The notes under the pieces are model-generated. The model had not been told where the DNA came from, searched no databases, and worked only from the letters and a program-made list of their open reading frames with translations. Shown one piece after another: positions 1 to 64,000 of a DNA stretch of 64,000 nt. The stretch comes from Devosia sp. 66-14 (GTDB lineage: Bacteria; Pseudomonadota; Alphaproteobacteria; Rhizobiales; Devosiaceae). A program made the position numbers and the translations under genes. The number at the start of each line of letters is the position of its first letter. Within the stretch, counting starts at the first letter, position 1. The stretch lies in contig NZ_MKVB01000006.1 of the NCBI RefSeq assembly GCF_001899085.1, forward strand, positions 1,073,492-1,137,491, in the 5' to 3' direction.

Positions 1-474
1 TACAGGGCCTTGTCGAAGCGCAGCGGCGGGGTGAAGCTCGCCGGCGGTGAAGGCGCGCACAATGTGCACATGGCGCGTCACCTGATCGATTTCGGCGGCG
101 TGGGCTTCGTGCAGATCGATTGCGGCCGCATCGGCGGCATCGCCCCGGCCAAGGCGGTGGCCGACTATGCCGCTGGCAAAGGCGTCACCTATGTGAACCA
201 CACCTTCACCTCGCACCTGGCGCTGTCGGCGTCGCTGCAGCCTTATGCCGGAGTGGAGGCGAGCCGGATCTGCGAATATCCGGCAGCGCCCAAGCAGCTG
301 GCGGTGGATATCACCAGCACGCATCTCAGGCCCGACGCCAATGGCGAAGTGCATGTGCCTGACGCGCCGGGGCTTGGGCTCGAGGTGAACCGCGACGCGC
401 TCGGGCGCTACCAGCGCTCGGTCGAGATCCGCGTCTCGGGTCAACCCCTATACCAGAGCGAGGCGATCGCCTGA
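1..474 (+). CDS. Mandelate racemase/muconate-lactonizing (enolase superfamily) enzyme, C-terminal part, truncated by the window edge
   Basis: ORF 10..474 contains GEG, 'VQIDCGRIGGI' and 'HTFTSHL...CEYP...GEVHVPDAPGLGLEVN', typical of the MR/MLE C-terminal barrel. The frame is open from the window start. Confidence 0.8.
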   Translation, partial: YRALSKRSGGVKLAGGEGAHNVHMARHLIDFGGVGFVQIDCGRIGGIAPAKAVADYAAGKGVTYVNHTFTSHLALSASLQPYAGVEASRICEYPAAPKQLAVDITSTHLRPDANGEVHVPDAPGLGLEVNRDALGRYQRSVEIRVSGQPLYQSEAIA

Positions 475-1283
475 TGCCGGCTGCAAAACCCAATGCCGAG
501 AGCCAGAGCAAGCGTCGCCCGCGGGCGACGAAAGCGACGGCGCGAGCTGCCACCCTCGGCGCCGGCTACTCGATGCGCGGCCAGCAAGGTCGGGTGATCG
601 AGGCGCTGGGCCGCGACATCGTCGGGGGCCGCTACGCGCCGGAAACGCTGCTGCCGAAAGAGGCCGAGCTGATCGCCAGCTACGGCGTCAGCCGCACCTC
701 GGTGCGCGAGGCAATGAAAGTGCTGGCGGCCAAGGGATTGATCGAGATCCGCCAGAAGATCGGCACCCGAGTGCGGCCACGCGACCTGTGGAACGTGTTC
801 GACAGCGACGTGCTCAACTGGCAGCACCAGCAAGGGCTGAGCGAAGCGGTGATGCGCGACCTGATCGAGCTCAGGCAAGTGATCGAACCCGCCGCCGCCC
901 GCTTCGCCTCGTCGCGCGCCACGATGAGCGACCTCAGGCGGATCGAGCGGGCGCACCAGAGCATGGCGCAGCATGTCACCGATCCCGTCGGCTATGCCGA
1001 GAGCGATGTGGAGTTTCACATGGCGGTGTTCGCCGCGGCGCACAACGCGTTGCTGCTGCGCTTCGGGCATCTGGTGGCCGACTTCCTGCATATGAGCTTT
1101 GCCATGCAGCAGGATGCGGTCAGCAAGTCCGGCGTGGATTTTTCGAAGGACGCCGACGAGCACAGGCGGGTCTATGACGCGATCAACCGCGGCGAGCCGG
1201 ATGCGGCGGCCGCCGCCATGCTCAACGTCATCCTCGACGGCAAGCGCGCGCTGGGCGAGGCGATGGAAGCACTATCGCGATAA
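474..1283 (+). CDS. GntR/FadR-family transcriptional regulator (wHTH + FCD)
   Basis: 'LPKEAELIASYGVSRTSVREAMKVLAAKGLIEIRQKIGTRV' wHTH, plus FCD features 'ELRQVIEP', 'DVEFH' and 'EHRRVYDAI'. Confidence 0.92.
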   Translation: MPAAKPNAESQSKRRPRATKATARAATLGAGYSMRGQQGRVIEALGRDIVGGRYAPETLLPKEAELIASYGVSRTSVREAMKVLAAKGLIEIRQKIGTRVRPRDLWNVFDSDVLNWQHQQGLSEAVMRDLIELRQVIEPAAARFASSRATMSDLRRIERAHQSMAQHVTDPVGYAESDVEFHMAVFAAAHNALLLRFGHLVADFLHMSFAMQQDAVSKSGVDFSKDADEHRRVYDAINRGEPDAAAAAMLNVILDGKRALGEAMEALSR

Positions 1284-1284
1284 G

Positions 1285-1380
1285 GTCATATTTTTTATGC
1301 AGACCGTCAGTCAGAAGGCACCGTGCAAGATTGACCACGTCAGATAAAGTATGATTTTATTGCAAAAAAGGTCGTCATAC
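1285..1380 (+). promoter_or_regulatory. AT-rich promoter region with possible FadR operator half-sites (TCATA/TATGA)
   Basis: GTATGA (1349-1354) and TCATAC (1375-1380) form an inverted pair. TCATA-N5-TATGC lies at 1286-1300. Located between the FadR gene and the binding-protein gene. Confidence 0.3.
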
Positions 1381-1393
1381 GAGGAGGGAACCA

Positions 1394-2722
1394 ATGACCG
1401 ACACGATACCAGGCGCCGCCACCGGCGCAGCGATGCATCGCCGTCATGTCCTCGGCCTGGGGCTGGGGTTCACCGCCACGATCATGCTGGGGTCCGGCGC
1501 CCGGGCGCAGCAGACCAGTGTGAAGTTCTGGGACCCCGGCCTGTTCGCCGTCTCGGCCGACGGCATCCTGAACAAGGACCGCTCGTTCATCTACCGGGCC
1601 GTCGAGGCCTACCAGGCCGCCAATCCCGGCGAGACGATCGAGATCACCCAGAACAGCGGCGACATCACCACGACGACCAACCAGTTCCGCGCCGCTTCGA
1701 TCGCCAGGAACGGCCCGGACATGAAGAGCGCCTATGCCGGCGGCGGCGTGCTGTCGTTCAGCCAGTTCATCGAGCCGCTCGACAGCGTGTTCCCGCCTGA
1801 AGAGCAGGCCAAGATCAGCGGGTGGGATACGGTGCGCGAGGGCTATCGCACCGATGGCAGCATCCTGGCGCTGCCCTACGGAGCCGGCTCGTATTTCTAC
1901 GTGTTCTATCGTCCTTCGATGTTCCAGCAGGCCGGCGTCGAGTTCGTCGAGCCCAAGACCTGGGAGGATATGCTCAGCCTGGGGGAAGCGCTGAAGGCCA
2001 AGGGCGTCACCCCGTTCTGGGTGTGCAACCAGGAAGGCTATATGGGCGCCTGGGCGATTGCGGCGCTCGGCGGGGGCCAGCTCGGTGCCAACGCGTTCAC
2101 CGAAATGGTGCTGAAGAACCAGCCGATCAACAGCCCGGGCCTGATCGAGGCCTACAAGGCTTATGCCGATATGTTCGCGCGCGGTCTCACCAACCCCGAT
2201 GCCGGCCAGCTGCAGAACGGCGAGGCGACTTCCGGCTTCATCCAAGGCCGCGCCGCCATGACGATCAACGGCGCCTGGTCCAATGCCGAGCTGCTCGAGG
2301 CGCTGGGTGACGATGTCGGCATGTTCCCGATCCCGACGCTGGCCTCGGCGAAAGAGCCGGGCGTGCTCGCCGGCGGGCCGAACCTGGCGGTGTTCGTCAC
2401 CAATTACGCGGCGAACAAGGACGCAGCGTTCAAGTTCATCAAGTACCTGGCCGAAGCCAAGACCATGGATCTGTATGTCGAGCTCAGCCAGACCGAGCCC
2501 TCCAACCACAAGGACGCCGACCCGTCGGTGATCACCAACCGGCTGCTGCGCGAACAGGCCGAGCGGCTGAAGAGCGTGAAGACGGTCTATCCGTTCGACA
2601 ACATCATGCCGCAGCCGGTGATCGATCTGTTCTACCGCGTCAATGCCACGGTGTTCACCGGCCAGCAGACCGCCGAAGATGCGGTGGCCCAGCTTCAGGC
2701 CGAGTTCGACAAGCAAGCCTGA
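1394..2722 (+). CDS. Carbohydrate ABC transporter substrate-binding protein
   Basis: RBS GAGGAGGG. Tat-like 'MHRRHVLGLGLG' signal. Family-1 SBP motifs 'LALPYG...VFYRPSMFQQAG', 'PKTWEDML' and 'FIQGRAAMTINGAW'. Confidence 0.9.
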   Translation: MTDTIPGAATGAAMHRRHVLGLGLGFTATIMLGSGARAQQTSVKFWDPGLFAVSADGILNKDRSFIYRAVEAYQAANPGETIEITQNSGDITTTTNQFRAASIARNGPDMKSAYAGGGVLSFSQFIEPLDSVFPPEEQAKISGWDTVREGYRTDGSILALPYGAGSYFYVFYRPSMFQQAGVEFVEPKTWEDMLSLGEALKAKGVTPFWVCNQEGYMGAWAIAALGGGQLGANAFTEMVLKNQPINSPGLIEAYKAYADMFARGLTNPDAGQLQNGEATSGFIQGRAAMTINGAWSNAELLEALGDDVGMFPIPTLASAKEPGVLAGGPNLAVFVTNYAANKDAAFKFIKYLAEAKTMDLYVELSQTEPSNHKDADPSVITNRLLREQAERLKSVKTVYPFDNIMPQPVIDLFYRVNATVFTGQQTAEDAVAQLQAEFDKQA

Positions 2723-3660
2723 TGCCCAGCGCGTTGGCAGAAGCCGAAGCGACTGCCGGAGCGGCGCCCTCCCACGCCGTCTCCGGCAGGCCAGGGCGCC
2801 GGGCCGAGCGCGGCTTCGCGCTCCTCGCCATCGCGCCGGCGGCGCTGCTGGTTCTCTGCCTCATGCTGGTGCCGATGGCCGGGGCGCTCGGCATCTCGTT
2901 CTTCAAGACCGACGGGGTAACAGCGAGCTTCGTCGGGCTCGCCAATTACGCGCAGCTGCTTTCCGATCCGCTGGTCGGCGCCGTGCTGCTGGTCAACCTG
3001 CAGTTCCTCATTGCCGTGCCGCTGGTGCTGACCGCGGCGACGCTCGTCGCCGTGCTGCTCTACGAGAAGGTGCTGGGCTGGCGGGCCTTCCGCATCATCT
3101 TCTTCATCCCCTCGGTGCTCTCCACCGCGGTGATCGGGCTGATGTTCAAATCCACCTTCGCCTTCGACGGGCCGATCAACAAGCTGGTCATTGCCGCCGG
3201 CGGCGCGCCGGTCAGCTTCTTTTCCACCCCGACGCTGGCCATCGCGGTGATCATCCTGGCGCTGGTCTGGTCAGGCTTCGGCTATGGCGCACTGATCGTT
3301 CTGGCCGGCCTCTCCGCGATCGAGCCGCAGATCTACGAGGCGGCAGAGCTCGATGGCGCCGGCTGGTGGCAGAAACTCTTCCACATCACCCTGCCGCAGA
3401 TCCGCCGGGTGCTGCTGTTCGTGTCGGTGATCAACGTCATCTACACCTTCACCTCGCTGTTCGGCTTCGTCTATGTGATGACGGCCGGCGGGCCGGGCTA
3501 TTCGACCACGACGCTCGACTACCTGATCTACCAGAAGGCGTTTTCCAGCGCCGATATGGGCTCAGGCTCGGCGCTGGCGATCCTGGTGTTCCTGCTGATC
3601 GGGGTGCTGACCGTGCTGCAGGCGCTGGTCAGCCGCGAGCGGAGGCCGTCCAATGGCTGA
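2722..3660 (+). CDS. Carbohydrate ABC transporter permease (MalF-like)
   Basis: Multiple TM segments and EAA loop 'IYEAAELDGAGWWQKLFHITLP'. Confidence 0.93.
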   Translation: MPSALAEAEATAGAAPSHAVSGRPGRRAERGFALLAIAPAALLVLCLMLVPMAGALGISFFKTDGVTASFVGLANYAQLLSDPLVGAVLLVNLQFLIAVPLVLTAATLVAVLLYEKVLGWRAFRIIFFIPSVLSTAVIGLMFKSTFAFDGPINKLVIAAGGAPVSFFSTPTLAIAVIILALVWSGFGYGALIVLAGLSAIEPQIYEAAELDGAGWWQKLFHITLPQIRRVLLFVSVINVIYTFTSLFGFVYVMTAGGPGYSTTTLDYLIYQKAFSSADMGSGSALAILVFLLIGVLTVLQALVSRERRPSNG

Positions 3661-4483
3661 GGCGGCGCGCGTCCGCGGCAAGCTGCCGGCCTTCGTCATC
3701 CTGCTGCTGGTCGCGGCGACGACGCTCTATCCGTTGAGCTTCGTTTTCACCAACGCCTTTCGCACCAAGACCGAGTACCTGAAGGGGCCCTATGGCTGGC
3801 CGGCCGAGTGGTCGCTCAACAACTTCGTGCTGCTGATCGAGAATTACGACCTGTTCCGCGCGTTCGGCAACAGCGCCATGGTGATCGGCACGGCGCTGGT
3901 CATCGTGCTCGCCGCGTCGACGCTTGCCGCCTACGCCATCGTCAAGCTCGACCTGCCGTTCAAGCAGGTGTTTTCCGGCACGTTCCTCTCGGTGATGCTG
4001 GTGCCGAGCCAGGTGCTGATCATCCCGGTCTACCTGCTGCTGTCGCTGCTGCGGGTGGTCGACACCCTGCCCGGCGTCATCCTCGTCTATGCCGCGACCA
4101 ACATGCCGTTTGCGGTGTTCTTCATGTCGACGGTGATGCGCTCGGTGCCCAACGAGTTGCTCGAGGCGGCCCGGATCGACGGCGCGGGACCCTTGCGGAC
4201 GCTGGTGTCGGTGGTGGTGCCGGTGCTCCGAACCTCTATCCTGACGCTGGCGGTCCTGATCTTTCTCGCCATGTGGAACGAGCTGATCTTCGGGCTGATC
4301 CTGCTCCCCAGCGAGATGAACAGCCTGCTCACCCCGCGCATGGCGTCGATCGGCGGGCGCTTCGTGACCAACCAGCCGCTGCTGATGGCCGGGCTGCTGC
4401 TCACCTCGCTGCCACCGATCCTCGTGCTCACCTTCCTCTCAAAGTACCTGGTCAGCGGCATCGCCGCCGGCATGGGCAAATAG
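3653..4483 (+). CDS. Carbohydrate ABC transporter permease (MalG-like)
   Basis: EAA loop 'ELLEAARIDGAG', 'WNE' motif and TM pattern. Confidence 0.93.
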   Translation: MAEAARVRGKLPAFVILLLVAATTLYPLSFVFTNAFRTKTEYLKGPYGWPAEWSLNNFVLLIENYDLFRAFGNSAMVIGTALVIVLAASTLAAYAIVKLDLPFKQVFSGTFLSVMLVPSQVLIIPVYLLLSLLRVVDTLPGVILVYAATNMPFAVFFMSTVMRSVPNELLEAARIDGAGPLRTLVSVVVPVLRTSILTLAVLIFLAMWNELIFGLILLPSEMNSLLTPRMASIGGRFVTNQPLLMAGLLLTSLPPILVLTFLSKYLVSGIAAGMGK

Positions 4484-4494
4484 CGAGTTCTCAG

Positions 4495-6540
4495 ATGACC
4501 GGTTCGTTCTCGGCCGCTTCGGCCACCCTCGGCTTCGACCCCGGCAATGGCGGAACGTTGCGGCTGAGCCTCGGCCAGCGCGACCTGCTTGTGCCGGGGC
4601 CGGCGCTCAGCCTCACCATCGACGGGCGGACGGTGACCGGCTGGCGCGACGCCAGGGTCTCGGGCGGCAGCGGATTGCAGGTTACCGGCAGCGTCGCCGA
4701 CGGCATCGTCGCGACGCTGTCGATCACCCAGGTCGCCGATGGCGCGGCGTTCGAGTTTCAGATGACGTTGCACAACAACTCGGGTGCGCCGGTGCGTGTT
4801 TCGGCCGCCGACGCCTTTGCCGGAACGCTGGCGCCGGCCGACTGGCAGGCCCTCAGCTTTGCCTCGAAATGGGGTGGCGAGTTCGAGCCCGAGGCGTTCG
4901 CCCTCGATCAGCCGCGCGAGATCGAGGTGCGCACCGGTCGCTCATCGCTGGGCCAGAGCCCGTGGCTCGGCGCCACGAGCGCGCTCGGCGCCGTGGTGGT
5001 CGCACCGGTCTGGAGTGGCAACTGGCATATCGGGGTGACCCCGGGGACAGCCGGGGTTGCCCTGGCGGCGGGCCTCTCGCCGTGGAAGTTCTGGCACGAC
5101 CTGCAGCCGGGCGCGACATTCGAGGCGCCGGCGGTACTGGTCGCGGTGGGGAGCGATCTCGACGCGGCAACGCTGGCGCTGACACGCGCGGTCGGGGCGC
5201 GGCTGCCACGCTCGGCCGCCAGCGAAGCCATTCCGCTCGAGTGGAACCACTGGTGGCCCTATGAAGACAAGGAGATCAACGAGGCGGTGTTCCTCGAAAA
5301 CGCCGCCGACGCCACCGACCTGGGCTTTGCAGTCTCGACGCTGGATGCCGGCTGGTTCGGGGCGGCTGATGCCGAAACCTTCTGGTGGGACATTCGCGGC
5401 GACTTCGCCGAGGAGAACCTCGCTCGCTTTCCGCACGGCATTCAAGGCCTTGCCGACGGCGTGCGGCAACGCGGCCAGCGCTTCGGCATCTGGATGGAAA
5501 TCGAGGCCGTCGGGCTGAAGGCGCGGGTTCGCCACGAGCGCGCCGATATCATGGCGCGCCGCGACGGCGACCCGCCGGAGACGCCGCTCGACCCCGATGA
5601 TCCGGGGTTCCTGGGCTATGTCTGCCTCGGTTCAGCAGCCGGCCAGGCGCATGTGCACCAGCTGTTGGAAACGCTGGTCGAAAAGACCCGATGCGAGTGG
5701 ATCAAGATCGATTTCAACCTCGATCCCAAGGCGGGCTGCGACTGCACCGATCATGGCCACGGCGCCGGCGACGGGCTCTATGCGCATTATCGGGGGCTCT
5801 ATGCGCTCTACGACGCGTTTCGCGCCGCCCACCCCGAGATCATCGTCGAGGCCTGCGCGTCGGGCGGCCTGCGTATCGATGCCGGGTTGCTGAGGCACGT
5901 GCATTGCGCCTTTCTCTCCGATCCGGACTGGGTGCCGCATCACCTCGCGGTGGTGCATGGCGCCTCGCACCTGCTGCCGCCGGCAGCGATCCTGCACTGG
6001 CCGATGTCGGAATGGCGCGGCAAGCACCCGCGCCAGACCCTGAGCCTCCGCGATCCGGCGCTCACCGAGGACATGTTCGACACCATCATCCGCTCGGCCT
6101 TCATGCACCGGTTCGGACTGAGCTGGCGCTTGCCCGACCTGCCGGAAAAATGGCGGGTGCGGCTCAAGGCACAGCTGCGGATTTATGCCGAGGAGGTGGT
6201 GCCGCTGGTGCGGAACGGCGACCTGCGCCGGTTGAGCCCGCCGCCGCTACGCAGCGGAGGTGGCGAACGACAGCCACGCTTCCAGTTGAGTTCAGGCGAC
6301 AGGCACTTGCTGCTGGGGTTTTCGCTCGGGCCACAGGAGGAGACGCTGGGCATCCGGCCGGCGGAGGGTGGATTTGCGATTGTGCCACGCGGGCTGGAGG
6401 CCGGGAGGCGCTATCGGCTGCGGGAACTGTCGCCGGACGCGACTGGAGAACCGGTGGTACGGACCGGCGATGAGTGGATGCGCGACGGGGTCGGGTTGAT
6501 CACCGGCTCGTCGTATGCGGGAGTGCTGGAGCTGGTGTGA
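4495..6540 (+). CDS. Glycoside hydrolase family 36 (alpha-galactosidase-like)
   Basis: 'WNHWW', 'TLDAGWFG', 'RFPHGIQGLADGV...RFGIWMEIE', nucleophile region 'WIKIDFN', 'EACASGGLRID', acid/base region 'SDPDW'. Start ATG 4495 follows the permease stop; the 910-aa track ORF has a spurious 5' extension. Confidence 0.85.
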   Translation: MTGSFSAASATLGFDPGNGGTLRLSLGQRDLLVPGPALSLTIDGRTVTGWRDARVSGGSGLQVTGSVADGIVATLSITQVADGAAFEFQMTLHNNSGAPVRVSAADAFAGTLAPADWQALSFASKWGGEFEPEAFALDQPREIEVRTGRSSLGQSPWLGATSALGAVVVAPVWSGNWHIGVTPGTAGVALAAGLSPWKFWHDLQPGATFEAPAVLVAVGSDLDAATLALTRAVGARLPRSAASEAIPLEWNHWWPYEDKEINEAVFLENAADATDLGFAVSTLDAGWFGAADAETFWWDIRGDFAEENLARFPHGIQGLADGVRQRGQRFGIWMEIEAVGLKARVRHERADIMARRDGDPPETPLDPDDPGFLGYVCLGSAAGQAHVHQLLETLVEKTRCEWIKIDFNLDPKAGCDCTDHGHGAGDGLYAHYRGLYALYDAFRAAHPEIIVEACASGGLRIDAGLLRHVHCAFLSDPDWVPHHLAVVHGASHLLPPAAILHWPMSEWRGKHPRQTLSLRDPALTEDMFDTIIRSAFMHRFGLSWRLPDLPEKWRVRLKAQLRIYAEEVVPLVRNGDLRRLSPPPLRSGGGERQPRFQLSSGDRHLLLGFSLGPQEETLGIRPAEGGFAIVPRGLEAGRRYRLRELSPDATGEPVVRTGDEWMRDGVGLITGSSYAGVLELV

Positions 6541-6561
6541 GAACCAGCGGCGCCCCTACTG

Positions 6562-6740
6562 CCCCCCCTCGCCCCTCCTAGCGGACGCGAGTGCGTCCGC
6601 GGGGGGAGAGGGCGGTAGTGAGGCCGAAGGCCTCGCTGCGGGGTGAGGGGCGCCAAGCTCGCGGGATCAGGCTTGAGGGCCGGTGAGCCGGTATGCTTGG
6701 CTACCCCTCACCCTGACCCTCTCCCCAGAGGGGAGAGGGG
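6562..6740. repeat. Alphaproteobacterial REP/RIME/CIR-like palindromic element between convergent genes
   Basis: Left arm ...GGGGGGAGAGGG...GGGGTGAGGGG and right arm CCCCTCACCCTGACCCTCTCCCCAGAGGGGAGAGGGG, with internal hairpins GCGGACGC-GAGT-GCGTCCGC and GAGGCC-GAA-GGCCTC. Confidence 0.75.
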
Positions 6741-6774
6741 ACGCGAGACCAAGACTGGCGGCCAGGCAGCGCGA

Positions 6775-7638
6775 TCAGCGCCCCCCCATCCCGGCGTTCA
6801 GCGCGATCGAGTTGTAGATCAGCTTCTGCAGGAGGATCGCCAGCACGATGCCGGGGAGCATCGAGAGGGCGGCGCCGGCCATGATGTAGTTCCACTGCGT
6901 GCCCTGCTGGGTCTGGAAGTGGGTGAGGCCGACCGGCAAGGTGGCGTTTTCCTGACCGGTCATGACGATCAACGGCCAGAGGAAATTGTTCCACTGGGCG
7001 ATGAAGGTGAACAGCGACAACAGCCCGATCGCCGGCATCGACAGCGGCACGATGATGCTGATGAGGATGCGCAGCCGCGACGCCCCGTCGATCAGCGCGG
7101 CTTCCTCGAGCGAGTTGGGGATCGAGAGAAAGAACTGCCGCAACAGAAAGGCCCCGAAGGTGCCGAAGGCGACCGGCAGGATGACACCCTGGAAGGTGTT
7201 GACCATGCCCAGGCCGTTGACGATCAGGAACAGCGGGATGATCAGCATGATCGAGGGCACCATGAGGGTGCCGACATAGCCCAGCAGCAGCGTGTCGCGA
7301 CCGGGGAATTTCAGCCTGGCGAAGGCGTAGCCGGCAAGGCAGGAGACCACCACGGTGATCACGGTGACGCTGCCGGCGACGATCATCGAGTTGAGGAAGA
7401 AGCGGCCGAACGGCAGCTGCGACCAGGCCTTGGTGAAGTTGTCCCACTGGAACTCGTTGGGCAGGATGCGCACCGGGATGGCCAGCACCTCGGCATTCGA
7501 GCGCACCGCGTTCGAGACCATCCAGAAGAATGGGAACAGGAACAGCAGCGCCACGAGGATCAGCGCGCCGTGGTTCAGGATATCGAGCGCCAGGGCGGTT
7601 CGAGCGCGGAGTCTTGGGGAACGAGCCTTAGTTGTCAT
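6775..7638 (-). CDS. Carbohydrate ABC transporter permease (MalG-like)
   Basis: 'AGYAFARLKFPGR', EAA loop 'LEEAALIDGAS', 'WNNFLWPLI'. Confidence 0.95.
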   Translation of the reverse strand: MTTKARSPRLRARTALALDILNHGALILVALLFLFPFFWMVSNAVRSNAEVLAIPVRILPNEFQWDNFTKAWSQLPFGRFFLNSMIVAGSVTVITVVVSCLAGYAFARLKFPGRDTLLLGYVGTLMVPSIMLIIPLFLIVNGLGMVNTFQGVILPVAFGTFGAFLLRQFFLSIPNSLEEAALIDGASRLRILISIIVPLSMPAIGLLSLFTFIAQWNNFLWPLIVMTGQENATLPVGLTHFQTQQGTQWNYIMAGAALSMLPGIVLAILLQKLIYNSIALNAGMGGR

Positions 7639-8563
7639 AGTGCACCCACTTGCGCTGCAGCCAGAACTGGAGGGCGGTCAGCGCCATGATCAGCGCGAAC
7701 ATCACCCAGGCGATGGAAGAGGCGTAGCCCATCTGGAAGTTCTGAAAGCCGCGCTGGTAGATGGCATAGCCCAGCGTGGCGGTGGCGTTGCCGGGGCCGC
7801 CGCGGGTCATCACATAGATCTGGTCGAACACCTGCAGCGAGGTGATGGCGGTCATCACCGTACCGAAGAACAGCGTGGGCGAGATCAGCGGCAGGCGGAT
7901 CTTCCAGAAGCGATCCCAGGCACTGGCGCCATCGATCTTTGCCGCCTCGAGGTAGCTCGGCGGCACCATGTCCAGCGCGGCGTTGAACAGCACGGTATTG
8001 TAGCCGACATTGGCCCAGAGCGAGACGATGATCACCGCCTGCATGGCAAGGGTCTGGTCGGTCAACAGGTTCGGCACGCCCAGCGACAGCGACTTCATGA
8101 TGAAATCGAAGAAGCCGCCTGGTGCGAAGATCAGCATCCAGACGATGGCGACGGCGATTCCGGGTGTAAATGTGGGGAGGAAAAACACCACCCGGAACCA
8201 CCGTTGCCCTCGCTTGAGGCTCGCGATCCAGGTGGCGAGCCCCACCGAGATGATGATGTTCAGCACCAGGTATTCGGCGGTGAAGAACAGCGTATTGCGC
8301 AGAACGGTCCAGAACTGCGGGTCGGCGGTAAACAGCCGGACATAATTCTGGAAGCCGACAAAGGCCGGTTTGCCGAGCAGCTTCCAGTTGGTGAAGCTCA
8401 GTACCAGCGAGGCGATGATCGGCAGCACCAGAAAGAGGATTACCCCCAGCAGGCTGGGTAGAAGAAAGAAGAAGGCCGTGCGGCCCTCGCGCGGACCGCT
8501 GCGCCGTCGCGGGCGGGTGACCGGGGCGCTCGTCGCAACCGCGGTATCCTCGATGAGCGTCAT
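7628..8563 (-). CDS. Carbohydrate ABC transporter permease (MalF-like)
   Basis: 'FVGFQNY', EAA loop 'YLEAAKIDGAS', 'FDQIYVMTRGGP'. RBS GGAGGAGG precedes ATG 8563. Confidence 0.95.
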   Translation of the reverse strand: MTLIEDTAVATSAPVTRPRRRSGPREGRTAFFFLLPSLLGVILFLVLPIIASLVLSFTNWKLLGKPAFVGFQNYVRLFTADPQFWTVLRNTLFFTAEYLVLNIIISVGLATWIASLKRGQRWFRVVFFLPTFTPGIAVAIVWMLIFAPGGFFDFIMKSLSLGVPNLLTDQTLAMQAVIIVSLWANVGYNTVLFNAALDMVPPSYLEAAKIDGASAWDRFWKIRLPLISPTLFFGTVMTAITSLQVFDQIYVMTRGGPGNATATLGYAIYQRGFQNFQMGYASSIAWVMFALIMALTALQFWLQRKWVHYDN

Positions 8564-8649
8564 GGGCACCTCCTCCCTCGCGGCGCCGTCGGGGCACCGA
8601 TGCAGCAGAGAGCGCCCGACCGGATTCGGGGCCGGCCGGGCGCCAGGAC

Positions 8650-9864
8650 TTACGGCAGCTGGCTCTGGATATCGGCCAGCACCGCGTCCGTGGTGTTGTC
8701 GCCATTGAGCGCCAGCGGCAGGTACTGCGTGAGCAGGTTCTCGAACTCGTTCCAGCTCTCGTTCAGGCGGAACGGGGTCGAATGCTCGAAGGAATATTGC
8801 AGCGTCTCGCGGGCGCCGGCGATATCCTTGGCGGCGACGTCGTACCAGAACTTCTGCTCGGCGAGGCGGCCAGGCAGCGCGCGGCCGGCTGACGCGAGGA
8901 TCTCGGCGGCCTTGGGACCGGTGAGGACCTTGAGCGCCTTGAACGCTTCATCCTTGTGCTGGCTGGCAGCCGAAATGCCCCAGCCCGAGCCCGCCGTGAT
9001 GTAGCGCGACGGACCGTCGCCGCGCGGCAGCGGGGCGACGCCCACCTTGAAGCCCACCGAGGCCTGGGTGGTCAGCAGCGACCAGGGGCCGTCGATCACC
9101 ATGGCCGCATTGCCGGCGGCAAAGCGGCCGCTGCCGGTCTGGGCGCCGGCGCCCGAGGCAAAGACCGGCGACGCCTTGGCGACCGCCACGAGGTCGACGA
9201 GCTTGCCGACCGCCGCTTCATAGCCGGGGTTGGTCAGGTCGAACTGATTGCCGTCGTTGAAATACTCGGCGCCCAGCGCGATCGGCTGGGCGACAAAATC
9301 GAAGGCCTGCACGGCGTAGCCGTAGTCGTCGCCGCTGGTGAGCTTTTCGGCAGCCGCCTTGAAGTCGTCGAAGGTCCAGTCGGGCTTGGGTTCGGCAATG
9401 CCGGCCGCGGCGAACTTGTCGCGGTTGTAGAACATCAGCCACGGGCCGACGTCATAGGGCAGCGCGTATTGCACGCCCTCGTGCGACAGGCCGCTGATGA
9501 TCGAGGACTCGAACGCCGACTTGTCGAAATTGTCGGCCGCGATGAACGAATCGAGCGGCTCGAGCACACCGTAGAAGCTGGGCATGCGCATCGACTGCAT
9601 GGCGACGAGATCGGCGATCTGCCCGGACGAGGCCAGCACCGGCAGGCGAGTCCAATAGTCGGTCCAGCCGGAGAACTGCGGCGTCACCTTGATGTTGGGA
9701 TATTCCGCCGTCACCAGGTCGGCGAGCGACTGGAACAGCGGGGTATCCTTCTCGTCACCCCACATCTGCCAGGTCAGGTTGACCTGCTCCTGGGCGTAGC
9801 TGGCGGTGGACAGGATGGCGGTGCCGGCAAGCGCCAGGGCCGCCAGGGCGTGCGTAAACTTCAC
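8650..9864 (-). CDS. Carbohydrate ABC transporter substrate-binding protein
   Basis: Signal peptide 'MKFTHALAALALAGTAILSTASYA' (GTG 9864 after GAGGAG). 'YALPYDVG..MFYNRDKFAAAG..P..DWTFDDF', 'FAAGNAAMVIDGPW'. Confidence 0.92.
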   Translation of the reverse strand: MKFTHALAALALAGTAILSTASYAQEQVNLTWQMWGDEKDTPLFQSLADLVTAEYPNIKVTPQFSGWTDYWTRLPVLASSGQIADLVAMQSMRMPSFYGVLEPLDSFIAADNFDKSAFESSIISGLSHEGVQYALPYDVGPWLMFYNRDKFAAAGIAEPKPDWTFDDFKAAAEKLTSGDDYGYAVQAFDFVAQPIALGAEYFNDGNQFDLTNPGYEAAVGKLVDLVAVAKASPVFASGAGAQTGSGRFAAGNAAMVIDGPWSLLTTQASVGFKVGVAPLPRGDGPSRYITAGSGWGISAASQHKDEAFKALKVLTGPKAAEILASAGRALPGRLAEQKFWYDVAAKDIAGARETLQYSFEHSTPFRLNESWNEFENLLTQYLPLALNGDNTTDAVLADIQSQLP

Positions 9865-9953
9865 GATGTGTCTCCTCAATCACAGTTAGTCGTTGGGTCT
9901 TCGGGTTGTTCTTGGTCTTCCGGAGTTCCTCGGCTCCGGCGTCACCACGGCCG

Positions 9954-10748
9954 TCAGGCCGCGATCAGCACCTCCAGATCGGCGATCATGGCGATGAGTT
10001 CGGTCCGCTGGCGGTGGAAGGCGTCGGGGTCGCGCCCCGGCTCCAGGATCGCCGTCATGCGGGAAGTGAAATCGGGCGGCAGCAGCGGCAGCTCGGCCGC
10101 CATCGGCAGGTTCCAGCCATCACCCGGGTAGTAGACGCGGTTGAGTGCGAACACGACCTGCAGGATCGCGTTGCTGAGCTTGCCGGTAATGCCGACGAGA
10201 AACACCAGGTCGCGCCGATCGACCTTGCTCTCGTAGTGATAGTCGGCCGCCCAATAGTTCAGGATCTCGCGATACTGCCGCAGGACGGCGTCGCGCAGCG
10301 GCTCCGGATAGCGAACCAGCCGGCTCTTCCAGCCCGCCAGCCGCCCCTCCGGATCGTTGACGATCTGCTGGGTCGAGAGATCGGTGGGCAGGTGGTAGCC
10401 CCAGATGGTCCACTCGAAGCTCTTGGGGATGGCGATGCCGCCGAGCCAGGCGCCGAGATCGCTCTCGACGCCGGCATAGCTGCGCATCCAGACCCCATCC
10501 ATGCGCACGCCCCGCGCCTGCCACTCCGCCATGCCCGCCTCGAACCGCTGCCACTGCCTGGTGGCTTTCAGCTCGGGGCGGTAAGCGTGGGCATAGACCC
10601 GGAAGTCGTAGTCCGACTGCCGGTCCGAGCGGCCCTTGCCGCGCGACCCGGCCAGTGCCACGGCGCCGGCCCCATCCTCGGCGAGGTCGGCGACGAGCGG
10701 AGCCATCGCCGCGATCAGTTCGGCTGCCGATGCTGCTTCTTCGGCCAT
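9954..10748 (-). CDS. Pol-beta-fold nucleotidyltransferase with DUF4037-like C-terminal domain
   Basis: 'LAGSRGKGRSDRQSDYDF' matches the G-S-x10-D-x-D NTase motif. C-terminal 'VVFALNRVYYPGDGW' resembles DUF4037 proteins. Confidence 0.7.
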   Translation of the reverse strand: MAEEAASAAELIAAMAPLVADLAEDGAGAVALAGSRGKGRSDRQSDYDFRVYAHAYRPELKATRQWQRFEAGMAEWQARGVRMDGVWMRSYAGVESDLGAWLGGIAIPKSFEWTIWGYHLPTDLSTQQIVNDPEGRLAGWKSRLVRYPEPLRDAVLRQYREILNYWAADYHYESKVDRRDLVFLVGITGKLSNAILQVVFALNRVYYPGDGWNLPMAAELPLLPPDFTSRMTAILEPGRDPDAFHRQRTELIAMIADLEVLIAA

Positions 10749-10780
10749 CGCGTCACCAGGTCTCTGCTCGCCGTTCCTCC

Positions 10781-12103
10781 TCAGTCCTCGAGGATCAGCT
10801 CGACCACCGGGGTCACCACATCGGGCTTCAGCACCGGCAGTTCGAGCGTCAACATGCCGTCGCCGACGGCGACGCCGATGTTGGAATCGACCTCGGCATC
10901 GGGGTCGAGCCAGTGGATCTCGCTCGCGTCATGCAGGAACTGCGCGTATTTCACCTTGCGCCCCAGCCCCGGGATATGGACATGGCGGAACGGCCAGGTC
11001 TGGAGGTGGAGGTAGAGCCGGTTGCCCTTCTGGGTGAAGCGGGTGCCGACCGGCGCCTGGTACTCGGAGGGGCCGGCGCCGTAGATCGAACGGCCGTTGA
11101 CGTCGAGCCACTCGCCATAGGTCTCGAGCGCGGTGACGGCGCGCTTGTCGAAGGTGCCGCGAGCCGTCGGTCCGACATTCATCAACAGGTTGCCACCCAG
11201 CGCCACCGTATCGATCAGGATGTTGATCAGCTGGCCGGCATCCTTCCAGGTGTTCTCGTCACGGTGGTAACCCCACGAGCCCGAGAAGGTATGACAGACT
11301 TCCCAGCGCACCGGCTTGCCGTTGATGGTCGGCGCAACGCGCGGCGTATACTGCTCCGGAGTGGCGAGATCCTTGGGGAAGTTGCCGTCGGTGGGCAGGT
11401 CGAGGCGATCGCCGACAATGATGTTGGGCTGCAGTTCGCGCACCAGCCCGATCAGCTCCTCGGACTGCCAATCGGCACGGCCCTTACCGGGCATGCCCTT
11501 GTACTCGCGCTTGGGATAGCTGAAATCGAACCAGATCACCGAGATCTCGCCGAACCCGGTGAGCAGCTCGCGCACCTGGTTGTGCATGTACTCGGCATAC
11601 TTTCTGACGTCGCGGCTCTTGTTCATCTCGAGCGCATCGGGGTGGTTGCGCAGCGGATGGATGCCGTCGATCGGGAATTCCGGATGGTGCCAGTCGATCA
11701 GCGAATAGTAGAAGCCGACCTTCAGCCCCTCGGCGCGGAACGCCTCGACATAGGGTTTCAGCAGGTCCTTGCCATAGGGCGTGTTGGTCGCCTTGTAGTC
11801 GGTGAACTTCGAATCCCACAGGCAGAAGCCCTCGTGGTGCTTGGCGGTCAGCACCACATATTTCATCCCCGCCTCGCGCGCCCGGCGCGCCCACTCCTTG
11901 GGATCGTAGAGGTCGGGGTCGAAGTTCTCGAAATACTTCGCATAGGTTTCCGGCGCGATTTCCTCGCGGTGCTGCACCCATTCGTGGCGCGCGGCGAGGG
12001 CGTAAAGCCCGAAGTGAATGAACATGCCGAAGCGGTCATTGCTGAACCACGCCTTGCCGGCAGACGAGTCGAGGCCACCGCTGACGGTGAGTGCGCTATC
12101 CAA
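10781..12103 (-). CDS. Alpha-L-fucosidase (GH29)
   Basis: 'DRFGMFIHFGLY', 'AGMKYVVLTAKHHEGFCLWDS', nucleophile 'IWFD', 'GGNLLMNVGP'. RBS AAGGAGG. Confidence 0.93.
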   Translation of the reverse strand: MDSALTVSGGLDSSAGKAWFSNDRFGMFIHFGLYALAARHEWVQHREEIAPETYAKYFENFDPDLYDPKEWARRAREAGMKYVVLTAKHHEGFCLWDSKFTDYKATNTPYGKDLLKPYVEAFRAEGLKVGFYYSLIDWHHPEFPIDGIHPLRNHPDALEMNKSRDVRKYAEYMHNQVRELLTGFGEISVIWFDFSYPKREYKGMPGKGRADWQSEELIGLVRELQPNIIVGDRLDLPTDGNFPKDLATPEQYTPRVAPTINGKPVRWEVCHTFSGSWGYHRDENTWKDAGQLINILIDTVALGGNLLMNVGPTARGTFDKRAVTALETYGEWLDVNGRSIYGAGPSEYQAPVGTRFTQKGNRLYLHLQTWPFRHVHIPGLGRKVKYAQFLHDASEIHWLDPDAEVDSNIGVAVGDGMLTLELPVLKPDVVTPVVELILED

Positions 12104-12124
12104 TCTATCCTCCTTGGTCCGGTT

Positions 12125-12140
12125 ATCGAACCGGTTCGAT
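12125..12140. promoter_or_regulatory. LacI-family operator (perfect 16-bp palindrome ATCGAACCGGTTCGAT)
   Basis: Perfect palindrome with a central CG, just upstream of the GH29 gene in the divergent intergenic region shared with lacI. Confidence 0.75.
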
Positions 12141-12290
12141 TTTTATCCTGATGTCGACCGCGCCATGAGTCAAGGCAGATTCTGGAACAGGGCATCTCGG
12201 TGGATTTCGGTTGCACGAAACCCTGCAACTGCTAGGTATTGCAACAGAATTGTCCGCCGAGTTCCCCACCAAGCGAGCCTCCACTCCGGA

Positions 12291-12306
12291 TAGAAGCGGT
12301 TCGAGA
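12291..12306. promoter_or_regulatory. Second LacI-family operator (TAGAAGCGGTTCGAGA), probably autoregulatory
   Basis: Near-match to the 12125 palindrome, ending 8 nt before the lacI ATG. Confidence 0.55.
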
Positions 12307-12314
12307 AACAACTG

Positions 12315-13322
12315 ATGGCCACCATTCGTGACGTAGCGAGACTCGCAGAAGTCTCGGTCTCGACCGTGTCGCTGGCGCTCAGCAATCCGGGTCGGGTGAG
12401 CCAGAAAACGCTGGAGCGGATCCGCACCGCCGTGGCGGCGGTGGGCTATGTCGCCGACCCCCTGGCGCAGAGTCTGGCACGTGGCCGCTCGAAGATGATC
12501 GGGCTTGTCGTCGGCAATGTCGGCAACCCGTTCTTCGGCGATATCCGTCGCGAACTCGAGAACTACGCGCTCGAGCACGAGCACTTCGTCTTGATCGCCG
12601 ACTCCTCGGGCAAGCTCGAGCGTGAGCGGGCGCTGGTCGAGCACCTGATCGGGCTGAAGATCGCCGGCCTGGCGCTGGCGCCGTCGAGCTTCGGGCCGGA
12701 CTATGTGAAGTTCGTCGAAAGCCTCAAGGTGCCGATGGTCTGCTTCGACCAGAAGGTTGCCGGCATCGAGCGCGACTTCGTCGGCTCGGACAATTACCTC
12801 GCCGGCGCCATGCTGACCGAGCACCTGTTGCAACTGGGGCACCGGCGCATCGCCTTCATCGCCGGACCGCAGCACATGCACACCGCTTCGGAGCGCTATC
12901 GCGGCTTCATGGAGACCATGGCCAGCGCCGGAGTGGACGTGAACCCCAACTACGTGGTCGACGGTCAGTTCACCCGCTCGGCCGGCTACGAGGCGGCGAT
13001 GCGGCTGCTGATCCAGCCGGAGCGCCCCACTGCGATTCTGGGGGCCAACAACGCGGTGGCGCTGGCGGCGCTGCAGGCGATGCAGGAACTGGGCTTTGAC
13101 TGCCCGGGCGACATCTCACTGTGCATGATCGACGATGTGCAATGGAGCAACGTCATCACCCCGCGCATCACCATGGTGGTGCAGGATACGCTGAAGCTGG
13201 GCGGCATCATCGCGCGGCGACTGCTGCACCGCATCAGCACGCCCGACGCAGCGGCCGAGCCACCGCAGGATTTCGTGCTCGCGCCGAAGTTCGTGCCGGG
13301 CAATTCCTGTCGCCGGGTTTAG
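12315..13322 (+). CDS. LacI-family transcriptional regulator
   Basis: 'MATIRDVARLAEVSVSTVSLAL' HTH, hinge 'LAQSLARGRS', periplasmic-binding-fold C-terminal domain. Confidence 0.96.
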   Translation: MATIRDVARLAEVSVSTVSLALSNPGRVSQKTLERIRTAVAAVGYVADPLAQSLARGRSKMIGLVVGNVGNPFFGDIRRELENYALEHEHFVLIADSSGKLERERALVEHLIGLKIAGLALAPSSFGPDYVKFVESLKVPMVCFDQKVAGIERDFVGSDNYLAGAMLTEHLLQLGHRRIAFIAGPQHMHTASERYRGFMETMASAGVDVNPNYVVDGQFTRSAGYEAAMRLLIQPERPTAILGANNAVALAALQAMQELGFDCPGDISLCMIDDVQWSNVITPRITMVVQDTLKLGGIIARRLLHRISTPDAAAEPPQDFVLAPKFVPGNSCRRV

Positions 13323-13421
13323 TACGGCAGAGACCTCCGCCCTTCCGCTGCGGATCGCGGCATAGCCGCTTCCACCCGCTCGTCCTCGGCCTTATGGTTG
13401 GCGAAGCTGGAGGATTGCAGA

Positions 13422-14228
13422 TTGGGTTTCATTTACTGGATCGCGTCTTATCCAAAGTCCGGGAATAACTGGACTCGGGCCTTCCTGACCGACCTCATTA
13501 CGGACGGTGCGCGAAGTGCAACCGGGCAGTCGCCGCAGATCGTCCTCGATGAAACTCTTGGCCGGTTCTACAAACCGTTCCTGAAGAAATCACTCGAGAC
13601 TGCGAGCGAGATGGAACTGGCGGCGATCCGGCCGCATGCGCATCGGATGATCGCCAGGAAAGCGCAGAACTTCGTCCTGCTGAAAACGCACTCGCTGCTC
13701 GGGCTTCATCACGGCACACCCACGGTGACTTTCGACGTCACGGCAGGCGCGGTTTACCTGATGAGAAACCCGTTGGACGTTGCCGTCACCTACACCGAAC
13801 ATCGCAAGAAGGACTTGGACGATACGATCGCCGCCATGAACCACAGCGAGCGGATACCGAACCATCCGGCAACCCGCTCGTACGAGATCATCGGGTCGTG
13901 GAGTGAAAACGTCGCGTCGTGGACCAAGCCGCACGACCGGGTACTGGTGCTGCGCCATGAGGACATGCTGGCGGACCCGGCGGCAGCATTCGGCAGCATG
14001 GTGCAGTTCCTGAAAATGGACGTCAGTGCGGAGCAGCTCTCGCGCGCGCTGGAGAGCTCTCAGTCGCGGGCCGAGATCCCAGGCTTGTGGCGGAAGGAGC
14101 TGAGCGAGGAACAGGTTGCCACGCTGGTGAGACGTCACGAGGTCACCATGAAGCGCTTCGGCTACTGGCTGGATGAGTTTGATGGGCTGCTCGGGCGTTC
14201 AGCCACGCCCGCGGTCAGCTACCCGTAG
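13422..14228 (+). CDS. Sulfotransferase-domain protein (apparently shortened C-terminal region)
   Basis: 5'-PSB loop 'WIASYPKSGNNW', 'LKTH', 3'-PB 'RNPLDVAVT', 'LVLRHEDM'. TTG 13422 follows GGAGGA. Confidence 0.8.
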   Translation: MGFIYWIASYPKSGNNWTRAFLTDLITDGARSATGQSPQIVLDETLGRFYKPFLKKSLETASEMELAAIRPHAHRMIARKAQNFVLLKTHSLLGLHHGTPTVTFDVTAGAVYLMRNPLDVAVTYTEHRKKDLDDTIAAMNHSERIPNHPATRSYEIIGSWSENVASWTKPHDRVLVLRHEDMLADPAAAFGSMVQFLKMDVSAEQLSRALESSQSRAEIPGLWRKELSEEQVATLVRRHEVTMKRFGYWLDEFDGLLGRSATPAVSYP

Positions 14229-14231
14229 GGC

Positions 14232-15107
14232 TCAGAGCGCCGGCAGCGACCGGCTCATGAGGAAGCCGAGGGTCAGAAGCAATTCGTGCGAGCTGGTAAA
14301 GTGCACCCGGCTGGCGCGCGAGAGGTTCTCGGCATAGCTGCGGTTGGGAGCCGCCGCTGCGATGGTCCGCAGGCGCGCTCGGTCGCGTTGCGGCAGGTTC
14401 CCGGCAGCGAGATAGAGCAACTGGGCGCCTAGCCCCTCGAACAGCGGCGTGATCCTGACATTGGCAAACCTGGCCGCCGCTTCGGGCGACAGCAGCGCCG
14501 GATCAAAATCCAGCCCGTAACCGCCATCGACCTGACGCAAGCGACCGTCGATCAGCGGCAGTGCCCGCTGCGGCGTGAGCCCGGCGAACTCGGTGGTGTC
14601 GACCAGAAAACGCCTGGCGTCGGCAAGGGTAGCGAACCCTGCCCCGCCGGCGGCCTCCCTGACGGCATCGTCGACCGCCAGCCGCCACGGGAACCCGACA
14701 TCGGCCAGCACGAGCTTGGAGACCGTCAGTTCCTGCAGTCGCGTGAGCCCCAGGGCAAGCACCCCACCCCAGCCCTTGCCGATGACCATCAGCCGGGTGG
14801 TCCCCAGGGATTGGGCGAGCGCGAGCAACGCAACCATGTAGGTGTGGGGGTTGTAGTCGGCGACGTCGAGATAGGCGCTGGCCCCTCGCCCCGGCATATC
14901 GGGACAGACGACGCGAAATCCGTGCCCCGAAAGAACCACGGCAAGCCGCGAAAAGTCGGCGCCGTTGCCGAGAAAGTCGGGGATGCAGATGACGGTGCGC
15001 GTGGCCTTCTGAGGCTCGTATACCAGATAGGACAGCTCGGCGAAGCCTGCGGCGAGCGGCACGGCCAGCCGCCGGCGATCGGGCATTGGTGTACTGGACA
15101 TGTTCAT
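14232..15107 (-). CDS. Alpha/beta-hydrolase-fold protein lacking the catalytic Ser
   Basis: 'FRVVCPDMPGRGAS' is canonical. The nucleophile elbow reads 'IGKGWGG' instead of G-x-S-x-G. Confidence 0.75.
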   Translation of the reverse strand: MNMSSTPMPDRRRLAVPLAAGFAELSYLVYEPQKATRTVICIPDFLGNGADFSRLAVVLSGHGFRVVCPDMPGRGASAYLDVADYNPHTYMVALLALAQSLGTTRLMVIGKGWGGVLALGLTRLQELTVSKLVLADVGFPWRLAVDDAVREAAGGAGFATLADARRFLVDTTEFAGLTPQRALPLIDGRLRQVDGGYGLDFDPALLSPEAAARFANVRITPLFEGLGAQLLYLAAGNLPQRDRARLRTIAAAAPNRSYAENLSRASRVHFTSSHELLLTLGFLMSRSLPAL

Positions 15108-16309
15108 GCGCGTGTGGCGGCCTGCGCCTTGACCTCGCTGACCAGCGTCTCGAGCTGCGCGACGATCGCCGGCAAGCGCAGCGCCGGGTCATGCTCCTTC
15201 CAGCGCTCCAGCGACGCCAGGTGGTAGTGCTGGTAGGTCTCGTCGTCGGTCAGCAGCGTCCGCAATACCTCCACCCAGGGAATGGCGTCCGTCAGCGGGG
15301 GGACCAGCCAGTGGTCGCGAACGAGCGGTTCCGGCGGATCGATAACGATGCCCGCATCGCCAACCAGTTCGGGCAAGCCGCCCCTGTTCGTAACCACGGC
15401 AGGGATGCCCATCGACAGGGCCTCGACCGAGACACGCGGACCGCTATCGTGCCAGAGCGACAGCGCCAGCAGAACCTTGGTTGCGGCAAACACCGCGCCC
15501 ATGTCCTTCTGCAAACCGACGCGCGTCAGGTTGGGATAACGCGAGAGATCGATGCCGGTACGCCGCTCGGCATCGGACAGGGAGCTGCGGCTTTCGACGA
15601 CGAGGAACTTCGCCTCCGGCAAGGTCTGCGCCGCCAGCTCGACGATGCGCAGAAACAGCGTCACACCCTTTTCAGCCGCCGGGTTGATGAACGTCACATA
15701 TTGCGGCGACTGGGCATTGGCCGGCACCGTGGGTTTCTCGATGAACTTGCCGATCACCTGGCAGTTGAAGCCGAAACGTTCGGCAAACAGCTGCCGCGTC
15801 GCTTCGGTGTCGGTGAAGATGTGATCGACATGCGTGAAGGCTTCGAGCTTTTTGTAGCCTGGGTGCACCAGGTAAAAGATCGTCGCTATGCCGCGCTCGC
15901 GCGCCTTGCGCAGCAGCGATCGCTCGTAGCGGCGTGAACCGTACAGCAGCAGCACATCCGGCTGATAGGTGTCGAGCATCCGCAGCACCCGATTGTAGAG
16001 GGTCTGCTCTTCCTCGAGGGTGAACTCCCTCTGCGTCAGGTGCTCGGTGAACTCGACATAATGATGCACGTCGCCATCGACACCCAGCCAGAGCGTCTGG
16101 GGCAGCCCTGGCTCCTGAACCGGCTTGGCGCCGGTCGACATCAGGTTTTCCAGGGCATTACCGGGCCCAGGCCGATCATAGACATTGGCGCTGAAGGAAC
16201 GGCACTCGACGCCGTAGCGGCTGAGAAACTGCAGGAAAGTCTTGATGCTGATCGCGGCACCATTGCTGGTGTCGAGGGTGCAGTTGATGGCGCTGAACAG
16301 CAGCTTCAA
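15104..16309 (-). CDS. Glycosyltransferase family 4 (GT-B)
   Basis: 'FINPAAEKGV', 'QKDMGAVFAATKVLL', 'DSGPRVSVEALSMGIPAVVTNRGGLPE' (D/E-x7-E motif). Confidence 0.85.
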   Translation of the reverse strand: MKLLFSAINCTLDTSNGAAISIKTFLQFLSRYGVECRSFSANVYDRPGPGNALENLMSTGAKPVQEPGLPQTLWLGVDGDVHHYVEFTEHLTQREFTLEEEQTLYNRVLRMLDTYQPDVLLLYGSRRYERSLLRKARERGIATIFYLVHPGYKKLEAFTHVDHIFTDTEATRQLFAERFGFNCQVIGKFIEKPTVPANAQSPQYVTFINPAAEKGVTLFLRIVELAAQTLPEAKFLVVESRSSLSDAERRTGIDLSRYPNLTRVGLQKDMGAVFAATKVLLALSLWHDSGPRVSVEALSMGIPAVVTNRGGLPELVGDAGIVIDPPEPLVRDHWLVPPLTDAIPWVEVLRTLLTDDETYQHYHLASLERWKEHDPALRLPAIVAQLETLVSEVKAQAATRA

Positions 16310-16415
16310 GATGACATCTCACTGGCTTGGCAACGCCTTAGTCTGCCGCCGGCGCGCGCGGTTGTCACTCGCCAACTTGGCCTCGAGCGGCCATCACGGC
16401 ACGTCAGCATCACAA

Positions 16416-16453
16416 AACAAAGCGGCCGGGGCAGGCGCCCCGGCCGCTTTGTT
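16416..16453 (-). terminator. Rho-independent terminator of the beta-barrel gene
   Basis: 16-bp stem AACAAAGCGGCCGGGG / CCCCGGCCGCTTTGTT with a T-rich tail on the minus strand. Confidence 0.8.
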
Positions 16454-16469
16454 AGCGCCGTAACGTGAT

Positions 16470-17687
16470 TTAGAACGTGCCACCCAGCTTGATGAACGCA
16501 CCGTGGGTCAGCGTGTCGATCTTGGTGCTGGATGCCGTATCGTCACCGTTGATTTCGAACAGCTTCTCGGCCTGGTAGCCGACGGTGAGCACAGTGTTGT
16601 CGTTCAGGTAGTAATCGAGGCCGGCAGACGCCTGCAGATCGACCACTGTGGCATTGGTCTCGGTCGAGAATGTGCCGCTGCTGGCGAACGAGGAACTGCT
16701 GCCGCTCTGGTTCGATCCGAAGAACGAGTCGTACGACGAGTACGAATACTCGGACCACGAGGAATGGTAGCCGGTCGTGGTGACCTTCTTCTTGCCGAAC
16801 AGCACCGACGTCGCCACGGACCCCGACAGACCGAAATTGGTCCCTTCAAAGCGGGTCGCTGCCTGAACGCCGATCCGCGGACCGATGCCGGCAAACTTCA
16901 CCTCGGCAAGGCCGCTGAAGTACGATCCGCCCGAACTGGAGTAATAACCAGACCCGGTGTGCGAGCTGCCGTTGTAGGAGCTGAAGCTGTAGCCGCTGTA
17001 GTAGGAGTTGAAGTCCCCGGCGGATCCCTCAAACGAGCTCTTGAAGGACATGGCGCGGAGGCCGGCAAACAGCCTGACACTGAAGGTGTCGCTGAGGACC
17101 GGCGTATAGCCGACTTCAAGGTCGGCTGCCATGTAGCCGAAGGAGTGCTTTCCGCTCGCCCACGATCTGCTGAACGAACTGGTATACGACGAGTTAAAGT
17201 TCGACGAGCCGTAGTAGTAGCTGGAGGTGAAGGTTTCGCTGGTATCGCTGGCGCGCGCCGAAGCATAGCCGGTGGTGGAACCACCATTGACGACCGACAG
17301 GGTGCCGCGCACATCCCAGTTGGGATCGAGCTGCTTGCCGAAGGAAACCGAGCCGAAGAAGCCCTGGAAGCCACTCAGCCCGCTGCTGTACGAGCTGCCG
17401 TAGTGGCTCCACGAGGCCGAACTGTAGAAGCTGGAGCCACCGCTGGTGACATAGCTGCTGTTGCTGTCGGAGCTATAGCCGAGCGGCTGGGCGCCAACCT
17501 TGTCCTCGATCTCGGACAGGTATCTCTCGGAAGAGCTGAACATCAGCCCGCCGGTGACGCTGTAATAGTAGCCGTTTGCGCCAGGCGCCAGGACCTGCGC
17601 GTGAGCGGCCTGCATGCCGCCTGCGGTGGAAGCAGCTGCCGTCGCAAGCGCAGATACCGACCGCAGCAAAATCGCCTTGTTGTTCAC
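16470..17687 (-). CDS. Outer-membrane beta-barrel protein with Ser/Tyr/Gly-rich insertions (Lpg1974/BBP7-like)
   Basis: Signal peptide ending AHA-Q. Amphipathic strands ('AADLEVGY', 'VRLFAGLR', 'GIGPRIGV', 'QASAGLDYY', 'LTVGYQ') and C-terminal Phe in 'AFIKLGGTF'. GTG 17687 follows GGAG. Confidence 0.7.
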   Translation of the reverse strand: MNNKAILLRSVSALATAAASTAGGMQAAHAQVLAPGANGYYYSVTGGLMFSSSERYLSEIEDKVGAQPLGYSSDSNSSYVTSGGSSFYSSASWSHYGSSYSSGLSGFQGFFGSVSFGKQLDPNWDVRGTLSVVNGGSTTGYASARASDTSETFTSSYYYGSSNFNSSYTSSFSRSWASGKHSFGYMAADLEVGYTPVLSDTFSVRLFAGLRAMSFKSSFEGSAGDFNSYYSGYSFSSYNGSSHTGSGYYSSSGGSYFSGLAEVKFAGIGPRIGVQAATRFEGTNFGLSGSVATSVLFGKKKVTTTGYHSSWSEYSYSSYDSFFGSNQSGSSSSFASSGTFSTETNATVVDLQASAGLDYYLNDNTVLTVGYQAEKLFEINGDDTASSTKIDTLTHGAFIKLGGTF

Positions 17688-17827
17688 GTCGCCGACTCCC
17701 AAGCTCATTCTGCCCAGAAGCTAGACCGTATTCCGCGACCCGGCGAGTCCCTCCTGCAGCATTTCCGCCATCGTTCAGCAGTAATTGCGGCAATCGTGGT
17801 CGAAATGCCACAGAAAATGCTCTTTTG

Positions 17828-18298
17828 TCAGGTCTCCGAGGAGTCCTCCCCCCGTCGGGCCCGGTCAATCAGCACCGTCTTACGGGAGTCACGAAGTTGT
17901 CGGCCGTAGGATCGTTTGAAGAACCAGCGCATTTCCGGGTTCAACTCCCGCGCTCGGCGCATCAATGCTTTAGTAACGGCGGACTGCGTGCTGACAACGA
18001 TCGTCATGGCCATCGCGTCGTGGCCACGCTCCAGCACCTTCAGCGGTCCGCGATCCTCGATCCACAGTTCGGCGCTGGCCTGCAGAGTCGGCGTCCACCC
18101 GGCATAGGCGATCAGGTCATTGGTCTTGGACAGCGCCCCGAGCTGGCGCTGCTGCCGCAATTGCAGACGCACCGACCGGCTGAGCCGACTCAGCGGCCAA
18201 TCCGAAAAGGGGGGATGGCGGGACAGCAAGTCCAGCACCATGCCGTACGACTCGAAAGACCCGCTCAGGACTTCAATGCGATACTCGGTCGAGTCCAT
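17828..18298 (-). CDS. HlyC/CyaC (toxin-activating acyltransferase, TAAT)-like protein, divergent
   Basis: By-eye alignment to HlyC: 'YGMVLDLLSRHPPFSDWPLSRLSRSV..Q...LIAYAGW...G...ALMRRARELNP' versus '[26 protein letters not shown]..Q...PVAYCSW...G...ALYKYMRKKFP'. Confidence 0.5.
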   Translation of the reverse strand: MDSTEYRIEVLSGSFESYGMVLDLLSRHPPFSDWPLSRLSRSVRLQLRQQRQLGALSKTNDLIAYAGWTPTLQASAELWIEDRGPLKVLERGHDAMAMTIVVSTQSAVTKALMRRARELNPEMRWFFKRSYGRQLRDSRKTVLIDRARRGEDSSET

Positions 18299-18355
18299 CG
18301 GTGGTTTCCGTCAGGGAAGGCAACAAGAGCGACGCATGCATAGCAGCCAACGTGC

Positions 18356-19261
18356 TCAATGCAGCCCCAGATACTTCTCGAAAAACGGCCGCAGCATCTC
18401 GCGGTTCACCAGCGGCAGCAGGGCCACGTGCTTGACCTCGGTGTCGTCGAAGGCGACTTTTACCTTTTCGGCATGTGGAACAAGCCTGGTCAGCACGTCG
18501 GCCGAAACTTCGTCTTCAGGACTTTGAGCGCCGTAGGCGAGGGTGACGCGGCGGCCGGCCAGCCCCGGGGCAGCGGCCTCCATCAACTGACGCTTGCTCC
18601 GCCCATTGCCCTTGGCCCAGCGCACGTCATCAAGGCTTCCGGCGCCCACAGCCAGGACCGTGTCGGCGCCGACGATCGGCGCAGCGAGCAGTGCCGGGAT
18701 GCCGCCACTGCTGGTGCCAAGGGTCACAATGCGCGCGTAGCCGCCCGGCAGGTGTTTGCTCAGCTTCGGCAACGCCTCCTCCAGCGTGTTGCCGAGGGGG
18801 GGAATGCCGAAACGGTAGTTCGCCTTCTTCCAGTCGGGAACCATGACGACATCGACCTGCCCCGGTGAGAAGTGCTGCAGGATGATCGGCAGCGGCATCA
18901 TGAGGCGCCCGCCGTTGCCGGGGAACGCCACGATCAGGACGCGGCCGGCAGGCTCGGTCGTGCCGGCAAATATCCGGACCCCCTCGGTAAGCATGAAGCG
19001 GGTATAGCGTTCGGGCGCAGGTTTGCCGGCGTTATACATCGCGCGCACGGTGTGCGAGACAATGGCGCGGGCGTTGTCGGTGAACTCCTCGATACGTTCG
19101 GCCGGCACCTTGCCGGGAAACCGCCAGTCCTCGTGGTGCATCGCGGTCGTCATGTCGATCACCTCGGTCGGCGTCATGACGTTGAGCGCGTCGATGATGG
19201 CGAGGTTGAGCATGTTGATCGAGGTCACACGTGCAATGTGCCCGAAGAACTCGTCGATCAC
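18356..19261 (-). CDS. Alpha/beta-hydrolase-fold protein with N-terminal helical extension (putative ACP-dependent acyltransferase/thioesterase), copy 1
   Basis: Nucleophile elbow 'LGTSSGG', candidate Asp 'PEDE', His 'VKHVAL'. GTGA overlap with the upstream ACP stop. Confidence 0.6.
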   Translation of the reverse strand: MIDEFFGHIARVTSINMLNLAIIDALNVMTPTEVIDMTTAMHHEDWRFPGKVPAERIEEFTDNARAIVSHTVRAMYNAGKPAPERYTRFMLTEGVRIFAGTTEPAGRVLIVAFPGNGGRLMMPLPIILQHFSPGQVDVVMVPDWKKANYRFGIPPLGNTLEEALPKLSKHLPGGYARIVTLGTSSGGIPALLAAPIVGADTVLAVGAGSLDDVRWAKGNGRSKRQLMEAAAPGLAGRRVTLAYGAQSPEDEVSADVLTRLVPHAEKVKVAFDDTEVKHVALLPLVNREMLRPFFEKYLGLH

Positions 19262-19524
19262 TGCTGGCGCTCCAGGATGGTCGCGACCACCGCGCCGAGC
19301 GAGCCAAGTTCCACCAGTTCGGCGGGCACGACCTCGATGCCGGTGTTCACCTCGACGGCAATGCAGAGCTCCATGACGCCCATGCTGTCCATTTCCAGCG
19401 CCGCGAAGGGAATGTCGGCGGTCCCGTCGAGGAACCCTTCCATCAGCCCGGAGCGGCGCAGCCCGACGATGGTGGAACCATCGATCGCATCCACCAGCAT
19501 CTGCCGCAGGTCGCCCTCACCCAT
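19258..19524 (-). CDS. Acyl/peptidyl carrier protein 1
   Basis: 88 aa, acidic, phosphopantetheine site 'LEMDSMGVMEL'. RBS AGGAG. Confidence 0.75.
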   Translation of the reverse strand: MGEGDLRQMLVDAIDGSTIVGLRRSGLMEGFLDGTADIPFAALEMDSMGVMELCIAVEVNTGIEVVPAELVELGSLGAVVATILERQQ

Positions 19525-19566
19525 CCATTCGCTCCTGTGCCTCGAGCAACCTCGCTTCTTCGGTAG

Positions 19567-20952
19567 TCACGTCGTCCGCCTTCCTTTCTCGAAAGCCAGC
19601 GCAATTTCCCGTCGCAGGATCTTGCCCTGGCTGTTGCGGGGCAGGCTAGGCAGAATGATCACGCGACGCGGCGCCCGCAGCGCCAGATGCTCGCGCGCAA
19701 AGCGCTGCAGATCTGTCGCGGTAACCGAGGCGGCTTCCACCAGTTCGACAGCCGCCACGGGTATCTGGCCGTGAACCACGGAGTTCAACGGCAGCGCGGC
19801 GGCGACTTTCACGGCTGGGTGGCGTTCCAGGACGCGCTCGATCTCGCCGGGAAAGATATTGATCCCATTGAGGATCATCATATCGTCCTGCCGCCCCTGC
19901 ACCACGAGGCTGCCATCAGCCCGCAGCATCCCCACGTCGCCCGGCCAGAACCAGCCATCGCGAAACCGGCTGGCGGTCTGCTCACCGCCATCGAGGTAGC
20001 CGGTGGCCACACCTGGGGCCCGCAGACGGATGCGGCCGGTTTCGCCTGCCGGCAGCGGGTTGCCGTCCGGATCGACGATCTCCAGTTGCACGCCAGGCAG
20101 CGGCCGCCCCACCGATTCCATCTCGTCATGCTCGCCCGGCCCGGCCATGGCGATCGCACCGCTCTCGGTCGACGCGTAGCGCACATAGAGTAATGGAGTG
20201 ACCCGCTCCTCGATAGCGCGCCGGACGTCAATGGGGACAGCCGAGCCCCCGGTGCGCAGCTTCACCCCGTCGAAGCGACCGATGCCGCCCTGGGCCGCGA
20301 GGTCGGACGCGTGCATGCGCGAGATGTCGAGGCAGGTGACACCGTGCCGCGCACAAAACTCGGCCACATCGAACTCACCCGAGGGCCGAAAAACGTTGGT
20401 TCCGCCCATGAGGGCGCAATAGAGCCGATGGCGCTTGGAGTTGTTGTGCTCGATCGAGGCGAGGCGGAGCAGCCGTTCCGAGGCATATTCCGGATGACGC
20501 TGCGCCTGTTCCGCCAGCTGTGTCGCGGTGAAGGCGATGACGTTCATGCCGCCCGTGGTGCCTGAGGTCTTGAGGTACACTATTCCCTCTGCCCCCGACG
20601 CTTCAGATGGAACGCCGTCCCGCGCGGCCACCCCGTCGACAGTGAGAACATGAGTTGCCCGGACCCGTTCGGACAGAGCTCGTTTCGCCTCGGCCGGGTC
20701 ATGGGTGGGGCGGGTCACATGGCGAGCGCCCACCGCAATCAGGGCCAGCGACGCGATCAGGTGTTCGACCTCATCAGCAAGCTCGAGCCCCACGACGCTA
20801 CCCGAACCGACACCCCGGCTCTGCAACCCGGCAACGCGGGCTTCCACCCGGCGCACGAGTTCGCCATAGCCGAATGCCAGCCCGTCCGTCACGACAGCGA
20901 CAGCGTCGCCATGGGCCGCCAGACGGGACAAGAAACTCGATTGATCCGGCAT
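19567..20952 (-). CDS. AMP-dependent synthetase/ligase (ANL superfamily)
   Basis: 'YLKTSGTTG', 'YASTESG', 'WFWPGDVG', 'GRQDDMMILNGINIFPGEIE', 'PRNSQGKILR'. Confidence 0.9.
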   Translation of the reverse strand: MPDQSSFLSRLAAHGDAVAVVTDGLAFGYGELVRRVEARVAGLQSRGVGSGSVVGLELADEVEHLIASLALIAVGARHVTRPTHDPAEAKRALSERVRATHVLTVDGVAARDGVPSEASGAEGIVYLKTSGTTGGMNVIAFTATQLAEQAQRHPEYASERLLRLASIEHNNSKRHRLYCALMGGTNVFRPSGEFDVAEFCARHGVTCLDISRMHASDLAAQGGIGRFDGVKLRTGGSAVPIDVRRAIEERVTPLLYVRYASTESGAIAMAGPGEHDEMESVGRPLPGVQLEIVDPDGNPLPAGETGRIRLRAPGVATGYLDGGEQTASRFRDGWFWPGDVGMLRADGSLVVQGRQDDMMILNGINIFPGEIERVLERHPAVKVAAALPLNSVVHGQIPVAAVELVEAASVTATDLQRFAREHLALRAPRRVIILPSLPRNSQGKILRREIALAFEKGRRTT

Positions 20953-21157
20953 CGTCCCTCCGCGCGTCGGTTGTCGATACTGTAATCATGGGGAAATCGA
21001 CTGTCACGGGCCGGCGAGCCCCCCCGCTTCATCAATCTTGCTCGCCAGATTGCTCGTGCTGCGGCAAGCAGCTACCTATTGGGGCGGGCCAAGCCAGGTG
21101 CACGGCGCCGGCGTGGACGGATTCAAGGTCTGCGAGATTCGAACTGGAGGTGACACG

Positions 21158-21430
21158 GTGACTGCGGCCGAAGCACGAGCGATGATCGTCGACGCCCGGC
21201 ATGAGACAGCCAGGTCGTTCAACAACCCGGCCGTGTCGGAGCGCCTGCAGGTGCCCGACGGCGATGTGCGGCTGGAGGAACTCGAGCTCGACAGTCTCGA
21301 CCTCGTCGAGTGGGGCGTCGAGATCGAAAAGCGCAGCGGTGTGGTGCTCGATACCGCCGATCTTGCCAGTGCCGGCAGATTATCCGACGTCGTGGCCACC
21401 TTGATGGCGAAGCAAACTGCCGACGCCTGA
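21158..21430 (+). CDS. Acyl/peptidyl carrier protein 2
   Basis: Phosphopantetheine site 'LELDSLDLVEW'. GTG 21158 follows GGAGGTGA. 90 aa, acidic. Confidence 0.75.
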   Translation: MTAAEARAMIVDARHETARSFNNPAVSERLQVPDGDVRLEELELDSLDLVEWGVEIEKRSGVVLDTADLASAGRLSDVVATLMAKQTADA

Positions 21431-22277
21431 GGATTACATTGCCGCCCTGCGCGCGGCCACCTCGGTGTCGGCGGCGAGAAAGACGACCTTCGAGCTCGAG
21501 GACCAGCTGACGCCGCGACAACTTGTGGCGCTGTTGCCGGCGCTGCACGACCTCACCGGTCACGCCGCGGCGTGGCGAGGATCGTACATCCTCAAGGAAC
21601 TGCAGCGGCAACCTGCCCAGACCTACGAGCGTCACGACCTGGCGCCGGATGTGGCGTTCTATCGCGGCGACGGGCAGCGCGAGCAGAAGACGCTGATCGT
21701 GACATTCTGCGGGCGGGCGCAGCGCCCCAACATGAGCTGGTCGCTGTACCTGCAATACCTGCCGTCAGAACTGTTTGACGTCGCCATTCTCTGCGATCGT
21801 TCCAACAACCACTATTATGACGGTATCGCCGGCTATGCCTCCAGCATGCTGTCGCTGCAGCGCCGCCTCGCCGAGGACCTGCAGTTTTCCTCGTACCGGC
21901 GCCTGATCTGCTATGGCACCAGCAGTGGCGGGCTGCCGGCCATCCGCGCGGGCTTGCTGGGCGGGGCGCACCGCTCGATCGCGTTGGGCGGGGTATTCGC
22001 CTGGCCGATCTATCGGCTGCAGCGCGGACAGAACTTCCAGACCTTCGATCCGATCTGCGGCTGTTATGCCGGGCATCCAGGACAGGTCCTGCTGATCCAC
22101 GGCTCCAACGAACGCGACCTGATCGGGGCGAGGCAAGCCGAAAAGGCCCTCGGGGCCAAACGGATCCGCGTGACCGCCACCTCTGACCACAACGTCAGTC
22201 ATCAACTTTATCTCGCGGGCAAGCTGCTGGACTTCCACGGCAGAATGTTCGAGTTCGGCAACGCCAGGTACTTCTAG
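21417..22277 (+). CDS. Alpha/beta-hydrolase-fold protein, copy 2 (paralog of 18356..19261); start uncertain (CTG 21417, ATT 21438 or GTG 21465)
   Basis: 'YGTSSGG', 'NERD', 'SDHNV'. The frame is open from 21405, and 'PEDYIAALRAATSVS...LTPRQL' aligns with the copy-1 N-terminus 'IDEFFGHIARVTSIN...MTPTEV'. Confidence 0.6.
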   Translation: MPTPEDYIAALRAATSVSAARKTTFELEDQLTPRQLVALLPALHDLTGHAAAWRGSYILKELQRQPAQTYERHDLAPDVAFYRGDGQREQKTLIVTFCGRAQRPNMSWSLYLQYLPSELFDVAILCDRSNNHYYDGIAGYASSMLSLQRRLAEDLQFSSYRRLICYGTSSGGLPAIRAGLLGGAHRSIALGGVFAWPIYRLQRGQNFQTFDPICGCYAGHPGQVLLIHGSNERDLIGARQAEKALGAKRIRVTATSDHNVSHQLYLAGKLLDFHGRMFEFGNARYF

Positions 22278-22417
22278 GGCCAAGCCGTCGGCGGCCGTGT
22301 TCAAAATTGAGCACGAAAGGCCGACCCCGTCGCCTCCACTTGCGCTATACTCGCGCCGCTGACCCGGACGCACCGGAGCTGGTTTCGGCGTGCCTGGTCA
22401 GCCAGGGAGGTCGTGAG

Positions 22418-22825
22418 ATGGTTCGGACTGCGATTGCAATTGCCGTTCTCATGCTGAGCGGCGGTATGGCGTTGGCGCAGGGTGGCGATGCCACGTTGGG
22501 TGCGACGGTGTTCAAGAAATGCATGGGCTGCCACGCCATCGGCGACGGCGCCACAAACCGCGTCGGGCCGGTGCTCAGCGGGGTGCTGGGGCGGACCGCA
22601 GGGACTTATGCCGGCTTCAACTACTCGCAGGCGATGAAGGATGCCGGGGCCGGCGGACTTGTCTGGACGCCTGAGACGCTGGGGCAGTTCCTGCCCAAGC
22701 CGGGCGCCTTCGTCAAAGGCACCAAGATGACCTTCATGGGGCTCGGCAAGCCCGAGGACGTGGCGAACGTCATCGCTTACCTCGCGACGTTCTCACCCGA
22801 TTTCAAGCCGGCCGCGCCGCAATAG
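22418..22825 (+). CDS. Class I soluble cytochrome c (c2/c550-like)
   Basis: Signal peptide, heme motif 'CMGCH', 'VGPVLSG', 'GTKMTFMGL'. RBS GGAGG. Confidence 0.95.
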   Translation: MVRTAIAIAVLMLSGGMALAQGGDATLGATVFKKCMGCHAIGDGATNRVGPVLSGVLGRTAGTYAGFNYSQAMKDAGAGGLVWTPETLGQFLPKPGAFVKGTKMTFMGLGKPEDVANVIAYLATFSPDFKPAAPQ

Positions 22826-22834
22826 CGGCCAGCT

Positions 22835-23221
22835 TCAGTGAACCACCGGCGCGGGCACCGCAGGGCTCGCGCCGAAGAACTCCATGCGCGTGAAGAAGGT
22901 GTAGTCCGCCTCGAACGCCATGATCACGACGAAGATCAGCACCAGCACCGGCGGCACCAGGATGGCGTAGCTGAGCGCCAGGCGTTCCCATGCCATGTGC
23001 ATGAACACCGCGATGATCAGCCCGGCCTTGCCCAGCATCAGCATGAGAATCAGGCCCCAGCGCAGGTAGCCCTGGAACTGCAGCAGGTCGACCGCATAGG
23101 AGCAGGCGCTGAGCACGAACAGCCAGAACCAGACGATCAGGTAGAGCCGGATCGGGTGCTGCTGTCCTTCGGCATGCGCAGCTGGTGCGAGGGTTTGCGG
23201 GCTCATGTGTGCTTCAGCCAT
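22835..23221 (-). CDS. Cytochrome c oxidase subunit IV family protein
   Basis: Three TM helices and 'KAGLIIAVFMHMAWE'. Last gene of the cox operon. Confidence 0.8.
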   Translation of the reverse strand: MAEAHMSPQTLAPAAHAEGQQHPIRLYLIVWFWLFVLSACSYAVDLLQFQGYLRWGLILMLMLGKAGLIIAVFMHMAWERLALSYAILVPPVLVLIFVVIMAFEADYTFFTRMEFFGASPAVPAPVVH

Positions 23222-23231
23222 GATTGCTTCC

Positions 23232-23945
23232 TCACCACAGGTAGAACAGCGCGAAGATGAAGACCCACACCAGGTCGACGAAGTGCCAGTAGAGGCCGGT
23301 GATCTCGACGATCTCCCAGCGCCCTTTGCGGGAGGTGAAAAAGCCCTTCTTGCCGGTGTCGAAATCGCCGCGCCAGACCTTGCGGGCCATCAGGAGGAGA
23401 AAGATCACCCCGATGGTGACGTGGGTGCCGTGGAAGCCGGTGATCATGAAGAACACCGAGCCGAACTGCGGCGCGCCCCAGGGGTTTTCCCACGGGCGGA
23501 CGCCCTCGGAGATGAGTTTGGTCCACTCGAAGGCCTGCATGCCGACGAAAGTGGCGCCCAGCACCGCCGTCAGCAGCATCAGCACAGTGGTCTTCACCCG
23601 GTCGCGGCGGTAGCCGAAGTTCACCGCCATCGCCATGGTGCCGCTCGATGAGATCAACACGAAGGTCATGATGGCAATGAGGATCAGCGGCATATGCACG
23701 CCGCCGATCTCGAGGGCGAACACCTCCGAGGGGTTCGGCCAGGCCTCGGACGTCGACATGCGCGCCGTCATGTAGGCGATGAGGAAGCAGCTGAAGATGA
23801 AAGTGTCCGAGAGCAGGAAGATCCAGATCATCGCCTTGCCCCAGGAGGCGGTCTTGAAGGCGGTCTTGTCGGACGACCAGTCGGAGACGAACCCGGTGAG
23901 GCCGGGCTGCGGGTCGGTGTGAGTCACGGCGGGGTCGGACATCAT
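23232..23945 (-). CDS. coxP: Heme-copper oxidase subunit III-like (CoxP)
   Basis: 'WIFLLSDTFIF', 'FFMITGFHGTHV', 'GLYWHFVDLVWVFIF'. Confidence 0.85.
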   Translation of the reverse strand: MMSDPAVTHTDPQPGLTGFVSDWSSDKTAFKTASWGKAMIWIFLLSDTFIFSCFLIAYMTARMSTSEAWPNPSEVFALEIGGVHMPLILIAIMTFVLISSSGTMAMAVNFGYRRDRVKTTVLMLLTAVLGATFVGMQAFEWTKLISEGVRPWENPWGAPQFGSVFFMITGFHGTHVTIGVIFLLLMARKVWRGDFDTGKKGFFTSRKGRWEIVEITGLYWHFVDLVWVFIFALFYLW

Positions 23946-23955
23946 GGGCTCCCCT

Positions 23956-24660
23956 TCAGCTCAGCAGCTGCTGACAGAATGCGACGAAATCGCTGGCCCA
24001 ACCGGCCAGCAGGCTGAACAGCACCATCCAGACGAACAGCATGAACAGCCAGTAGGTGGCACAGAGTTCGACATTGAGCCGGACGCTCTCCACGCCACCC
24101 CTGCCCCAGGCCTTGACGCTCGCCCAGCCCAGCGCCGCGAGGCCACCGAGAATGTGCAGGCCATGCAGGCCCGTCACCAGGTAGAAGAAGCTGTTGGAGG
24201 GATTGCCGTCGACGACGTAGCCCGATGCCGCGAGCTCGCCCCAGGCGAGCAACTGGCCGGCGAGGAAGGTGACGGCGAAGACGGCCGCCGCGGCGAGGCC
24301 GAGACGGAGCTGGGTCCGGCTGCCCCGGCGCACCGCCCGCTGGGCCCATTCGAGCGCGATGCTCGAGAGCAGCAGCATCGCGGTGTTGAACCAAAGGATG
24401 GGCGGCACCGGCAGCGGCTGCCAATCGCCGAGCTCGCGGCGCATGAAATAAGCGCCGGTCAGCAGGGCGAAGAGCGAGCCGACCACGGCCAGCAAAAAGC
24501 CGAGACCCACCCGCTTGGCAGGATCGCGCGACGCGCCGAAATCGGGGACACCCTCGATCACCCCCTGCTCCAGCCACGGTTTGACGGTTAGCCGCTGGCG
24601 CGCCAGCCACCAGCCGGCGAGGGCCGCGATGATGGCAAAGAACATCACCACGACACTCAT
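23956..24660 (-). CDS. coxO: Cytochrome c oxidase subunit III-like (CoxO)
   Basis: 'FNTAMLLLSS', 'FYLVTGLHGLHI', 'ATYWLFM'. Confidence 0.85.
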   Translation of the reverse strand: MSVVVMFFAIIAALAGWWLARQRLTVKPWLEQGVIEGVPDFGASRDPAKRVGLGFLLAVVGSLFALLTGAYFMRRELGDWQPLPVPPILWFNTAMLLLSSIALEWAQRAVRRGSRTQLRLGLAAAAVFAVTFLAGQLLAWGELAASGYVVDGNPSNSFFYLVTGLHGLHILGGLAALGWASVKAWGRGGVESVRLNVELCATYWLFMLFVWMVLFSLLAGWASDFVAFCQQLLS

Positions 24661-26444
24661 GACGTGGCGCCTCCCGGCATCGCGGGAGCCTCGTGCGGCG
24701 GGTTCGGGCCGGGCTGGTTCTGCGGGATGAAATCCTCTGCCGCCCCGGGCACGCTGTAGTCATAGGCCCAGCGATAGACCACCGGCAGGTCGCGGCCGAA
24801 ATTGCCATGCGCGGGCGGTGTTTCGGGCGTCTGCCACTCGAGCGTGGTGGCCCGCCACGGGTTGCCGCCGGCCGGCTTGCCGTGGCGGATCGACCAGATG
24901 AGGTTGAAAACGAAGACCAGTTGGGCGGCGCCGACGATCAGCGCCATCACCGTGATGAAAATGTTGAGATCATGCGCCGAAGGCGGCTGGAACGAGATGT
25001 CGCCGGATTCGAAATAGCGCCGCGGCACCCCCATGATGCCGAGATAGTGCATGGGAAAGAAGATCAGGTAGGCGCCGAGGAAGGTGACCCAGAAATGCAG
25101 CTGGGCCAGCCTGTTGTCGAGCATGCGCCCGGTGATCTTGGGGTACCAGTGATAGATGGCGCCGAAGATCACGAGGATCGGCGCCACCCCCATCACCATG
25201 TGGAAATGCGCCACCACGAACATGGTGTCGGACAACGGCACGTCGACCACCACATTGCCGAGGAACAGCCCGGTGAGCCCGCCATTGACGAAGGTGACGA
25301 TGAAGGCGAGCGCGAACAGCATCGGCGGGTTCAAGTGGATGTCGCCGCGCCACAGCGTGAGCACCCAGTTATAGACCTTGATCGCCGTCGGCACCGCGAT
25401 GATCAGCGTGGTGATAGCGAAGAAGAACCCGAAATAAGGGTTCATGCCGCTCACATACATGTGGTGGGCCCAGACCACGAAGCTCAGCGCGCCGATGATG
25501 ACGATGGCCCAGACCATCATGCGGTAGCCGAAGATGTTTTTTCTGGCGTGCGTGCTGATCAGGTCGGAGACGATGCCGAAGGCCGGCAGCGCCACGATGT
25601 AGACCTCGGGGTGACCGAAGAACCAGAACAGGTGCTGAAACAGGATCGGGCTGCCGCCCTCATGCGGCAGCAGATTGCCCATCTCGACCACCGCCGGCAT
25701 GAAGAAGCTGGTGCCCAGCAGCTTGTCGAACAGCATCATGACGCAGGCAACGAACAGCGCCGGGAAGGCCAGCATGGCCATGACGGTGGCGATGAAGATG
25801 CCCCAGACGGTAAGCGGCATCCGCATCAGCGTCATGCCGCGGGTCCGCCCCTGCAGCACGGTGACGACATAGTTGAGCCCGCCCATGGTGAAGCCGATGA
25901 CGAACAGGATCAGCGACACCAGCATCAGGACGATGCCGCCCTCCTGCCCCGGGGTGTTGGAGAGGATGGCCTGGGGCGGGTAGAGGGTCCAGCCGGCGCC
26001 GGTGGGGCCGCCGGGCACGAACCAGCTGGCCACCAGCACCAGCACGGCAAGCAGGTAGGTCCAGTAGCTGAGCATGTTGACGTAGGGGAACACCATGTCC
26101 CTCGCCCCCAGCATCAGCGGGATCAGGTAGTTGCCGAAGCCGCCTAGGAACAGCGCGGTGATCAGGTAGATCACCATGATCATGCCGTGCATGGTGATGA
26201 ACTGGTAATAGGCCGCGGCATCGATGAAGGTGAGGAAGCCGGGGAATGCCAGCTGCATGCGCATCAGCCAGCTGAGCACCAGCGCCAGCAGGCCGATGGC
26301 CAGTGCCGTACTGGCGTACTGGATGGCGATGACCTTGGCGTCCTGCGAGAAGACGTAGCGGGTCCACCAGCTGCGCGGATGGTACAGTTCGGCATCCGCA
26401 AACTCGGCGGCGTGGGCATCTGGCCCGTGGGTGGCGTCGACCAT
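24657..26444 (-). CDS. coxN: Cytochrome c oxidase subunit I (CoxN type)
   Basis: 'TMHGMIM', 'WFFGHPEVY', 'WAHHMY', 'AHFH'. RBS GAGGAGG precedes ATG 26444. Confidence 0.95.
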   Translation of the reverse strand: MVDATHGPDAHAAEFADAELYHPRSWWTRYVFSQDAKVIAIQYASTALAIGLLALVLSWLMRMQLAFPGFLTFIDAAAYYQFITMHGMIMVIYLITALFLGGFGNYLIPLMLGARDMVFPYVNMLSYWTYLLAVLVLVASWFVPGGPTGAGWTLYPPQAILSNTPGQEGGIVLMLVSLILFVIGFTMGGLNYVVTVLQGRTRGMTLMRMPLTVWGIFIATVMAMLAFPALFVACVMMLFDKLLGTSFFMPAVVEMGNLLPHEGGSPILFQHLFWFFGHPEVYIVALPAFGIVSDLISTHARKNIFGYRMMVWAIVIIGALSFVVWAHHMYVSGMNPYFGFFFAITTLIIAVPTAIKVYNWVLTLWRGDIHLNPPMLFALAFIVTFVNGGLTGLFLGNVVVDVPLSDTMFVVAHFHMVMGVAPILVIFGAIYHWYPKITGRMLDNRLAQLHFWVTFLGAYLIFFPMHYLGIMGVPRRYFESGDISFQPPSAHDLNIFITVMALIVGAAQLVFVFNLIWSIRHGKPAGGNPWRATTLEWQTPETPPAHGNFGRDLPVVYRWAYDYSVPGAAEDFIPQNQPGPNPPHEAPAMPGGATS

Positions 26445-26501
26445 CAGAGTGCCTCCTCGCACTTAGCCTGATGCGAAATCGCGCCCGGAAGTCCGGCGGC
26501 C

Positions 26502-27323
26502 TCAATCGAGATTGGCCGTCTTGAGTACCTCCGGGGCGTAGAGTTGGGCGTAGGTCTGCTGGCCGGCGAGCCAGGCGTCGTAATCGGCTTGGGTGTCGAT
26601 CACGACACCGCCGCGCATATAGGGGTGTCCGGTGCCGCAGAGCTCGGCGCAGAGCACTTCGAACTGACCGGTTCGGGTGGGCGTGAACCAGAAATAAGTG
26701 ACCGCGCCGGGGATCATGTCCATCTTGGAGCGGAACTCGGCGACATAGAAATCGTGCAGCGTATCGACCGAGCGCAGCAGCATCTTCACCGGCTTGCCGA
26801 CGGGCAGATGCAGATAATCGGCCTCGATCAGCACGTCGTCGTGGCCGTTGGGATCGTCGGGCTTGATGCCGTAGGGATTGTCGGGGGCGACGAGGCGGGT
26901 GTCGGTGAGGCCAAGCTTGCCGTCAGCGCCAGGGAGCCGATAGGCCCATTGCCATTGCGCGCCCATGACTTCGGCTTCGGTGGCCTCGGCGGGCACGTTG
27001 ATGAACTGGCCCCACACGAACAGCCCGGGGATCAGCATGGCGGCGACGCCGACGGCGGTCAGCCCCATCAGCCAGCTCTCGAGCCGCCGGTTCTCGGGTT
27101 CGTAGTCGGCCTTCTGCCCCTCCTTGTGCCGGAAGCGCCAGACGCAATAGGCGACGAACAGCACCACGGCGGCGAACACGGCGCCGGTGATCCAGAAAGT
27201 GATGATGATGGTGTTGTCGATATAGCCCCAGTTGGAGGCGATCGGCGTCCACCACCAGGGGCTCAGGAAGTGGAACACCACCGAGCCGACGACGATCAGG
27301 ACGAGAACGACTGCTACGACCAT
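26502..27323 (-). CDS. coxM: Cytochrome c oxidase subunit II (CoxM type, CuA)
   Basis: 'QWQWAY', 'DTLHDF', CuA ligands 'CAELCGTGHPYM'. Confidence 0.93.
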   Translation of the reverse strand: MVVAVVLVLIVVGSVVFHFLSPWWWTPIASNWGYIDNTIIITFWITGAVFAAVVLFVAYCVWRFRHKEGQKADYEPENRRLESWLMGLTAVGVAAMLIPGLFVWGQFINVPAEATEAEVMGAQWQWAYRLPGADGKLGLTDTRLVAPDNPYGIKPDDPNGHDDVLIEADYLHLPVGKPVKMLLRSVDTLHDFYVAEFRSKMDMIPGAVTYFWFTPTRTGQFEVLCAELCGTGHPYMRGGVVIDTQADYDAWLAGQQTYAQLYAPEVLKTANLD

Positions 27324-27693
27324 CCCACTCCTCCTCCAGAGGGCAGACGATGAGGCAGTCGGCGCCTAAAGCGGCGCAAAACAGACGTCGGGCGCAGCAG
27401 GGGTTCTGCTCGTCTTCAGCCATGCGTGGCGCATCGCTACAGAGCAAACATGGCCCGGATGGTCACAGGCCAGCTAGAATCGGAGCCATATTTGCTTTAG
27501 GCACCGGCACTTAGAACTTGATGATCACATCGACACACAAGCTTGTCAATTGCGACCAATGCTCGCACAACGCCTCGGCATCTGACCGACAACGTTCGCG
27601 CGAGCAACGCTTGTTTGAGTCGCTGCCGAACAGTAAGCTGCAGCAGGACTTGCAGCCGGCCGGCTTACGTCCGATCGGCGGGTCCATCGAGAG

Positions 27694-30600
27694 ATGGCGA
27701 TGCAGACATGTTCGAAGTGCGGTTTCAGCAACCCGGACTCGGCAAGATTCTGCGCCAATTGCGGTAATGCACTCGAGCCGCCGCGCCCCGTCGAGGGGGA
27801 GCGGCGTTTTGCTACGGTGCTGTTCGCCGACGTCGCCCGCTCCACCACCATTGCCGAGCAGATGGACCCCGAGGACTGGGCAGGCATCATGAATGGCGCC
27901 TTCGCCTTCATGAATGCGGCCGTCTCGCATTATGGCGGCACGGTCTCGCGGTTGATGGGCGATGCGGTGCTGGCCCTGTTCGGGGCGCCGATCGCGCATG
28001 AGGACGATGCGGAGCGGGCGGTGCGCGCCGGGCTGGAAATGCAGGAAGCGGCGATGCGCTACGCCGCCGGGATCAAGCAGCAGCACGGCGTCGATTTCGA
28101 CCTGCGCGTCGGGATCAACACCGGCATCGCGGTGCTGGCATTCGTCGGCGACGCGATCCGTACCGAGTACACCGCGCTGGGCGACGCGGCCAACGTAGCG
28201 GCGCGGCTGCAATCGGCGGCCGAGCCGGGCACGGTGCTGATCAGCGCCGACACCCACAAGCTGGTGCACGCCCTGTTCGACTTTCGCCCGCGCGGCCGGA
28301 TCGAGATGAAGGGCAAGGCCGAACCGGTCGACTCCTACGAGGTCGCCGGCGTCAGGGCGACGCCTGGAGCAACGCGTGGGCTCGAGGGCCTGACGTCGCC
28401 GCTGGTGGGCCGCGCGCGCGAAATCGGGCTGATGCGCGACCGCCTCAGCGAACTCGGCAAGGGAACCGGGTCGGTGGTGGCGGTGATCGGCGAGGCCGGA
28501 TTGGGCAAATCACGGCTCATCGCCGAACTGAAACAGCTGCGCGACGCCCTGCCCGAGCCGCGCCCGATCTGGCGCGAGAGCCGCGCCATCTCCTACGGAC
28601 AATCGATCCCCTATTATCCCTGGCGCCAGTTGGGACGCCTCATCGTCGGGGCCGACGACATGGACGCGGCACCGGTGGTGCGCGACAAGATCGCCGCCTG
28701 GGTGGCCCGGCTGGGGCTCAAACCCACCGACGTGCCGTTCTACGAGACGATGATCGCGGTCGAAGGAGAGGCGAGCCGCATTGCATTGAGCGCCATGTCG
28801 GGTGAGGCGGTGGTCAACGGAGTGGCCGCGGCGATCGTCAACGCCATCAAGGCGGTGATGCATGCAGGGGGCGGCGTGGTGCCCTATGTCATGGTGATGG
28901 ACGACCTGCATTGGTCAGACAGCGCCACGCTGGAACTCATCGCGCAGGTCGCGACGCTGGCAGCCTTCGAGCCGATCACGCTGGTGCTGATCCTGCGGCC
29001 GGACCGGAAAGCCGCGAGCTGGCAACTGGTCGATCGCCTGCAGGCGAGCCTGGGCAGCAGCTTTGACAAGATCGAACTCGAGCCGCTCGGTGCCGCAGCA
29101 TCGGGGGAACTGCTGAGCAACCTGCTGCATATCGAGGAACTGCCCGAGTCGATCCGCCAGCAGATTCTCGAACGCTCGGAAGGCAACCCGTTCTATCTCG
29201 AGGAGGTGCTGCGCTCGCTGATCGATGGCGGCCAGGTGGTGCGCGATGGGGTGCATTGGCGGGCGACGCGGGCGATCCTCGAGGCGACGATCCCCGATAC
29301 GCTGGCCGGGGTGCTGAGCGCGCGGATCGACCGGCTGCCGGATTCGACCAAGCGCGTGGCGCAGACCGCCGCGGTCATCGGCCGGGTGTTCCAGCATCGG
29401 GTGCTGGAAACGATCTGCCGGGAGGCGCCGGCGACGGAGCGGATCGAGCATGTCGAGCCGCACCTGGCGACGCTCAGCTACGAGCAACTGGTGCGCGAGA
29501 AGGCGCGCGAACCCGAACGCGAGTATATCTTCAAGCATGCCCTGACCTGCGAGGCAGCCTATGGCCTGCTGCTGCGCTCGCGCCGCAAGGACCTGCACGC
29601 CCGCTGCGGCGAGGCGCTGGAGGCGTTGTTCGCCGAGCGCCGCGACGAGTTCGCCGCCATGCTGGCGCACCATTTCGAGGAAGCCGGCGACCTGCCGCGG
29701 ACGCTGCAATACGCGCGGATCGCGGCCGAGAACGCCCGGCGCGTCTATGCGGTGCGCGAGGAACTGGTGCATCGCGAGCGGATTCTCGCGACGCTCGACC
29801 GGATGCCGGACGCCAGCGCTGCCGACATCATCGACGCCATTCTCGAGTGGGCCTGGGTGCGCAACCGGCGCGGCCAGTATGATGGCCTGTTGCCGCAGGT
29901 CGAGCGTGCGGTACAGATCGCCCGTGAGCTCGGCGACAAGCGACGGCTGGGGCTGGCGCTGTCGTGGATGGGCAACGTGCATATGGTGACGGGCTTCCCG
30001 TCGCGCGGCTTCCCCTATCTCAAGGAGGCCCAGGGGCTGGCCACCGAAATCGGCGACGACCAGGTGCTGCTGCTCCCACTGTTCATCGCGACGTGGTCGC
30101 TGGTCGAGCGAGATGCCCGCTCCGGCGAGGAAAAGCTCGCCGAGGTGATCGAAATGGCGCGCAAACAGGATGCTCCCGACATCCTCGGCCACGCACTCAC
30201 CTACCGGGCCATGGCGCTGGCGCGGCTGGGGCAATTCGACCAGGCCAACGGGCTGATCGACGAAGCGCTGGGCATGATCTCGACGATCAGCTCGCCGGTG
30301 AAGCAGGCCGACGTGCATATCGGCGCCAGCATGGCCTATTACGACATGGGCGACATCGAGAAGGGTCTCGAACACGCGCATCTGGGCGCCGACCTGGCGA
30401 TGTCGGCCAATGGCCTCGAATGCGCCTGCGCCGGTTATTTCGGGGTCGGCCGCGGCGAACTCGACCGGCGCAACATCGACGATGCGCTGGCGCAGTTCCG
30501 CCGGTCGTTGAAGCTCGCCGATGCCGTGGGCATGGACTACTACATCAACCTGATCCGTGCCGGGGTGGCCGAAGCCGAATTCGAGAAAGGCACGACGGGC

Positions 30601-30936
30601 TCGGTCGAGCAGTTGCGCAGCGCCATCGAGAGCGCGCGATCGACCGATGACGATTTCGTGGTCGCGGCGCTCGCCATGCCATTCGCACGCGCCCTCATGC
30701 GGCTGGACCGGGCCGGCGAGGCACGGGACGCCATCGCCGCCGCCATCGCCTATTTCCGCCGGATGGCGCTCAAGCCTTATCTCGCCAATGCCTTGATCGT
30801 GCTCGGCGACGTCGCCGATGCGCAGGGCGACGGCACCGCCGCCGCGACAGCCCGCGAAGAGGCCGCAAGCCTGCGCGATGAATTCCGGCTGCCATCGCCG
30901 CCGCCCGCGACGCCCGCTCCGGTGCTGCAGGCCTAG
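27694..30936 (+). CDS. Class III adenylate/guanylate cyclase with N-terminal zinc ribbon, AAA/STAND ATPase and TPR-like C-terminus
   Basis: 'CSKCG...FCANCG', 'VLFADV', 'GDAVLALFG', 'LGDAANVAARLQ', P-loop 'GEAGLGKS', Walker B 'MDDLHWSD', 'EGNPFYLEE'. Confidence 0.9.
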   Translation: MAMQTCSKCGFSNPDSARFCANCGNALEPPRPVEGERRFATVLFADVARSTTIAEQMDPEDWAGIMNGAFAFMNAAVSHYGGTVSRLMGDAVLALFGAPIAHEDDAERAVRAGLEMQEAAMRYAAGIKQQHGVDFDLRVGINTGIAVLAFVGDAIRTEYTALGDAANVAARLQSAAEPGTVLISADTHKLVHALFDFRPRGRIEMKGKAEPVDSYEVAGVRATPGATRGLEGLTSPLVGRAREIGLMRDRLSELGKGTGSVVAVIGEAGLGKSRLIAELKQLRDALPEPRPIWRESRAISYGQSIPYYPWRQLGRLIVGADDMDAAPVVRDKIAAWVARLGLKPTDVPFYETMIAVEGEASRIALSAMSGEAVVNGVAAAIVNAIKAVMHAGGGVVPYVMVMDDLHWSDSATLELIAQVATLAAFEPITLVLILRPDRKAASWQLVDRLQASLGSSFDKIELEPLGAAASGELLSNLLHIEELPESIRQQILERSEGNPFYLEEVLRSLIDGGQVVRDGVHWRATRAILEATIPDTLAGVLSARIDRLPDSTKRVAQTAAVIGRVFQHRVLETICREAPATERIEHVEPHLATLSYEQLVREKAREPEREYIFKHALTCEAAYGLLLRSRRKDLHARCGEALEALFAERRDEFAAMLAHHFEEAGDLPRTLQYARIAAENARRVYAVREELVHRERILATLDRMPDASAADIIDAILEWAWVRNRRGQYDGLLPQVERAVQIARELGDKRRLGLALSWMGNVHMVTGFPSRGFPYLKEAQGLATEIGDDQVLLLPLFIATWSLVERDARSGEEKLAEVIEMARKQDAPDILGHALTYRAMALARLGQFDQANGLIDEALGMISTISSPVKQADVHIGASMAYYDMGDIEKGLEHAHLGADLAMSANGLECACAGYFGVGRGELDRRNIDDALAQFRRSLKLADAVGMDYYINLIRAGVAEAEFEKGTTGSVEQLRSAIESARSTDDDFVVAALAMPFARALMRLDRAGEARDAIAAAIAYFRRMALKPYLANALIVLGDVADAQGDGTAAATAREEAASLRDEFRLPSPPPATPAPVLQA

Positions 30937-30938
30937 CC

Positions 30939-32639
30939 ATGGACAAGCCGGTGATCCTTGCCGTGGATGACGAGCCTTCGGTTCTCGCCGCGGTGGCGCG
31001 TGACCTCAGGCGCCACTACGCAGCCGCATACGACGTGGAGCGCGCCGCTTCGGGAGCCGAGGCGCTGGAGGTGCTCAAGGACCTCAAGCTCGCCGGGCGC
31101 ATCGTGGCGCTGTTCGTGGTGGATCAGCGGATGCCGGAAATGAACGGCGTGACGTTTCTGAGCCGCGCGATGGAGCTCTACCCGGAAGCTCGCCGGGTGC
31201 TGCTGACCGCCTATGCCGATACCGACGCGGCGATCCGGGCGATCAACGAGGTGCGGCTCGACCACTACCTGATGAAACCCTGGCACCCGCCCGAGGAGCA
31301 GCTCTATCCGGTGCTCGACGACCTGCTCGACGACTGGCGCGCCAGCTACCAGCCGGTGTTCGAGGGGGTGCGGGTGATCGGGCACCGCTGGCTGGCCGAC
31401 GGCCATCGGGTGCGCGATTTCCTGGCGAGGAACCTGGTGCCCTATCGCTGGCTCGACATCGAGACCGATGCCGAAGCGGAAACGCTGCGCGGGCTGGCAG
31501 GTGCGGCGGCCGAGCCGCTGCCGCTGGTGATCCTCGCCGACGGGACGGCGCTGTCGCGCCCGACGATCGCCGCGCTGGCCGAACGGCTGGGGCTGCACAC
31601 CCGTGCGACGGCCGAGACCTATGACCTGCTGGTCGTCGGCACCGGGCCGGCCGGGCTGGCAGCGGCGGTGTACGGTGCATCGGAGGGTCTGAGGACGCTC
31701 CTGGTCGAGCGCGAGGCGCCCGGGGGACAGGCCGGCACCAGTTCGCGCATCGAGAATTACCTCGGCTTCCCGGTGGGGCTCAGCGGGGCCGACCTGACGC
31801 GGCGCGGCGTGCAGCAGGCGCGGCGGTTCGGCGCCGAGATCCTGACGCCGGTCGAAGCCGTGCGTCTCGAAACGCAGGACGGCTATCACCTCGTAACGCT
31901 GAGCAATGGCAACACGGTCGCCGCACAGGCGCTGCTGATCGCGACCGGCGTCTCGTACCGGCTGCTGGAGGTACCGGGCGCGGAGCGGCTCTCGGGCGCC
32001 GGGCTCTATTATGGTGCGGCGATGACCGAGGCGATGGGCACTGCCGGACAGGATGTGCTCGTGGTGGGTGCCGGCAACTCGGCGGGGCAAGCGGCACTGC
32101 ACCTGGCACGCTATGCCAGGTCGGTCACGGTGCTGGTACGGGGAAAATCGCTTGCCGACAGCATGTCGCAATACCTGATCGAACGGATCGAGGAGACCGA
32201 GAACGTCGCCGTGCAGACCGGCGCCTCGATCAATGCACTGCTCGGCGAGGAAAGCCTCGAGGCGGCGGCGGTGCTCGACAATGCGACCGGTGCGGTGACC
32301 CAGGTGCCGGCGCGGGCGGCCTTCGTGTTCATCGGCGCTTCACCACGCACCGACTGGCTCAAGGGCAAGCTGCAGCTCGACGCCCAAGGCTTCATTCTGT
32401 CGGGACCGGATCTGGTACGCGAGCCCGGCCGCCGGCCAGACGGCTGGACGCTCGAGCGCGAGCCGTTCTGGCTGGAAACCAGCGTGCCCGGGATCTTCGT
32501 GGCCGGCGACGTGCGGCGGCAATCGACCAAGCGGATCGCTTCGGCGGTCGGCGAGGGGGCGATGGCAGTGACCTTCGTGCACCAGCACCTGCGCGGCCCG
32601 GCTCCCGCGCAACGGCCGCCGCCGGCATCAGGTGGCTGA
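30939..32639 (+). CDS. Response-regulator receiver fused to a thioredoxin-reductase-like FAD oxidoreductase
   Basis: REC motifs 'AVDDE', 'VVDQRMP', 'LTAY', 'MKPW'. TrxB motifs 'VVGTGPAGLAAA', 'GGQAGTSSRIENYLGF', 'VVGAGNSAGQ', 'GIFVAGDV'. Confidence 0.9.
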   Translation: MDKPVILAVDDEPSVLAAVARDLRRHYAAAYDVERAASGAEALEVLKDLKLAGRIVALFVVDQRMPEMNGVTFLSRAMELYPEARRVLLTAYADTDAAIRAINEVRLDHYLMKPWHPPEEQLYPVLDDLLDDWRASYQPVFEGVRVIGHRWLADGHRVRDFLARNLVPYRWLDIETDAEAETLRGLAGAAAEPLPLVILADGTALSRPTIAALAERLGLHTRATAETYDLLVVGTGPAGLAAAVYGASEGLRTLLVEREAPGGQAGTSSRIENYLGFPVGLSGADLTRRGVQQARRFGAEILTPVEAVRLETQDGYHLVTLSNGNTVAAQALLIATGVSYRLLEVPGAERLSGAGLYYGAAMTEAMGTAGQDVLVVGAGNSAGQAALHLARYARSVTVLVRGKSLADSMSQYLIERIEETENVAVQTGASINALLGEESLEAAAVLDNATGAVTQVPARAAFVFIGASPRTDWLKGKLQLDAQGFILSGPDLVREPGRRPDGWTLEREPFWLETSVPGIFVAGDVRRQSTKRIASAVGEGAMAVTFVHQHLRGPAPAQRPPPASGG

Positions 32640-32642
32640 GCC

Positions 32643-34088
32643 ATGTCCGCAGTTGCAGCCGACGCTCGGCAGAGCACCGACCTGATCCGCCAGGTGCCGA
32701 TGTTTGCCGAACTGAGCGAGGCCGAAGCGAGCGAGCTCTGGCATGCCGGCCGGCGGGTCGGGCTCAGCCCCGGCGAGGTGTTCATCCGCGAGGGCGAGCA
32801 AGGCGGTACGCTCTACATTATCCTTGCTGGCGCAGTGGAGGTGACCAAGCGGGACGGCGAGCACGAGGTGACGCTGGCAACGCGCGGGCCCGGGGAGTTC
32901 CTCGGCGAGATGTCCCTCCTCGAACAGGCGCCTCGCACCGCATCGGTGCGAGCCACCGAGCCGAGCCAGGTGCTGGCCATCGGCTCGGAAGCATTCCGCC
33001 AGTTGCTGGCACGGCGACCGGAGGCGGCGGCGACGCTGCTGCGCACCGTGACCTCGCGCCTCAGGAGCACCGAGGCCTCGCTGGTGCAGGCCGACAAGCT
33101 GGCGGCGCTTGGAACGTTGGCGGCGGGGCTCGCGCATGAGCTCAACAATCCCGCCGCCGCGATCCAGCGCTCGACCGGATATCTCAGTGAAGCGTTCGAG
33201 GAGTGGCGCCGCCGGACGGTCGAACTCAGCATGCTGGAGATGACACCCGAGGAGCGGCAGGGGCTGGCGGAACTGGAGCGCAGCATCGCCGATTGCCGGG
33301 CAACGCGCTGCTCCGACGCCGAGGCGCGACGGATCGAGTCGCGGCTGAGCCAGCGGCTCGAAGGGCTCGGAATCGCCGATCCCTGGGAAATCGCCCCGGC
33401 GATGGCCGCCTATGGCTGGTCGGTCGAACGGCTGGAGCCGGTACTGGCCAGCTTTGCCGCAGCGCATGTCACCCCGGTGCTGCACTGGCTGGGGCGCGGG
33501 CTGGCGGCGCAGCAGCTGATGGAAGAGATCGAGGTCGCCTCCAAGGCGATCTCCGGCATCGTCAGGTCGGTGAAGGCCTATGCCTATCTCGACCAGGCGC
33601 CGGTGCAGGATGTCGATATCGCCATGAGCCTCGACGACACGCTGATGATCCTCAATCACAAGCTGAAGCACGGGGTAACGGTGACCCGACTGTACGAGCC
33701 GGCTCTGCCCCGGATCGAGGCCTATGCCGGCGAGCTGAACCAGGTGTGGACCAACCTGATCGACAACGCCGTGCAGGCGATGGATGGGACGGGCCGGCTG
33801 GAAGTCGGCGCCAGGCGACTGGGCGATGAGGTCGAGGTACTGATCGCCGACAGCGGGCCGGGCATCCCCGAGGACGTGGGGCGGCGGATCTTCGAGCCGT
33901 TCTTCACCACCAAGGCACAGGGCGTCGGCACCGGCCTCGGCCTTCACATCGCGCACAACATCGTGGTGAACCGGCACCGCGGGCGCATCAGCTTCAGCTC
34001 CCGCCCCGGGCGGACCGAGTTCCGCATCGTGTTGCCATTGCGGCTGGGCCGCCCAGCGACACCGGAGAAGACCCATGGCGATGGGTGA
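32643..34088 (+). CDS. cNMP-binding-domain sensor histidine kinase
   Basis: cNMP '[10 protein letters not shown]...PRTASV'. H-box 'AHELNNP', N-box '[10 protein letters not shown]', G boxes 'DSGPGI' and 'GTGLGL'. Confidence 0.92.
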
Positions 34089-34368
34089 AGGCTGCAGCCA
34101 TGGCGCGCTGATCAGCGACGTCGAGCCGAACTCGACCGACACCTGCCCCGAGTGCGTGGCGCGCGGCGACGGGTGGGTGCATCTGCGGGTGTGTCTCGTC
34201 TGCGGCCAGGTCGGCTGCTGCGACGAATCGCCGAACCGCCATGCGCGCCGGCACTTTCATGCGACCGGCCACCCGGTGATCCAGTCGTACGAAATCGGCG
34301 AGAACTGGCGCTACTGCTTCATCGACGATGTCGAGCTGCCCGCGGGCGAACCGATGCGCCGAAGCTAA
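34075..34368 (+). CDS. Standalone UBP-type zinc finger protein
   Basis: 'CSH...CPEC...WVHLRVCLVCGQVGCCDESPNRHARRHFHATGHP'. Confidence 0.88.
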   Translation: MAMGEGCSHGALISDVEPNSTDTCPECVARGDGWVHLRVCLVCGQVGCCDESPNRHARRHFHATGHPVIQSYEIGENWRYCFIDDVELPAGEPMRRS

Positions 34369-35489
34369 AGCGCAAACGGCTTGAAGTGCTTGCTGAGCTT
34401 CAGCGTCTGCGCCTGGTAGTTCGAACCGAGCCCGGTGCCGTAAAGCCGGTCGGGGGCTTCGGCCAGCCGCTCGTAGATCAGCCGGCCGATGGTCTGGCCG
34501 TGGCCGAGCAGGAACGGCACCTCGCGGCTGCGCACTTCGAGCACCGCACGGCTGCCGGTGCCGCCGGCGGCGGAGTGGCCGAAGCCGGGGTCGAAGAAGC
34601 CGGCATAGTGAACGCGGAACTCGCCGACCAGCGGATCGAACGGCACCATTTCGGCCGCATAGGCCGGCGGGACGTGCACGCTTTCGCGGGACACCAGGAT
34701 GTAGAACTCGTCGGGATCGAGGATGAACTCATCGGCGCCGCGGTTGATCAGCGGCTCCCAGTAGTCGAGGACATCGAGATTATCCTTGATGTCCATGTCG
34801 ATGACGGGGGTATGGCGCTTCGAACGGAAGCCGATCAACCCGTTCCGGTCGGCGCCCTTCAGATCGATCGACAGCAGCACGCCCTCGCCGACCTCGGCGT
34901 TGGCGTCGAACACCAGGGTTTCGACATTGTGCAGCGACTTGTGTTCGAACAGGCTCAGCCGGCTGTCGCCGACCCGGAAGCGCATCTGGCTGAGGCGCGA
35001 GCCGGTGCGAACGCGCACCGGGAAGGTGCGCGGGCTGATCTCGAGGTAAAGCGGCCCCTTGTAGCCGGAGGGCACCGTGTCGAAGCCGCGGGCGTGGTCG
35101 CCGATGACGCGGGTGAAGACATCGAGCCGCCCGGTGGAGCTCTTGGGGTTGGCGCCGGCCGATACCGGATCGGGCAGGTTCAGGCCTTCCTGCAGCGGCA
35201 CCAGGTAGACACAGCCGCGCTCGAGCACGGCGCTGCCGGTCAGGTCGAGCTCATGCAGCTTCAGCGTTTCGATGCGCTCGGCCACGGTATGCTCCGGCCC
35301 GGGCAGGAAGCTCGAGCGGATGCGATAGGCGACCTTGCCCAACCTCAGATCGAGGCTGGCCGGCTGCACCTGGTCGGCATCGAAGGGACGATCGCTGACG
35401 ATATTGCCGCGCGCGGCCAGCCGCTCGATGAAACGGGCGGGGAACACGCCCTTGGCCCAAAGCTCGCTATCCAATGACCTACCCCGCAA
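34365..35489 (-). CDS. dcd: 2'-deoxycytidine 5'-triphosphate deaminase (long alphaproteobacterial type)
   Basis: 'QVQPASLDLRLG', 'ANPKSSTGRLDVFTR', 'EFRVHYAGFFDPGFG'. Exact start uncertain. Confidence 0.88.
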   Translation of the reverse strand: MRGRSLDSELWAKGVFPARFIERLAARGNIVSDRPFDADQVQPASLDLRLGKVAYRIRSSFLPGPEHTVAERIETLKLHELDLTGSAVLERGCVYLVPLQEGLNLPDPVSAGANPKSSTGRLDVFTRVIGDHARGFDTVPSGYKGPLYLEISPRTFPVRVRTGSRLSQMRFRVGDSRLSLFEHKSLHNVETLVFDANAEVGEGVLLSIDLKGADRNGLIGFRSKRHTPVIDMDIKDNLDVLDYWEPLINRGADEFILDPDEFYILVSRESVHVPPAYAAEMVPFDPLVGEFRVHYAGFFDPGFGHSAAGGTGSRAVLEVRSREVPFLLGHGQTIGRLIYERLAEAPDRLYGTGLGSNYQAQTLKLSKHFKPFAL

Positions 35490-35610
35490 CCCGGAACGCG
35501 CTGCCGTTTCGGCGAGGCGCTCCAGAGCTTTGACCTTTCGCGCGTCGGCGACAGGAAGTCTGCAGCTTTCCTGAAGGCGCCCTAACCACCTCCCCTAGCA
35601 ACCTGAGGCG

Positions 35611-35640
35611 TTGACGCCAAGACGGCATGGGTCGTATATC
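35611..35640 (+). promoter_or_regulatory. Sigma70-like promoter for metZ
   Basis: TTGACG-N18-TATATC, upstream of the riboswitch. Confidence 0.45.
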
Positions 35641-35718
35641 CACGCTATGCGCCTTTGCGGTGACGCCAAGCTTTCGCCGTTTCGTTGAAACGGCGAAATG
35701 CTCCGGTCTCCGAAGTGG

Positions 35719-35766
35719 TCGCGCTTTCGAACCGGAAAAGTCTCACAACTTTTCCTGAAAGCGCTC
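35719..35766. repeat. Short Rhizobiales-type nested palindromic repeat, copy 1
   Basis: GCGCTTTC..GGAAAAGT-ctcaca-ACTTTTCC..GAAAGCGC. Its reverse complement matches 58376..58420. Confidence 0.65.
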
Positions 35767-35774
35767 CGGGCGCA

Positions 35775-35828
35775 TGGTGGTGATTTGGCCGGTCTGATTG
35801 CAGCCACCTAAAACAAGTCGCTAAAGAG
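35775..35828 (+). promoter_or_regulatory. SAM-II (SAM-alpha) riboswitch
   Basis: GTGGTGATTTG...TTGCAGCCAC.TAAAACAAGTCGCTAAAG matches the SAM-II consensus and lies in the metZ leader. Confidence 0.88.
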
Positions 35829-35884
35829 ACCCGTTGAGCCGGCCGCCAGAACGCGTGCCGGCTTTGTTGTTTTCGAGGCTAGAG

Positions 35885-37096
35885 ATGTCGAAGTCGAAGA
35901 ATCCGCTGAACGACGAGAAAAACCGCTCCCCCGCCACCCAGGTCGTGCATGGCGGCACGCAGCGAAGCCAGTTCAAAGAGACCTCGGAAGCGATCTTCAT
36001 GAACTCGGGCTACTCCTACCCGAGCTCGCAATATGCCGAGGACCTGTTCCTCAACAAGATCAACAAACCGGCCCATAATTACTCGCGCTTCGCCAACCCG
36101 ACGATGGACATGTTCCAGGACCGGATGGCGCTGCTCGAAGGCGCGGAAGCCGCGCGGGCCTTCGCCACCGGCATGTCGGCAGTCACCAACGCAGTGATGA
36201 GCCAGGTGCGGGCCGGCGACCACATCGTGGCGGCGCGCGCGCTATTCGGCGGGTGTCGCTATGTCGTCGAGGACCTGATGCCGCGCTTCGGCGTCAACTC
36301 CACGCTGGTCGACGGGCGCGACCCCGAGAACTTCGCCCGGGCGATGCGAGAGAACACCAAGGTGATCTTCATCGAGACGCCGACCAACCCGACGCTGGAA
36401 CTGGTCGACATCGCGGCCGTGGCGAAGATCGCCAAGGCGCATGGCGCCAAGCTGATCGTCGACAACGTGTTCGCCACCGCGCTGTTCCAGAAGCCGTTGC
36501 AGCTGGGCGCGGACCTCGTCACCTATTCGGCGACCAAGCATATCGACGGCCAGGGCCGGGCACTGGGCGGTATCGTTCTGGGGTCGAAGGAACTGATCGA
36601 GGGTGATGTACACACCCTGTTGCGCCAGACCGGGCCGTCATTGTCGCCGTTCAATGCGTGGGTGCTGCTCAAGGGCATCGAGACGCTGCCGATCCGCGTC
36701 AGGCAGATGACCGAGGGCGCGACTAAGGTGGCCGACTTCCTCGCCGGGCACCCCAAGATCGAGCGCGTCTCCTACCCGTTCCACCCCTCGCACCCGCAAT
36801 ACGAACTGGCCAAGCGGCAGATGAAGAGCGGTTCGACGCTGGTGGCGTTCGAGGTCAAGGGTGGGCGCGAGGCGGCGTTCACGCTGTCGGACTCGCTGGC
36901 GGTGATCCTGATCTCCAACAACCTCGGAGATGCCAAATCGCTGATCACCCATCCGGGCACCACCACCCATGCCCGGTTCACCGAGGAGGTTCGGCTGGAA
37001 TCGGGCATCACCCCGGGCCTGCTGCGGCTTTCGGTGGGGCTCGAGGACGCCGATGACCTGATCAAGGACCTCGAATACGGGCTGAGCCAGGTCTAG
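35885..37096 (+). CDS. metZ: O-succinylhomoserine sulfhydrylase
   Basis: 'ETSEAIFMNSGY', 'YSRFANPT', PLP lysine 'YSATKHIDGQGR', 'SNNLGDAKSLITHP'. SAM-II leader. Confidence 0.93.
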   Translation: MSKSKNPLNDEKNRSPATQVVHGGTQRSQFKETSEAIFMNSGYSYPSSQYAEDLFLNKINKPAHNYSRFANPTMDMFQDRMALLEGAEAARAFATGMSAVTNAVMSQVRAGDHIVAARALFGGCRYVVEDLMPRFGVNSTLVDGRDPENFARAMRENTKVIFIETPTNPTLELVDIAAVAKIAKAHGAKLIVDNVFATALFQKPLQLGADLVTYSATKHIDGQGRALGGIVLGSKELIEGDVHTLLRQTGPSLSPFNAWVLLKGIETLPIRVRQMTEGATKVADFLAGHPKIERVSYPFHPSHPQYELAKRQMKSGSTLVAFEVKGGREAAFTLSDSLAVILISNNLGDAKSLITHPGTTTHARFTEEVRLESGITPGLLRLSVGLEDADDLIKDLEYGLSQV

Positions 37097-37197
37097 GGCG
37101 AGGTGTCCGGCCTGACGCAATCTGCGAGTGCAGACGGCGTCGGGCCGGCGGATCGCAGCGCGGCCGGGCGCATCTTGCCGACGACGCGGCGAACGGC

Positions 37198-37779
37198 TCA
37201 TTGCGGCTCGACCGGCGCCTGCCAGAACGGGCCGCGCATCCACTGGTCGCGGAACAGCTCGAAGTTGACGAAGTCGATAATCTCGCCGGTCACCGGGTTC
37301 TGCTTATGGCGATGCCAGGTGCCGACATGGTCGAAGCCCAGACGGCGATAGCTGAAGATCGACGCGGCGTTGCGGGAATCGACCACCCCATAGAAGCGCT
37401 CGACGCCGCAATGGGCAAAGAAGTGGTTCAGCAGGCGGGCTCGCACCTCGACCACAACGTTCCTGCCCCACCAGGTGCGGTCATGCACGGCGACGGTGCC
37501 GAAGGCCGAGCGATAGCCTTGCAGCCGCACCATATGCGCGCCGATGGGCACCTGCTCACCCTTGGGGATGATGGCAAAAGCGAAACGGTTGCGAGTGCGC
37601 GGCAGCGGCCCGCGCAGCAGCCAGTGCCCAAGCGAGCGAGGCTTGGACGTCTGCATCAGGCCGGTGAGAATCTCCGGATCGTGGCGCCAGCTATTGGTGA
37701 CGCGCACGGCCTCGATCAGCCCCATGGGCTTGAGGATGAAGCGTTCGGTTTCAAGCGGACCGACGACCAGCTTGCTCAT
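37198..37779 (-). CDS. RimJ/RimL-type GNAT N-acyltransferase (last gene of the RiPP operon)
   Basis: 'LETERFILKP', 'WWGRNV', 'NAASIFSYRRLGF'. ATGA overlap with the upstream ligase. Confidence 0.8.
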   Translation of the reverse strand: MSKLVVGPLETERFILKPMGLIEAVRVTNSWRHDPEILTGLMQTSKPRSLGHWLLRGPLPRTRNRFAFAIIPKGEQVPIGAHMVRLQGYRSAFGTVAVHDRTWWGRNVVVEVRARLLNHFFAHCGVERFYGVVDSRNAASIFSYRRLGFDHVGTWHRHKQNPVTGEIIDFVNFELFRDQWMRGPFWQAPVEPQ

Positions 37780-39173
37780 TGCCGTTCGACCATGGCGCGG
37801 ACATCGGCGCGCACGATCTTGCCGCGATCATTGCGCGGGATCGCCGCCACCGCGAACAGCCTCGAGGGCACGGCCTCGTCGCGCACACGGGCCCGGCACC
37901 AGGCCTTCAACGCCTCGGGATCGAACGATGCTCCGTCAGCGAGGACGATTGCCGCGGCCACGGCCTCGCCGGCAATGGCATCCGGAATGCCGAAGGCACA
38001 GGCCTCGGCGATCGCCTCATGCCGCTCGAGCAGCATGTCGATCTCCTCGGCCTGGATCTTGATGCCGCCGCGGTTGATCTCGGATTTGCTGCGGCCGACG
38101 AGGATGAGGTTGCCGGCCTGGTCCAGCTCGCCGATGTCGCCGGTGCGGAACCAGCCATCGACGAACGCGGCCTCGTCGAGGTCGGGGCGTTGCCAGTAAC
38201 CCAGCATCATCGAGGGGCTTTGCACCAGCACCTCGCCGCGTCCCGCGGCATCGGCGGCGATGGCGACGTTGCCGCCCCAGAGCCGGCCGACATAGCCGTC
38301 GCGCGCCTCGGCCTCGTCGAGACTGCCGCCGGCGATCCAGTTGGCGGTTTCGGTCATGCCGAACATGTTGAACACCTGGCGCGTGCCGCACCACTCGGCG
38401 ATGGCGCGCCAGTGTTCGATGGAGAGCGGGGCCGAGCCGACATGGACGCGCTCCAGCACCGGGCCGGGACGCGCCGAGACGCGCAGCGCCAGCTTCCAGA
38501 ATGACGGCACCGAACTCATGAAGCTGATGCGGTTGGCCGTCAGATAGCCGGCGAGGCCGGCGAGTTCGCCGAGCGCCGGACTCGGCCACAGGTGTACCCG
38601 TCCACCGGCCAGCAGCGGGGTCAGGACGTTGCCGATCAGCCCATGGCCAAAGAACACCGGCAGCACGCAGAGGCTTTCGCGCAGGGTATGGGGGCCGATC
38701 TCGGCGCTGTTCAAAGCGGCGCGGGCAAGCAGGCTGCGCACCGAATGGACGATGCCCTTGGGCCTCCCGGTGGTGCCGGAGGTCATCAGGATAAGAGCCG
38801 GATCATCGAGGCGCAGCGGCCTCGGCTCCCCCTGCTCCGGAGCGCCGCTGGCCGGCCGCTGCGGGCCGAGCCAGATCGAGGCACCGGTGGCCTGCAGCAC
38901 GTTCTCGCACTCTTCAGACCTGAGGCCGGGATTGACCGCGACAGCGACGAGGCCGACCTCCCAGCAGGCGAAGATGGCAACGAGATAGTCGACAGGATTG
39001 GGCTCGGCCACCACCGCCCGGGCGCCTGGCCTTAGGCCGCGGCCCGTCAGTTCGGCGGCCTTGTCGCCCACCCGCCGGCGGATGCCTTCCGCGCTCAGCG
39101 CCGCGCCGCCCCTCACATCGACCAGGGTCGCGGCTGCAGGAAGCATGGCAGTGAACGAGAGGTTCCGGATCAT
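37776..39173 (-). CDS. AMP-dependent synthetase/ligase (ANL) in the RiPP operon
   Basis: 'ILMTSGTTGRPKG', 'FGMTET', 'WFRTGDIG', 'INRGGIKI', 'PRNDRGK'. ATGA overlaps at both ends. Confidence 0.9.
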   Translation of the reverse strand: MIRNLSFTAMLPAAATLVDVRGGAALSAEGIRRRVGDKAAELTGRGLRPGARAVVAEPNPVDYLVAIFACWEVGLVAVAVNPGLRSEECENVLQATGASIWLGPQRPASGAPEQGEPRPLRLDDPALILMTSGTTGRPKGIVHSVRSLLARAALNSAEIGPHTLRESLCVLPVFFGHGLIGNVLTPLLAGGRVHLWPSPALGELAGLAGYLTANRISFMSSVPSFWKLALRVSARPGPVLERVHVGSAPLSIEHWRAIAEWCGTRQVFNMFGMTETANWIAGGSLDEAEARDGYVGRLWGGNVAIAADAAGRGEVLVQSPSMMLGYWQRPDLDEAAFVDGWFRTGDIGELDQAGNLILVGRSKSEINRGGIKIQAEEIDMLLERHEAIAEACAFGIPDAIAGEAVAAAIVLADGASFDPEALKAWCRARVRDEAVPSRLFAVAAIPRNDRGKIVRADVRAMVERQ

Positions 39174-40144
39174 CCAGCGCCTCGCGGGACGATGCGCTGC
39201 AGGCCACGGAAGGTGTGGCGGCGGACCTTGGAGAAGAACGCCGTGGGGGCGGCGAGCACCGCGGCGCCATCGACCAGCCGGGTTGCAAAGCCGCTGGCAC
39301 TGCCGCCGTCGATACGACCGCCGGCGGCATGGGCGGCGGGAGCGTCGAACAGTTCGGCGATCAATTCGAGGCAGAGGCGCGCCTCGAGCCCGAGGCCCAG
39401 CCGGCGCGCCATCTCCGGCAACAGGGCGACTTCATCGGGCGAGAGGTGGCGCCAGGCCTGCAGCACGTCGACCAGCAGCCGAAGCTGGTGGAACTTGTGA
39501 CCCAGTGCGGCATGGACCACGGCGACGAAGAACTGCGGCAGGCCGGCGCTCGCGTCACCCCGGCCGCTGGCCATGAACTCGGCATAGCCGAAGCTGATGC
39601 GCCGGCGCAGGCCCTGGTAGTGCACCAGGTTGCCATGCACCTCGATCAGCAGTGCATCCATGTCGGGCTGGATCCACTTTTCTTCCTGGTTCTGTTCGGT
39701 GTGGTCGAGCAGCGGTTTCAGGAACAGCCGATAGCCGAGCCCGGTCAGCAGGTCGCCGATCGGGGCGCGGGCCGAGGGCGCCACCATGATGTCGATATCG
39801 GTGAAGGGTCGATCCGACGGTGCCGGATAGATCTGCCGGGCAAAGACCGGGCCCTTGACGATCACCGCCTCGAGGCCGTTCTCGGCGATATGGCGGTCGA
39901 CCTTGGCGGCGATGCCGCGCAGGTGCATCGACAGGCCGACCAGCAGGGTCAGCTCGCCCTGCGCCTCCCGAAGCGCGGCAGTGCTGTGCTGGGGAGCGAG
40001 CTTGCGCGTCACGACGGGCAGCACATTGTGGTCACGCGCCAGCTGCAGCAGTGGGTCGACCAGTTCCGCCGGGACGGTGGCGGCCGGCGCCTCAGGGTCG
40101 GCCAGGGTGCACACCAGCGTGTCGAGCCGGGCGATCATCATCAT
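39170..40144 (-). CDS. Nucleotidyltransferase of the type found in RiPP/lasso clusters (PF14907-like)
   Basis: 'IVKGPVFARQIYP..SDRPFTDIDIMV', 'IEVHGNL', 'HAALGHKF..LRLLVDV'. Confidence 0.8.
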   Translation of the reverse strand: MMMIARLDTLVCTLADPEAPAATVPAELVDPLLQLARDHNVLPVVTRKLAPQHSTAALREAQGELTLLVGLSMHLRGIAAKVDRHIAENGLEAVIVKGPVFARQIYPAPSDRPFTDIDIMVAPSARAPIGDLLTGLGYRLFLKPLLDHTEQNQEEKWIQPDMDALLIEVHGNLVHYQGLRRRISFGYAEFMASGRGDASAGLPQFFVAVVHAALGHKFHQLRLLVDVLQAWRHLSPDEVALLPEMARRLGLGLEARLCLELIAELFDAPAAHAAGGRIDGGSASGFATRLVDGAAVLAAPTAFFSKVRRHTFRGLQRIVPRGAG

Positions 40145-41136
40145 GCAACGATCTTTTCGATGTTGAGCGCCGCCAGCATGACCGGTGTGAGGTCGGTCGG
40201 ATCGGACCCGGCGGACAGCCGATAGGCGGGCACGGCTCGCACCAGGTCACCGAGCCGCCTGAACAGTTCGCGCTCGCCCTTGGGCACACCGACCCTGGTG
40301 GAACGCACGTTGTCGGCGGCGGCGAGGGCAAGCACCTCGGCCTTGCTGGTCGGCTCGCAGCGGCTCGTCGTCTCGCCGCTGCGCTCCAGCACGAGAACCG
40401 CCGCGATCTCGCGCGCGGCGATGCTCTCGACGCTGACCGTGGTCCTCAGCGCCGCGAGGGTCACCGGCCGCTCGTCCTCGGCGCTCCACTCGCCACTCAG
40501 CAGCGGTTTCACCCAGGGCAGCATTTCGGCGGTGCGGCGATGCACCTTGAGGTTTCGCGGCATGCCCCAGGCGGTCGGCCGGTCAGCGCCGACATTGCAG
40601 GCCATGGCATCGTCGGAGCAGAGACCCAGGCCCCCGGCGGCCAGCGCCAGGGTCGAAGTGGTCTTGCCGGCGCCACTGCGGCCGAAGATCAGCGCCACGC
40701 GACCATCAGGCAGGGTCAGCCCGGCGGCGTGGACGAGAAACTGGTTCGCGGCCAGCAGCGCCGCCTGCAAGGCAAGCTGCCCGCAGGTCATGACGATCCG
40801 CTCCTCGGCCCCCGGGGCGACGATGATGGTCGCCTCGCGCGCCGTATCGGACAGGGTGAGCGAAATGACGCCCGGAAACGCCAGGACGCGTTCCTGCGGT
40901 GCCTGCCAGAAGCAGGCCTCGCCCTCGTCGAGGATCGGCCCCTGATACAATGGGTCGGTGCCCTGCGGCATCGCCAGCGGCTCGCCCGAGGTGATGGTGA
41001 GTCCGAAGGCCAGCGGAGCGGTCGGCAGGGGGCGCGAGCGGCCGGCGAAGATACGGCCGAAGAAATCCACCAGCACCGGCTGTATGGCGGTGACCCGCAG
41101 CGAGGCGCCCTGCAGGTCGAAGAACTTCTGGATCAA
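40141..41136 (-). CDS. HPr-kinase-like P-loop kinase (RiPP Ser kinase type)
   Basis: 'VHAAGL...ALIFGRSGAGKTT...LCSDD', the HprK-like His, P-loop and DD signature. Confidence 0.82.
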   Translation of the reverse strand: MIQKFFDLQGASLRVTAIQPVLVDFFGRIFAGRSRPLPTAPLAFGLTITSGEPLAMPQGTDPLYQGPILDEGEACFWQAPQERVLAFPGVISLTLSDTAREATIIVAPGAEERIVMTCGQLALQAALLAANQFLVHAAGLTLPDGRVALIFGRSGAGKTTSTLALAAGGLGLCSDDAMACNVGADRPTAWGMPRNLKVHRRTAEMLPWVKPLLSGEWSAEDERPVTLAALRTTVSVESIAAREIAAVLVLERSGETTSRCEPTSKAEVLALAAADNVRSTRVGVPKGERELFRRLGDLVRAVPAYRLSAGSDPTDLTPVMLAALNIEKIVA

Positions 41137-41606
41137 ACTCTGGCTCCGTGCGGGTCCGCCGGCCCGACCGCCGGGGCGGCGTGCACATGAATCTGCACCT
41201 GGCCGGGGATGCGGGCATTGATGACTTCAACGCCGTCCAGCGTCACCCAGCAATGCGCTGAAAGGCTCGGCCGGCCGATGGATTTGGGGTCGACGGAAAA
41301 ATGCAGGCGTGGCTCGTAGCCGCAACGACGCAAGGCGGCGAAGCCGACCAATCCGCTGCGCAGGCACCGATTGTTGCGCATCAGGATGGGCCAGCGCGCC
41401 GCACGCCGTACCGAGCGGGCGATGTAGGAGACCGGAAAGCGCGGCCAGCTATGGGGCGGCACCGCCGAGACGTCGCTCAGTATCTGGGAGAACTCGCGGC
41501 CTGCGATACGTGCCGGAAGCGTTCGCGCCGCGATCCACAGCCGTAAACGAAATGCCAGCCGATCGAGGGACCCGGCGCCGGCCTGTTCTGCCGGCTCACG
41601 CGGCAT
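41133..41606 (-). CDS. Lasso-type B2 leader peptidase (transglutaminase-like)
   Basis: Catalytic 'RCLRSG' Cys and 'SAHCWV' His. ATG 41606 overlaps the PqqD 3' end. Confidence 0.85.
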   Translation of the reverse strand: MPREPAEQAGAGSLDRLAFRLRLWIAARTLPARIAGREFSQILSDVSAVPPHSWPRFPVSYIARSVRRAARWPILMRNNRCLRSGLVGFAALRRCGYEPRLHFSVDPKSIGRPSLSAHCWVTLDGVEVINARIPGQVQIHVHAAPAVGPADPHGARV

Positions 41607-41865
41607 GCACGATGATGCCTTCAGCAACCAGCCCGGCGATCAGTTCCGGCAGGTCGTCGGCCAGCGTGGCGGCGTCGACCTCGAACTCATCGGCCATGCG
41701 ATGCGCCACGGCTTCGACGTTGCGGACGCCGTCGAGATGCTTGAGGAAACAGAGCGAGGTGTCGTTGCACGAATAGAGCTGCCCGCTGCCAAGCAGGAGG
41801 ATGACAGCGCCCTCCCCCACCGGTTCGAACGAAACTTCGTCGCCGAGGCGGTACACTGCATCCAT
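41596..41865 (-). CDS. PqqD-family RiPP recognition element (B1/RRE)
   Basis: 89 aa. 'GEGAVILLLGSGQLYSCNDTS...LDG...VAHRMADEFEV...DDL..LIAGLVAEGII'. Confidence 0.88.
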   Translation of the reverse strand: MDAVYRLGDEVSFEPVGEGAVILLLGSGQLYSCNDTSLCFLKHLDGVRNVEAVAHRMADEFEVDAATLADDLPELIAGLVAEGIIVHAA

Positions 41866-41896
41866 TCACGCACCAGAAATTCAAGACAAACAGGGT

Positions 41897-41918
41897 CGGG
41901 GCCGGAGAGCCGGCCCCG
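41897..41918 (-). terminator. GC hairpin between the last precursor and the RRE gene (attenuator or mRNA stabiliser)
   Basis: 9-bp stem CGGGGCCGG-agag-CCGGCCCCG starting 5 nt after the precursor stop, followed by 'ctgtttgtctt' on the minus strand. Confidence 0.6.
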
Positions 41919-41923
41919 CGCAA

Positions 41924-42013
41924 TCACACCGGCGGAGTTTTGCTCGTCGCAGCAGAAATCGCTGCAAGCTTCTGCTCTTTGACGATGGTCGGCTTGGCGT
42001 AGACCTTCTTCAC
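41924..42013 (-). CDS. RiPP precursor A6, MKKVYAKPTIVKEQKLAAISA-ATSKTPPV (29 aa)
   Basis: Manually translated. GTG start 7 nt after AGGAGG, TGA at 41924-41926, YxKPxI leader. Confidence 0.88.
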   Translation of the reverse strand: MKKVYAKPTIVKEQKLAAISAATSKTPPV

Positions 42014-42149
42014 GTTCAGTCCTCCTGCAATCTGCCCCAATGCAGATTTCTGGCAGCCTATCACGATCCGGCCGCGAACTCACACCCGAACGAAAGAGCC
42101 CCGCCCCCGCGTACCGATGCGGTCGTTACGCGACGAGACGGCGCCGCAA

Positions 42150-42233
42150 TCAGAACGGCTTGCTGCTCACAGCGGTGATCGCCACGAGTTTCTGGTCCTT
42201 GACCAGCGTCGGCTTGCTGTAGTGCTTCTTCAT
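42150..42233 (-). CDS. RiPP precursor A5, MKKHYSKPTLVKDQKLVAITA-VSSKPF (27 aa)
   Basis: Manually translated. Purine-rich RBS (GGGGATGAAG) and conserved leader. Confidence 0.88.
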   Translation of the reverse strand: MKKHYSKPTLVKDQKLVAITAVSSKPF

Positions 42234-42297
42234 CTTCATCCCCAAATCGCCCAGATCGGACCGACTCGAGCCGGTCCAATTCGCCACATCCACCAGA

Positions 42298-42393
42298 CTA
42301 TTGTTGGGGCATTTTGCTGGAAACCGGCACAGCCGTAATGGCAGCCAGTTTCTGCTCTTTGACCAGAGCCGGCTTCGTGTACGTCTTCTTCAT
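42298..42393 (-). CDS. RiPP precursor A4, MKKTYTKPALVKEQKLAAITA-VPVSSKMPQQ (31 aa)
   Basis: Manually translated. GGGGGA RBS, TAG at 42298-42300. Confidence 0.88.
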   Translation of the reverse strand: MKKTYTKPALVKEQKLAAITAVPVSSKMPQQ

Positions 42394-42513
42394 GGTTATC
42401 CCCCAACCTACACGCTCACGGTGCAGATCTTCAGACTAGCAGAAGTTGCGCCCGTCCGGACAATCACTTCTTTGCTGTCATCGACAAGGGATCGGCGACC
42501 CCGAGTCTTATCG

Positions 42514-42600
42514 TCAGCCAGCCGGTTTGCTGACAACAGCAGTGATAACCGCGAGCTTCTGGTTCTTGACCAGCGTCGGTTTCGTGTAGGTCTTCTTCAT
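42514..42600 (-). CDS. RiPP precursor A3, MKKTYTKPTLVKNQKLAVITA-VVSKPAG (28 aa)
   Basis: Manually translated. GAGAGGGA RBS and conserved leader. Confidence 0.88.
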   Translation of the reverse strand: MKKTYTKPTLVKNQKLAVITAVVSKPAG

Positions 42601-42650
42601 CTGCATCCCTCTCAAGACGGCCTATCGGGTCCGGATGACACCGGACGCGA

Positions 42651-42746
42651 TCACGGAGGCGGAGCTTTGCTCGAAATCGGAGCTGCTGTGATGGAGGTCA
42701 GCTTCTGCTCTTTGACAAGAGCCGGCTTGGAATAGGTCTTTTTCAT
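42651..42746 (-). CDS. RiPP precursor A2, MKKTYSKPALVKEQKLTSITA-APISSKAPPP (31 aa)
   Basis: Manually translated. AGGGA RBS and conserved leader. Confidence 0.88.
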   Translation of the reverse strand: MKKTYSKPALVKEQKLTSITAAPISSKAPPP

Positions 42747-42874
42747 CATCATTCCCTATGCGCGCCCCCAAGGCGCGACGACGGCAGAGTAACAGAACCG
42801 ATGCAGATCGGAAAACCCGGTTGTCTTGCTGTCACCAGGAAAAGGAGACCGGAGCGATGCCCCGGCCCCTCAGG

Positions 42875-42964
42875 TCACGTCACCTTGCTGGAAATCGGCT
42901 CGGCGGTGATCGAGGTGAGCTTCTGCTCTTTGACAAGCACAGGCTTGGTATAGGTCTTTTTCAT
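42875..42964 (-). CDS. RiPP precursor A1, MKKTYTKPVLVKEQKLTSITA-EPISSKVT (29 aa)
   Basis: Manually translated. GGGA RBS and conserved leader. Confidence 0.88.
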   Translation of the reverse strand: MKKTYTKPVLVKEQKLTSITAEPISSKVT

Positions 42965-43046
42965 AGTATGTCCCAAAAATTCCCCTGCACAACCAGCAGG
43001 GTAGCAGGGAAACTACCTGAGTCGGCCGACCCCGCAACCGCTCCGT

Positions 43047-43271
43047 CTAGATTTTGCGGTACAGCATGACCCGCTGGGCGAGTCCCCTGCCCTCGAAGCG
43101 CGTCACCTCGGCCACCAGGTTGACCGGACGCCCATCGAGCGCCAGCGGCGCGTCGGTCAGCCGGCGCGCCGCCGCAATCGGTTCGGGCGCTTCGACCGTC
43201 TGCGGCAGGCTGACGCTGGGGGGCTTGGCTCGATAGTCGTAGAGCGTGACGGTGTATCGGGGCATCGGCAT
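43047..43271 (-). CDS. Small hypothetical protein (about 72-76 aa) upstream of the precursor array
   Basis: 3' part of track ORF 43047..43790, 'MPMPRYTVTLYDYR...VMLYRKI', with high GC3 codon usage. Start could be 43265, 43271 or 43277. Confidence 0.5.
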   Translation of the reverse strand: MPMPRYTVTLYDYRAKPPSVSLPQTVEAPEPIAAARRLTDAPLALDGRPVNLVAEVTRFEGRGLAQRVMLYRKI

Positions 43272-43457
43272 TCTCATCGGCTGCTGTGCGGTCGCGACGA
43301 GCGACCATAGCCTCCGGCAGCTGACAGGTTGCTGAACCCCGCGCGTCCTCACGCACCTTGCGAAGAATTCACCCACCTTACCAAGCCCTAATGCGACTTC
43401 TTGATCTCGGCGCTCTACTTTAGGTGCGATGGGTATTTGGGCTTTGCAGGTGCGGCG

Positions 43458-44681
43458 ATGAAGCGGTGGTTGAAGTGGATTGTCCTGGTGGTCCTGCTCG
43501 GCGCAGCCGGCGCGGGCTGGCTGGTGTTCAGCGCCCCCGCCAAGGATGAGGTGCCGCGCACGACGCCGGTGGCCCGCGGCAATGTCGAAGAAACCGTCCT
43601 CGCCTCGGGCGTGATCCAGGCCAGTTCGCTGGTCAGCGTCGGCGCCGAGGTCTCGGGCCGGATCAAGACGCTCAATGTCGCCCTGGGCGACGACGTGAAG
43701 GCCGGCGACGTGATCGCCGAGATCGACTCGCTGAACCAGGAGAACGCGGTGAAGGCGGCGCAGGCGGCGCTCGCCAACACCGAGGCGCAAAAGACCATCC
43801 AGACCGCCAATCTGGGCCAGGCGAGAACCGCGCTGGACCGGGCGGAAAAGCTCAGCCCGCAGAAACTGATCTCAGATGCCGACCTGCAGACGGCCCAGTT
43901 GGCGGTGCAGACCGCCGAAGGACAGCTGCAGGCGATCGACGCGCAGATCCAGCAGGGGCAGATCAACGTCGAGGCGGCGCAGCTCAATCTCGATCGCACC
44001 AAGATTGTCGCGCCGTCGGACGGCACGGTCGTGGCGGTGTCGGTGGAAGTCGGCCAGTCGGTCAATGCCAACAATTCCTCGCCGACCATCGTCAAGCTCG
44101 CCAACCTCGACAAGATGGTGGTGAAGGCGGAAATCTCGGAGGCCGACGTGCCGCGGGTGGAGCCCGGGCAGCAGGTCTATTTCACCATCCTCGGCGATCC
44201 CGACACGCGCATCAATGCGACCCTGCGGGCGGTCGAGCCGGCGCCGGATTCGATCGCCTCGGACGACACGTCGTCGAGCTCGTCGGCCACCGCGGTCTAT
44301 TACAACGGCCTGTTCGACGTCGATAATCCCGGCCACAAGCTGCGCATCTCGATGACCGCACAGGTGACGATCGTGCTCAAGTCGGTCGACGACGTGCTGA
44401 CCGTGCCCGCCTCGGTGCTGGGCCGGAAGGGTCGCGACGGCAACTACCTCGTGCAGGTCTGGGACCAGCAGAAGGGCGCGGTCGAGCCCAGGAAGGTCAG
44501 TGTCGGGCTCAACAACAACGTGACGGCCGAGGTGCTGGACGGGCTCAGCGAAGGCGACCTGGTGGTCAACGGCACCGCCGCCGCGCCGGCAGCCCGTACC
44601 GGCAACGCGCAAGGCGGCGGCAACCGGAACATCCTCACCGGCGGCGGACCGCCGGTCGGAGGGTTCGGGCGCGGAGGCTGA
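43458..44681 (+). CDS. macA: MacA-family periplasmic adaptor subunit
   Basis: N-terminal TM, 'VSVGAEVSGRIKTL', 'TKIVAPSDGTV', 'KAEISEADV', 'LRISMTAQV'. Confidence 0.9.
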   Translation: MKRWLKWIVLVVLLGAAGAGWLVFSAPAKDEVPRTTPVARGNVEETVLASGVIQASSLVSVGAEVSGRIKTLNVALGDDVKAGDVIAEIDSLNQENAVKAAQAALANTEAQKTIQTANLGQARTALDRAEKLSPQKLISDADLQTAQLAVQTAEGQLQAIDAQIQQGQINVEAAQLNLDRTKIVAPSDGTVVAVSVEVGQSVNANNSSPTIVKLANLDKMVVKAEISEADVPRVEPGQQVYFTILGDPDTRINATLRAVEPAPDSIASDDTSSSSSATAVYYNGLFDVDNPGHKLRISMTAQVTIVLKSVDDVLTVPASVLGRKGRDGNYLVQVWDQQKGAVEPRKVSVGLNNNVTAEVLDGLSEGDLVVNGTAAAPAARTGNAQGGGNRNILTGGGPPVGGFGRGG

Positions 44682-44685
44682 GGCC

Positions 44686-46638
44686 ATGACCGAGCCGCTG
44701 ATTTCCATCCGGAAGCTCCGCCGCGAGTATCCGATCGGCACCGAGAGCATCACGGTGCTCAAGGATATCGACCTCGACATCGAGGCCGGCGAGATGATCG
44801 CCATCATCGGACAATCCGGCTCCGGCAAGTCGACATTGATGAACGTGCTCGGCTGCCTCGATAATGGCTGGACCGGCGAATACCGGCTCGCCGGACGCGA
44901 CATCGCGCGGCTCAAGCCCGATGAGCTGGCCGAGCTCCGGCGCGAGCATTTCGGTTTCATCTTCCAGCGCTACCAATTGCTGGCCGATCTCGATGCGCTG
45001 GAAAATGTCGAAGTGCCGGCGATCTATGCCGGTGCGCGCAAGCAGGCGCGGCGCGAGCGGGCGCACAAGCTGCTGGAGCGGCTGGGTCTGGGCGAGCGGC
45101 TGACGCACCGGCCGAACGCCCTGTCCGGCGGCCAGCAGCAACGTGTCAGCGTGGCGCGCGCGCTGATCAATGGCGGCGAGGTGATCCTCGCGGACGAACC
45201 CACCGGGGCGCTCGATTCACGGAGCGGCAAGGAGCTCATGGCGTTGCTCAAGGAGCTCAATGCCGAAGGGCATACCATCATCATCGTCACGCACGACCCC
45301 ACGGTGGCGGCACAGGCCGACCGGGTGGTCGAGCTGAGCGACGGCGTGATCGTCGCCGACCGCCGCAAGGATGGAGTCGATGCCCCGGCCGGCCGGTCCG
45401 GCGACGCCATCAAGCGGATTCCGCGCTGGCGCGAAGCGATCGACCGGGTCGGCGAAGCCTTCCAGATGGCGCTCAGGGCGCTGTCGAGCCATCGCCTGCG
45501 CACCTTTCTCACCATGCTCGGCATCATCATCGGCATCGCCTCGGTGGTGTCAGTGGTGGCGCTGGGGCAAGGCAGCCAGCAGGCGGTGCTCGACCGGATC
45601 AGTTCGATCGGCACCAACACCATCAACATCCTGCCCGGCACCAATGCCGCAGACCGGCGACGCGACGCGATCCGCACGCTGGTGCCGGCCGATGCGGCGG
45701 CGATCGCCGCGGAAAGCTACGCCGACAGCGTGACCCCGCAGGTCTCCAGCAACGGCCAGGCGCGCTATCGCAACGTCAGCGCCGCCGCGCAGGTGCAGGG
45801 CGTCGGGCCCGACTATTTCCGGGTCAACAATCGCAGCTTCGTCGAGGGTGCGGCATTCGATACGGCCAGCACCAGCGCGCTGGCGCAGGTGGCGGTGATC
45901 GACACCACGGCGCGCGACACGCTGTTCACCAACGGCGAAGATGCGGTCGGGCAAGTGGTGCTGGTCGGCAATGTGCCGCTCAGGATCATCGGCGTGGTCG
46001 CGGCGAGCACCAACAATTTCGGGCCGCAATCGAACTCGATCAGCATCTGGATGCCCTACACCACCGCGATGTCGCGGATCCTGGGGCAGAGCTGGCTGTC
46101 GACGATCACGGTCCGTGTCGCCGACACAGCCGACGTCACCGAGGCGCAGGCGGAGATCCAGGCGCTGCTCGAGCAGCGGCACGGCACGGTGGATTTCAGC
46201 CTGCAGAACACCGACACCATTCGCGAGACCATCCAGTCGACCTCGCAGACGCTGACGCTGCTGATCTCGGCCATTGCCGTGATCTCGCTGATCGTGGGCG
46301 GCATCGGGGTGATGAACATCATGCTGGTGTCGGTGCGCGAGCGGACCCGCGAGATCGGCGTGCGCATGGCGGTCGGGGCCCGGCAGGGTGATATCCTGCA
46401 GCAGTTCCTGATCGAGGCGGTGCTGGTCTGCCTGATCGGCGGCACGGTCGGTGTGCTGTTGTCGCTGGGCATCGGCTTCGGCGTCGAGCGGCTGATGAGC
46501 GGGCTCACCTTCATCTACTCGCCGGCGACGATCATCGCGGCGTTCGTCTCGTCGAGCCTGATCGGCGTGCTGTTCGGCTTCATGCCGGCGCGTTCGGCGG
46601 CGCGCCTCGACCCGGTGGTGGCGCTGGCCAGCGAGTGA
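44686..46638 (+). CDS. macB: MacB-family ABC exporter (ATPase + permease fusion)
   Basis: 'GQSGSGKST', 'LSGGQQQRV', 'ILADEPTGALD', 'LTMLGIIIGIASVV', 'GGIGVMNIMLVSVRERTREIG'. Confidence 0.95.
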   Translation: MTEPLISIRKLRREYPIGTESITVLKDIDLDIEAGEMIAIIGQSGSGKSTLMNVLGCLDNGWTGEYRLAGRDIARLKPDELAELRREHFGFIFQRYQLLADLDALENVEVPAIYAGARKQARRERAHKLLERLGLGERLTHRPNALSGGQQQRVSVARALINGGEVILADEPTGALDSRSGKELMALLKELNAEGHTIIIVTHDPTVAAQADRVVELSDGVIVADRRKDGVDAPAGRSGDAIKRIPRWREAIDRVGEAFQMALRALSSHRLRTFLTMLGIIIGIASVVSVVALGQGSQQAVLDRISSIGTNTINILPGTNAADRRRDAIRTLVPADAAAIAAESYADSVTPQVSSNGQARYRNVSAAAQVQGVGPDYFRVNNRSFVEGAAFDTASTSALAQVAVIDTTARDTLFTNGEDAVGQVVLVGNVPLRIIGVVAASTNNFGPQSNSISIWMPYTTAMSRILGQSWLSTITVRVADTADVTEAQAEIQALLEQRHGTVDFSLQNTDTIRETIQSTSQTLTLLISAIAVISLIVGGIGVMNIMLVSVRERTREIGVRMAVGARQGDILQQFLIEAVLVCLIGGTVGVLLSLGIGFGVERLMSGLTFIYSPATIIAAFVSSSLIGVLFGFMPARSAARLDPVVALASE

Positions 46639-46709
46639 GGCGACGGCCGGAGCATTTCACCGTTTGAATGACCGTCGAATGCTCCAGGTCCTTGATCTTG
46701 TCGCGCTCG

Positions 46710-47408
46710 TCACCAGAGGCCGGGGATCCAGCGGAAGCGGACCCGTTGCATGTAGTCGGCATAGCCGGACAACTCGGCTTCGAGCGTCGCTTCTTCGGCG
46801 AGCGTCCGCAGCGCCAGGGTGATGCAGCAGATCAGCACAGGAATGACTGCCGCGAGCGAACCGAGCGCCAGCGCCGTGCCGAGACCCAGCGCGAGGCCGC
46901 CGGCATAGCCGGGATGACGAATGACGGCATAGGGACCGGTGTCGATGACCTTGTGGCCGCGATCGGTCTGGATGCGCACCGTCAGCTCGAAGTGCCGGTT
47001 GACGCCCTGCGCCCAGCTGGTGATCCAGAACCCGGCGATGAACAGCAGGTAGCCCAACCAGATCAGGGCTGCGGGGGCCTGCAGCCAGTCGAAGCGAAAA
47101 TCCAGGCCGGCGACCGGCAGGATCAGCGCGAATGCGGCAACGGTGACGGCCACATAGGCGAAGTCCCAGGATTTGCTGCCGGCCTGCGGTCGCCGTCGCA
47201 CCGCGAACAGTTCCGGATCGACGCGCCACAGATAGGCGATGGCGATAGCGATAACGACGACGAACAGCGCCAGATATCGCCATGCTGCCGCCCAATCGAC
47301 GGTGCCTGCGGCACCGAACAACAAGACAGCCATGATGAGCAGCGTGACGGCAAGCGAGCCGAGCGACCGATAGAGATCGGGGCGAAAGTCTCGTCGAGCG
47401 TCCGGCAT
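46710..47408 (-). CDS. Isoprenylcysteine carboxylmethyltransferase (ICMT/PEMT)-family membrane protein
   Basis: 'HKVIDTGPYAVIRHPGYAG', 'EEATL...GYADY...VRFRWIPGLW'. Confidence 0.88.
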   Translation of the reverse strand: MPDARRDFRPDLYRSLGSLAVTLLIMAVLLFGAAGTVDWAAAWRYLALFVVVIAIAIAYLWRVDPELFAVRRRPQAGSKSWDFAYVAVTVAAFALILPVAGLDFRFDWLQAPAALIWLGYLLFIAGFWITSWAQGVNRHFELTVRIQTDRGHKVIDTGPYAVIRHPGYAGGLALGLGTALALGSLAAVIPVLICCITLALRTLAEEATLEAELSGYADYMQRVRFRWIPGLW

Positions 47409-47461
47409 TTTCCACTCCGCGCCGATGGAGCTTAGCACCAGTGCCGCGGCGACGCGAACCG

Positions 47462-47965
47462 TCAGGGGAAGTTGGCGGCGACAATCCGGAGGGCGGCGGC
47501 ATAGTCGTCGGCGCTGCGGAAGAACTCAGGGCGGAGCAGCACCCAGCTGTTGTCCTCGGTCCGCAGGGCAACGTAGCCGGGCTGCACGACCTTGTTCACG
47601 AACAGCGGCCAGCGCATCAGGCTTTCGCCCTTCGGCGTCACAAGGCGGATACCCGTATCGCCGATCTCGACCGTCTGCGGCTTGGCGGCGATCGGGCCGG
47701 CAGTCGCCTTGCCGACCCGCCAGGCGCCGGCGGTGACGGCCAGCACGGCCCCGAGCAGGGCGCCCCAGGGAGCGGCATCGCCGAGATGCACAGCGGGACC
47801 GCCCACCAACCGCTGAACCAGGGTCGTCACGCCGAGGCCGAGCACGGCGCCCACCACGCACATGACGAGTGCGGCGGCCCATAGCGGCAGCGCCGTGGAT
47901 TGCCCGAACGCGGTCTGCAGCCGCTTCAGGTCGCTGGCATCGTAGACGATGGTGCCGGTGATCAT
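47462..47965 (-). CDS. YcxB-like membrane protein
   Basis: Two N-terminal TM helices, then 'VEIGDTGIRL...ESLMRW...LLRPEFF'. Confidence 0.6.
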   Translation of the reverse strand: MITGTIVYDASDLKRLQTAFGQSTALPLWAAALVMCVVGAVLGLGVTTLVQRLVGGPAVHLGDAAPWGALLGAVLAVTAGAWRVGKATAGPIAAKPQTVEIGDTGIRLVTPKGESLMRWPLFVNKVVQPGYVALRTEDNSWVLLRPEFFRSADDYAAALRIVAANFP

Positions 47966-47996
47966 GCGGGGCTCCGATCAGCCGGCGGCAATGCCG

Positions 47997-49010
47997 TCAG
48001 TGCTGGTGCGAGTGCTGCTCGTCGAACTCGTGCGGCTTGAAGTGGTAGTCGGCCGAGCAGAACTCGCAGACCACTTCGATCTCGCCGTCGACAACCATCT
48101 CCTGGCGCTCTTCGGCCGAGAAATTGTCGCGCAGCATCGCCTCGATGCGCTCGGCCGAGCAGGTGCAGCGCTCCTCGAGCGCGATCGGCTCGAAGATACG
48201 GACGCCCGGCTCGTTGAACAGCCGGAACAGCAGACGCTCGGCAGAAAGCTCGGGATCGGCCAGTTCGTCGTCGCCCACGGTCGAGAGATACGCCCGGGTG
48301 GTCGTCCACTTGTCGTCCTCGACGAAATCCGGATCGGCGGTCTCGGGGTTGTCGAAATTGCCGTCGCCCGGCAGGTCCGGCATCACCGACTGGCCGTGCG
48401 GCGGCAGGAACTGCACCAATGCGCCACCGGCCCGCCACTGCGGGCCACCGGCACCGCGCACGGAATGCTCGGCAACGGCCAGGCGGACCAGCGTCGGGAT
48501 CTGCTCGGATTGCTGGAAATAGGCATGCGCCACGTCTTCGAGCGTACCGCCCTCGAGCGCCACGATCCCCTGATAGCGCTCCATATGGACGCCCTGATCG
48601 ACGGTCATGGCCAGGTGCCCCTTGCCGAGCAGCTGGCCCGGCTTGGTCTCGCCGCGTTCGATCGCCGTCATCACCGCGTCGGCGTCGAAGCGGGCATAGC
48701 CGCGCAGGCCGTCGGGCGCGTCGAGGTCGACGACGATGAGGTTCACCGGCCCGTCGGTCTGGGTCTGAAGGATGAAGCGGCCCTCGAACTTCAGCGACGA
48801 GCCGATGAGGGACGCCAGCACCACGGCTTCGCCGAGCAGGCGCGCCACCGGGGCAGGATAATTGTGGCGGGTGAGGATCGCATCGAGCGCCGGCCCGAGG
48901 CGGACCACGCGACCCCGGCTGTCGAGGCCGTCGAGGGTGAACGGCACCACGACGTCATCACCCGACTCCGGGCGATCGAGGCCATAGGTGCTGAGCTCAG
49001 TCTGAGTCAT
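47997..49010 (-). CDS. hslO: Hsp33 redox-regulated chaperone
   Basis: 'QTDGPV', 'YQGIVAL', 'YFQQSEQIPT', zinc ligands 'CTCS...CEFC'. Confidence 0.95.
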   Translation of the reverse strand: MTQTELSTYGLDRPESGDDVVVPFTLDGLDSRGRVVRLGPALDAILTRHNYPAPVARLLGEAVVLASLIGSSLKFEGRFILQTQTDGPVNLIVVDLDAPDGLRGYARFDADAVMTAIERGETKPGQLLGKGHLAMTVDQGVHMERYQGIVALEGGTLEDVAHAYFQQSEQIPTLVRLAVAEHSVRGAGGPQWRAGGALVQFLPPHGQSVMPDLPGDGNFDNPETADPDFVEDDKWTTTRAYLSTVGDDELADPELSAERLLFRLFNEPGVRIFEPIALEERCTCSAERIEAMLRDNFSAEERQEMVVDGEIEVVCEFCSADYHFKPHEFDEQHSHQH

Positions 49011-49099
49011 CCAAAATCCAATCTCGCGGGAACAACCCCGGTCCTATCGGATCGGGGCCCCGCGCTGGTTCGTGTCGCGCATAACAGTATCGCAGAACG

Positions 49100-50035
49100 C
49101 TAGATGTTCTGCCGGTCCTGACCCAGTGCCCAGCACAGGATCGCCTTCTGGGCGTGAAGCCGATTTTCGGCTTCATCAAAGACCACCGATTGCGGCCCGT
49201 CTATGACCTCGTCGGTCACCTCGTCGCCGCGATGGGCCGGAAGGCAATGCATGAACAGCGCATCCTTGTCGGCCAAGCCCATCAATTGGGTATTCACCTG
49301 GTAGGGTTTCAAGGCCCGGCGGCGCTCGGCGGCATCGGTATCGCCCATCGAGACCCAGGTGTCGGTGATGATCAGGTCGGCGCCGCGCACCGCTTCCTGC
49401 GGATCCTCGATCAGCCTGACGGCCGCACCGGCCTTCTTGATGTCGGCGAGCAGGTCTTTTTCCGGGGCATATTCCTCGGGCACCGCTATGGTGAGTTCGG
49501 CGCCGAACAGCTCGGCGGCGTTGACCCAGCTGGCCAGCACGTTGTTGCTGTCGCCGACCCAGGCGACCTTGGCGCCCTTGATGCTGCCGCGGTGCTCTTC
49601 GAAGGTCATGACGTCGGCCATCACCTGGCAGGGATGGGCACGGCGGGTGAGGCCATTGATCACCGGCACGGTGGCCGCCTCGGCCAGATCGAGCAGATCC
49701 TGATGCGTGAGGATGCGGATCATGATCGCATCGACATAGCGCGACATCACCTTGGCAGTGTCGGCAAGCGTTTCCTCGCGGGAAAGCTGCATTTCCTGGC
49801 CGGTGAGGAAGATGGTTTCGCCACCGAGCTGGCGCATGCCGACATCGAAGCTGACACGCGTGCGGGTGGATTGGCGCTCGAAGATCATCGCCAGCACCTT
49901 GTCCTTGAGGAGCAGCGGTCGATCGCCCTGTTTCAATCGGTCTTTCAGTTCGACGGCCTGGCTGAGCATGCCGCGCAGCGTCGTGGCATCGAAATCGTCG
50001 AGGTTGAGGAAGTGCCTAGGTGGGGTAGCGGTCAT
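49100..50035 (-). CDS. argF: Ornithine carbamoyltransferase
   Basis: 'STRTRVSF', 'HPCQ', 'TDTWVSMG', 'MHCLPAHRG', 'AENRLH'. Confidence 0.97.
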
Positions 50036-50114
50036 TTTGGGACCTCTCCTTTTCGGAACGCGCCGAGCGGGAGCTGCTGTCTCCCGCCCTTCAGATCGCG
50101 TGCCGTGAATGGGA

Positions 50115-51323
50115 TCAGGCGGTTGCGTTACCTGAGGCCTGGCCGGCGGCCTCGGCCTCGATGGCCTCGAAGACCGCCGTGAGCTTGCCCATGGCCTCTT
50201 CGATATCGGCCTCGGTCACCACCAGCGGCGGCAACAGACGGAGCACGTTCTCGTTGGCGGTCATGGCCAGCATGTGATGCTCGTCGCGCAGCCGGACGGC
50301 AACGTCGCGCACCGGCGAGGCAATGCGGATGCCGGCGAGCAGGCCCTTGCCGCGCAGCTCGAGCACCTGGCTGGGGAAACGCTGCGCCAGCTGCTGCAGG
50401 TGCCAGTTGAGCCGCTGGCCCATCTTGTCGACGTGATCGAAGAAGCCGGGCGCCAGCATGCGGTCGAGCACGGCGTTGCCCATGGCCGAAGCCAGGGGGT
50501 TGCCGCCATAGGTCGAGCCGTGCGTGCCGGGGATCATCGACTTGGCCACCTCGCCCTTGGCGAGGCAGGCGCCGAGCGGAAAGCCGGCGCCGATGCCCTT
50601 GGCCACCGCCATGATGTCGGGCTCGATGCCGCTCCACTCATGGGCGAAGAACTTGCCGGTGCGACCGTAGCCGCACTGCACTTCGTCGAGGATCAGCAGC
50701 ATGCCGTGCTTGTCGCACAGCGCGCGCAGGCCCCGCATGTATTCGCCGGTCATGGCGGTGACCCCGCCCTCGCCCTGCACCGGCTCGATCAGGATGGCGC
50801 AGGTCTTTGGGGTGATGGCCGCCTCGACGGCCTTGAGGTCGCCGGGGGCCAGGTGCTTGAAGCCGGCGAGCGGCGGGCCGAAGCCCTCGAGATAGTGCTC
50901 GTTGCCGGAGGCGGCGATCATCCCCATGGTACGGCCATGGAAGGAGCCGGTGAAGGCGATGATCTCGTAGCGATCCGTCTCGCCCTTGGCCCAGAAATAA
51001 TGCCGGGCGGTCTTGACCGCGCACTCCACCGCCTCGGTACCCGAATTGGTGAAGAAGCACGCGTCGGCGAAGGTGTTGTCGACCAGGCGCTGACCGAGCC
51101 GCTCCTGCTCGGGAATGGTGAAGGTGTTGGCAGTGTGCCAGACTTTTTCGGCCGCCGCCTTCAGCGCCGCCACCATGTGCGGGTCGCCGTGACCCAGCGC
51201 GTTGACCGCCACGCCGGCGTGAAAATCGAGGTAGGGCGTGCCGTCCTGCGCGAACAATCGCACGCCCTCGCCCCGCTCAAAAGCGAGGTCGGACCGGGCA
51301 TACGTACCGTACAGCGCAGACAT
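50115..51323 (-). CDS. argD: Acetylornithine aminotransferase
   Basis: 'NSGTEAVE', 'SFHGRT', 'EPVQGEGG', '[11 protein letters not shown]', 'AKGIGAGFP', 'HGSTYGGNP'. Adjacent to argF. Confidence 0.93.
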
Positions 51324-51716
51324 CTTCGCACCCCTTTCATGGGCTCAATTCGGGACTGTTGCAAAAGCCCCACAAAAACCAAAAACGCGCTGCGAAAATG
51401 CGGCGCGTTGCAGGCTCTCCATATGCCTTTGTGGAGTACTTAAGTCAACGGAAACGGGGCTCGCGGCCCTCAAGTGCCTGATTTGAACAGGCTTCCGCCG
51501 ACCGCCAAATTGCAGACGCTTTTTCCCCGTGTAAAACGGCAGCGACTCTTGCACCGGATTCCGCGACCCGTGTAGTATCAAGGCATTGGGACACGATATC
51601 TCGTGTGGCGGACCCATCAGACCTACGATGCGTAGCGTATCGGGCTGTTGCTGAGGCAACGGCACGGCTGAGGAGTCTGTCAGAGTCCTGAATGGCGGTT
51701 TAGGAGCGGATAGTTG

Positions 51717-52283
51717 ATGGGCTGGACTGAAGAACGCGTCGAGCTGCTCAAGAAACTTTGGCTTGAGGGGCTGAGCGCCAGTCAGATCGCCGGGGTATTG
51801 GGTGAAGGCGTGACCCGTAATGCGGTGATCGGCAAAGTGCACCGGCTGAAGCTCTCGGGCCGCGCCAAGCCGGCGACCTCGACCCCGCGGGTGCGCAGCG
51901 CACCGCGTCCGGCCGCCCGCCGCGTTTCGTCGCCGGCCAGCACCTCGCGGTCGAGCGGGCTGGGCACGGTGATGAAGACCCGCAACTCGATGAATGTCGG
52001 CGGTGGCGGTGGTGGCGGCGCGATCCAGGGCGCGACGGCGCTGAAGATGGAAGAAGAATTCGCGGTCGAGATGGAGATGGCGCCGCAGGCGGCCGAGCTC
52101 TTCATCCCGGTCGAGCAGCGGCTGACGCTGCTGCAGCTCAGCGAACACACCTGCAAGTGGCCGATCGGCGACCCGCTGACGCCCGACTTCTACTTCTGTG
52201 GTCAGCACTCGAACGAGGGCAAGCCCTATTGCGAGTTCCACTCGCGCCGGGCCTACCACCAGATCGACAAGAAGAAGCGCTGA
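51717..52283 (+). CDS. gcrA: GcrA cell-cycle regulator
   Basis: 'MGWTEERVELLKKLWLEGLSASQIA...TRNAVIGKVHRLKL' and 'CKWPIGDP...FYFCG...YCEFH'. Confidence 0.97.
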   Translation: MGWTEERVELLKKLWLEGLSASQIAGVLGEGVTRNAVIGKVHRLKLSGRAKPATSTPRVRSAPRPAARRVSSPASTSRSSGLGTVMKTRNSMNVGGGGGGGAIQGATALKMEEEFAVEMEMAPQAAELFIPVEQRLTLLQLSEHTCKWPIGDPLTPDFYFCGQHSNEGKPYCEFHSRRAYHQIDKKKR

Positions 52284-52302
52284 GCCACGGGTTGGTTTTG
52301 CA

Positions 52303-52328
52303 AAAGGCCGGGAGCGATCCCGGCCTTT
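52303..52328 (+). terminator. Rho-independent terminator after gcrA
   Basis: AAAGGCCGGGA-GCGA-TCCCGGCCTTT stem with a GNRA loop. Confidence 0.8.
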
Positions 52329-52353
52329 GTCGTTCATGACGCAGGAGGACAGC

Positions 52354-52914
52354 ATGGCGGGCACCACTTACCTGGCGCTGCTGCGCGGCATCAATGTCGG
52401 CGGCAAGAACAAGGTGCCGATGGCGGCGCTGAAAGCGCTGCTGGAAGAGATCGGGCTCGAGGATGTCTCGACCTATATCGCCTCGGGCAATGCCATGTTC
52501 CGCTCGAAACTCGCGGCCGCGACCATTGCCCGCAAGATCGAGGACGGGTTGACCTCGACGTTCAAGCTGGATGACGAGCTGGTCAAGGTGCTGGTGCTCA
52601 GCCACGCCCAGCTCAAGGCGATCGTCGACAAACGCCCCAAGGGGTTCGGCGATGCGCCCGACACGTACCACAGCGACGCGGTGTTCCTGATGGACATCGA
52701 CCGCGACGAGGCATTCGCGGTGTTCAAGCCGCGCGACGGCGTCGACAAGGTGTGGCCGGGCGAAGGCATGATCTATTCGCAGCGGCTCAGCGCCGAGCGG
52801 ACCAAGAGCCGGCTCAGCAAGATCATGGAGTCCCCGCTCTACAAATCGATGACCATCCGCAGCTGGCAGACGACGCAGAAACTGCTGGAGCTGCTGGAGG
52901 CCGGCAGGAAATAG
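52354..52914 (+). CDS. DUF1697-family protein
   Basis: 'YLALLRGINVGGKNKVPMAAL', 'TYIASGN', 'TIRSWQT'. RBS AGGAGG. Confidence 0.88.
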   Translation: MAGTTYLALLRGINVGGKNKVPMAALKALLEEIGLEDVSTYIASGNAMFRSKLAAATIARKIEDGLTSTFKLDDELVKVLVLSHAQLKAIVDKRPKGFGDAPDTYHSDAVFLMDIDRDEAFAVFKPRDGVDKVWPGEGMIYSQRLSAERTKSRLSKIMESPLYKSMTIRSWQTTQKLLELLEAGRK

Positions 52915-52915
52915 C

Positions 52916-53281
52916 TCAGGCGGTGCGTGGGGGCACCAGCCCCAACATCGCCGCAGCCAGCACCTCGTGCACGTCCTGTCGTCCGCCATCGGCGCCCGCG
53001 ATGCGCAGCCGTTGCACGGTGTGGCCGTTGTAGAGACTGACCATGAAATCCTCGACACCGAGCTTGCCGTAGTCGGCCAGCGGCACCGCGACGGCTTCGG
53101 TGACCAGCTGGGCGCGGCCGGCGACGAGGTCGAAGATCGCGGCGAGCGCCGGGCTGGCGCCGGCCAGCCCCTCGCGAAACTCCAGCACATCGGCGGCCGG
53201 CTCGGCGCGGGCGCTGAACAAGCGATCCGCGTAAGCGTCGACCAGGTACGCCGCGAGCATCGCCTTCCGGCGCGACAGCAT
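52916..53281 (-). CDS. Hypothetical protein (start uncertain, frame extends upstream)
   Basis: 121-aa ORF with coding-like composition. The in-frame upstream sequence 'ADLARHLAYLEEALADAREA' runs into the end of the hydrolase gene. Confidence 0.55.
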   Translation of the reverse strand: MLSRRKAMLAAYLVDAYADRLFSARAEPAADVLEFREGLAGASPALAAIFDLVAGRAQLVTEAVAVPLADYGKLGVEDFMVSLYNGHTVQRLRIAGADGGRQDVHEVLAAAMLGLVPPRTA

Positions 53282-53336
53282 CGCCTCGCGGGCATCCGCC
53301 AGCGCCTCCTCCAGATAGGCGAGGTGGCGCGCCAGG

Positions 53337-54011
53337 TCAGCCGAGGTGCTTATGGAAGAACTCCAGCGAGCGCACCGAGGCCTTGGTGCAGGAGGCCTCG
53401 TCGAACTTTTCCGGCCGGTCGCTGTTACAGAAGCCGTGGTCGCCGCTATAGACGTAGATATCCGCCTCGGGGTGGCGCCCCTTGAGCTGCTCGACCTGAT
53501 CGAGCGGGATGCCCTGGTCCTTGTCGCCGAAATGCATCTCCGTCGGCACCTTGGGGGTCAGCTCGATATAGCTGGGCACGCCGCCTCCATAATAGCCCGA
53601 GGCAGCGCTGAGACCGTCGAGCCTGCTGGCGGCGATCCAGCTGACGCGGCCGCCGAAGCAGTAGCCGGTGATGCCGACCTTGCCGGCTTCGGAGGCGGCC
53701 TTGATGGCGGCCTCGACGTCGGTCATGGCGGTCTCCATCGAGAACTTCTTCATCAGCTCGCCGACCAGGGCGAAGTGATCGGGCGCGTAGTTGTTGCTCT
53801 CGAAGCCATACTCGGCGCGGTCGAACATCGCCGGGGCGATGGTCAGGTAGCCGTGACGGGCCCAGCGGTCGGCGACGCCACGGACCCAGTTGCTGAGGCC
53901 CCAGACCTCCTGGATCAGCACCACGCCGCCACGCGGCTTGCCGTCCGGTGCGGCGCGATAGGCGTTGAGGACGAAACCATCGGCGGCAGTGAGTTTGATG
54001 CGTTCGCCCAT
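53337..54011 (-). CDS. Dienelactone hydrolase family protein
   Basis: 'LIQEVWG', nucleophile 'GYCFGG', 'HFGDKD', 'DHGF'. Confidence 0.92.
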   Translation of the reverse strand: MGERIKLTAADGFVLNAYRAAPDGKPRGGVVLIQEVWGLSNWVRGVADRWARHGYLTIAPAMFDRAEYGFESNNYAPDHFALVGELMKKFSMETAMTDVEAAIKAASEAGKVGITGYCFGGRVSWIAASRLDGLSAASGYYGGGVPSYIELTPKVPTEMHFGDKDQGIPLDQVEQLKGRHPEADIYVYSGDHGFCNSDRPEKFDEASCTKASVRSLEFFHKHLG

Positions 54012-54096
54012 TGGGGCCTCCGTCAGGACTGGGTTGGTCGGCAGGACCACTCTAGCGGCGGGTTGCCGGCTGGAGCGAGCCCGGATAGCGCGATCG

Positions 54097-55137
54097 TTAC
54101 GTCAGGACCGGGGTGGCCGGGCCCGGCGCGTCGGGGTGCAACAGACCCGCGGCCCTGAGCTCGGACCACAAGGCGTCGGGGATCGCCTTGCGATAACCGG
54201 CGAGGTTGTCGTTGAACTCGGCGACGTTGGAGAAGCCGGGGATGATGGCGGTAATGGCGGCGTGGCCGAGCGGGAAACTGAGCGCGGCACGGATCAGCGT
54301 GGTGTCGTGCCTGTCGCACAGCTCCTTGATGCGGCGGGTTTTCTCGATCATTTCGGGGCTCGCCTGCGCATAGTCGTAAATGGCGTTGGGAACCGGCCCG
54401 GTGGCGAGGATGCCGCTGTTGAGTGGCGCGCCATCGACGATCGCCACGCCTTCACGCTGCACGCGCGGCAGCAGGGTGTCGATCACCTCCTGGTCGAGCA
54501 GGGTATAGCGGTTGGCGAGGAGGAAGATGTCGAAACGGGCATGGTTCATCAGCTCGTCGATGATCTGCCACTCGTTGACCCCTGCCCCGATCGCCCTCAC
54601 GGCGCCGGAGGCGCGCAGTTCCTCGAGCGCCCGGATGCCGCCGCCGTCGAGTGCCTGCGCCATGCTCTCGGCATGATGTTCGCGCTGGCTGAAGGCGCCG
54701 ATGTCGTGGAGGAACAGGATGTCGATGCTTTCGAGCCCGAGCCGCTGCAGCGAGTTGTCGTAGCTCCGCATCACCCCGTCATAGCTGAAGTCGAACTTCG
54801 GCCGGAACGGCAGGGCGCGCGGATCGCCCTGGCGCTGCATGGCGAAGGCGCGGTCGGGGACCAGCAGGCGGCCGACCTTGGTCGAGAGGACGTAGCTATC
54901 CCGCGGTTTGTCGCGCAGGAAATCGCCGATCCGGCGCTCCGACAGGCCGGCGCCATAGAAGGGCGCGGTATCGAAATAGCGGATGCCGGCATCCCACGCC
55001 GCCTCGAGCAGTTCGCGCGCCCCGGCTTCGGTGGGCGCCCGCCTGAGATCGCCGAGCGGCGCGCCGCCAAAGCCGATCCGGCTGATCTCAAGACCTGTCT
55101 GGCCGACCGGACGGGACGGGATCAGCGTGCCGCCCAC
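54097..55137 (-). CDS. Aldo/keto reductase (D-threo-aldose dehydrogenase-like)
   Basis: 'GFGGAPLG', 'FDTAPFYG', 'LSTKVG', 'DILFLHD', 'LLANRYTLL'. Confidence 0.9.
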   Translation of the reverse strand: MGGTLIPSRPVGQTGLEISRIGFGGAPLGDLRRAPTEAGARELLEAAWDAGIRYFDTAPFYGAGLSERRIGDFLRDKPRDSYVLSTKVGRLLVPDRAFAMQRQGDPRALPFRPKFDFSYDGVMRSYDNSLQRLGLESIDILFLHDIGAFSQREHHAESMAQALDGGGIRALEELRASGAVRAIGAGVNEWQIIDELMNHARFDIFLLANRYTLLDQEVIDTLLPRVQREGVAIVDGAPLNSGILATGPVPNAIYDYAQASPEMIEKTRRIKELCDRHDTTLIRAALSFPLGHAAITAIIPGFSNVAEFNDNLAGYRKAIPDALWSELRAAGLLHPDAPGPATPVLT

Positions 55138-55763
55138 AACAGCCCCCGGTGCAGGATGGTCTTGATCTCGGGCTTGTCCAGCTCGGCCGGCTTGTGGCCG
55201 AGCGCGGTGTAGAAGACGCGACCGTGACCATAGGCGGATTTGTAGACCACCGGCATCTCGGCGCCCTTCTTCCAGAAGGCGTGCTCGCCCGAGAAGGTGG
55301 TGGTGGCCAGCACTTCGACGGTGGGGTCGACATGCATGTAGTACTGCTCCGAGGTGTGCTCGAAGCTCGTTATGCCGGCCATGATCGGGTCGTCGGTCGG
55401 CTTTGGGTCGACCTGGTAGCTGATGATGTCGCCGGGATGGGTGGCGAAGGTGCAGCCGCCGAGAAAGCGCATCCGCGCATTGCCCGGGAAACTGGTGGCG
55501 AGCGCATGGTGGAAGCCGGCGAGCCCGGTGCCGGCTTCGATGGCGGCGCAGAAGCGGATGGAATTCTCGCGGTCGAGTTCGCCGCCGGTGATCTGCGGCA
55601 CGATCAGGTCATAGGAGCCGACATTCTCGCCGCCCAATGCGGTGTAGTCGGCGGTGACGTCGACCGAAAAGCCCTCGCCTTCGAGGATCTCGCGCACGAT
55701 ATGTGCGCCTTTTTCGGGCTCGTGCAGCTCGAGCCCGCCCCATACGACCAATGCAGTCTTCAT
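55122..55763 (-). CDS. ThuA-domain protein
   Basis: 'MKTALVVWGG..HEP', 'GLAGFH', 'EQYYMH', 'GHGRVFYTALGH'. Confidence 0.85.
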   Translation of the reverse strand: MKTALVVWGGLELHEPEKGAHIVREILEGEGFSVDVTADYTALGGENVGSYDLIVPQITGGELDRENSIRFCAAIEAGTGLAGFHHALATSFPGNARMRFLGGCTFATHPGDIISYQVDPKPTDDPIMAGITSFEHTSEQYYMHVDPTVEVLATTTFSGEHAFWKKGAEMPVVYKSAYGHGRVFYTALGHKPAELDKPEIKTILHRGLLWAAR

Positions 55764-55926
55764 CGTCCTCTTCCCTCGCCGCTTGCCAGCGGGAGACCTG
55801 AACAAAAGCAGCGGGTTAAGGCAAGCGCGAATTGGTATGGTAGATCGCTGCCCCTCGCCTAACGGTGCATTGTGCGGCGCGCGCTTTCCCGCCGAGTATC
55901 CGGCTCGACAGCAAGAGGGGGACAGC

Positions 55927-57408
55927 ATGCCGACGAGTGATTTTTCCTATCTGAGCGCCAGCGAAGTGGCGCAACAGATCCGTGAGCGCGAGGTGTCGCC
56001 GGTCGAGGTGATGGACGCGACGATCGCCCGGATCGAGGCGCGCAACCCAAGCCTCAATGCCCTGATCTATCTAGGCTTCGATGACGCACGACGCGCCGCC
56101 AAGGCGGCCGAGGCCACGGTGATGAGCGGCGTCGCGCTGCCGCCGCTGCACGGGGTGCCGGCGGCAATCAAGGACCTGTTCGATTTCAAGCCGGGCTGGC
56201 CGACGACGTTTGGCGGGGTGCGGGCGCTCAAGAACAATATCGCGCAGTTCCACTGCCCGTTCGCCGAGCGGATCGAAAAGGGCGGCGCCATTCTCGTGGG
56301 CAAGACCAATGCACCGGTGATGGGGTTGCGCGGGGTCACCGACAATTACCTGTTCGGGCCGACCAACAACCCCTTCGATACGACCCGCAACCCGGGCGGC
56401 TCGTCGGGCGGCAGCGCGGCGATCGTCGCCGATGGCCTGGTGTCGATCGCCGAGGGCACCGATGCCGGCGGCTCGATCCGCATCCCGGCGGCATGGTGCG
56501 GGGTCTATGGCTACAAGCCGGCCTTCGGGCGCGTGCCGGTGGTGATGCGGCCCAATGCCTTTGCCGGCGACCTGCCCTATGTGTTCGAAGGACCGATCAC
56601 CCGCACCGTCGAAGATGCGGCGCTGGCGATGAGCGTGCTCGGCGGGTACGATCCGCGCGATCCGCTGAGCCTCGACGAGACGGTCGATTATCTCGGCGCC
56701 CTGAAACAGTCGATCAAGGGATTCCGCATCGGCTACAGCCCCAATCTGGATGTGTTCCCGGTCGATCCGCGCGTGGCCGAGACAGTGCAGCGCGCAGTCG
56801 GGGCGTTCCGCGAAGCCGGGGCGCAGGTGGAAGAGATCAAGCTCGGCATCCGCCACTCGCAGCGGGAACTCAGCGATCTGTGGCTGCGGCTGATGATGCC
56901 GCTGAACCTGGGGACGCTCGAAGCGGTGAAGGCCGGTGGGCTCGACCTGCTGGCAGACCACCGCGGCGACTTCCCGCCGGAGTATCTCCACTGGATCGAG
57001 AGCTATGGGCAGACGATGACCGCGGCGGACCTGCGTCGCGACCAGGCGATGCGCACCGAGATTTACGACGCGTTCCAGGCGGCGTTCGCGACCTATGACC
57101 TGGTGATCACCCCGACCGTCGCCGCATTGCCGGTGAAGAACGAAACCGGCGGCAATACGCACGGACCGCGCGAGGTCAACGGCGAGGCCGTGGACCAGGG
57201 GATCGGCTGGTGCCTCACCTATCCGCTCAACTTTACCGGACACCCGGCCGCCTCGATCCCGGCAGGGCTGGTCGATGGCCTGCCGGTCGGCATGCAGATC
57301 ATCGGGCGCCGCTATGCCGATGCGGATGTGCTGGCGGCGAGCGCGGCGTTCGAGCGGCTGCGGCCATGGGCCGAAAGCTATCGGATCTGTGCGGAGCGGG
57401 TGATTTAA
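55927..57408 (+). CDS. Amidase (amidase-signature family)
   Basis: 'LHGVPAAIKD', 'GGSSGGSAA', 'GTDAGGSIRIPA', 'GLPVGMQI'. Confidence 0.95.
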   Translation: MPTSDFSYLSASEVAQQIREREVSPVEVMDATIARIEARNPSLNALIYLGFDDARRAAKAAEATVMSGVALPPLHGVPAAIKDLFDFKPGWPTTFGGVRALKNNIAQFHCPFAERIEKGGAILVGKTNAPVMGLRGVTDNYLFGPTNNPFDTTRNPGGSSGGSAAIVADGLVSIAEGTDAGGSIRIPAAWCGVYGYKPAFGRVPVVMRPNAFAGDLPYVFEGPITRTVEDAALAMSVLGGYDPRDPLSLDETVDYLGALKQSIKGFRIGYSPNLDVFPVDPRVAETVQRAVGAFREAGAQVEEIKLGIRHSQRELSDLWLRLMMPLNLGTLEAVKAGGLDLLADHRGDFPPEYLHWIESYGQTMTAADLRRDQAMRTEIYDAFQAAFATYDLVITPTVAALPVKNETGGNTHGPREVNGEAVDQGIGWCLTYPLNFTGHPAASIPAGLVDGLPVGMQIIGRRYADADVLAASAAFERLRPWAESYRICAERVI

Positions 57409-57465
57409 GGGGCGGTACCGCCGGCACGCACTTGGAAGCTCCAATGGAGGTCTCCAGCACCGGCC

Positions 57466-57625
57466 TGCCTTCTCCCCTTGCGGGAGAAGGTGGCGCGTAG
57501 CGCCGGATGAGGGGTACGCGTAACGAAGTGTAGCGCGCCCCGAGCGATGCGAGGGGCGATCCAGTGCGCGGAGAGATACCCCTCATCCGGCCTTCGGCCA
57601 CCTTCTCCCGCAAGGGGAGAAGGCA
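57466..57625. repeat. MITE/REP-like 160-bp element with long terminal inverted repeats (CIR/RIME type)
   Basis: TGCCTTCTCCCCTTGCGGGAGAAGGTGGC...GCCGGATGAGGGGTA is the inverted repeat of TACCCCTCATCCGGC...GCCACCTTCTCCCGCAAGGGGAGAAGGCA. Lies between convergent amidase and phoB. Confidence 0.8.
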
Positions 57626-57660
57626 CCGTGCACTACCGCCTGTGCTCCGCTCCCAATAGT

Positions 57661-58362
57661 TCAGCTCACCGCCGCAAAGCGCTCGTCAAAGGCGTAGCCG
57701 GCGCCGCGGACGGTGCGGATCGGGTCGGCGTCGCGGTGACGGTTGATGGCCTTGCGCAGGCGACCGACATGCACGTCGACGGTGCGCTCGTCGACATAGA
57801 CGTCGTTGCCCCAGACGCCGTCGAGCAGCTGCTCGCGGGAATAGACCCGGCCCGGGTGGCGCATCAGGTATTCGAGCAGGCGATATTCGGTGGGGCCCAG
57901 ATGCACCTCGCGGCCGCCGCGGCGGACCCGATGGCTGGTGCGATCAAGCTCGAGGTCGCCGGCCTTGAGCACGGCGGTGACCAGCTGCGGGCTGGAACGG
58001 CGCAGCAGCGCGTTGATGCGGGCGAGCAGCTCGGGAATGGAGAACGGCTTCACCACATAATCATCGGCGCCGGTGGCAAGGCCGCGAACGCGTTCTTCTT
58101 CCTCGCCGCGCGCCGTGATCATGATGATCGGGGTGCGGGCGGTTTCCTCGCGCGAGCGCCAGCGGCGGCAGAGTTCGATCCCCGAGAGGCCCGGCAGCAT
58201 CCAGTCGAGCAGGATCAGATCCGGCACGCCGTCACGGATACGTTCCACCGCCTCGTCGCCCGAGGCGGCCGTGGCAACCCGGAAGCCTTCGGCTTCGAGG
58301 TTGTAGCGCAGCAGGACGGCCAGATCGGCTTCGTCCTCAACGATCAGGATGGTGGCTGACAT
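57661..58362 (-). CDS. phoB: Phosphate regulon response regulator PhoB
   Basis: 'DLILLDWMLP', 'DDYVVKPF', 'HLGPTEYRLL', 'RTVDVHVGRLR'. In the pst operon. Confidence 0.96.
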   Translation of the reverse strand: MSATILIVEDEADLAVLLRYNLEAEGFRVATAASGDEAVERIRDGVPDLILLDWMLPGLSGIELCRRWRSREETARTPIIMITARGEEEERVRGLATGADDYVVKPFSIPELLARINALLRRSSPQLVTAVLKAGDLELDRTSHRVRRGGREVHLGPTEYRLLEYLMRHPGRVYSREQLLDGVWGNDVYVDERTVDVHVGRLRKAINRHRDADPIRTVRGAGYAFDERFAAVS

Positions 58363-58375
58363 CGGCTCACTCCTA

Positions 58376-58420
58376 GAGTGCTTTCAGGCAAGTCGCGGGA
58401 CTTTTCCGGCCTGAAAGCTC
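58376..58420. repeat. Short Rhizobiales-type nested palindromic repeat, copy 2
   Basis: GAGTGCTTTCAGG..ACTTTTCCGG..GAAAGCTC matches the reverse complement of 35719..35766. Confidence 0.6.
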
Positions 58421-58473
58421 TGGACATCAAAGGCTTGGATCGCCGCGCCGCTTCTGTGAAACGGCGCAGTGCA

Positions 58474-59169
58474 TCAGCGCGGCTGGCGCTGCTGTTCCTC
58501 GGCGCCGAGATGGCGGCCGGTTTCGAGATAGTAGGCGGCTTCGGCGATGTTGGTGGCGTGGTCGCCGACGCGCTCGAGGCTCTTGGTGCAGAACAGCAGA
58601 TGCGTGCACTGCGTGATGTTGCGCGGATCTTCCATCATGTAGGTGAGCAGTTCGCGGAACAGCGAATTGTACATGGCGTCGACTTCGTCGTCGCGACTGC
58701 ACACCTCGACGGCTGCAGCGGCATCGCGGCTCAGGTAAGCGTCGATGGCGCTCTTCAGCTGCCGGGCCACCAGCTCCTTCATGTGCTTGACGCCATTGTA
58801 GAATTTCGGCGCGAGGCCGAGCGACTCGATCTGCATGGCGCGCTTGGCGAGCTGCTTAGCCATATCGCCGGTGCGCTCGAGGTCGTTGGCGACCTGGATC
58901 GAGGTCACCACCATGCGCAGGTCCGCCGCCATCGGCTGGCGACGGGCGATGATCGAGACGGCAGCGTCGTTGATGCGCTGCTGCATGTCGTCGATCTTCT
59001 TATCGAACAGCCGCACATCCTGGGCCTGCTTATGGTCGAGCTTCAGCAGCGCGACCGCCGACTCGGTGATGGCCTGTTCGACCATGCCGCCCATCTCGGA
59101 GATGGCCTTGTTGAGGTTGGTGAGTTCATCCTCGTAGGAGGAAACGATGTGCTCGTTGAGCGATGCCAT
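58474..59169 (-). CDS. phoU: Phosphate signalling protein PhoU
   Basis: 'IARRQPMAADLR', 'DLERTGD', 'DDEVDAMY', 'KSLERVGDHATNIAE'. Confidence 0.97.
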   Translation of the reverse strand: MASLNEHIVSSYEDELTNLNKAISEMGGMVEQAITESAVALLKLDHKQAQDVRLFDKKIDDMQQRINDAAVSIIARRQPMAADLRMVVTSIQVANDLERTGDMAKQLAKRAMQIESLGLAPKFYNGVKHMKELVARQLKSAIDAYLSRDAAAAVEVCSRDDEVDAMYNSLFRELLTYMMEDPRNITQCTHLLFCTKSLERVGDHATNIAEAAYYLETGRHLGAEEQQRQPR

Positions 59170-59189
59170 AGTATCGATCCTCTTGGACG

Positions 59190-60008
59190 TCAGCCGATAC
59201 GGCCGGTGATGTAATCCTGCGTCTGCTTGTTGCGCGGATTGGTGAAGATGTCTTCGGTCTTGCCTTCCTCGATCAGCTTGCCGAGGTGGAAGAACGCGGT
59301 CTTCTGGCTGACGCGGGCGGCCTGCTGCATGGAGTGGGTGACGATGACGATGGTGAAGTTCTCACGCAGTTCGTCGATCAGCTCCTCGATGACCGCGGTG
59401 GCGATCGGGTCGAGCGCCGAGCACGGCTCGTCCATCAGCAGCACTTCGGGCTTGGTGGCGATGGCGCGGGCGATGCACAGGCGCTGCTGCTGACCGCCGG
59501 ACAGGCCGGTGCCGGGTTCGTTGAGGCGGTCCTTGACCTCGTTCCACAGGCCGGCGCGGCGTAGCGAGGAGTGCACGATCTCGTCGAGATCGGCCTTGTT
59601 GCGGGCGATGCCGTGGATCTTGGGGCCGTAGGCGACGTTCTCGTAGATCGACTTGGGGAACGGATTGGGCTTCTGGAACACCATGCCGACGCGGGCGCGC
59701 AGTTCCACCACGTCGATCGAAGGATCGTAGATATCGTCCTTGTCGAGGGTGATCTTGCCCACCACGCGGCAGCCGTCGATGGTGTCGTTCATGCGGTTCA
59801 ACGAGCGCAGGAACGTCGACTTGCCGCAGCCCGAGGGGCCGATCAGCGAGGTGACGTTGAACTGCTCGATCTTCAGATCGACGTCGAACAGGGCCTGCTT
59901 CTCACCGTAGAACACGCCGACCTTGTCGCCCTGCATCTTGGGCGGGGCATTCGGGCGGGCGACGGGAGCGGCAGTGGTCGCAGCGGATTCGAGGGACATG
60001 TCGGTCAT
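59190..60008 (-). CDS. pstB: Phosphate ABC transporter ATPase
   Basis: 'GPSGCGKST', 'VFQKPNPFP', '[14 protein letters not shown]', 'YITGRIG'. Confidence 0.97.
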
Positions 60009-60020
60009 CCAGGTCAGGGG

Positions 60021-61340
60021 TTACCAGCGGCGCTCAAAGCGGCGGCGGAGGAGAATTGCGGCAATGTTCATCAGGGCGAGGAAGATCAACAGCACCAGCA
60101 CGGCGCCCTGCGTGCGTTCGACGAAGGCACGTTCCGCCTCGTTGGCCCACATGTAGATCTGCACGGGCAGCGCGGTGGCGGGATCGAGCGGCGAAGTCGG
60201 GCGGTCGGCGACGAAGGCTACCATGCCGATCAGCAGCAACGGCGCGGTTTCACCCAGCGCACGGGCAAGCCCGATAATGGTGCCGGTGAGGATGCCGGGA
60301 GTGGCCAGCGGCAGCACGTGATCGAACACCATCTGCATGCGCGAGGCGCCGATGCCGAGGGCGGCGGAGCGGATCGAGGGCGGGACGGCGCGCAGGGCAG
60401 CGCGGGTGGCGATGATGATGGTGGGCAGCGTCATCAGGGTGAGGACGAGACCGCCGACGATCGGCGCGGAACGCGGCATGCCGAAGAAGTTGATGAACAC
60501 CGCCAGACCGAGCAGGCCGTAAACGATCGAGGGCACGGCGGCGAGATTGTTGATGTTCACTTCGATGAAATCGGTGAAGCGGTTCTTCTTGGCGAACTCT
60601 TCGAGGTAGATCGAGGCGGCAACACCGATGGGCAGCGCGCAGAGCAGCACGATCGCCATCATGTAGAGCGAACCGACCAGCGCCACGCCGAGACCGGCGG
60701 TTTCAGGGCGACTGGAGGCGCCGAAGGTGAGCAGGCCCCAGTTGAACGGCGTCGAGATGGCGCCCTGCTGCTTCAGTTGGTCGAGCCAGGCGACCTGCTG
60801 ATCGGAGACCTTGCGCTTGTCCTGGGGGACGGTGAGATCGATCTGCCCCTTGTTGGCGCTGTCGATATCGGCGGCCGCCAGCAGCGTGACGTTGCGGGTG
60901 GTGCCGATCACCGAGGGGTCGGCGAGGACGATCTCGCGCAGCGTCGAGCGGGAACCGTCGGAGACGAACTTGGCGATGTCGCGCATCGCTGCCTTGTCGT
61001 CGATCGAGACGCCGAGCGCCTTGGCGACGGCATTGCGGGCGACGATCGGGTAGTTGGCCGACACCAGCACACGCGGGTTGGTGGCGCGCTCGTTATCCTT
61101 GTCGATGATCGAGGCGGAGAACTCGACCGGCACGGTGATCGAGGTCTGCACAAAGGCGGTGTAGCCCTTGGAGACGATCGACACGAGCAGGATGGCGAGA
61201 AAGCCCAGGCCGATCACGATGGCCACGATGCCATAGAGCCGGAAGCGGAACTCGGCAGCGTGGCGGCGCTTCAGGCCGAAATCGCGCTTTGCCGGAGCGG
61301 CGGTGTCCACGGCAGCGTGGGGCAAGGCTGCGTCGGTCAT
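60021..61340 (-). CDS. pstA: Phosphate ABC transporter permease PstA (long alphaproteobacterial form)
   Basis: 'NLAAVPSIVYGLLG', 'RALGETAPL'. Confidence 0.96.
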   Translation of the reverse strand: MTDAALPHAAVDTAAPAKRDFGLKRRHAAEFRFRLYGIVAIVIGLGFLAILLVSIVSKGYTAFVQTSITVPVEFSASIIDKDNERATNPRVLVSANYPIVARNAVAKALGVSIDDKAAMRDIAKFVSDGSRSTLREIVLADPSVIGTTRNVTLLAAADIDSANKGQIDLTVPQDKRKVSDQQVAWLDQLKQQGAISTPFNWGLLTFGASSRPETAGLGVALVGSLYMMAIVLLCALPIGVAASIYLEEFAKKNRFTDFIEVNINNLAAVPSIVYGLLGLAVFINFFGMPRSAPIVGGLVLTLMTLPTIIIATRAALRAVPPSIRSAALGIGASRMQMVFDHVLPLATPGILTGTIIGLARALGETAPLLLIGMVAFVADRPTSPLDPATALPVQIYMWANEAERAFVERTQGAVLVLLIFLALMNIAAILLRRRFERRW

Positions 61341-62806
61341 TCGTACTGCTCCCGGTACTTGCGGACGATGTAGAGCGCGTAGACGTTCATGGCGAGCGTC
61401 AGGGCGAACAGGGTGAGGCCGAGGGCGAAGGCCACCAGCGTCTGCGGCGAGTTGAACTCGAGGTCGCCGGTCAACTGATTGACGATCTTGACCGTGATGG
61501 TGGTCATCGCCTCGAAGGGGTTGAAGTTGATGCGGGCCGCGACGCCTGCCGCCAGCACCACGATCATGGTTTCGCCGATGGCGCGCGAGGCGGTGAGCAG
61601 CAGCGCGCCGACAATGCCGGGCAGCGCGGCGGGCAGGATCACCTTGCGGATGGTTTCCGACCGGGTGGCGCCCAGCGCCAGCGAGCCGTCACGCATGGCG
61701 CGGGGCACGGCGGTGATGACGTCGTCGGAAAGCGAGGACACCACCGGGATCAGCATCACGCCCATGACGATGCCGGCGGTCAGCACCGACTGCGCCTGGA
61801 TGAAGGCAAAGCCGCCGGCCAGCGCCGCCGAAAGGTCACGGAAGAAGGGCCCGAGCGTCACCACGGCGAAGATGCCGTAGACGATGGTGGGGATGCCGGC
61901 CAGCAGCTCGAGCAGCGGCTTGACGGTGGAGCGCACCTTACTCGAGGCGTACTCGCCCATGTAGACGGCCGCCATCAGGCCGACGGGCACGGCGAACAGC
62001 ATCGAGACGAAGGCGATGTAGAGCGTGCCGGCGAGCAGGGGGATCAGGCCGAACTGGCCTTCGGTGCCGCCCGAACCGGCCGCGGCAAAGCGCGGGTCCC
62101 ACACAGTGCCGAAGAAGAAGTTGAGCGGGTTGACCTCGGAGAAGAAGTGAACGGTCTCGCTCAGCATCGACAGCACGATGCCGACGGTGGTGAGGATAGC
62201 AACGGTGGACGCGGCGAGCAGCGACCACAGCACGACGCGCTCCACCTCGTTGCGGGCCCTGAGCCGCAGGCGGATGCGGGAATAGGCGAAGGCGGCGCCG
62301 GCGAGCGACAGCAGCAGGGTCAGGCCCTGGCCGATCAGCTTGTGCACGGCAGCGTCGGCATTCACGCTGGCGGCGAGCGGCAGCATGTAGTCCTCGCCGC
62401 TGTCGGCCAGCACGATGCCGGACGACTTGGCCATGTCGCGCAGCGCGGCATAGGAGGTCGGAACGTTGGCGCCCGAAAGATCGAGCCGGTTCAGTGCCGA
62501 AGAAACGTTATGGACGATGCCGATCGACAGGCTGGCCGCCGACGTATCGGAGAGGTGAGCGCTGACCTCGGTGCGCACCCGGCTCTCGAGTATCGCGGAG
62601 GACACCGCGCTGAGGGCGAGAAACACGAGGAGCGCCGGGACGGTCGCGAAGATGAAGGAGAGCCAGCCGTGATAGGTCGGCAGGGAGTGCGGAACTTCCT
62701 TGCTGCGATCGCTGGCGTCGCGTTGGACGCGGGCGCGCTGCGCCGAGAAGAAGTATGCGATGGCACCAATGGCCAGAACGATTGCGACTACCCAGCCTGC
62801 TGACAT
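61337..62806 (-). CDS. pstC: Phosphate ABC transporter permease PstC
   Basis: 'ELLAGIPTIVYG', 'SRAIGETMIV'. Confidence 0.96.
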   Translation of the reverse strand: MSAGWVVAIVLAIGAIAYFFSAQRARVQRDASDRSKEVPHSLPTYHGWLSFIFATVPALLVFLALSAVSSAILESRVRTEVSAHLSDTSAASLSIGIVHNVSSALNRLDLSGANVPTSYAALRDMAKSSGIVLADSGEDYMLPLAASVNADAAVHKLIGQGLTLLLSLAGAAFAYSRIRLRLRARNEVERVVLWSLLAASTVAILTTVGIVLSMLSETVHFFSEVNPLNFFFGTVWDPRFAAAGSGGTEGQFGLIPLLAGTLYIAFVSMLFAVPVGLMAAVYMGEYASSKVRSTVKPLLELLAGIPTIVYGIFAVVTLGPFFRDLSAALAGGFAFIQAQSVLTAGIVMGVMLIPVVSSLSDDVITAVPRAMRDGSLALGATRSETIRKVILPAALPGIVGALLLTASRAIGETMIVVLAAGVAARINFNPFEAMTTITVKIVNQLTGDLEFNSPQTLVAFALGLTLFALTLAMNVYALYIVRKYREQYE

Positions 62807-62868
62807 CGACGCCTCACTTGCCCCGTTTAGACCGCCACGCGGACGGCAGTTCCGCTATGCGCGGAAGG

Positions 62869-62896
62869 GCGGCGCGGACCGCAAGGCCCGCGCCGC
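62869..62896 (-). terminator. Stem-loop between pstS and pstC
   Basis: GCGGCGCGG...CCGCGCCGC hairpin just downstream of the pstS stop. Confidence 0.55.
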
Positions 62897-62903
62897 ACTC
62901 ACA

Positions 62904-63926
62904 TTACATCGTGGTGCCGGCGTCGAACTTGGCGCGGATTTCTTCGCGCTCAGCGTCCGGAGCGGCCACGAGGCCATACTGAGCGAGCGGCGAGTCCGGC
63001 CCGATCATGTCGTCGGAGATGAAGAAGTCGACATATTCCTTGAGGCCCGGGATCACGCCGATATGGGCCTTCTTGACGTAGAAGAACAGCGGACGGGAAA
63101 CCGGATACTCGCCCGACGAGATGGTCTCGGTCGAGGGAACGACGCCGCCGACGGTGGCGACCTTCAGCTTGTCGGCATTGTTTTCGTAGAAGGCGAGACC
63201 GAACACGCCCACACCGGTCTTGTTGCTGTCGATGCGCGCCAGCGTCTCGGTGTAGTCGCCGTCGATGTCGACGGCCTTGCCGTCCTTGCGGACCGCGATG
63301 CAGGTCTTGGCGACGGCGTCATCGGCGACGCCAGCGGCCTTCAGGGCGTCCTTGTCGCAGCCGACGTCGAGCAGCTTGGTCTCGAACACTTCGCGGGTGC
63401 CGTGCTTCTCGCCCGGGATGTAGGCAGCGATGTCCCAGGCGGGGAACGCCGGGTTCACTTCGTTCCACTTGGTGTACGGGTTGTCGACGAGCTTGCCGTC
63501 AACCACGACCTGAGCGGCCAGCGCCTTGTAGATGTCGACGGGCTGGATGGCGAAATCCGGGCCGGCGATATCGGTGGCGAACACGATGCCGTCGTAGCCG
63601 ATCTTGACTTCCTCGACGTCGGCGACGCCGTTGGCCTTGCAGGTGTCGAGCTCTTCGGCCTTGATCGGACGCGACGAGTTCGCGATGTCGATCTTGTCTT
63701 CGCCGACGCCTTCACAGAACTGCTTGATGCCGGCGCCCGAACCACCGGACTCGACGACCGGGGTCTTGAAGTCCGGGAACGCCTCGCCGAACGACTCGGC
63801 GACGATCTTGGCATAGGGGAGAACGGTGGACGAACCGGCGACCTGGACCTGGTCGCGCGCCGCGGCCGCACCAAGGCCAGCGGCAAGCGCGATAACCGCG
63901 GCGCTCGCGAAAACTGCAATCTTCAT
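62904..63926 (-). CDS. pstS: Phosphate ABC transporter substrate-binding protein
   Basis: Signal peptide, 'VAGSSTVLPY', 'GSGAGIKQFC', 'IANSSR', 'YPVSRPLFFY'. Confidence 0.95.
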   Translation of the reverse strand: MKIAVFASAAVIALAAGLGAAAARDQVQVAGSSTVLPYAKIVAESFGEAFPDFKTPVVESGGSGAGIKQFCEGVGEDKIDIANSSRPIKAEELDTCKANGVADVEEVKIGYDGIVFATDIAGPDFAIQPVDIYKALAAQVVVDGKLVDNPYTKWNEVNPAFPAWDIAAYIPGEKHGTREVFETKLLDVGCDKDALKAAGVADDAVAKTCIAVRKDGKAVDIDGDYTETLARIDSNKTGVGVFGLAFYENNADKLKVATVGGVVPSTETISSGEYPVSRPLFFYVKKAHIGVIPGLKEYVDFFISDDMIGPDSPLAQYGLVAAPDAEREEIRAKFDAGTTM

Positions 63927-64000
63927 GATGTTGTTCCCTTTCGGAAGGATCGGCCCTTTCAGGCCAGTCGACGGTTCCGGTTCCTCCGGCCGCCCTGTCT

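What the first reader, a model, noticed from the sequence alone, without database searches (positions are those of the whole stretch)
41924..42964. Invariant Ser-Lys in every core (SSK x4, TSK, VSK) matches the tailoring enzyme set
Seen: S-K is the only motif common to all six cores, usually preceded by S/T and flanked by Pro and aliphatic residues. Inference: Ser is the kinase/NTase substrate and Lys is the GNAT/ligase substrate. Adjacent phospho-Ser and acyl-Lys, or a Ser-P-to-Lys link, would be unusual RiPP chemistry.
Basis: partly seen in the sequence, partly recalled or inferred. Interest (0 to 1): 0.72.

Follow-up and report, generated by a model that had tools for sequence, protein, structure and literature searches.

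The report
Short phospho-peptide precursors without lasso cyclase
Six tandem mini-genes in a Devosia-like bacterium encode 6-10-residue peptides made by lasso-peptide machinery that lacks the ring-closing enzyme. The serine of their shared Ser-Lys motif is conserved across bacterial phyla and is probably phosphorylated, whereas the lysine is a local feature and not the required target of the acyltransferase.

Summary
Six small ORFs on the minus strand (41924-42964) share a leader, MKKxYxKPxLVKxQKLxxITA. Their cores are ATSKTPPV, VSSKPF, VPVSSKMPQQ, VVSKPAG, APISSKAPPP and EPISSKVT, and all contain S-K.

An operon follows them: PqqD-type RRE, lasso B2 protease, HprK-like kinase, NTP_transf_5 nucleotidyltransferase, acyl-CoA-ligase-like enzyme, and RimJ/RimL-type GNAT. 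There is no lasso cyclase, and the cores could not form a lasso.

I collected 111 distinct homologous cores from Alpha-, Beta- and Deltaproteobacteria, Verrucomicrobia and Planctomycetes.
- Ser is present in 108 of them, mostly at core position 3-5.
- The next residue is K (36), G (28) or P (19).
- S-K is common only in the Devosia clade (32/42).
- In other lineages with the same ligase and GNAT, 25 of 43 cores have no lysine at all (for example Oricola indica and Notoacmeibacter).

So Ser as the kinase/NTase site is supported by conservation and by precedent.

The closest known system is the linear polyphosphorylated peptides (LPP) of Bacillota, where core Ser3 is polyphosphorylated. This locus differs in four ways: a B2 rather than an SpI peptidase, very short cores, an added acylation pair, and a proteobacterial host. 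I rate it a new variant of a known kind. The product is unknown.

The parts
42875..42964 (-). Precursor 6 (first in transcription order): MKKTYTKPVLVKEQKLTSITA|EPISSKVT. S-K codons at 42884-42889.
   Evidence: HMM E 1e-16
42651..42746 (-). Precursor 5: MKKTYSKPALVKEQKLTSITA|APISSKAPPP (alternative ATGs up to 42752). S-K codons at 42666-42671.
42514..42600 (-). Precursor 4: MKKTYTKPTLVKNQKLAVITA|VVSKPAG (alternative ATG at 42606). S-K codons at 42526-42531.
42298..42393 (-). Precursor 3: MKKTYTKPALVKEQKLAAITA|VPVSSKMPQQ. S-K codons at 42313-42318.
42150..42233 (-). Precursor 2: MKKHYSKPTLVKDQKLVAITA|VSSKPF (alternative ATG at 42239). S-K codons at 42159-42164.
41924..42013 (-). Precursor 1 (GTG start, GGAGGA RBS): MKKVYAKPTIVKEQKLAAISA|ATSKTPPV. 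S-K codons at 41939-41944.
41596..41865 (-). PqqD-family RiPP recognition element (lasso B1-like). It presumably binds the YxxPxL leader motif.
   Evidence: Pfam PF05402 E 5e-12; NCBIfam lasso_PqqD hit below cutoff
41133..41627 (-). Lasso B2-type transglutaminase-like cysteine protease (leader peptidase). Cys88 and His125 are conserved in 39 homologues.
   Evidence: PF13471; NF033537 lasso_biosyn_B2 at 47.8 bits, above the cutoff of 33
40141..41136 (-). HprK-like P-loop kinase (GRSGAGKTTS, conserved DD/H/R/E). Predicted Ser kinase for the core.
   Evidence: Weak TIGR04352/TIGR04355 hits; PF07475 on two homologues; AF2 model pLDDT 91, Foldseek top hits PEPCK
39170..40144 (-). NTP_transf_5 'uncharacterised nucleotidyltransferase' with conserved G98...D116-x-D118. 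Same named kind of enzyme as PsmN/LppN.
   Evidence: PF14907 E 1e-23; PMC6993621
37776..39173 (-). AMP-binding (ANL) acyl-CoA-synthetase-like ligase. Nearest solved relatives are oxalate-CoA ligase, FadD13, MenE and malonyl-CoA synthetase.
37198..37779 (-). GNAT of the RimJ/RimL (Acetyltransf_3) type. Last gene of the operon.
   Evidence: PF13302; JGI name 'RimJ/RimL family' for homologues; AF2 pLDDT 92.5 and Foldseek
43401..46638 (+). Divergently transcribed MacA-like adaptor (43401-44681) and MacB-type ABC transporter (44686-46638). A possible exporter, but membership in the cluster is uncertain.
   Evidence: Pfam; syntenic only within Devosia, where the whole neighbourhood is syntenic
42845..42869 (-). 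GC-rich hairpin followed by a T-run just after precursor 6. A similar hairpin (GGGGCCGG-n4-CCGGCCCC, about 41895-41920) follows precursor 1. These could be attenuators or stabilisers.
   Evidence: sequence

Best explanation
The six ORFs are precursor genes of a linear RiPP pathway derived from lasso machinery but lacking the cyclase.

Proposed steps (all inferred; nothing here is shown by experiment on this locus):
1. The PqqD-type RRE binds the YxxPxL leader motif.
2. The HprK-like kinase (poly)phosphorylates the one conserved core Ser, which is the Ser of S-K at core position 3 or 5.
3. The NTP_transf_5 enzyme adds a further group to that phosphate, either a hexose or a nucleotidyl group.
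4. The B2 cysteine protease cuts after I-T-A, with Thr/Ser at position -2, and releases a 6-10-residue peptide.
5. The acyl-CoA-ligase-like enzyme and the RimJ/RimL-type GNAT are an accessory module found in only part of the family. They most likely N-acylate an amine that every substrate has. The alpha-amine exposed by leader cleavage is my favoured acceptor, rather than Lys.

The Lys next to the Ser is a feature of the Devosia lineage. Elsewhere that position is Gly or Pro. Its role is unknown; it could be charge, target binding, or a second acyl acceptor.
For: - Gene set and order.
- No cyclase: there is no Asn_synthase/PP-loop protein in the window or in L001-L026. A positive control (L051, beside a distant kinase homologue) was detected.
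- Cores are 6-10 aa and four of the six have no acidic residue.
- The RRE, B2, kinase and NTase genes occur together in L001-L026 (precursors found in all but L014), from Alpha-, Beta- and Deltaproteobacteria, Verrucomicrobia and Planctomycetes.
- Leader spacing is fixed, so cores can be aligned.
- Ser is in 108/111 distinct cores and at position 3-5 in 85. The next residue is K 36, G 28, P 19.
- Ligase and GNAT occur in at least 17 lineages. At least 8 of these have Lys-free cores, and in at least 5 no detected core has Lys.
- Catalytic motifs are conserved: B2 Cys/His, the kinase P-loop and the NTase DxD.
- The kinase model has a PEPCK-like fold, which by my own knowledge is the HprK/P superfamily.
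- Precedents: LppK polyphosphorylates core Ser3 before cleavage (PMC13381572); PsmK and PsmN act on pseudomycoidin.
- Other lineages carry different N-acylating accessories, namely Formyl_trans_N-like genes in L009 and L015.
- The precursor array is present in metatranscriptomes at higher word depth than most of the enzyme genes.
Against: - No chemistry was observed. The phosphosite, the NTase product and the acyl acceptor are all inferred.
- The leader/core boundary rests on the lasso Thr(-2) rule, and the -2 residue is V, A or S in some homologues.
- Lys is enriched in clusters that have the ligase and GNAT (about 66% of cores, against 19% without). It is strongly retained near the Ser in the Devosia clade (38/42, including SGK, SGGK and SAK variants). 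Lys acylation in this lineage therefore cannot be ruled out.
- A GNAT that acetylates lasso peptides is a close structural neighbour.
- LppN was inactive in the LPP study, so the NTase chemistry is unknown even in the model system.
- The counts are not phylogenetically independent.
Confidence: 0.6

Rival explanations
1. One reading: the kinase/NTase modify Ser, and the ligase/GNAT acylate the epsilon-amine of the adjacent Lys. This would give neighbouring phospho-Ser and acyl-Lys.
For: - There is exactly one Lys per core, always right after the Ser.
- Lys is retained in 38/42 Devosia-clade cores, even when displaced by 1-4 residues.
- Lys is more frequent in clusters with the ligase and GNAT than without.
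- GNATs that acylate Lys in RiPPs exist. 9iy3, a lasso-peptide acetyltransferase, is structural neighbour rank 4. Selidamide and albusnodin are cited from my own knowledge.
Against: - Orthologous ligase and GNAT (GNAT about 58% identical, same operon order) serve Lys-free cores in Oricola, Notoacmeibacter, Hyphomicrobiaceae and other lineages.
- Ten of 42 Devosia-clade cores lack S-K and four lack Lys.
- The enrichment is confounded by phylogeny.
- The GNAT belongs to the RimJ/RimL type, whose named members acetylate N-terminal alpha-amines (own knowledge).
Confidence: 0.22
2. Peptide-nucleotide conjugate. The NTase converts phospho-Ser plus NTP into an NDP-linked Ser-peptide, a short Trojan-horse-like molecule. 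The RimL-type GNAT would then serve self-protection, as MccE does in microcin C, or would modify the appended group rather than the peptide.
For: - The NTase has the classic G...DxD nucleotidyltransferase motif.
- The authors of the pseudomycoidin work could not exclude that PsmN is a true nucleotidyltransferase and that the hexose came from a host enzyme.
- The cores are very short, like the microcin C heptapeptide (own knowledge).
- GNAT presence is independent of Lys.
Against: - No direct evidence.
- The mass observed with PsmN was hexose, not a nucleotide.
- A ligase paired with a GNAT suggests supply of a specific acyl-CoA for biosynthesis rather than for immunity.
- No uptake or processing genes were identified.
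Confidence: 0.1
3. Ser-phosphate-to-Lys phosphoramidate, or another Ser-Lys crosslink, forming a small ring.
For: Only the adjacency of Ser and Lys in the six cores.
Against: - Lys is absent from most homologous cores made by the same core enzymes.
- No enzyme in the operon has a precedent for such a link.
- Adjacent residues give a strained ring.
Confidence: 0.03
4. Canonical lasso peptides whose cyclase is encoded elsewhere.
For: B1 and B2 are lasso-type. B2 scores above the NCBIfam lasso_biosyn_B2 cutoff.
Against: - The cores are 6-10 aa. Four of six lack any Asp/Glu, so there is no acceptor for a 7-9-residue macrolactam.
- There is no Asn_synthase-like gene in 64 kb here, or within +-10 kb in 26 related loci.
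Confidence: 0.02

Closest known systems
Linear polyphosphorylated peptides (LPP) of Bacillota (Popov et al., Nat Commun 2026, PMC13381572)
   Same: - Discrete PqqD-type RRE, HprK-like kinase and an uncharacterised NTP transferase.
- No macrolactam cyclase, so the product is linear.
- The leader carries a YxxPx[L/V] RRE-binding motif.
- The modified or conserved Ser lies a few residues after the cleavage site (Ser3 in LppA; core position 3-5 here).
   Different: - The leader peptidase here is a lasso B2 cysteine protease, not the SipW-like signal peptidase LppS that defines and was used to find LPP clusters.
- Cores are 6-10 aa, against 45 aa for LppA (whole LPP precursors are 35-200 aa).
- There are up to six precursors per cluster.
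- There is no MsbA-type exporter in the operon.
- An acyl-CoA-ligase-like enzyme and a GNAT are added.
- The hosts are Proteobacteria, Verrucomicrobia and Planctomycetes, whereas the paper states that LPP is restricted to Bacillota.
Phosphorylated lasso peptides: paeninodin and pseudomycoidin (PadeK/PsmK kinase, PsmN NTP transferase)
   Same: - B1, B2, HprK-like kinase and NTP transferase gene set.
- The kinase acts on a single Ser of the precursor.
- The NTase-dependent decoration sits on the phosphate.
   Different: - Those are true lasso peptides with a cyclase and a C-terminal Ser target.
- Here there is no cyclase, the Ser is internal and near the N-terminus of the core, and the cores are too short and mostly lack the acidic residue needed for a lasso.
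GNAT-acylated RiPPs: albusnodin-type lasso Lys acetylation (structure 9iy3); selidamide Lys/Orn lipidation and goadvionin N-terminal acylation (the last two from my own knowledge)
   Same: A GNAT encoded in a RiPP operon. The predicted structure resembles 9iy3 (TM 0.72). An acyl-activating enzyme is encoded next to it.
   Different: - Sequence identity is only about 21%.
- The GNAT is of the RimJ/RimL type.
- The acceptor is unknown, and Lys is not conserved among substrates of orthologous GNATs.

Membership tests
Lasso peptide | Discrete or fused RRE (B1) and transglutaminase-like cysteine protease (B2) | tested here: met
   PF05402 and PF13471. NF033537 lasso_biosyn_B2 scores 47.8 bits against a cutoff of 33. 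Cys88 and His125 are conserved.
Lasso peptide | Asn-synthetase-like macrolactam synthetase (C protein) in the cluster | tested here: not met
   All six operon genes are assigned to other families. A PP-loop motif scan of the window and of L001-L117 found no cyclase near these clusters. The one hit in the window is an alpha-L-fucosidase. L051 served as a positive control.
Lasso peptide | Core with Asp/Glu at position 7-9 and a tail long enough to thread | tested here: not met
   Cores are 6-10 aa. Four of six have no acidic residue, and the only Glu is at position 1 of pre6.
LPP (linear polyphosphorylated peptides) | RRE, HprK-like kinase and NTP transferase without a cyclase | tested here: met
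   Definition of the family taken from PMC13381572.
LPP (linear polyphosphorylated peptides) | SpI (SipW-like) serine leader peptidase LppS | tested here: not met
   The operon has a B2 cysteine protease instead, and none of the six operon genes is a signal-peptidase family member. The rest of the window was not scanned for one.
LPP (linear polyphosphorylated peptides) | Leader motif YxxPxVLxHQxIxFETxxS and an MsbA-like exporter | tested here: not met
   The leader here is YxKPxLVKxQKLxxITA. Only the YxxPx[LV] part and a Ser shortly after the cut site are shared. The neighbouring transporter is MacAB-type and is conserved only within Devosia.
LPP (linear polyphosphorylated peptides) | Polyphosphorylation of one Ser near the N-terminus of the core | not testable with these tools
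   Only the conservation of the Ser could be shown. Mass spectrometry is required.
HprK/P-like P-loop kinases | Walker A loop and PEPCK-like/HprK C-terminal-domain fold | tested here: met
   GRSGAGKTT is invariant. The AF2 model has pLDDT 91, and the Foldseek top hits are PEP carboxykinases at E 3e-9. That PEPCK and HprK/P share a superfamily is my own knowledge. TIGR04352 and TIGR04355 score far below their cutoffs (26 against 200 bits), so the protein is not a member of those equivalogs.
Lys-acylated RiPPs (selidamide- or albusnodin-like) | Conserved Lys/Orn acceptor in the substrates of the GNAT | tested here: not met
   Outside the Devosia clade, 25 of 43 distinct cores from clusters with orthologous ligase and GNAT have no Lys (loci).

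The most novel reading that the evidence does not exclude
The products are a previously unseen type of very short (6-10 aa) linear RiPP. An internal Ser would carry a phosphodiester- or pyrophosphate-linked nucleotide or sugar, and the N-terminus (and/or Lys) would be capped with an acyl group supplied by a dedicated ligase. That would make them N-acyl phospho-nucleotidyl or phospho-glycosyl mini-peptides. They would be made by lasso B1/B2 machinery that has lost the cyclase, and would occur in several Gram-negative phyla.
Probability: 0.2. Interest if true: 0.85.

Novelty: new variant of a known kind. Interest (0 to 1): 0.6.

Why it matters
Phosphorylation is rare in RiPPs, and the only described linear phospho-RiPP family (LPP, 2026) is reported as restricted to Bacillota and defined by a signal-peptidase-like leader protease. 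This locus suggests that the same RRE, HprK-like kinase and NTP-transferase logic also exists with the lasso B2 protease, without a cyclase, in at least 26 loci from Alpha-, Beta- and Deltaproteobacteria, Verrucomicrobia and Planctomycetes. A profile search of 1.84 billion representative proteins found 212 kinase relatives at E<=1e-30.

In this version the cores are only 6-10 residues long and the accessory enzymes vary by lineage: ligase with GNAT, formyltransferase-like, Mur-ligase-like, radical SAM.

The comparative data give a precise, testable prediction: one Ser per core is the anchor of the modification. They also remove a misleading one, that Lys is the acyl acceptor. Cultured strains carry the cluster (Devosia insulae DS-56, Devosia sp. 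Root413D1, Oricola indica JL-62), so the chemistry can be tested directly, including the still unknown reaction of the PsmN/LppN-type NTP transferase.

Tried and rejected
- PDB sequence searches found nothing for the GNAT or the NTase, and only P-loop-only matches for the kinase.
- Foldseek on the GNAT model returned generic GNATs (RimJ/RimL, SpeG, Rv0802c, a lasso acetyltransferase). This does not discriminate an alpha-amine from an epsilon-amine acceptor.
- The ligase's nearest solved relatives span oxalate, malonate, succinylbenzoate and fatty-acid CoA ligases, so the acyl group cannot be named.
- Flanking genes were compared between lineages to find a conserved exporter or further enzymes. 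None is conserved, and MacAB is syntenic only within Devosia.
- The sigma-70 promoter scan found nothing in 41500-43500.
- The Ser codon is AGC in all six paralogues, so codon usage cannot separate selection from recent duplication.
- The Zhu et al. 2016 paeninodin paper is not held.
- Literature searches for a proteobacterial B2-dependent linear phospho-RiPP, or for PF14907, found no description.
- I considered looking for kinase or GNAT residues that co-vary with K, G or P at the +1 position. I did not run it, because the K-containing clusters appear to be one clade and any signal would be confounded by phylogeny.
- The lasso reading and the 'spurious ORFs' reading were both rejected.
Full report
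**What is there**

The interval 41924-42964 holds six small minus-strand ORFs. All share the leader M-K-K-x-Y-x-K-P-x-L-V-K-x-Q-K-L-x-x-I-T/S-A, with mean pairwise identity 0.77. Each has a purine-rich RBS-like stretch upstream.

After I-T-A come short, dissimilar tails: ATSKTPPV, VSSKPF, VPVSSKMPQQ, VVSKPAG, APISSKAPPP and EPISSKVT. S-K is in all six, as SSK x4, TSK and VSK. Each core has exactly one Lys.

The DNA repeat unit that defines the six paralogues runs from the start codon to the S-K codons and stops there. If the cores were independent, S-K in all six would have probability 6e-5. They are paralogues and the Ser codon is always AGC, so the window alone cannot prove selection. The observation itself is confirmed.

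**Context**

Directly downstream on the same strand lie six genes:
- a PqqD-family RRE (41596-41865);
- a lasso B2 protease (41133-41627), which scores above the NCBIfam cutoff;
- an HprK-like P-loop kinase (40141-41136);
- an NTP_transf_5 nucleotidyltransferase (39170-40144);
- an AMP-binding acyl-CoA-synthetase-like ligase (37776-39173);
- a RimJ/RimL-type GNAT (37198-37779).

The operon is bounded on one side by metZ, which has its own SAM riboswitch and lies on the other strand. On the other side is a divergent MacAB transporter.

There is no Asn-synthetase-like cyclase in the window. The cores are too short for a lasso, and four of the six have no acidic residue.

The kinase model (pLDDT 91) has a PEPCK-like fold. 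By my own knowledge this is the superfamily that contains HprK/P.

Conserved residues fit active enzymes:
- B2 Cys88 and His125;
- kinase S154-G-x-G-K-T-T160;
- NTase D116-x-D118, which I take to correspond to the D134/D136 pair that is essential in PsmN (PMC6993621).

Metatranscriptome contigs cover the precursor array at word depth 7-45, against 0-6 over most of the enzyme genes. This is only a rough measure, because contig depth is a poor proxy for expression and DNA may be present.

The source is a Devosia-like organism from bioreactor or wastewater metagenomes. Contig VFQP010000031.1 matches the window's GNAT at 100% and carries the same cluster (five of six precursors identical), and Devosia kinases are 87-90% identical.

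**Relatives**

I ran two collection scans: a kinase-profile scan of one genome per species and a GNAT-profile scan of metagenome contigs. Both were followed by six-frame HMM and regex searches.

The RRE, B2, kinase and NTase genes occur together in L001-L026, and homologous precursors were found in all of these except L014. The hosts include Devosia, Oricola, Notoacmeibacter, Hyphomicrobiaceae, Ancylobacter, Prosthecomicrobium, Burkholderiaceae, Oxalobacter, Desulfuromonadales, Syntrophobacteraceae, Verrucomicrobia and Planctomycetes.

A profile search of 1.84 billion representative proteins found 212 kinase relatives at E<=1e-30.

The ligase and GNAT pair occurs in only part of the family: L001-L012 and many metagenome loci. 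Other lineages carry other accessories:
- formyltransferase-like genes (L009, L015);
- a Mur-ligase-like gene (L015);
- a GT41-TPR protein (L009);
- radical SAM enzymes (L022, L026);
- an ABC exporter and a DUF6065-PqqD fusion (L019).

Flanking genes are not conserved between lineages.

More distant kinase homologues sit beside a true Asn_synthase (L051) or a large PP-loop-motif protein that I did not check by Pfam (L052). These are ordinary phosphorylated-lasso clusters.

**The motif in relatives**

Leader spacing is fixed: the core starts 17 residues after the Tyr of YxxP. Cores can therefore be compared. Among 111 distinct cores:
- 108 contain Ser and all contain Ser or Thr;
- the key Ser is at core position 3-5 in 85 cores;
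- the residue before it is usually V, I or T;
- the residue after it is K (36), G (28) or P (19).

| Group | Distinct cores | With S-K | With any Lys |
|---|---|---|---|
| Devosia clade | 42 | 32 | 38 |
| Other lineages with ligase and GNAT | 43 | 6 | 18 |
| Lineages without ligase and GNAT | 26 | 1 | 5 |

Examples with the complete six-enzyme operon and Lys-free cores:
- Oricola indica: APSTGV, RNSDPA, GGSARPT, QVSSGNG;
- Notoacmeibacter: AAVSGPV;
- Hyphomicrobiaceae: QYYISPPYPDPDS and relatives;
- L072: APVPVSSGGAA, ASPASVTPED, GGAASGSAQNPPPP.

Partial contigs that show only part of the enzyme set also have Lys-free cores: L081, L092, L095, L100 and L101.

Loci that mix S-K with S-G cores (L009, L015, L059, L061) show that one enzyme set accepts both.

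**Interpretation**

The Ser is the family-wide invariant. The closest studied enzymes phosphorylate exactly one Ser:
- LppK polyphosphorylates core Ser3 before cleavage, and S3A abolishes it (PMC13381572).
- PadeK and PsmK act on a C-terminal Ser, and PsmN adds hexose to the phosphate.

I therefore infer that the Ser of S-K is the kinase site and that the NTase acts on its phosphate.

The Lys is a lineage feature. It is clearly retained within Devosia, including displaced SGK, SGGK and SAK variants. It is absent from many substrates of orthologous ligase and GNAT enzymes, so it cannot be their obligatory acceptor.

The only amine common to all substrates is the alpha-amine exposed by B2 cleavage, or an amine on the group attached to the phosphate. 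The GNAT is of the RimJ/RimL type, whose named members acetylate N-terminal alpha-amines (own knowledge). That is a lead, not a test. The structural neighbours also include a lasso-peptide acetyltransferase. I give alpha-amine acylation about 0.35-0.4 and Lys acylation in this lineage about 0.2.

**Comparison with known systems and novelty**

The nearest described system is the LPP family. Shared features are the RRE, the HprK-like kinase, the NTP transferase, the absence of a cyclase, the YxxP leader motif and a Ser soon after the cut site.

This locus fails LPP's defining features. It has no SpI-type peptidase LppS, no MsbA-like exporter, a different leader consensus, and hosts outside Bacillota. 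It adds very short cores, multiple precursors and an acylation module.

It also fails lasso membership, having no cyclase and cores that cannot form a lasso.

Literature searches found no description of this B2-dependent, cyclase-less, proteobacterial version. The search covers open-access text only.

I rate it a new variant of a known kind. The product and its biological role remain unknown.

Noticed in passing
window 35767-35845 (+): SAM_alpha (SAM-II) riboswitch at 63 bits, directly upstream of an O-succinylhomoserine sulfhydrylase gene (metZ, 35834-37096). It marks the downstream boundary of the RiPP operon.
   Followed up: partly
window 42845-42869 (-) and about 41895-41920 (-): GC-rich hairpins immediately after precursor 6 and after precursor 1, the latter just before the PqqD gene. 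They could be attenuators or stabilisers that set the precursor-to-enzyme ratio. RNA contig depth drops downstream of the array (by about 41500 in X25 and X27, earlier in X26 and X29).
   Followed up: partly
window 27694-34088 (+): A signalling gene block: adenylate/guanylate cyclase-AAA-TPR protein (27694-30936), response-regulator-pyridine-nucleotide-disulphide-oxidoreductase fusion (30939-32639), and a cNMP-binding histidine-kinase-like protein (32643-34088).
   Followed up: no
L019, L021, L029 (Ancylobacter), about 7700-8970: Family members whose cores end in long polyproline runs (for example PAPVIPVSGVPFVPPAPPPPPPPPPPPP...). In L019 they sit next to an ABC exporter and a DUF6065-PqqD fusion protein, which would be a second RRE-bearing enzyme of unknown function.
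   Followed up: partly
L097 1493-1944: Three precursors with cores APACSPGEKC..., in which the conserved Ser is flanked by two Cys. This could be a disulfide or another Cys-based variant of the family. The contig is too short to show the enzymes.
   Followed up: no
L009 8036-9049 and 10261-12621; L015 10757-13200: Betaproteobacterial clusters insert a Formyl_trans_N-like gene, plus a Mur-ligase-like gene in L015, between the kinase and the NTase. L009 also has a GT41 (OGT-like) TPR glycosyltransferase beside the NTase. Tailoring is modular around the conserved Ser.
   Followed up: partly
L071, L074-L080 (Devosia-related metagenome contigs): Paralogues of the GNAT (46-52% identical) occur alone, without RRE, B2, kinase or NTase, mostly next to an ABC-ATPase-like gene. 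The GNAT subfamily is therefore not exclusive to this RiPP pathway.
   Followed up: no
window 41547-42976; runs X25-X29: Metatranscriptomes labelled 'algae metagenome' contain near-identical transcripts of the precursor array. This organism, or a close relative, is therefore active in algal cultures as well as in bioreactors.
   Followed up: partly
kinase homologues P0001-P0052: Many homologues carry a precomputed Pfam family, PF27840, that did not appear in the local Pfam scan, so its name is unknown to me. It may already define this kinase group in newer Pfam releases.
   Followed up: no
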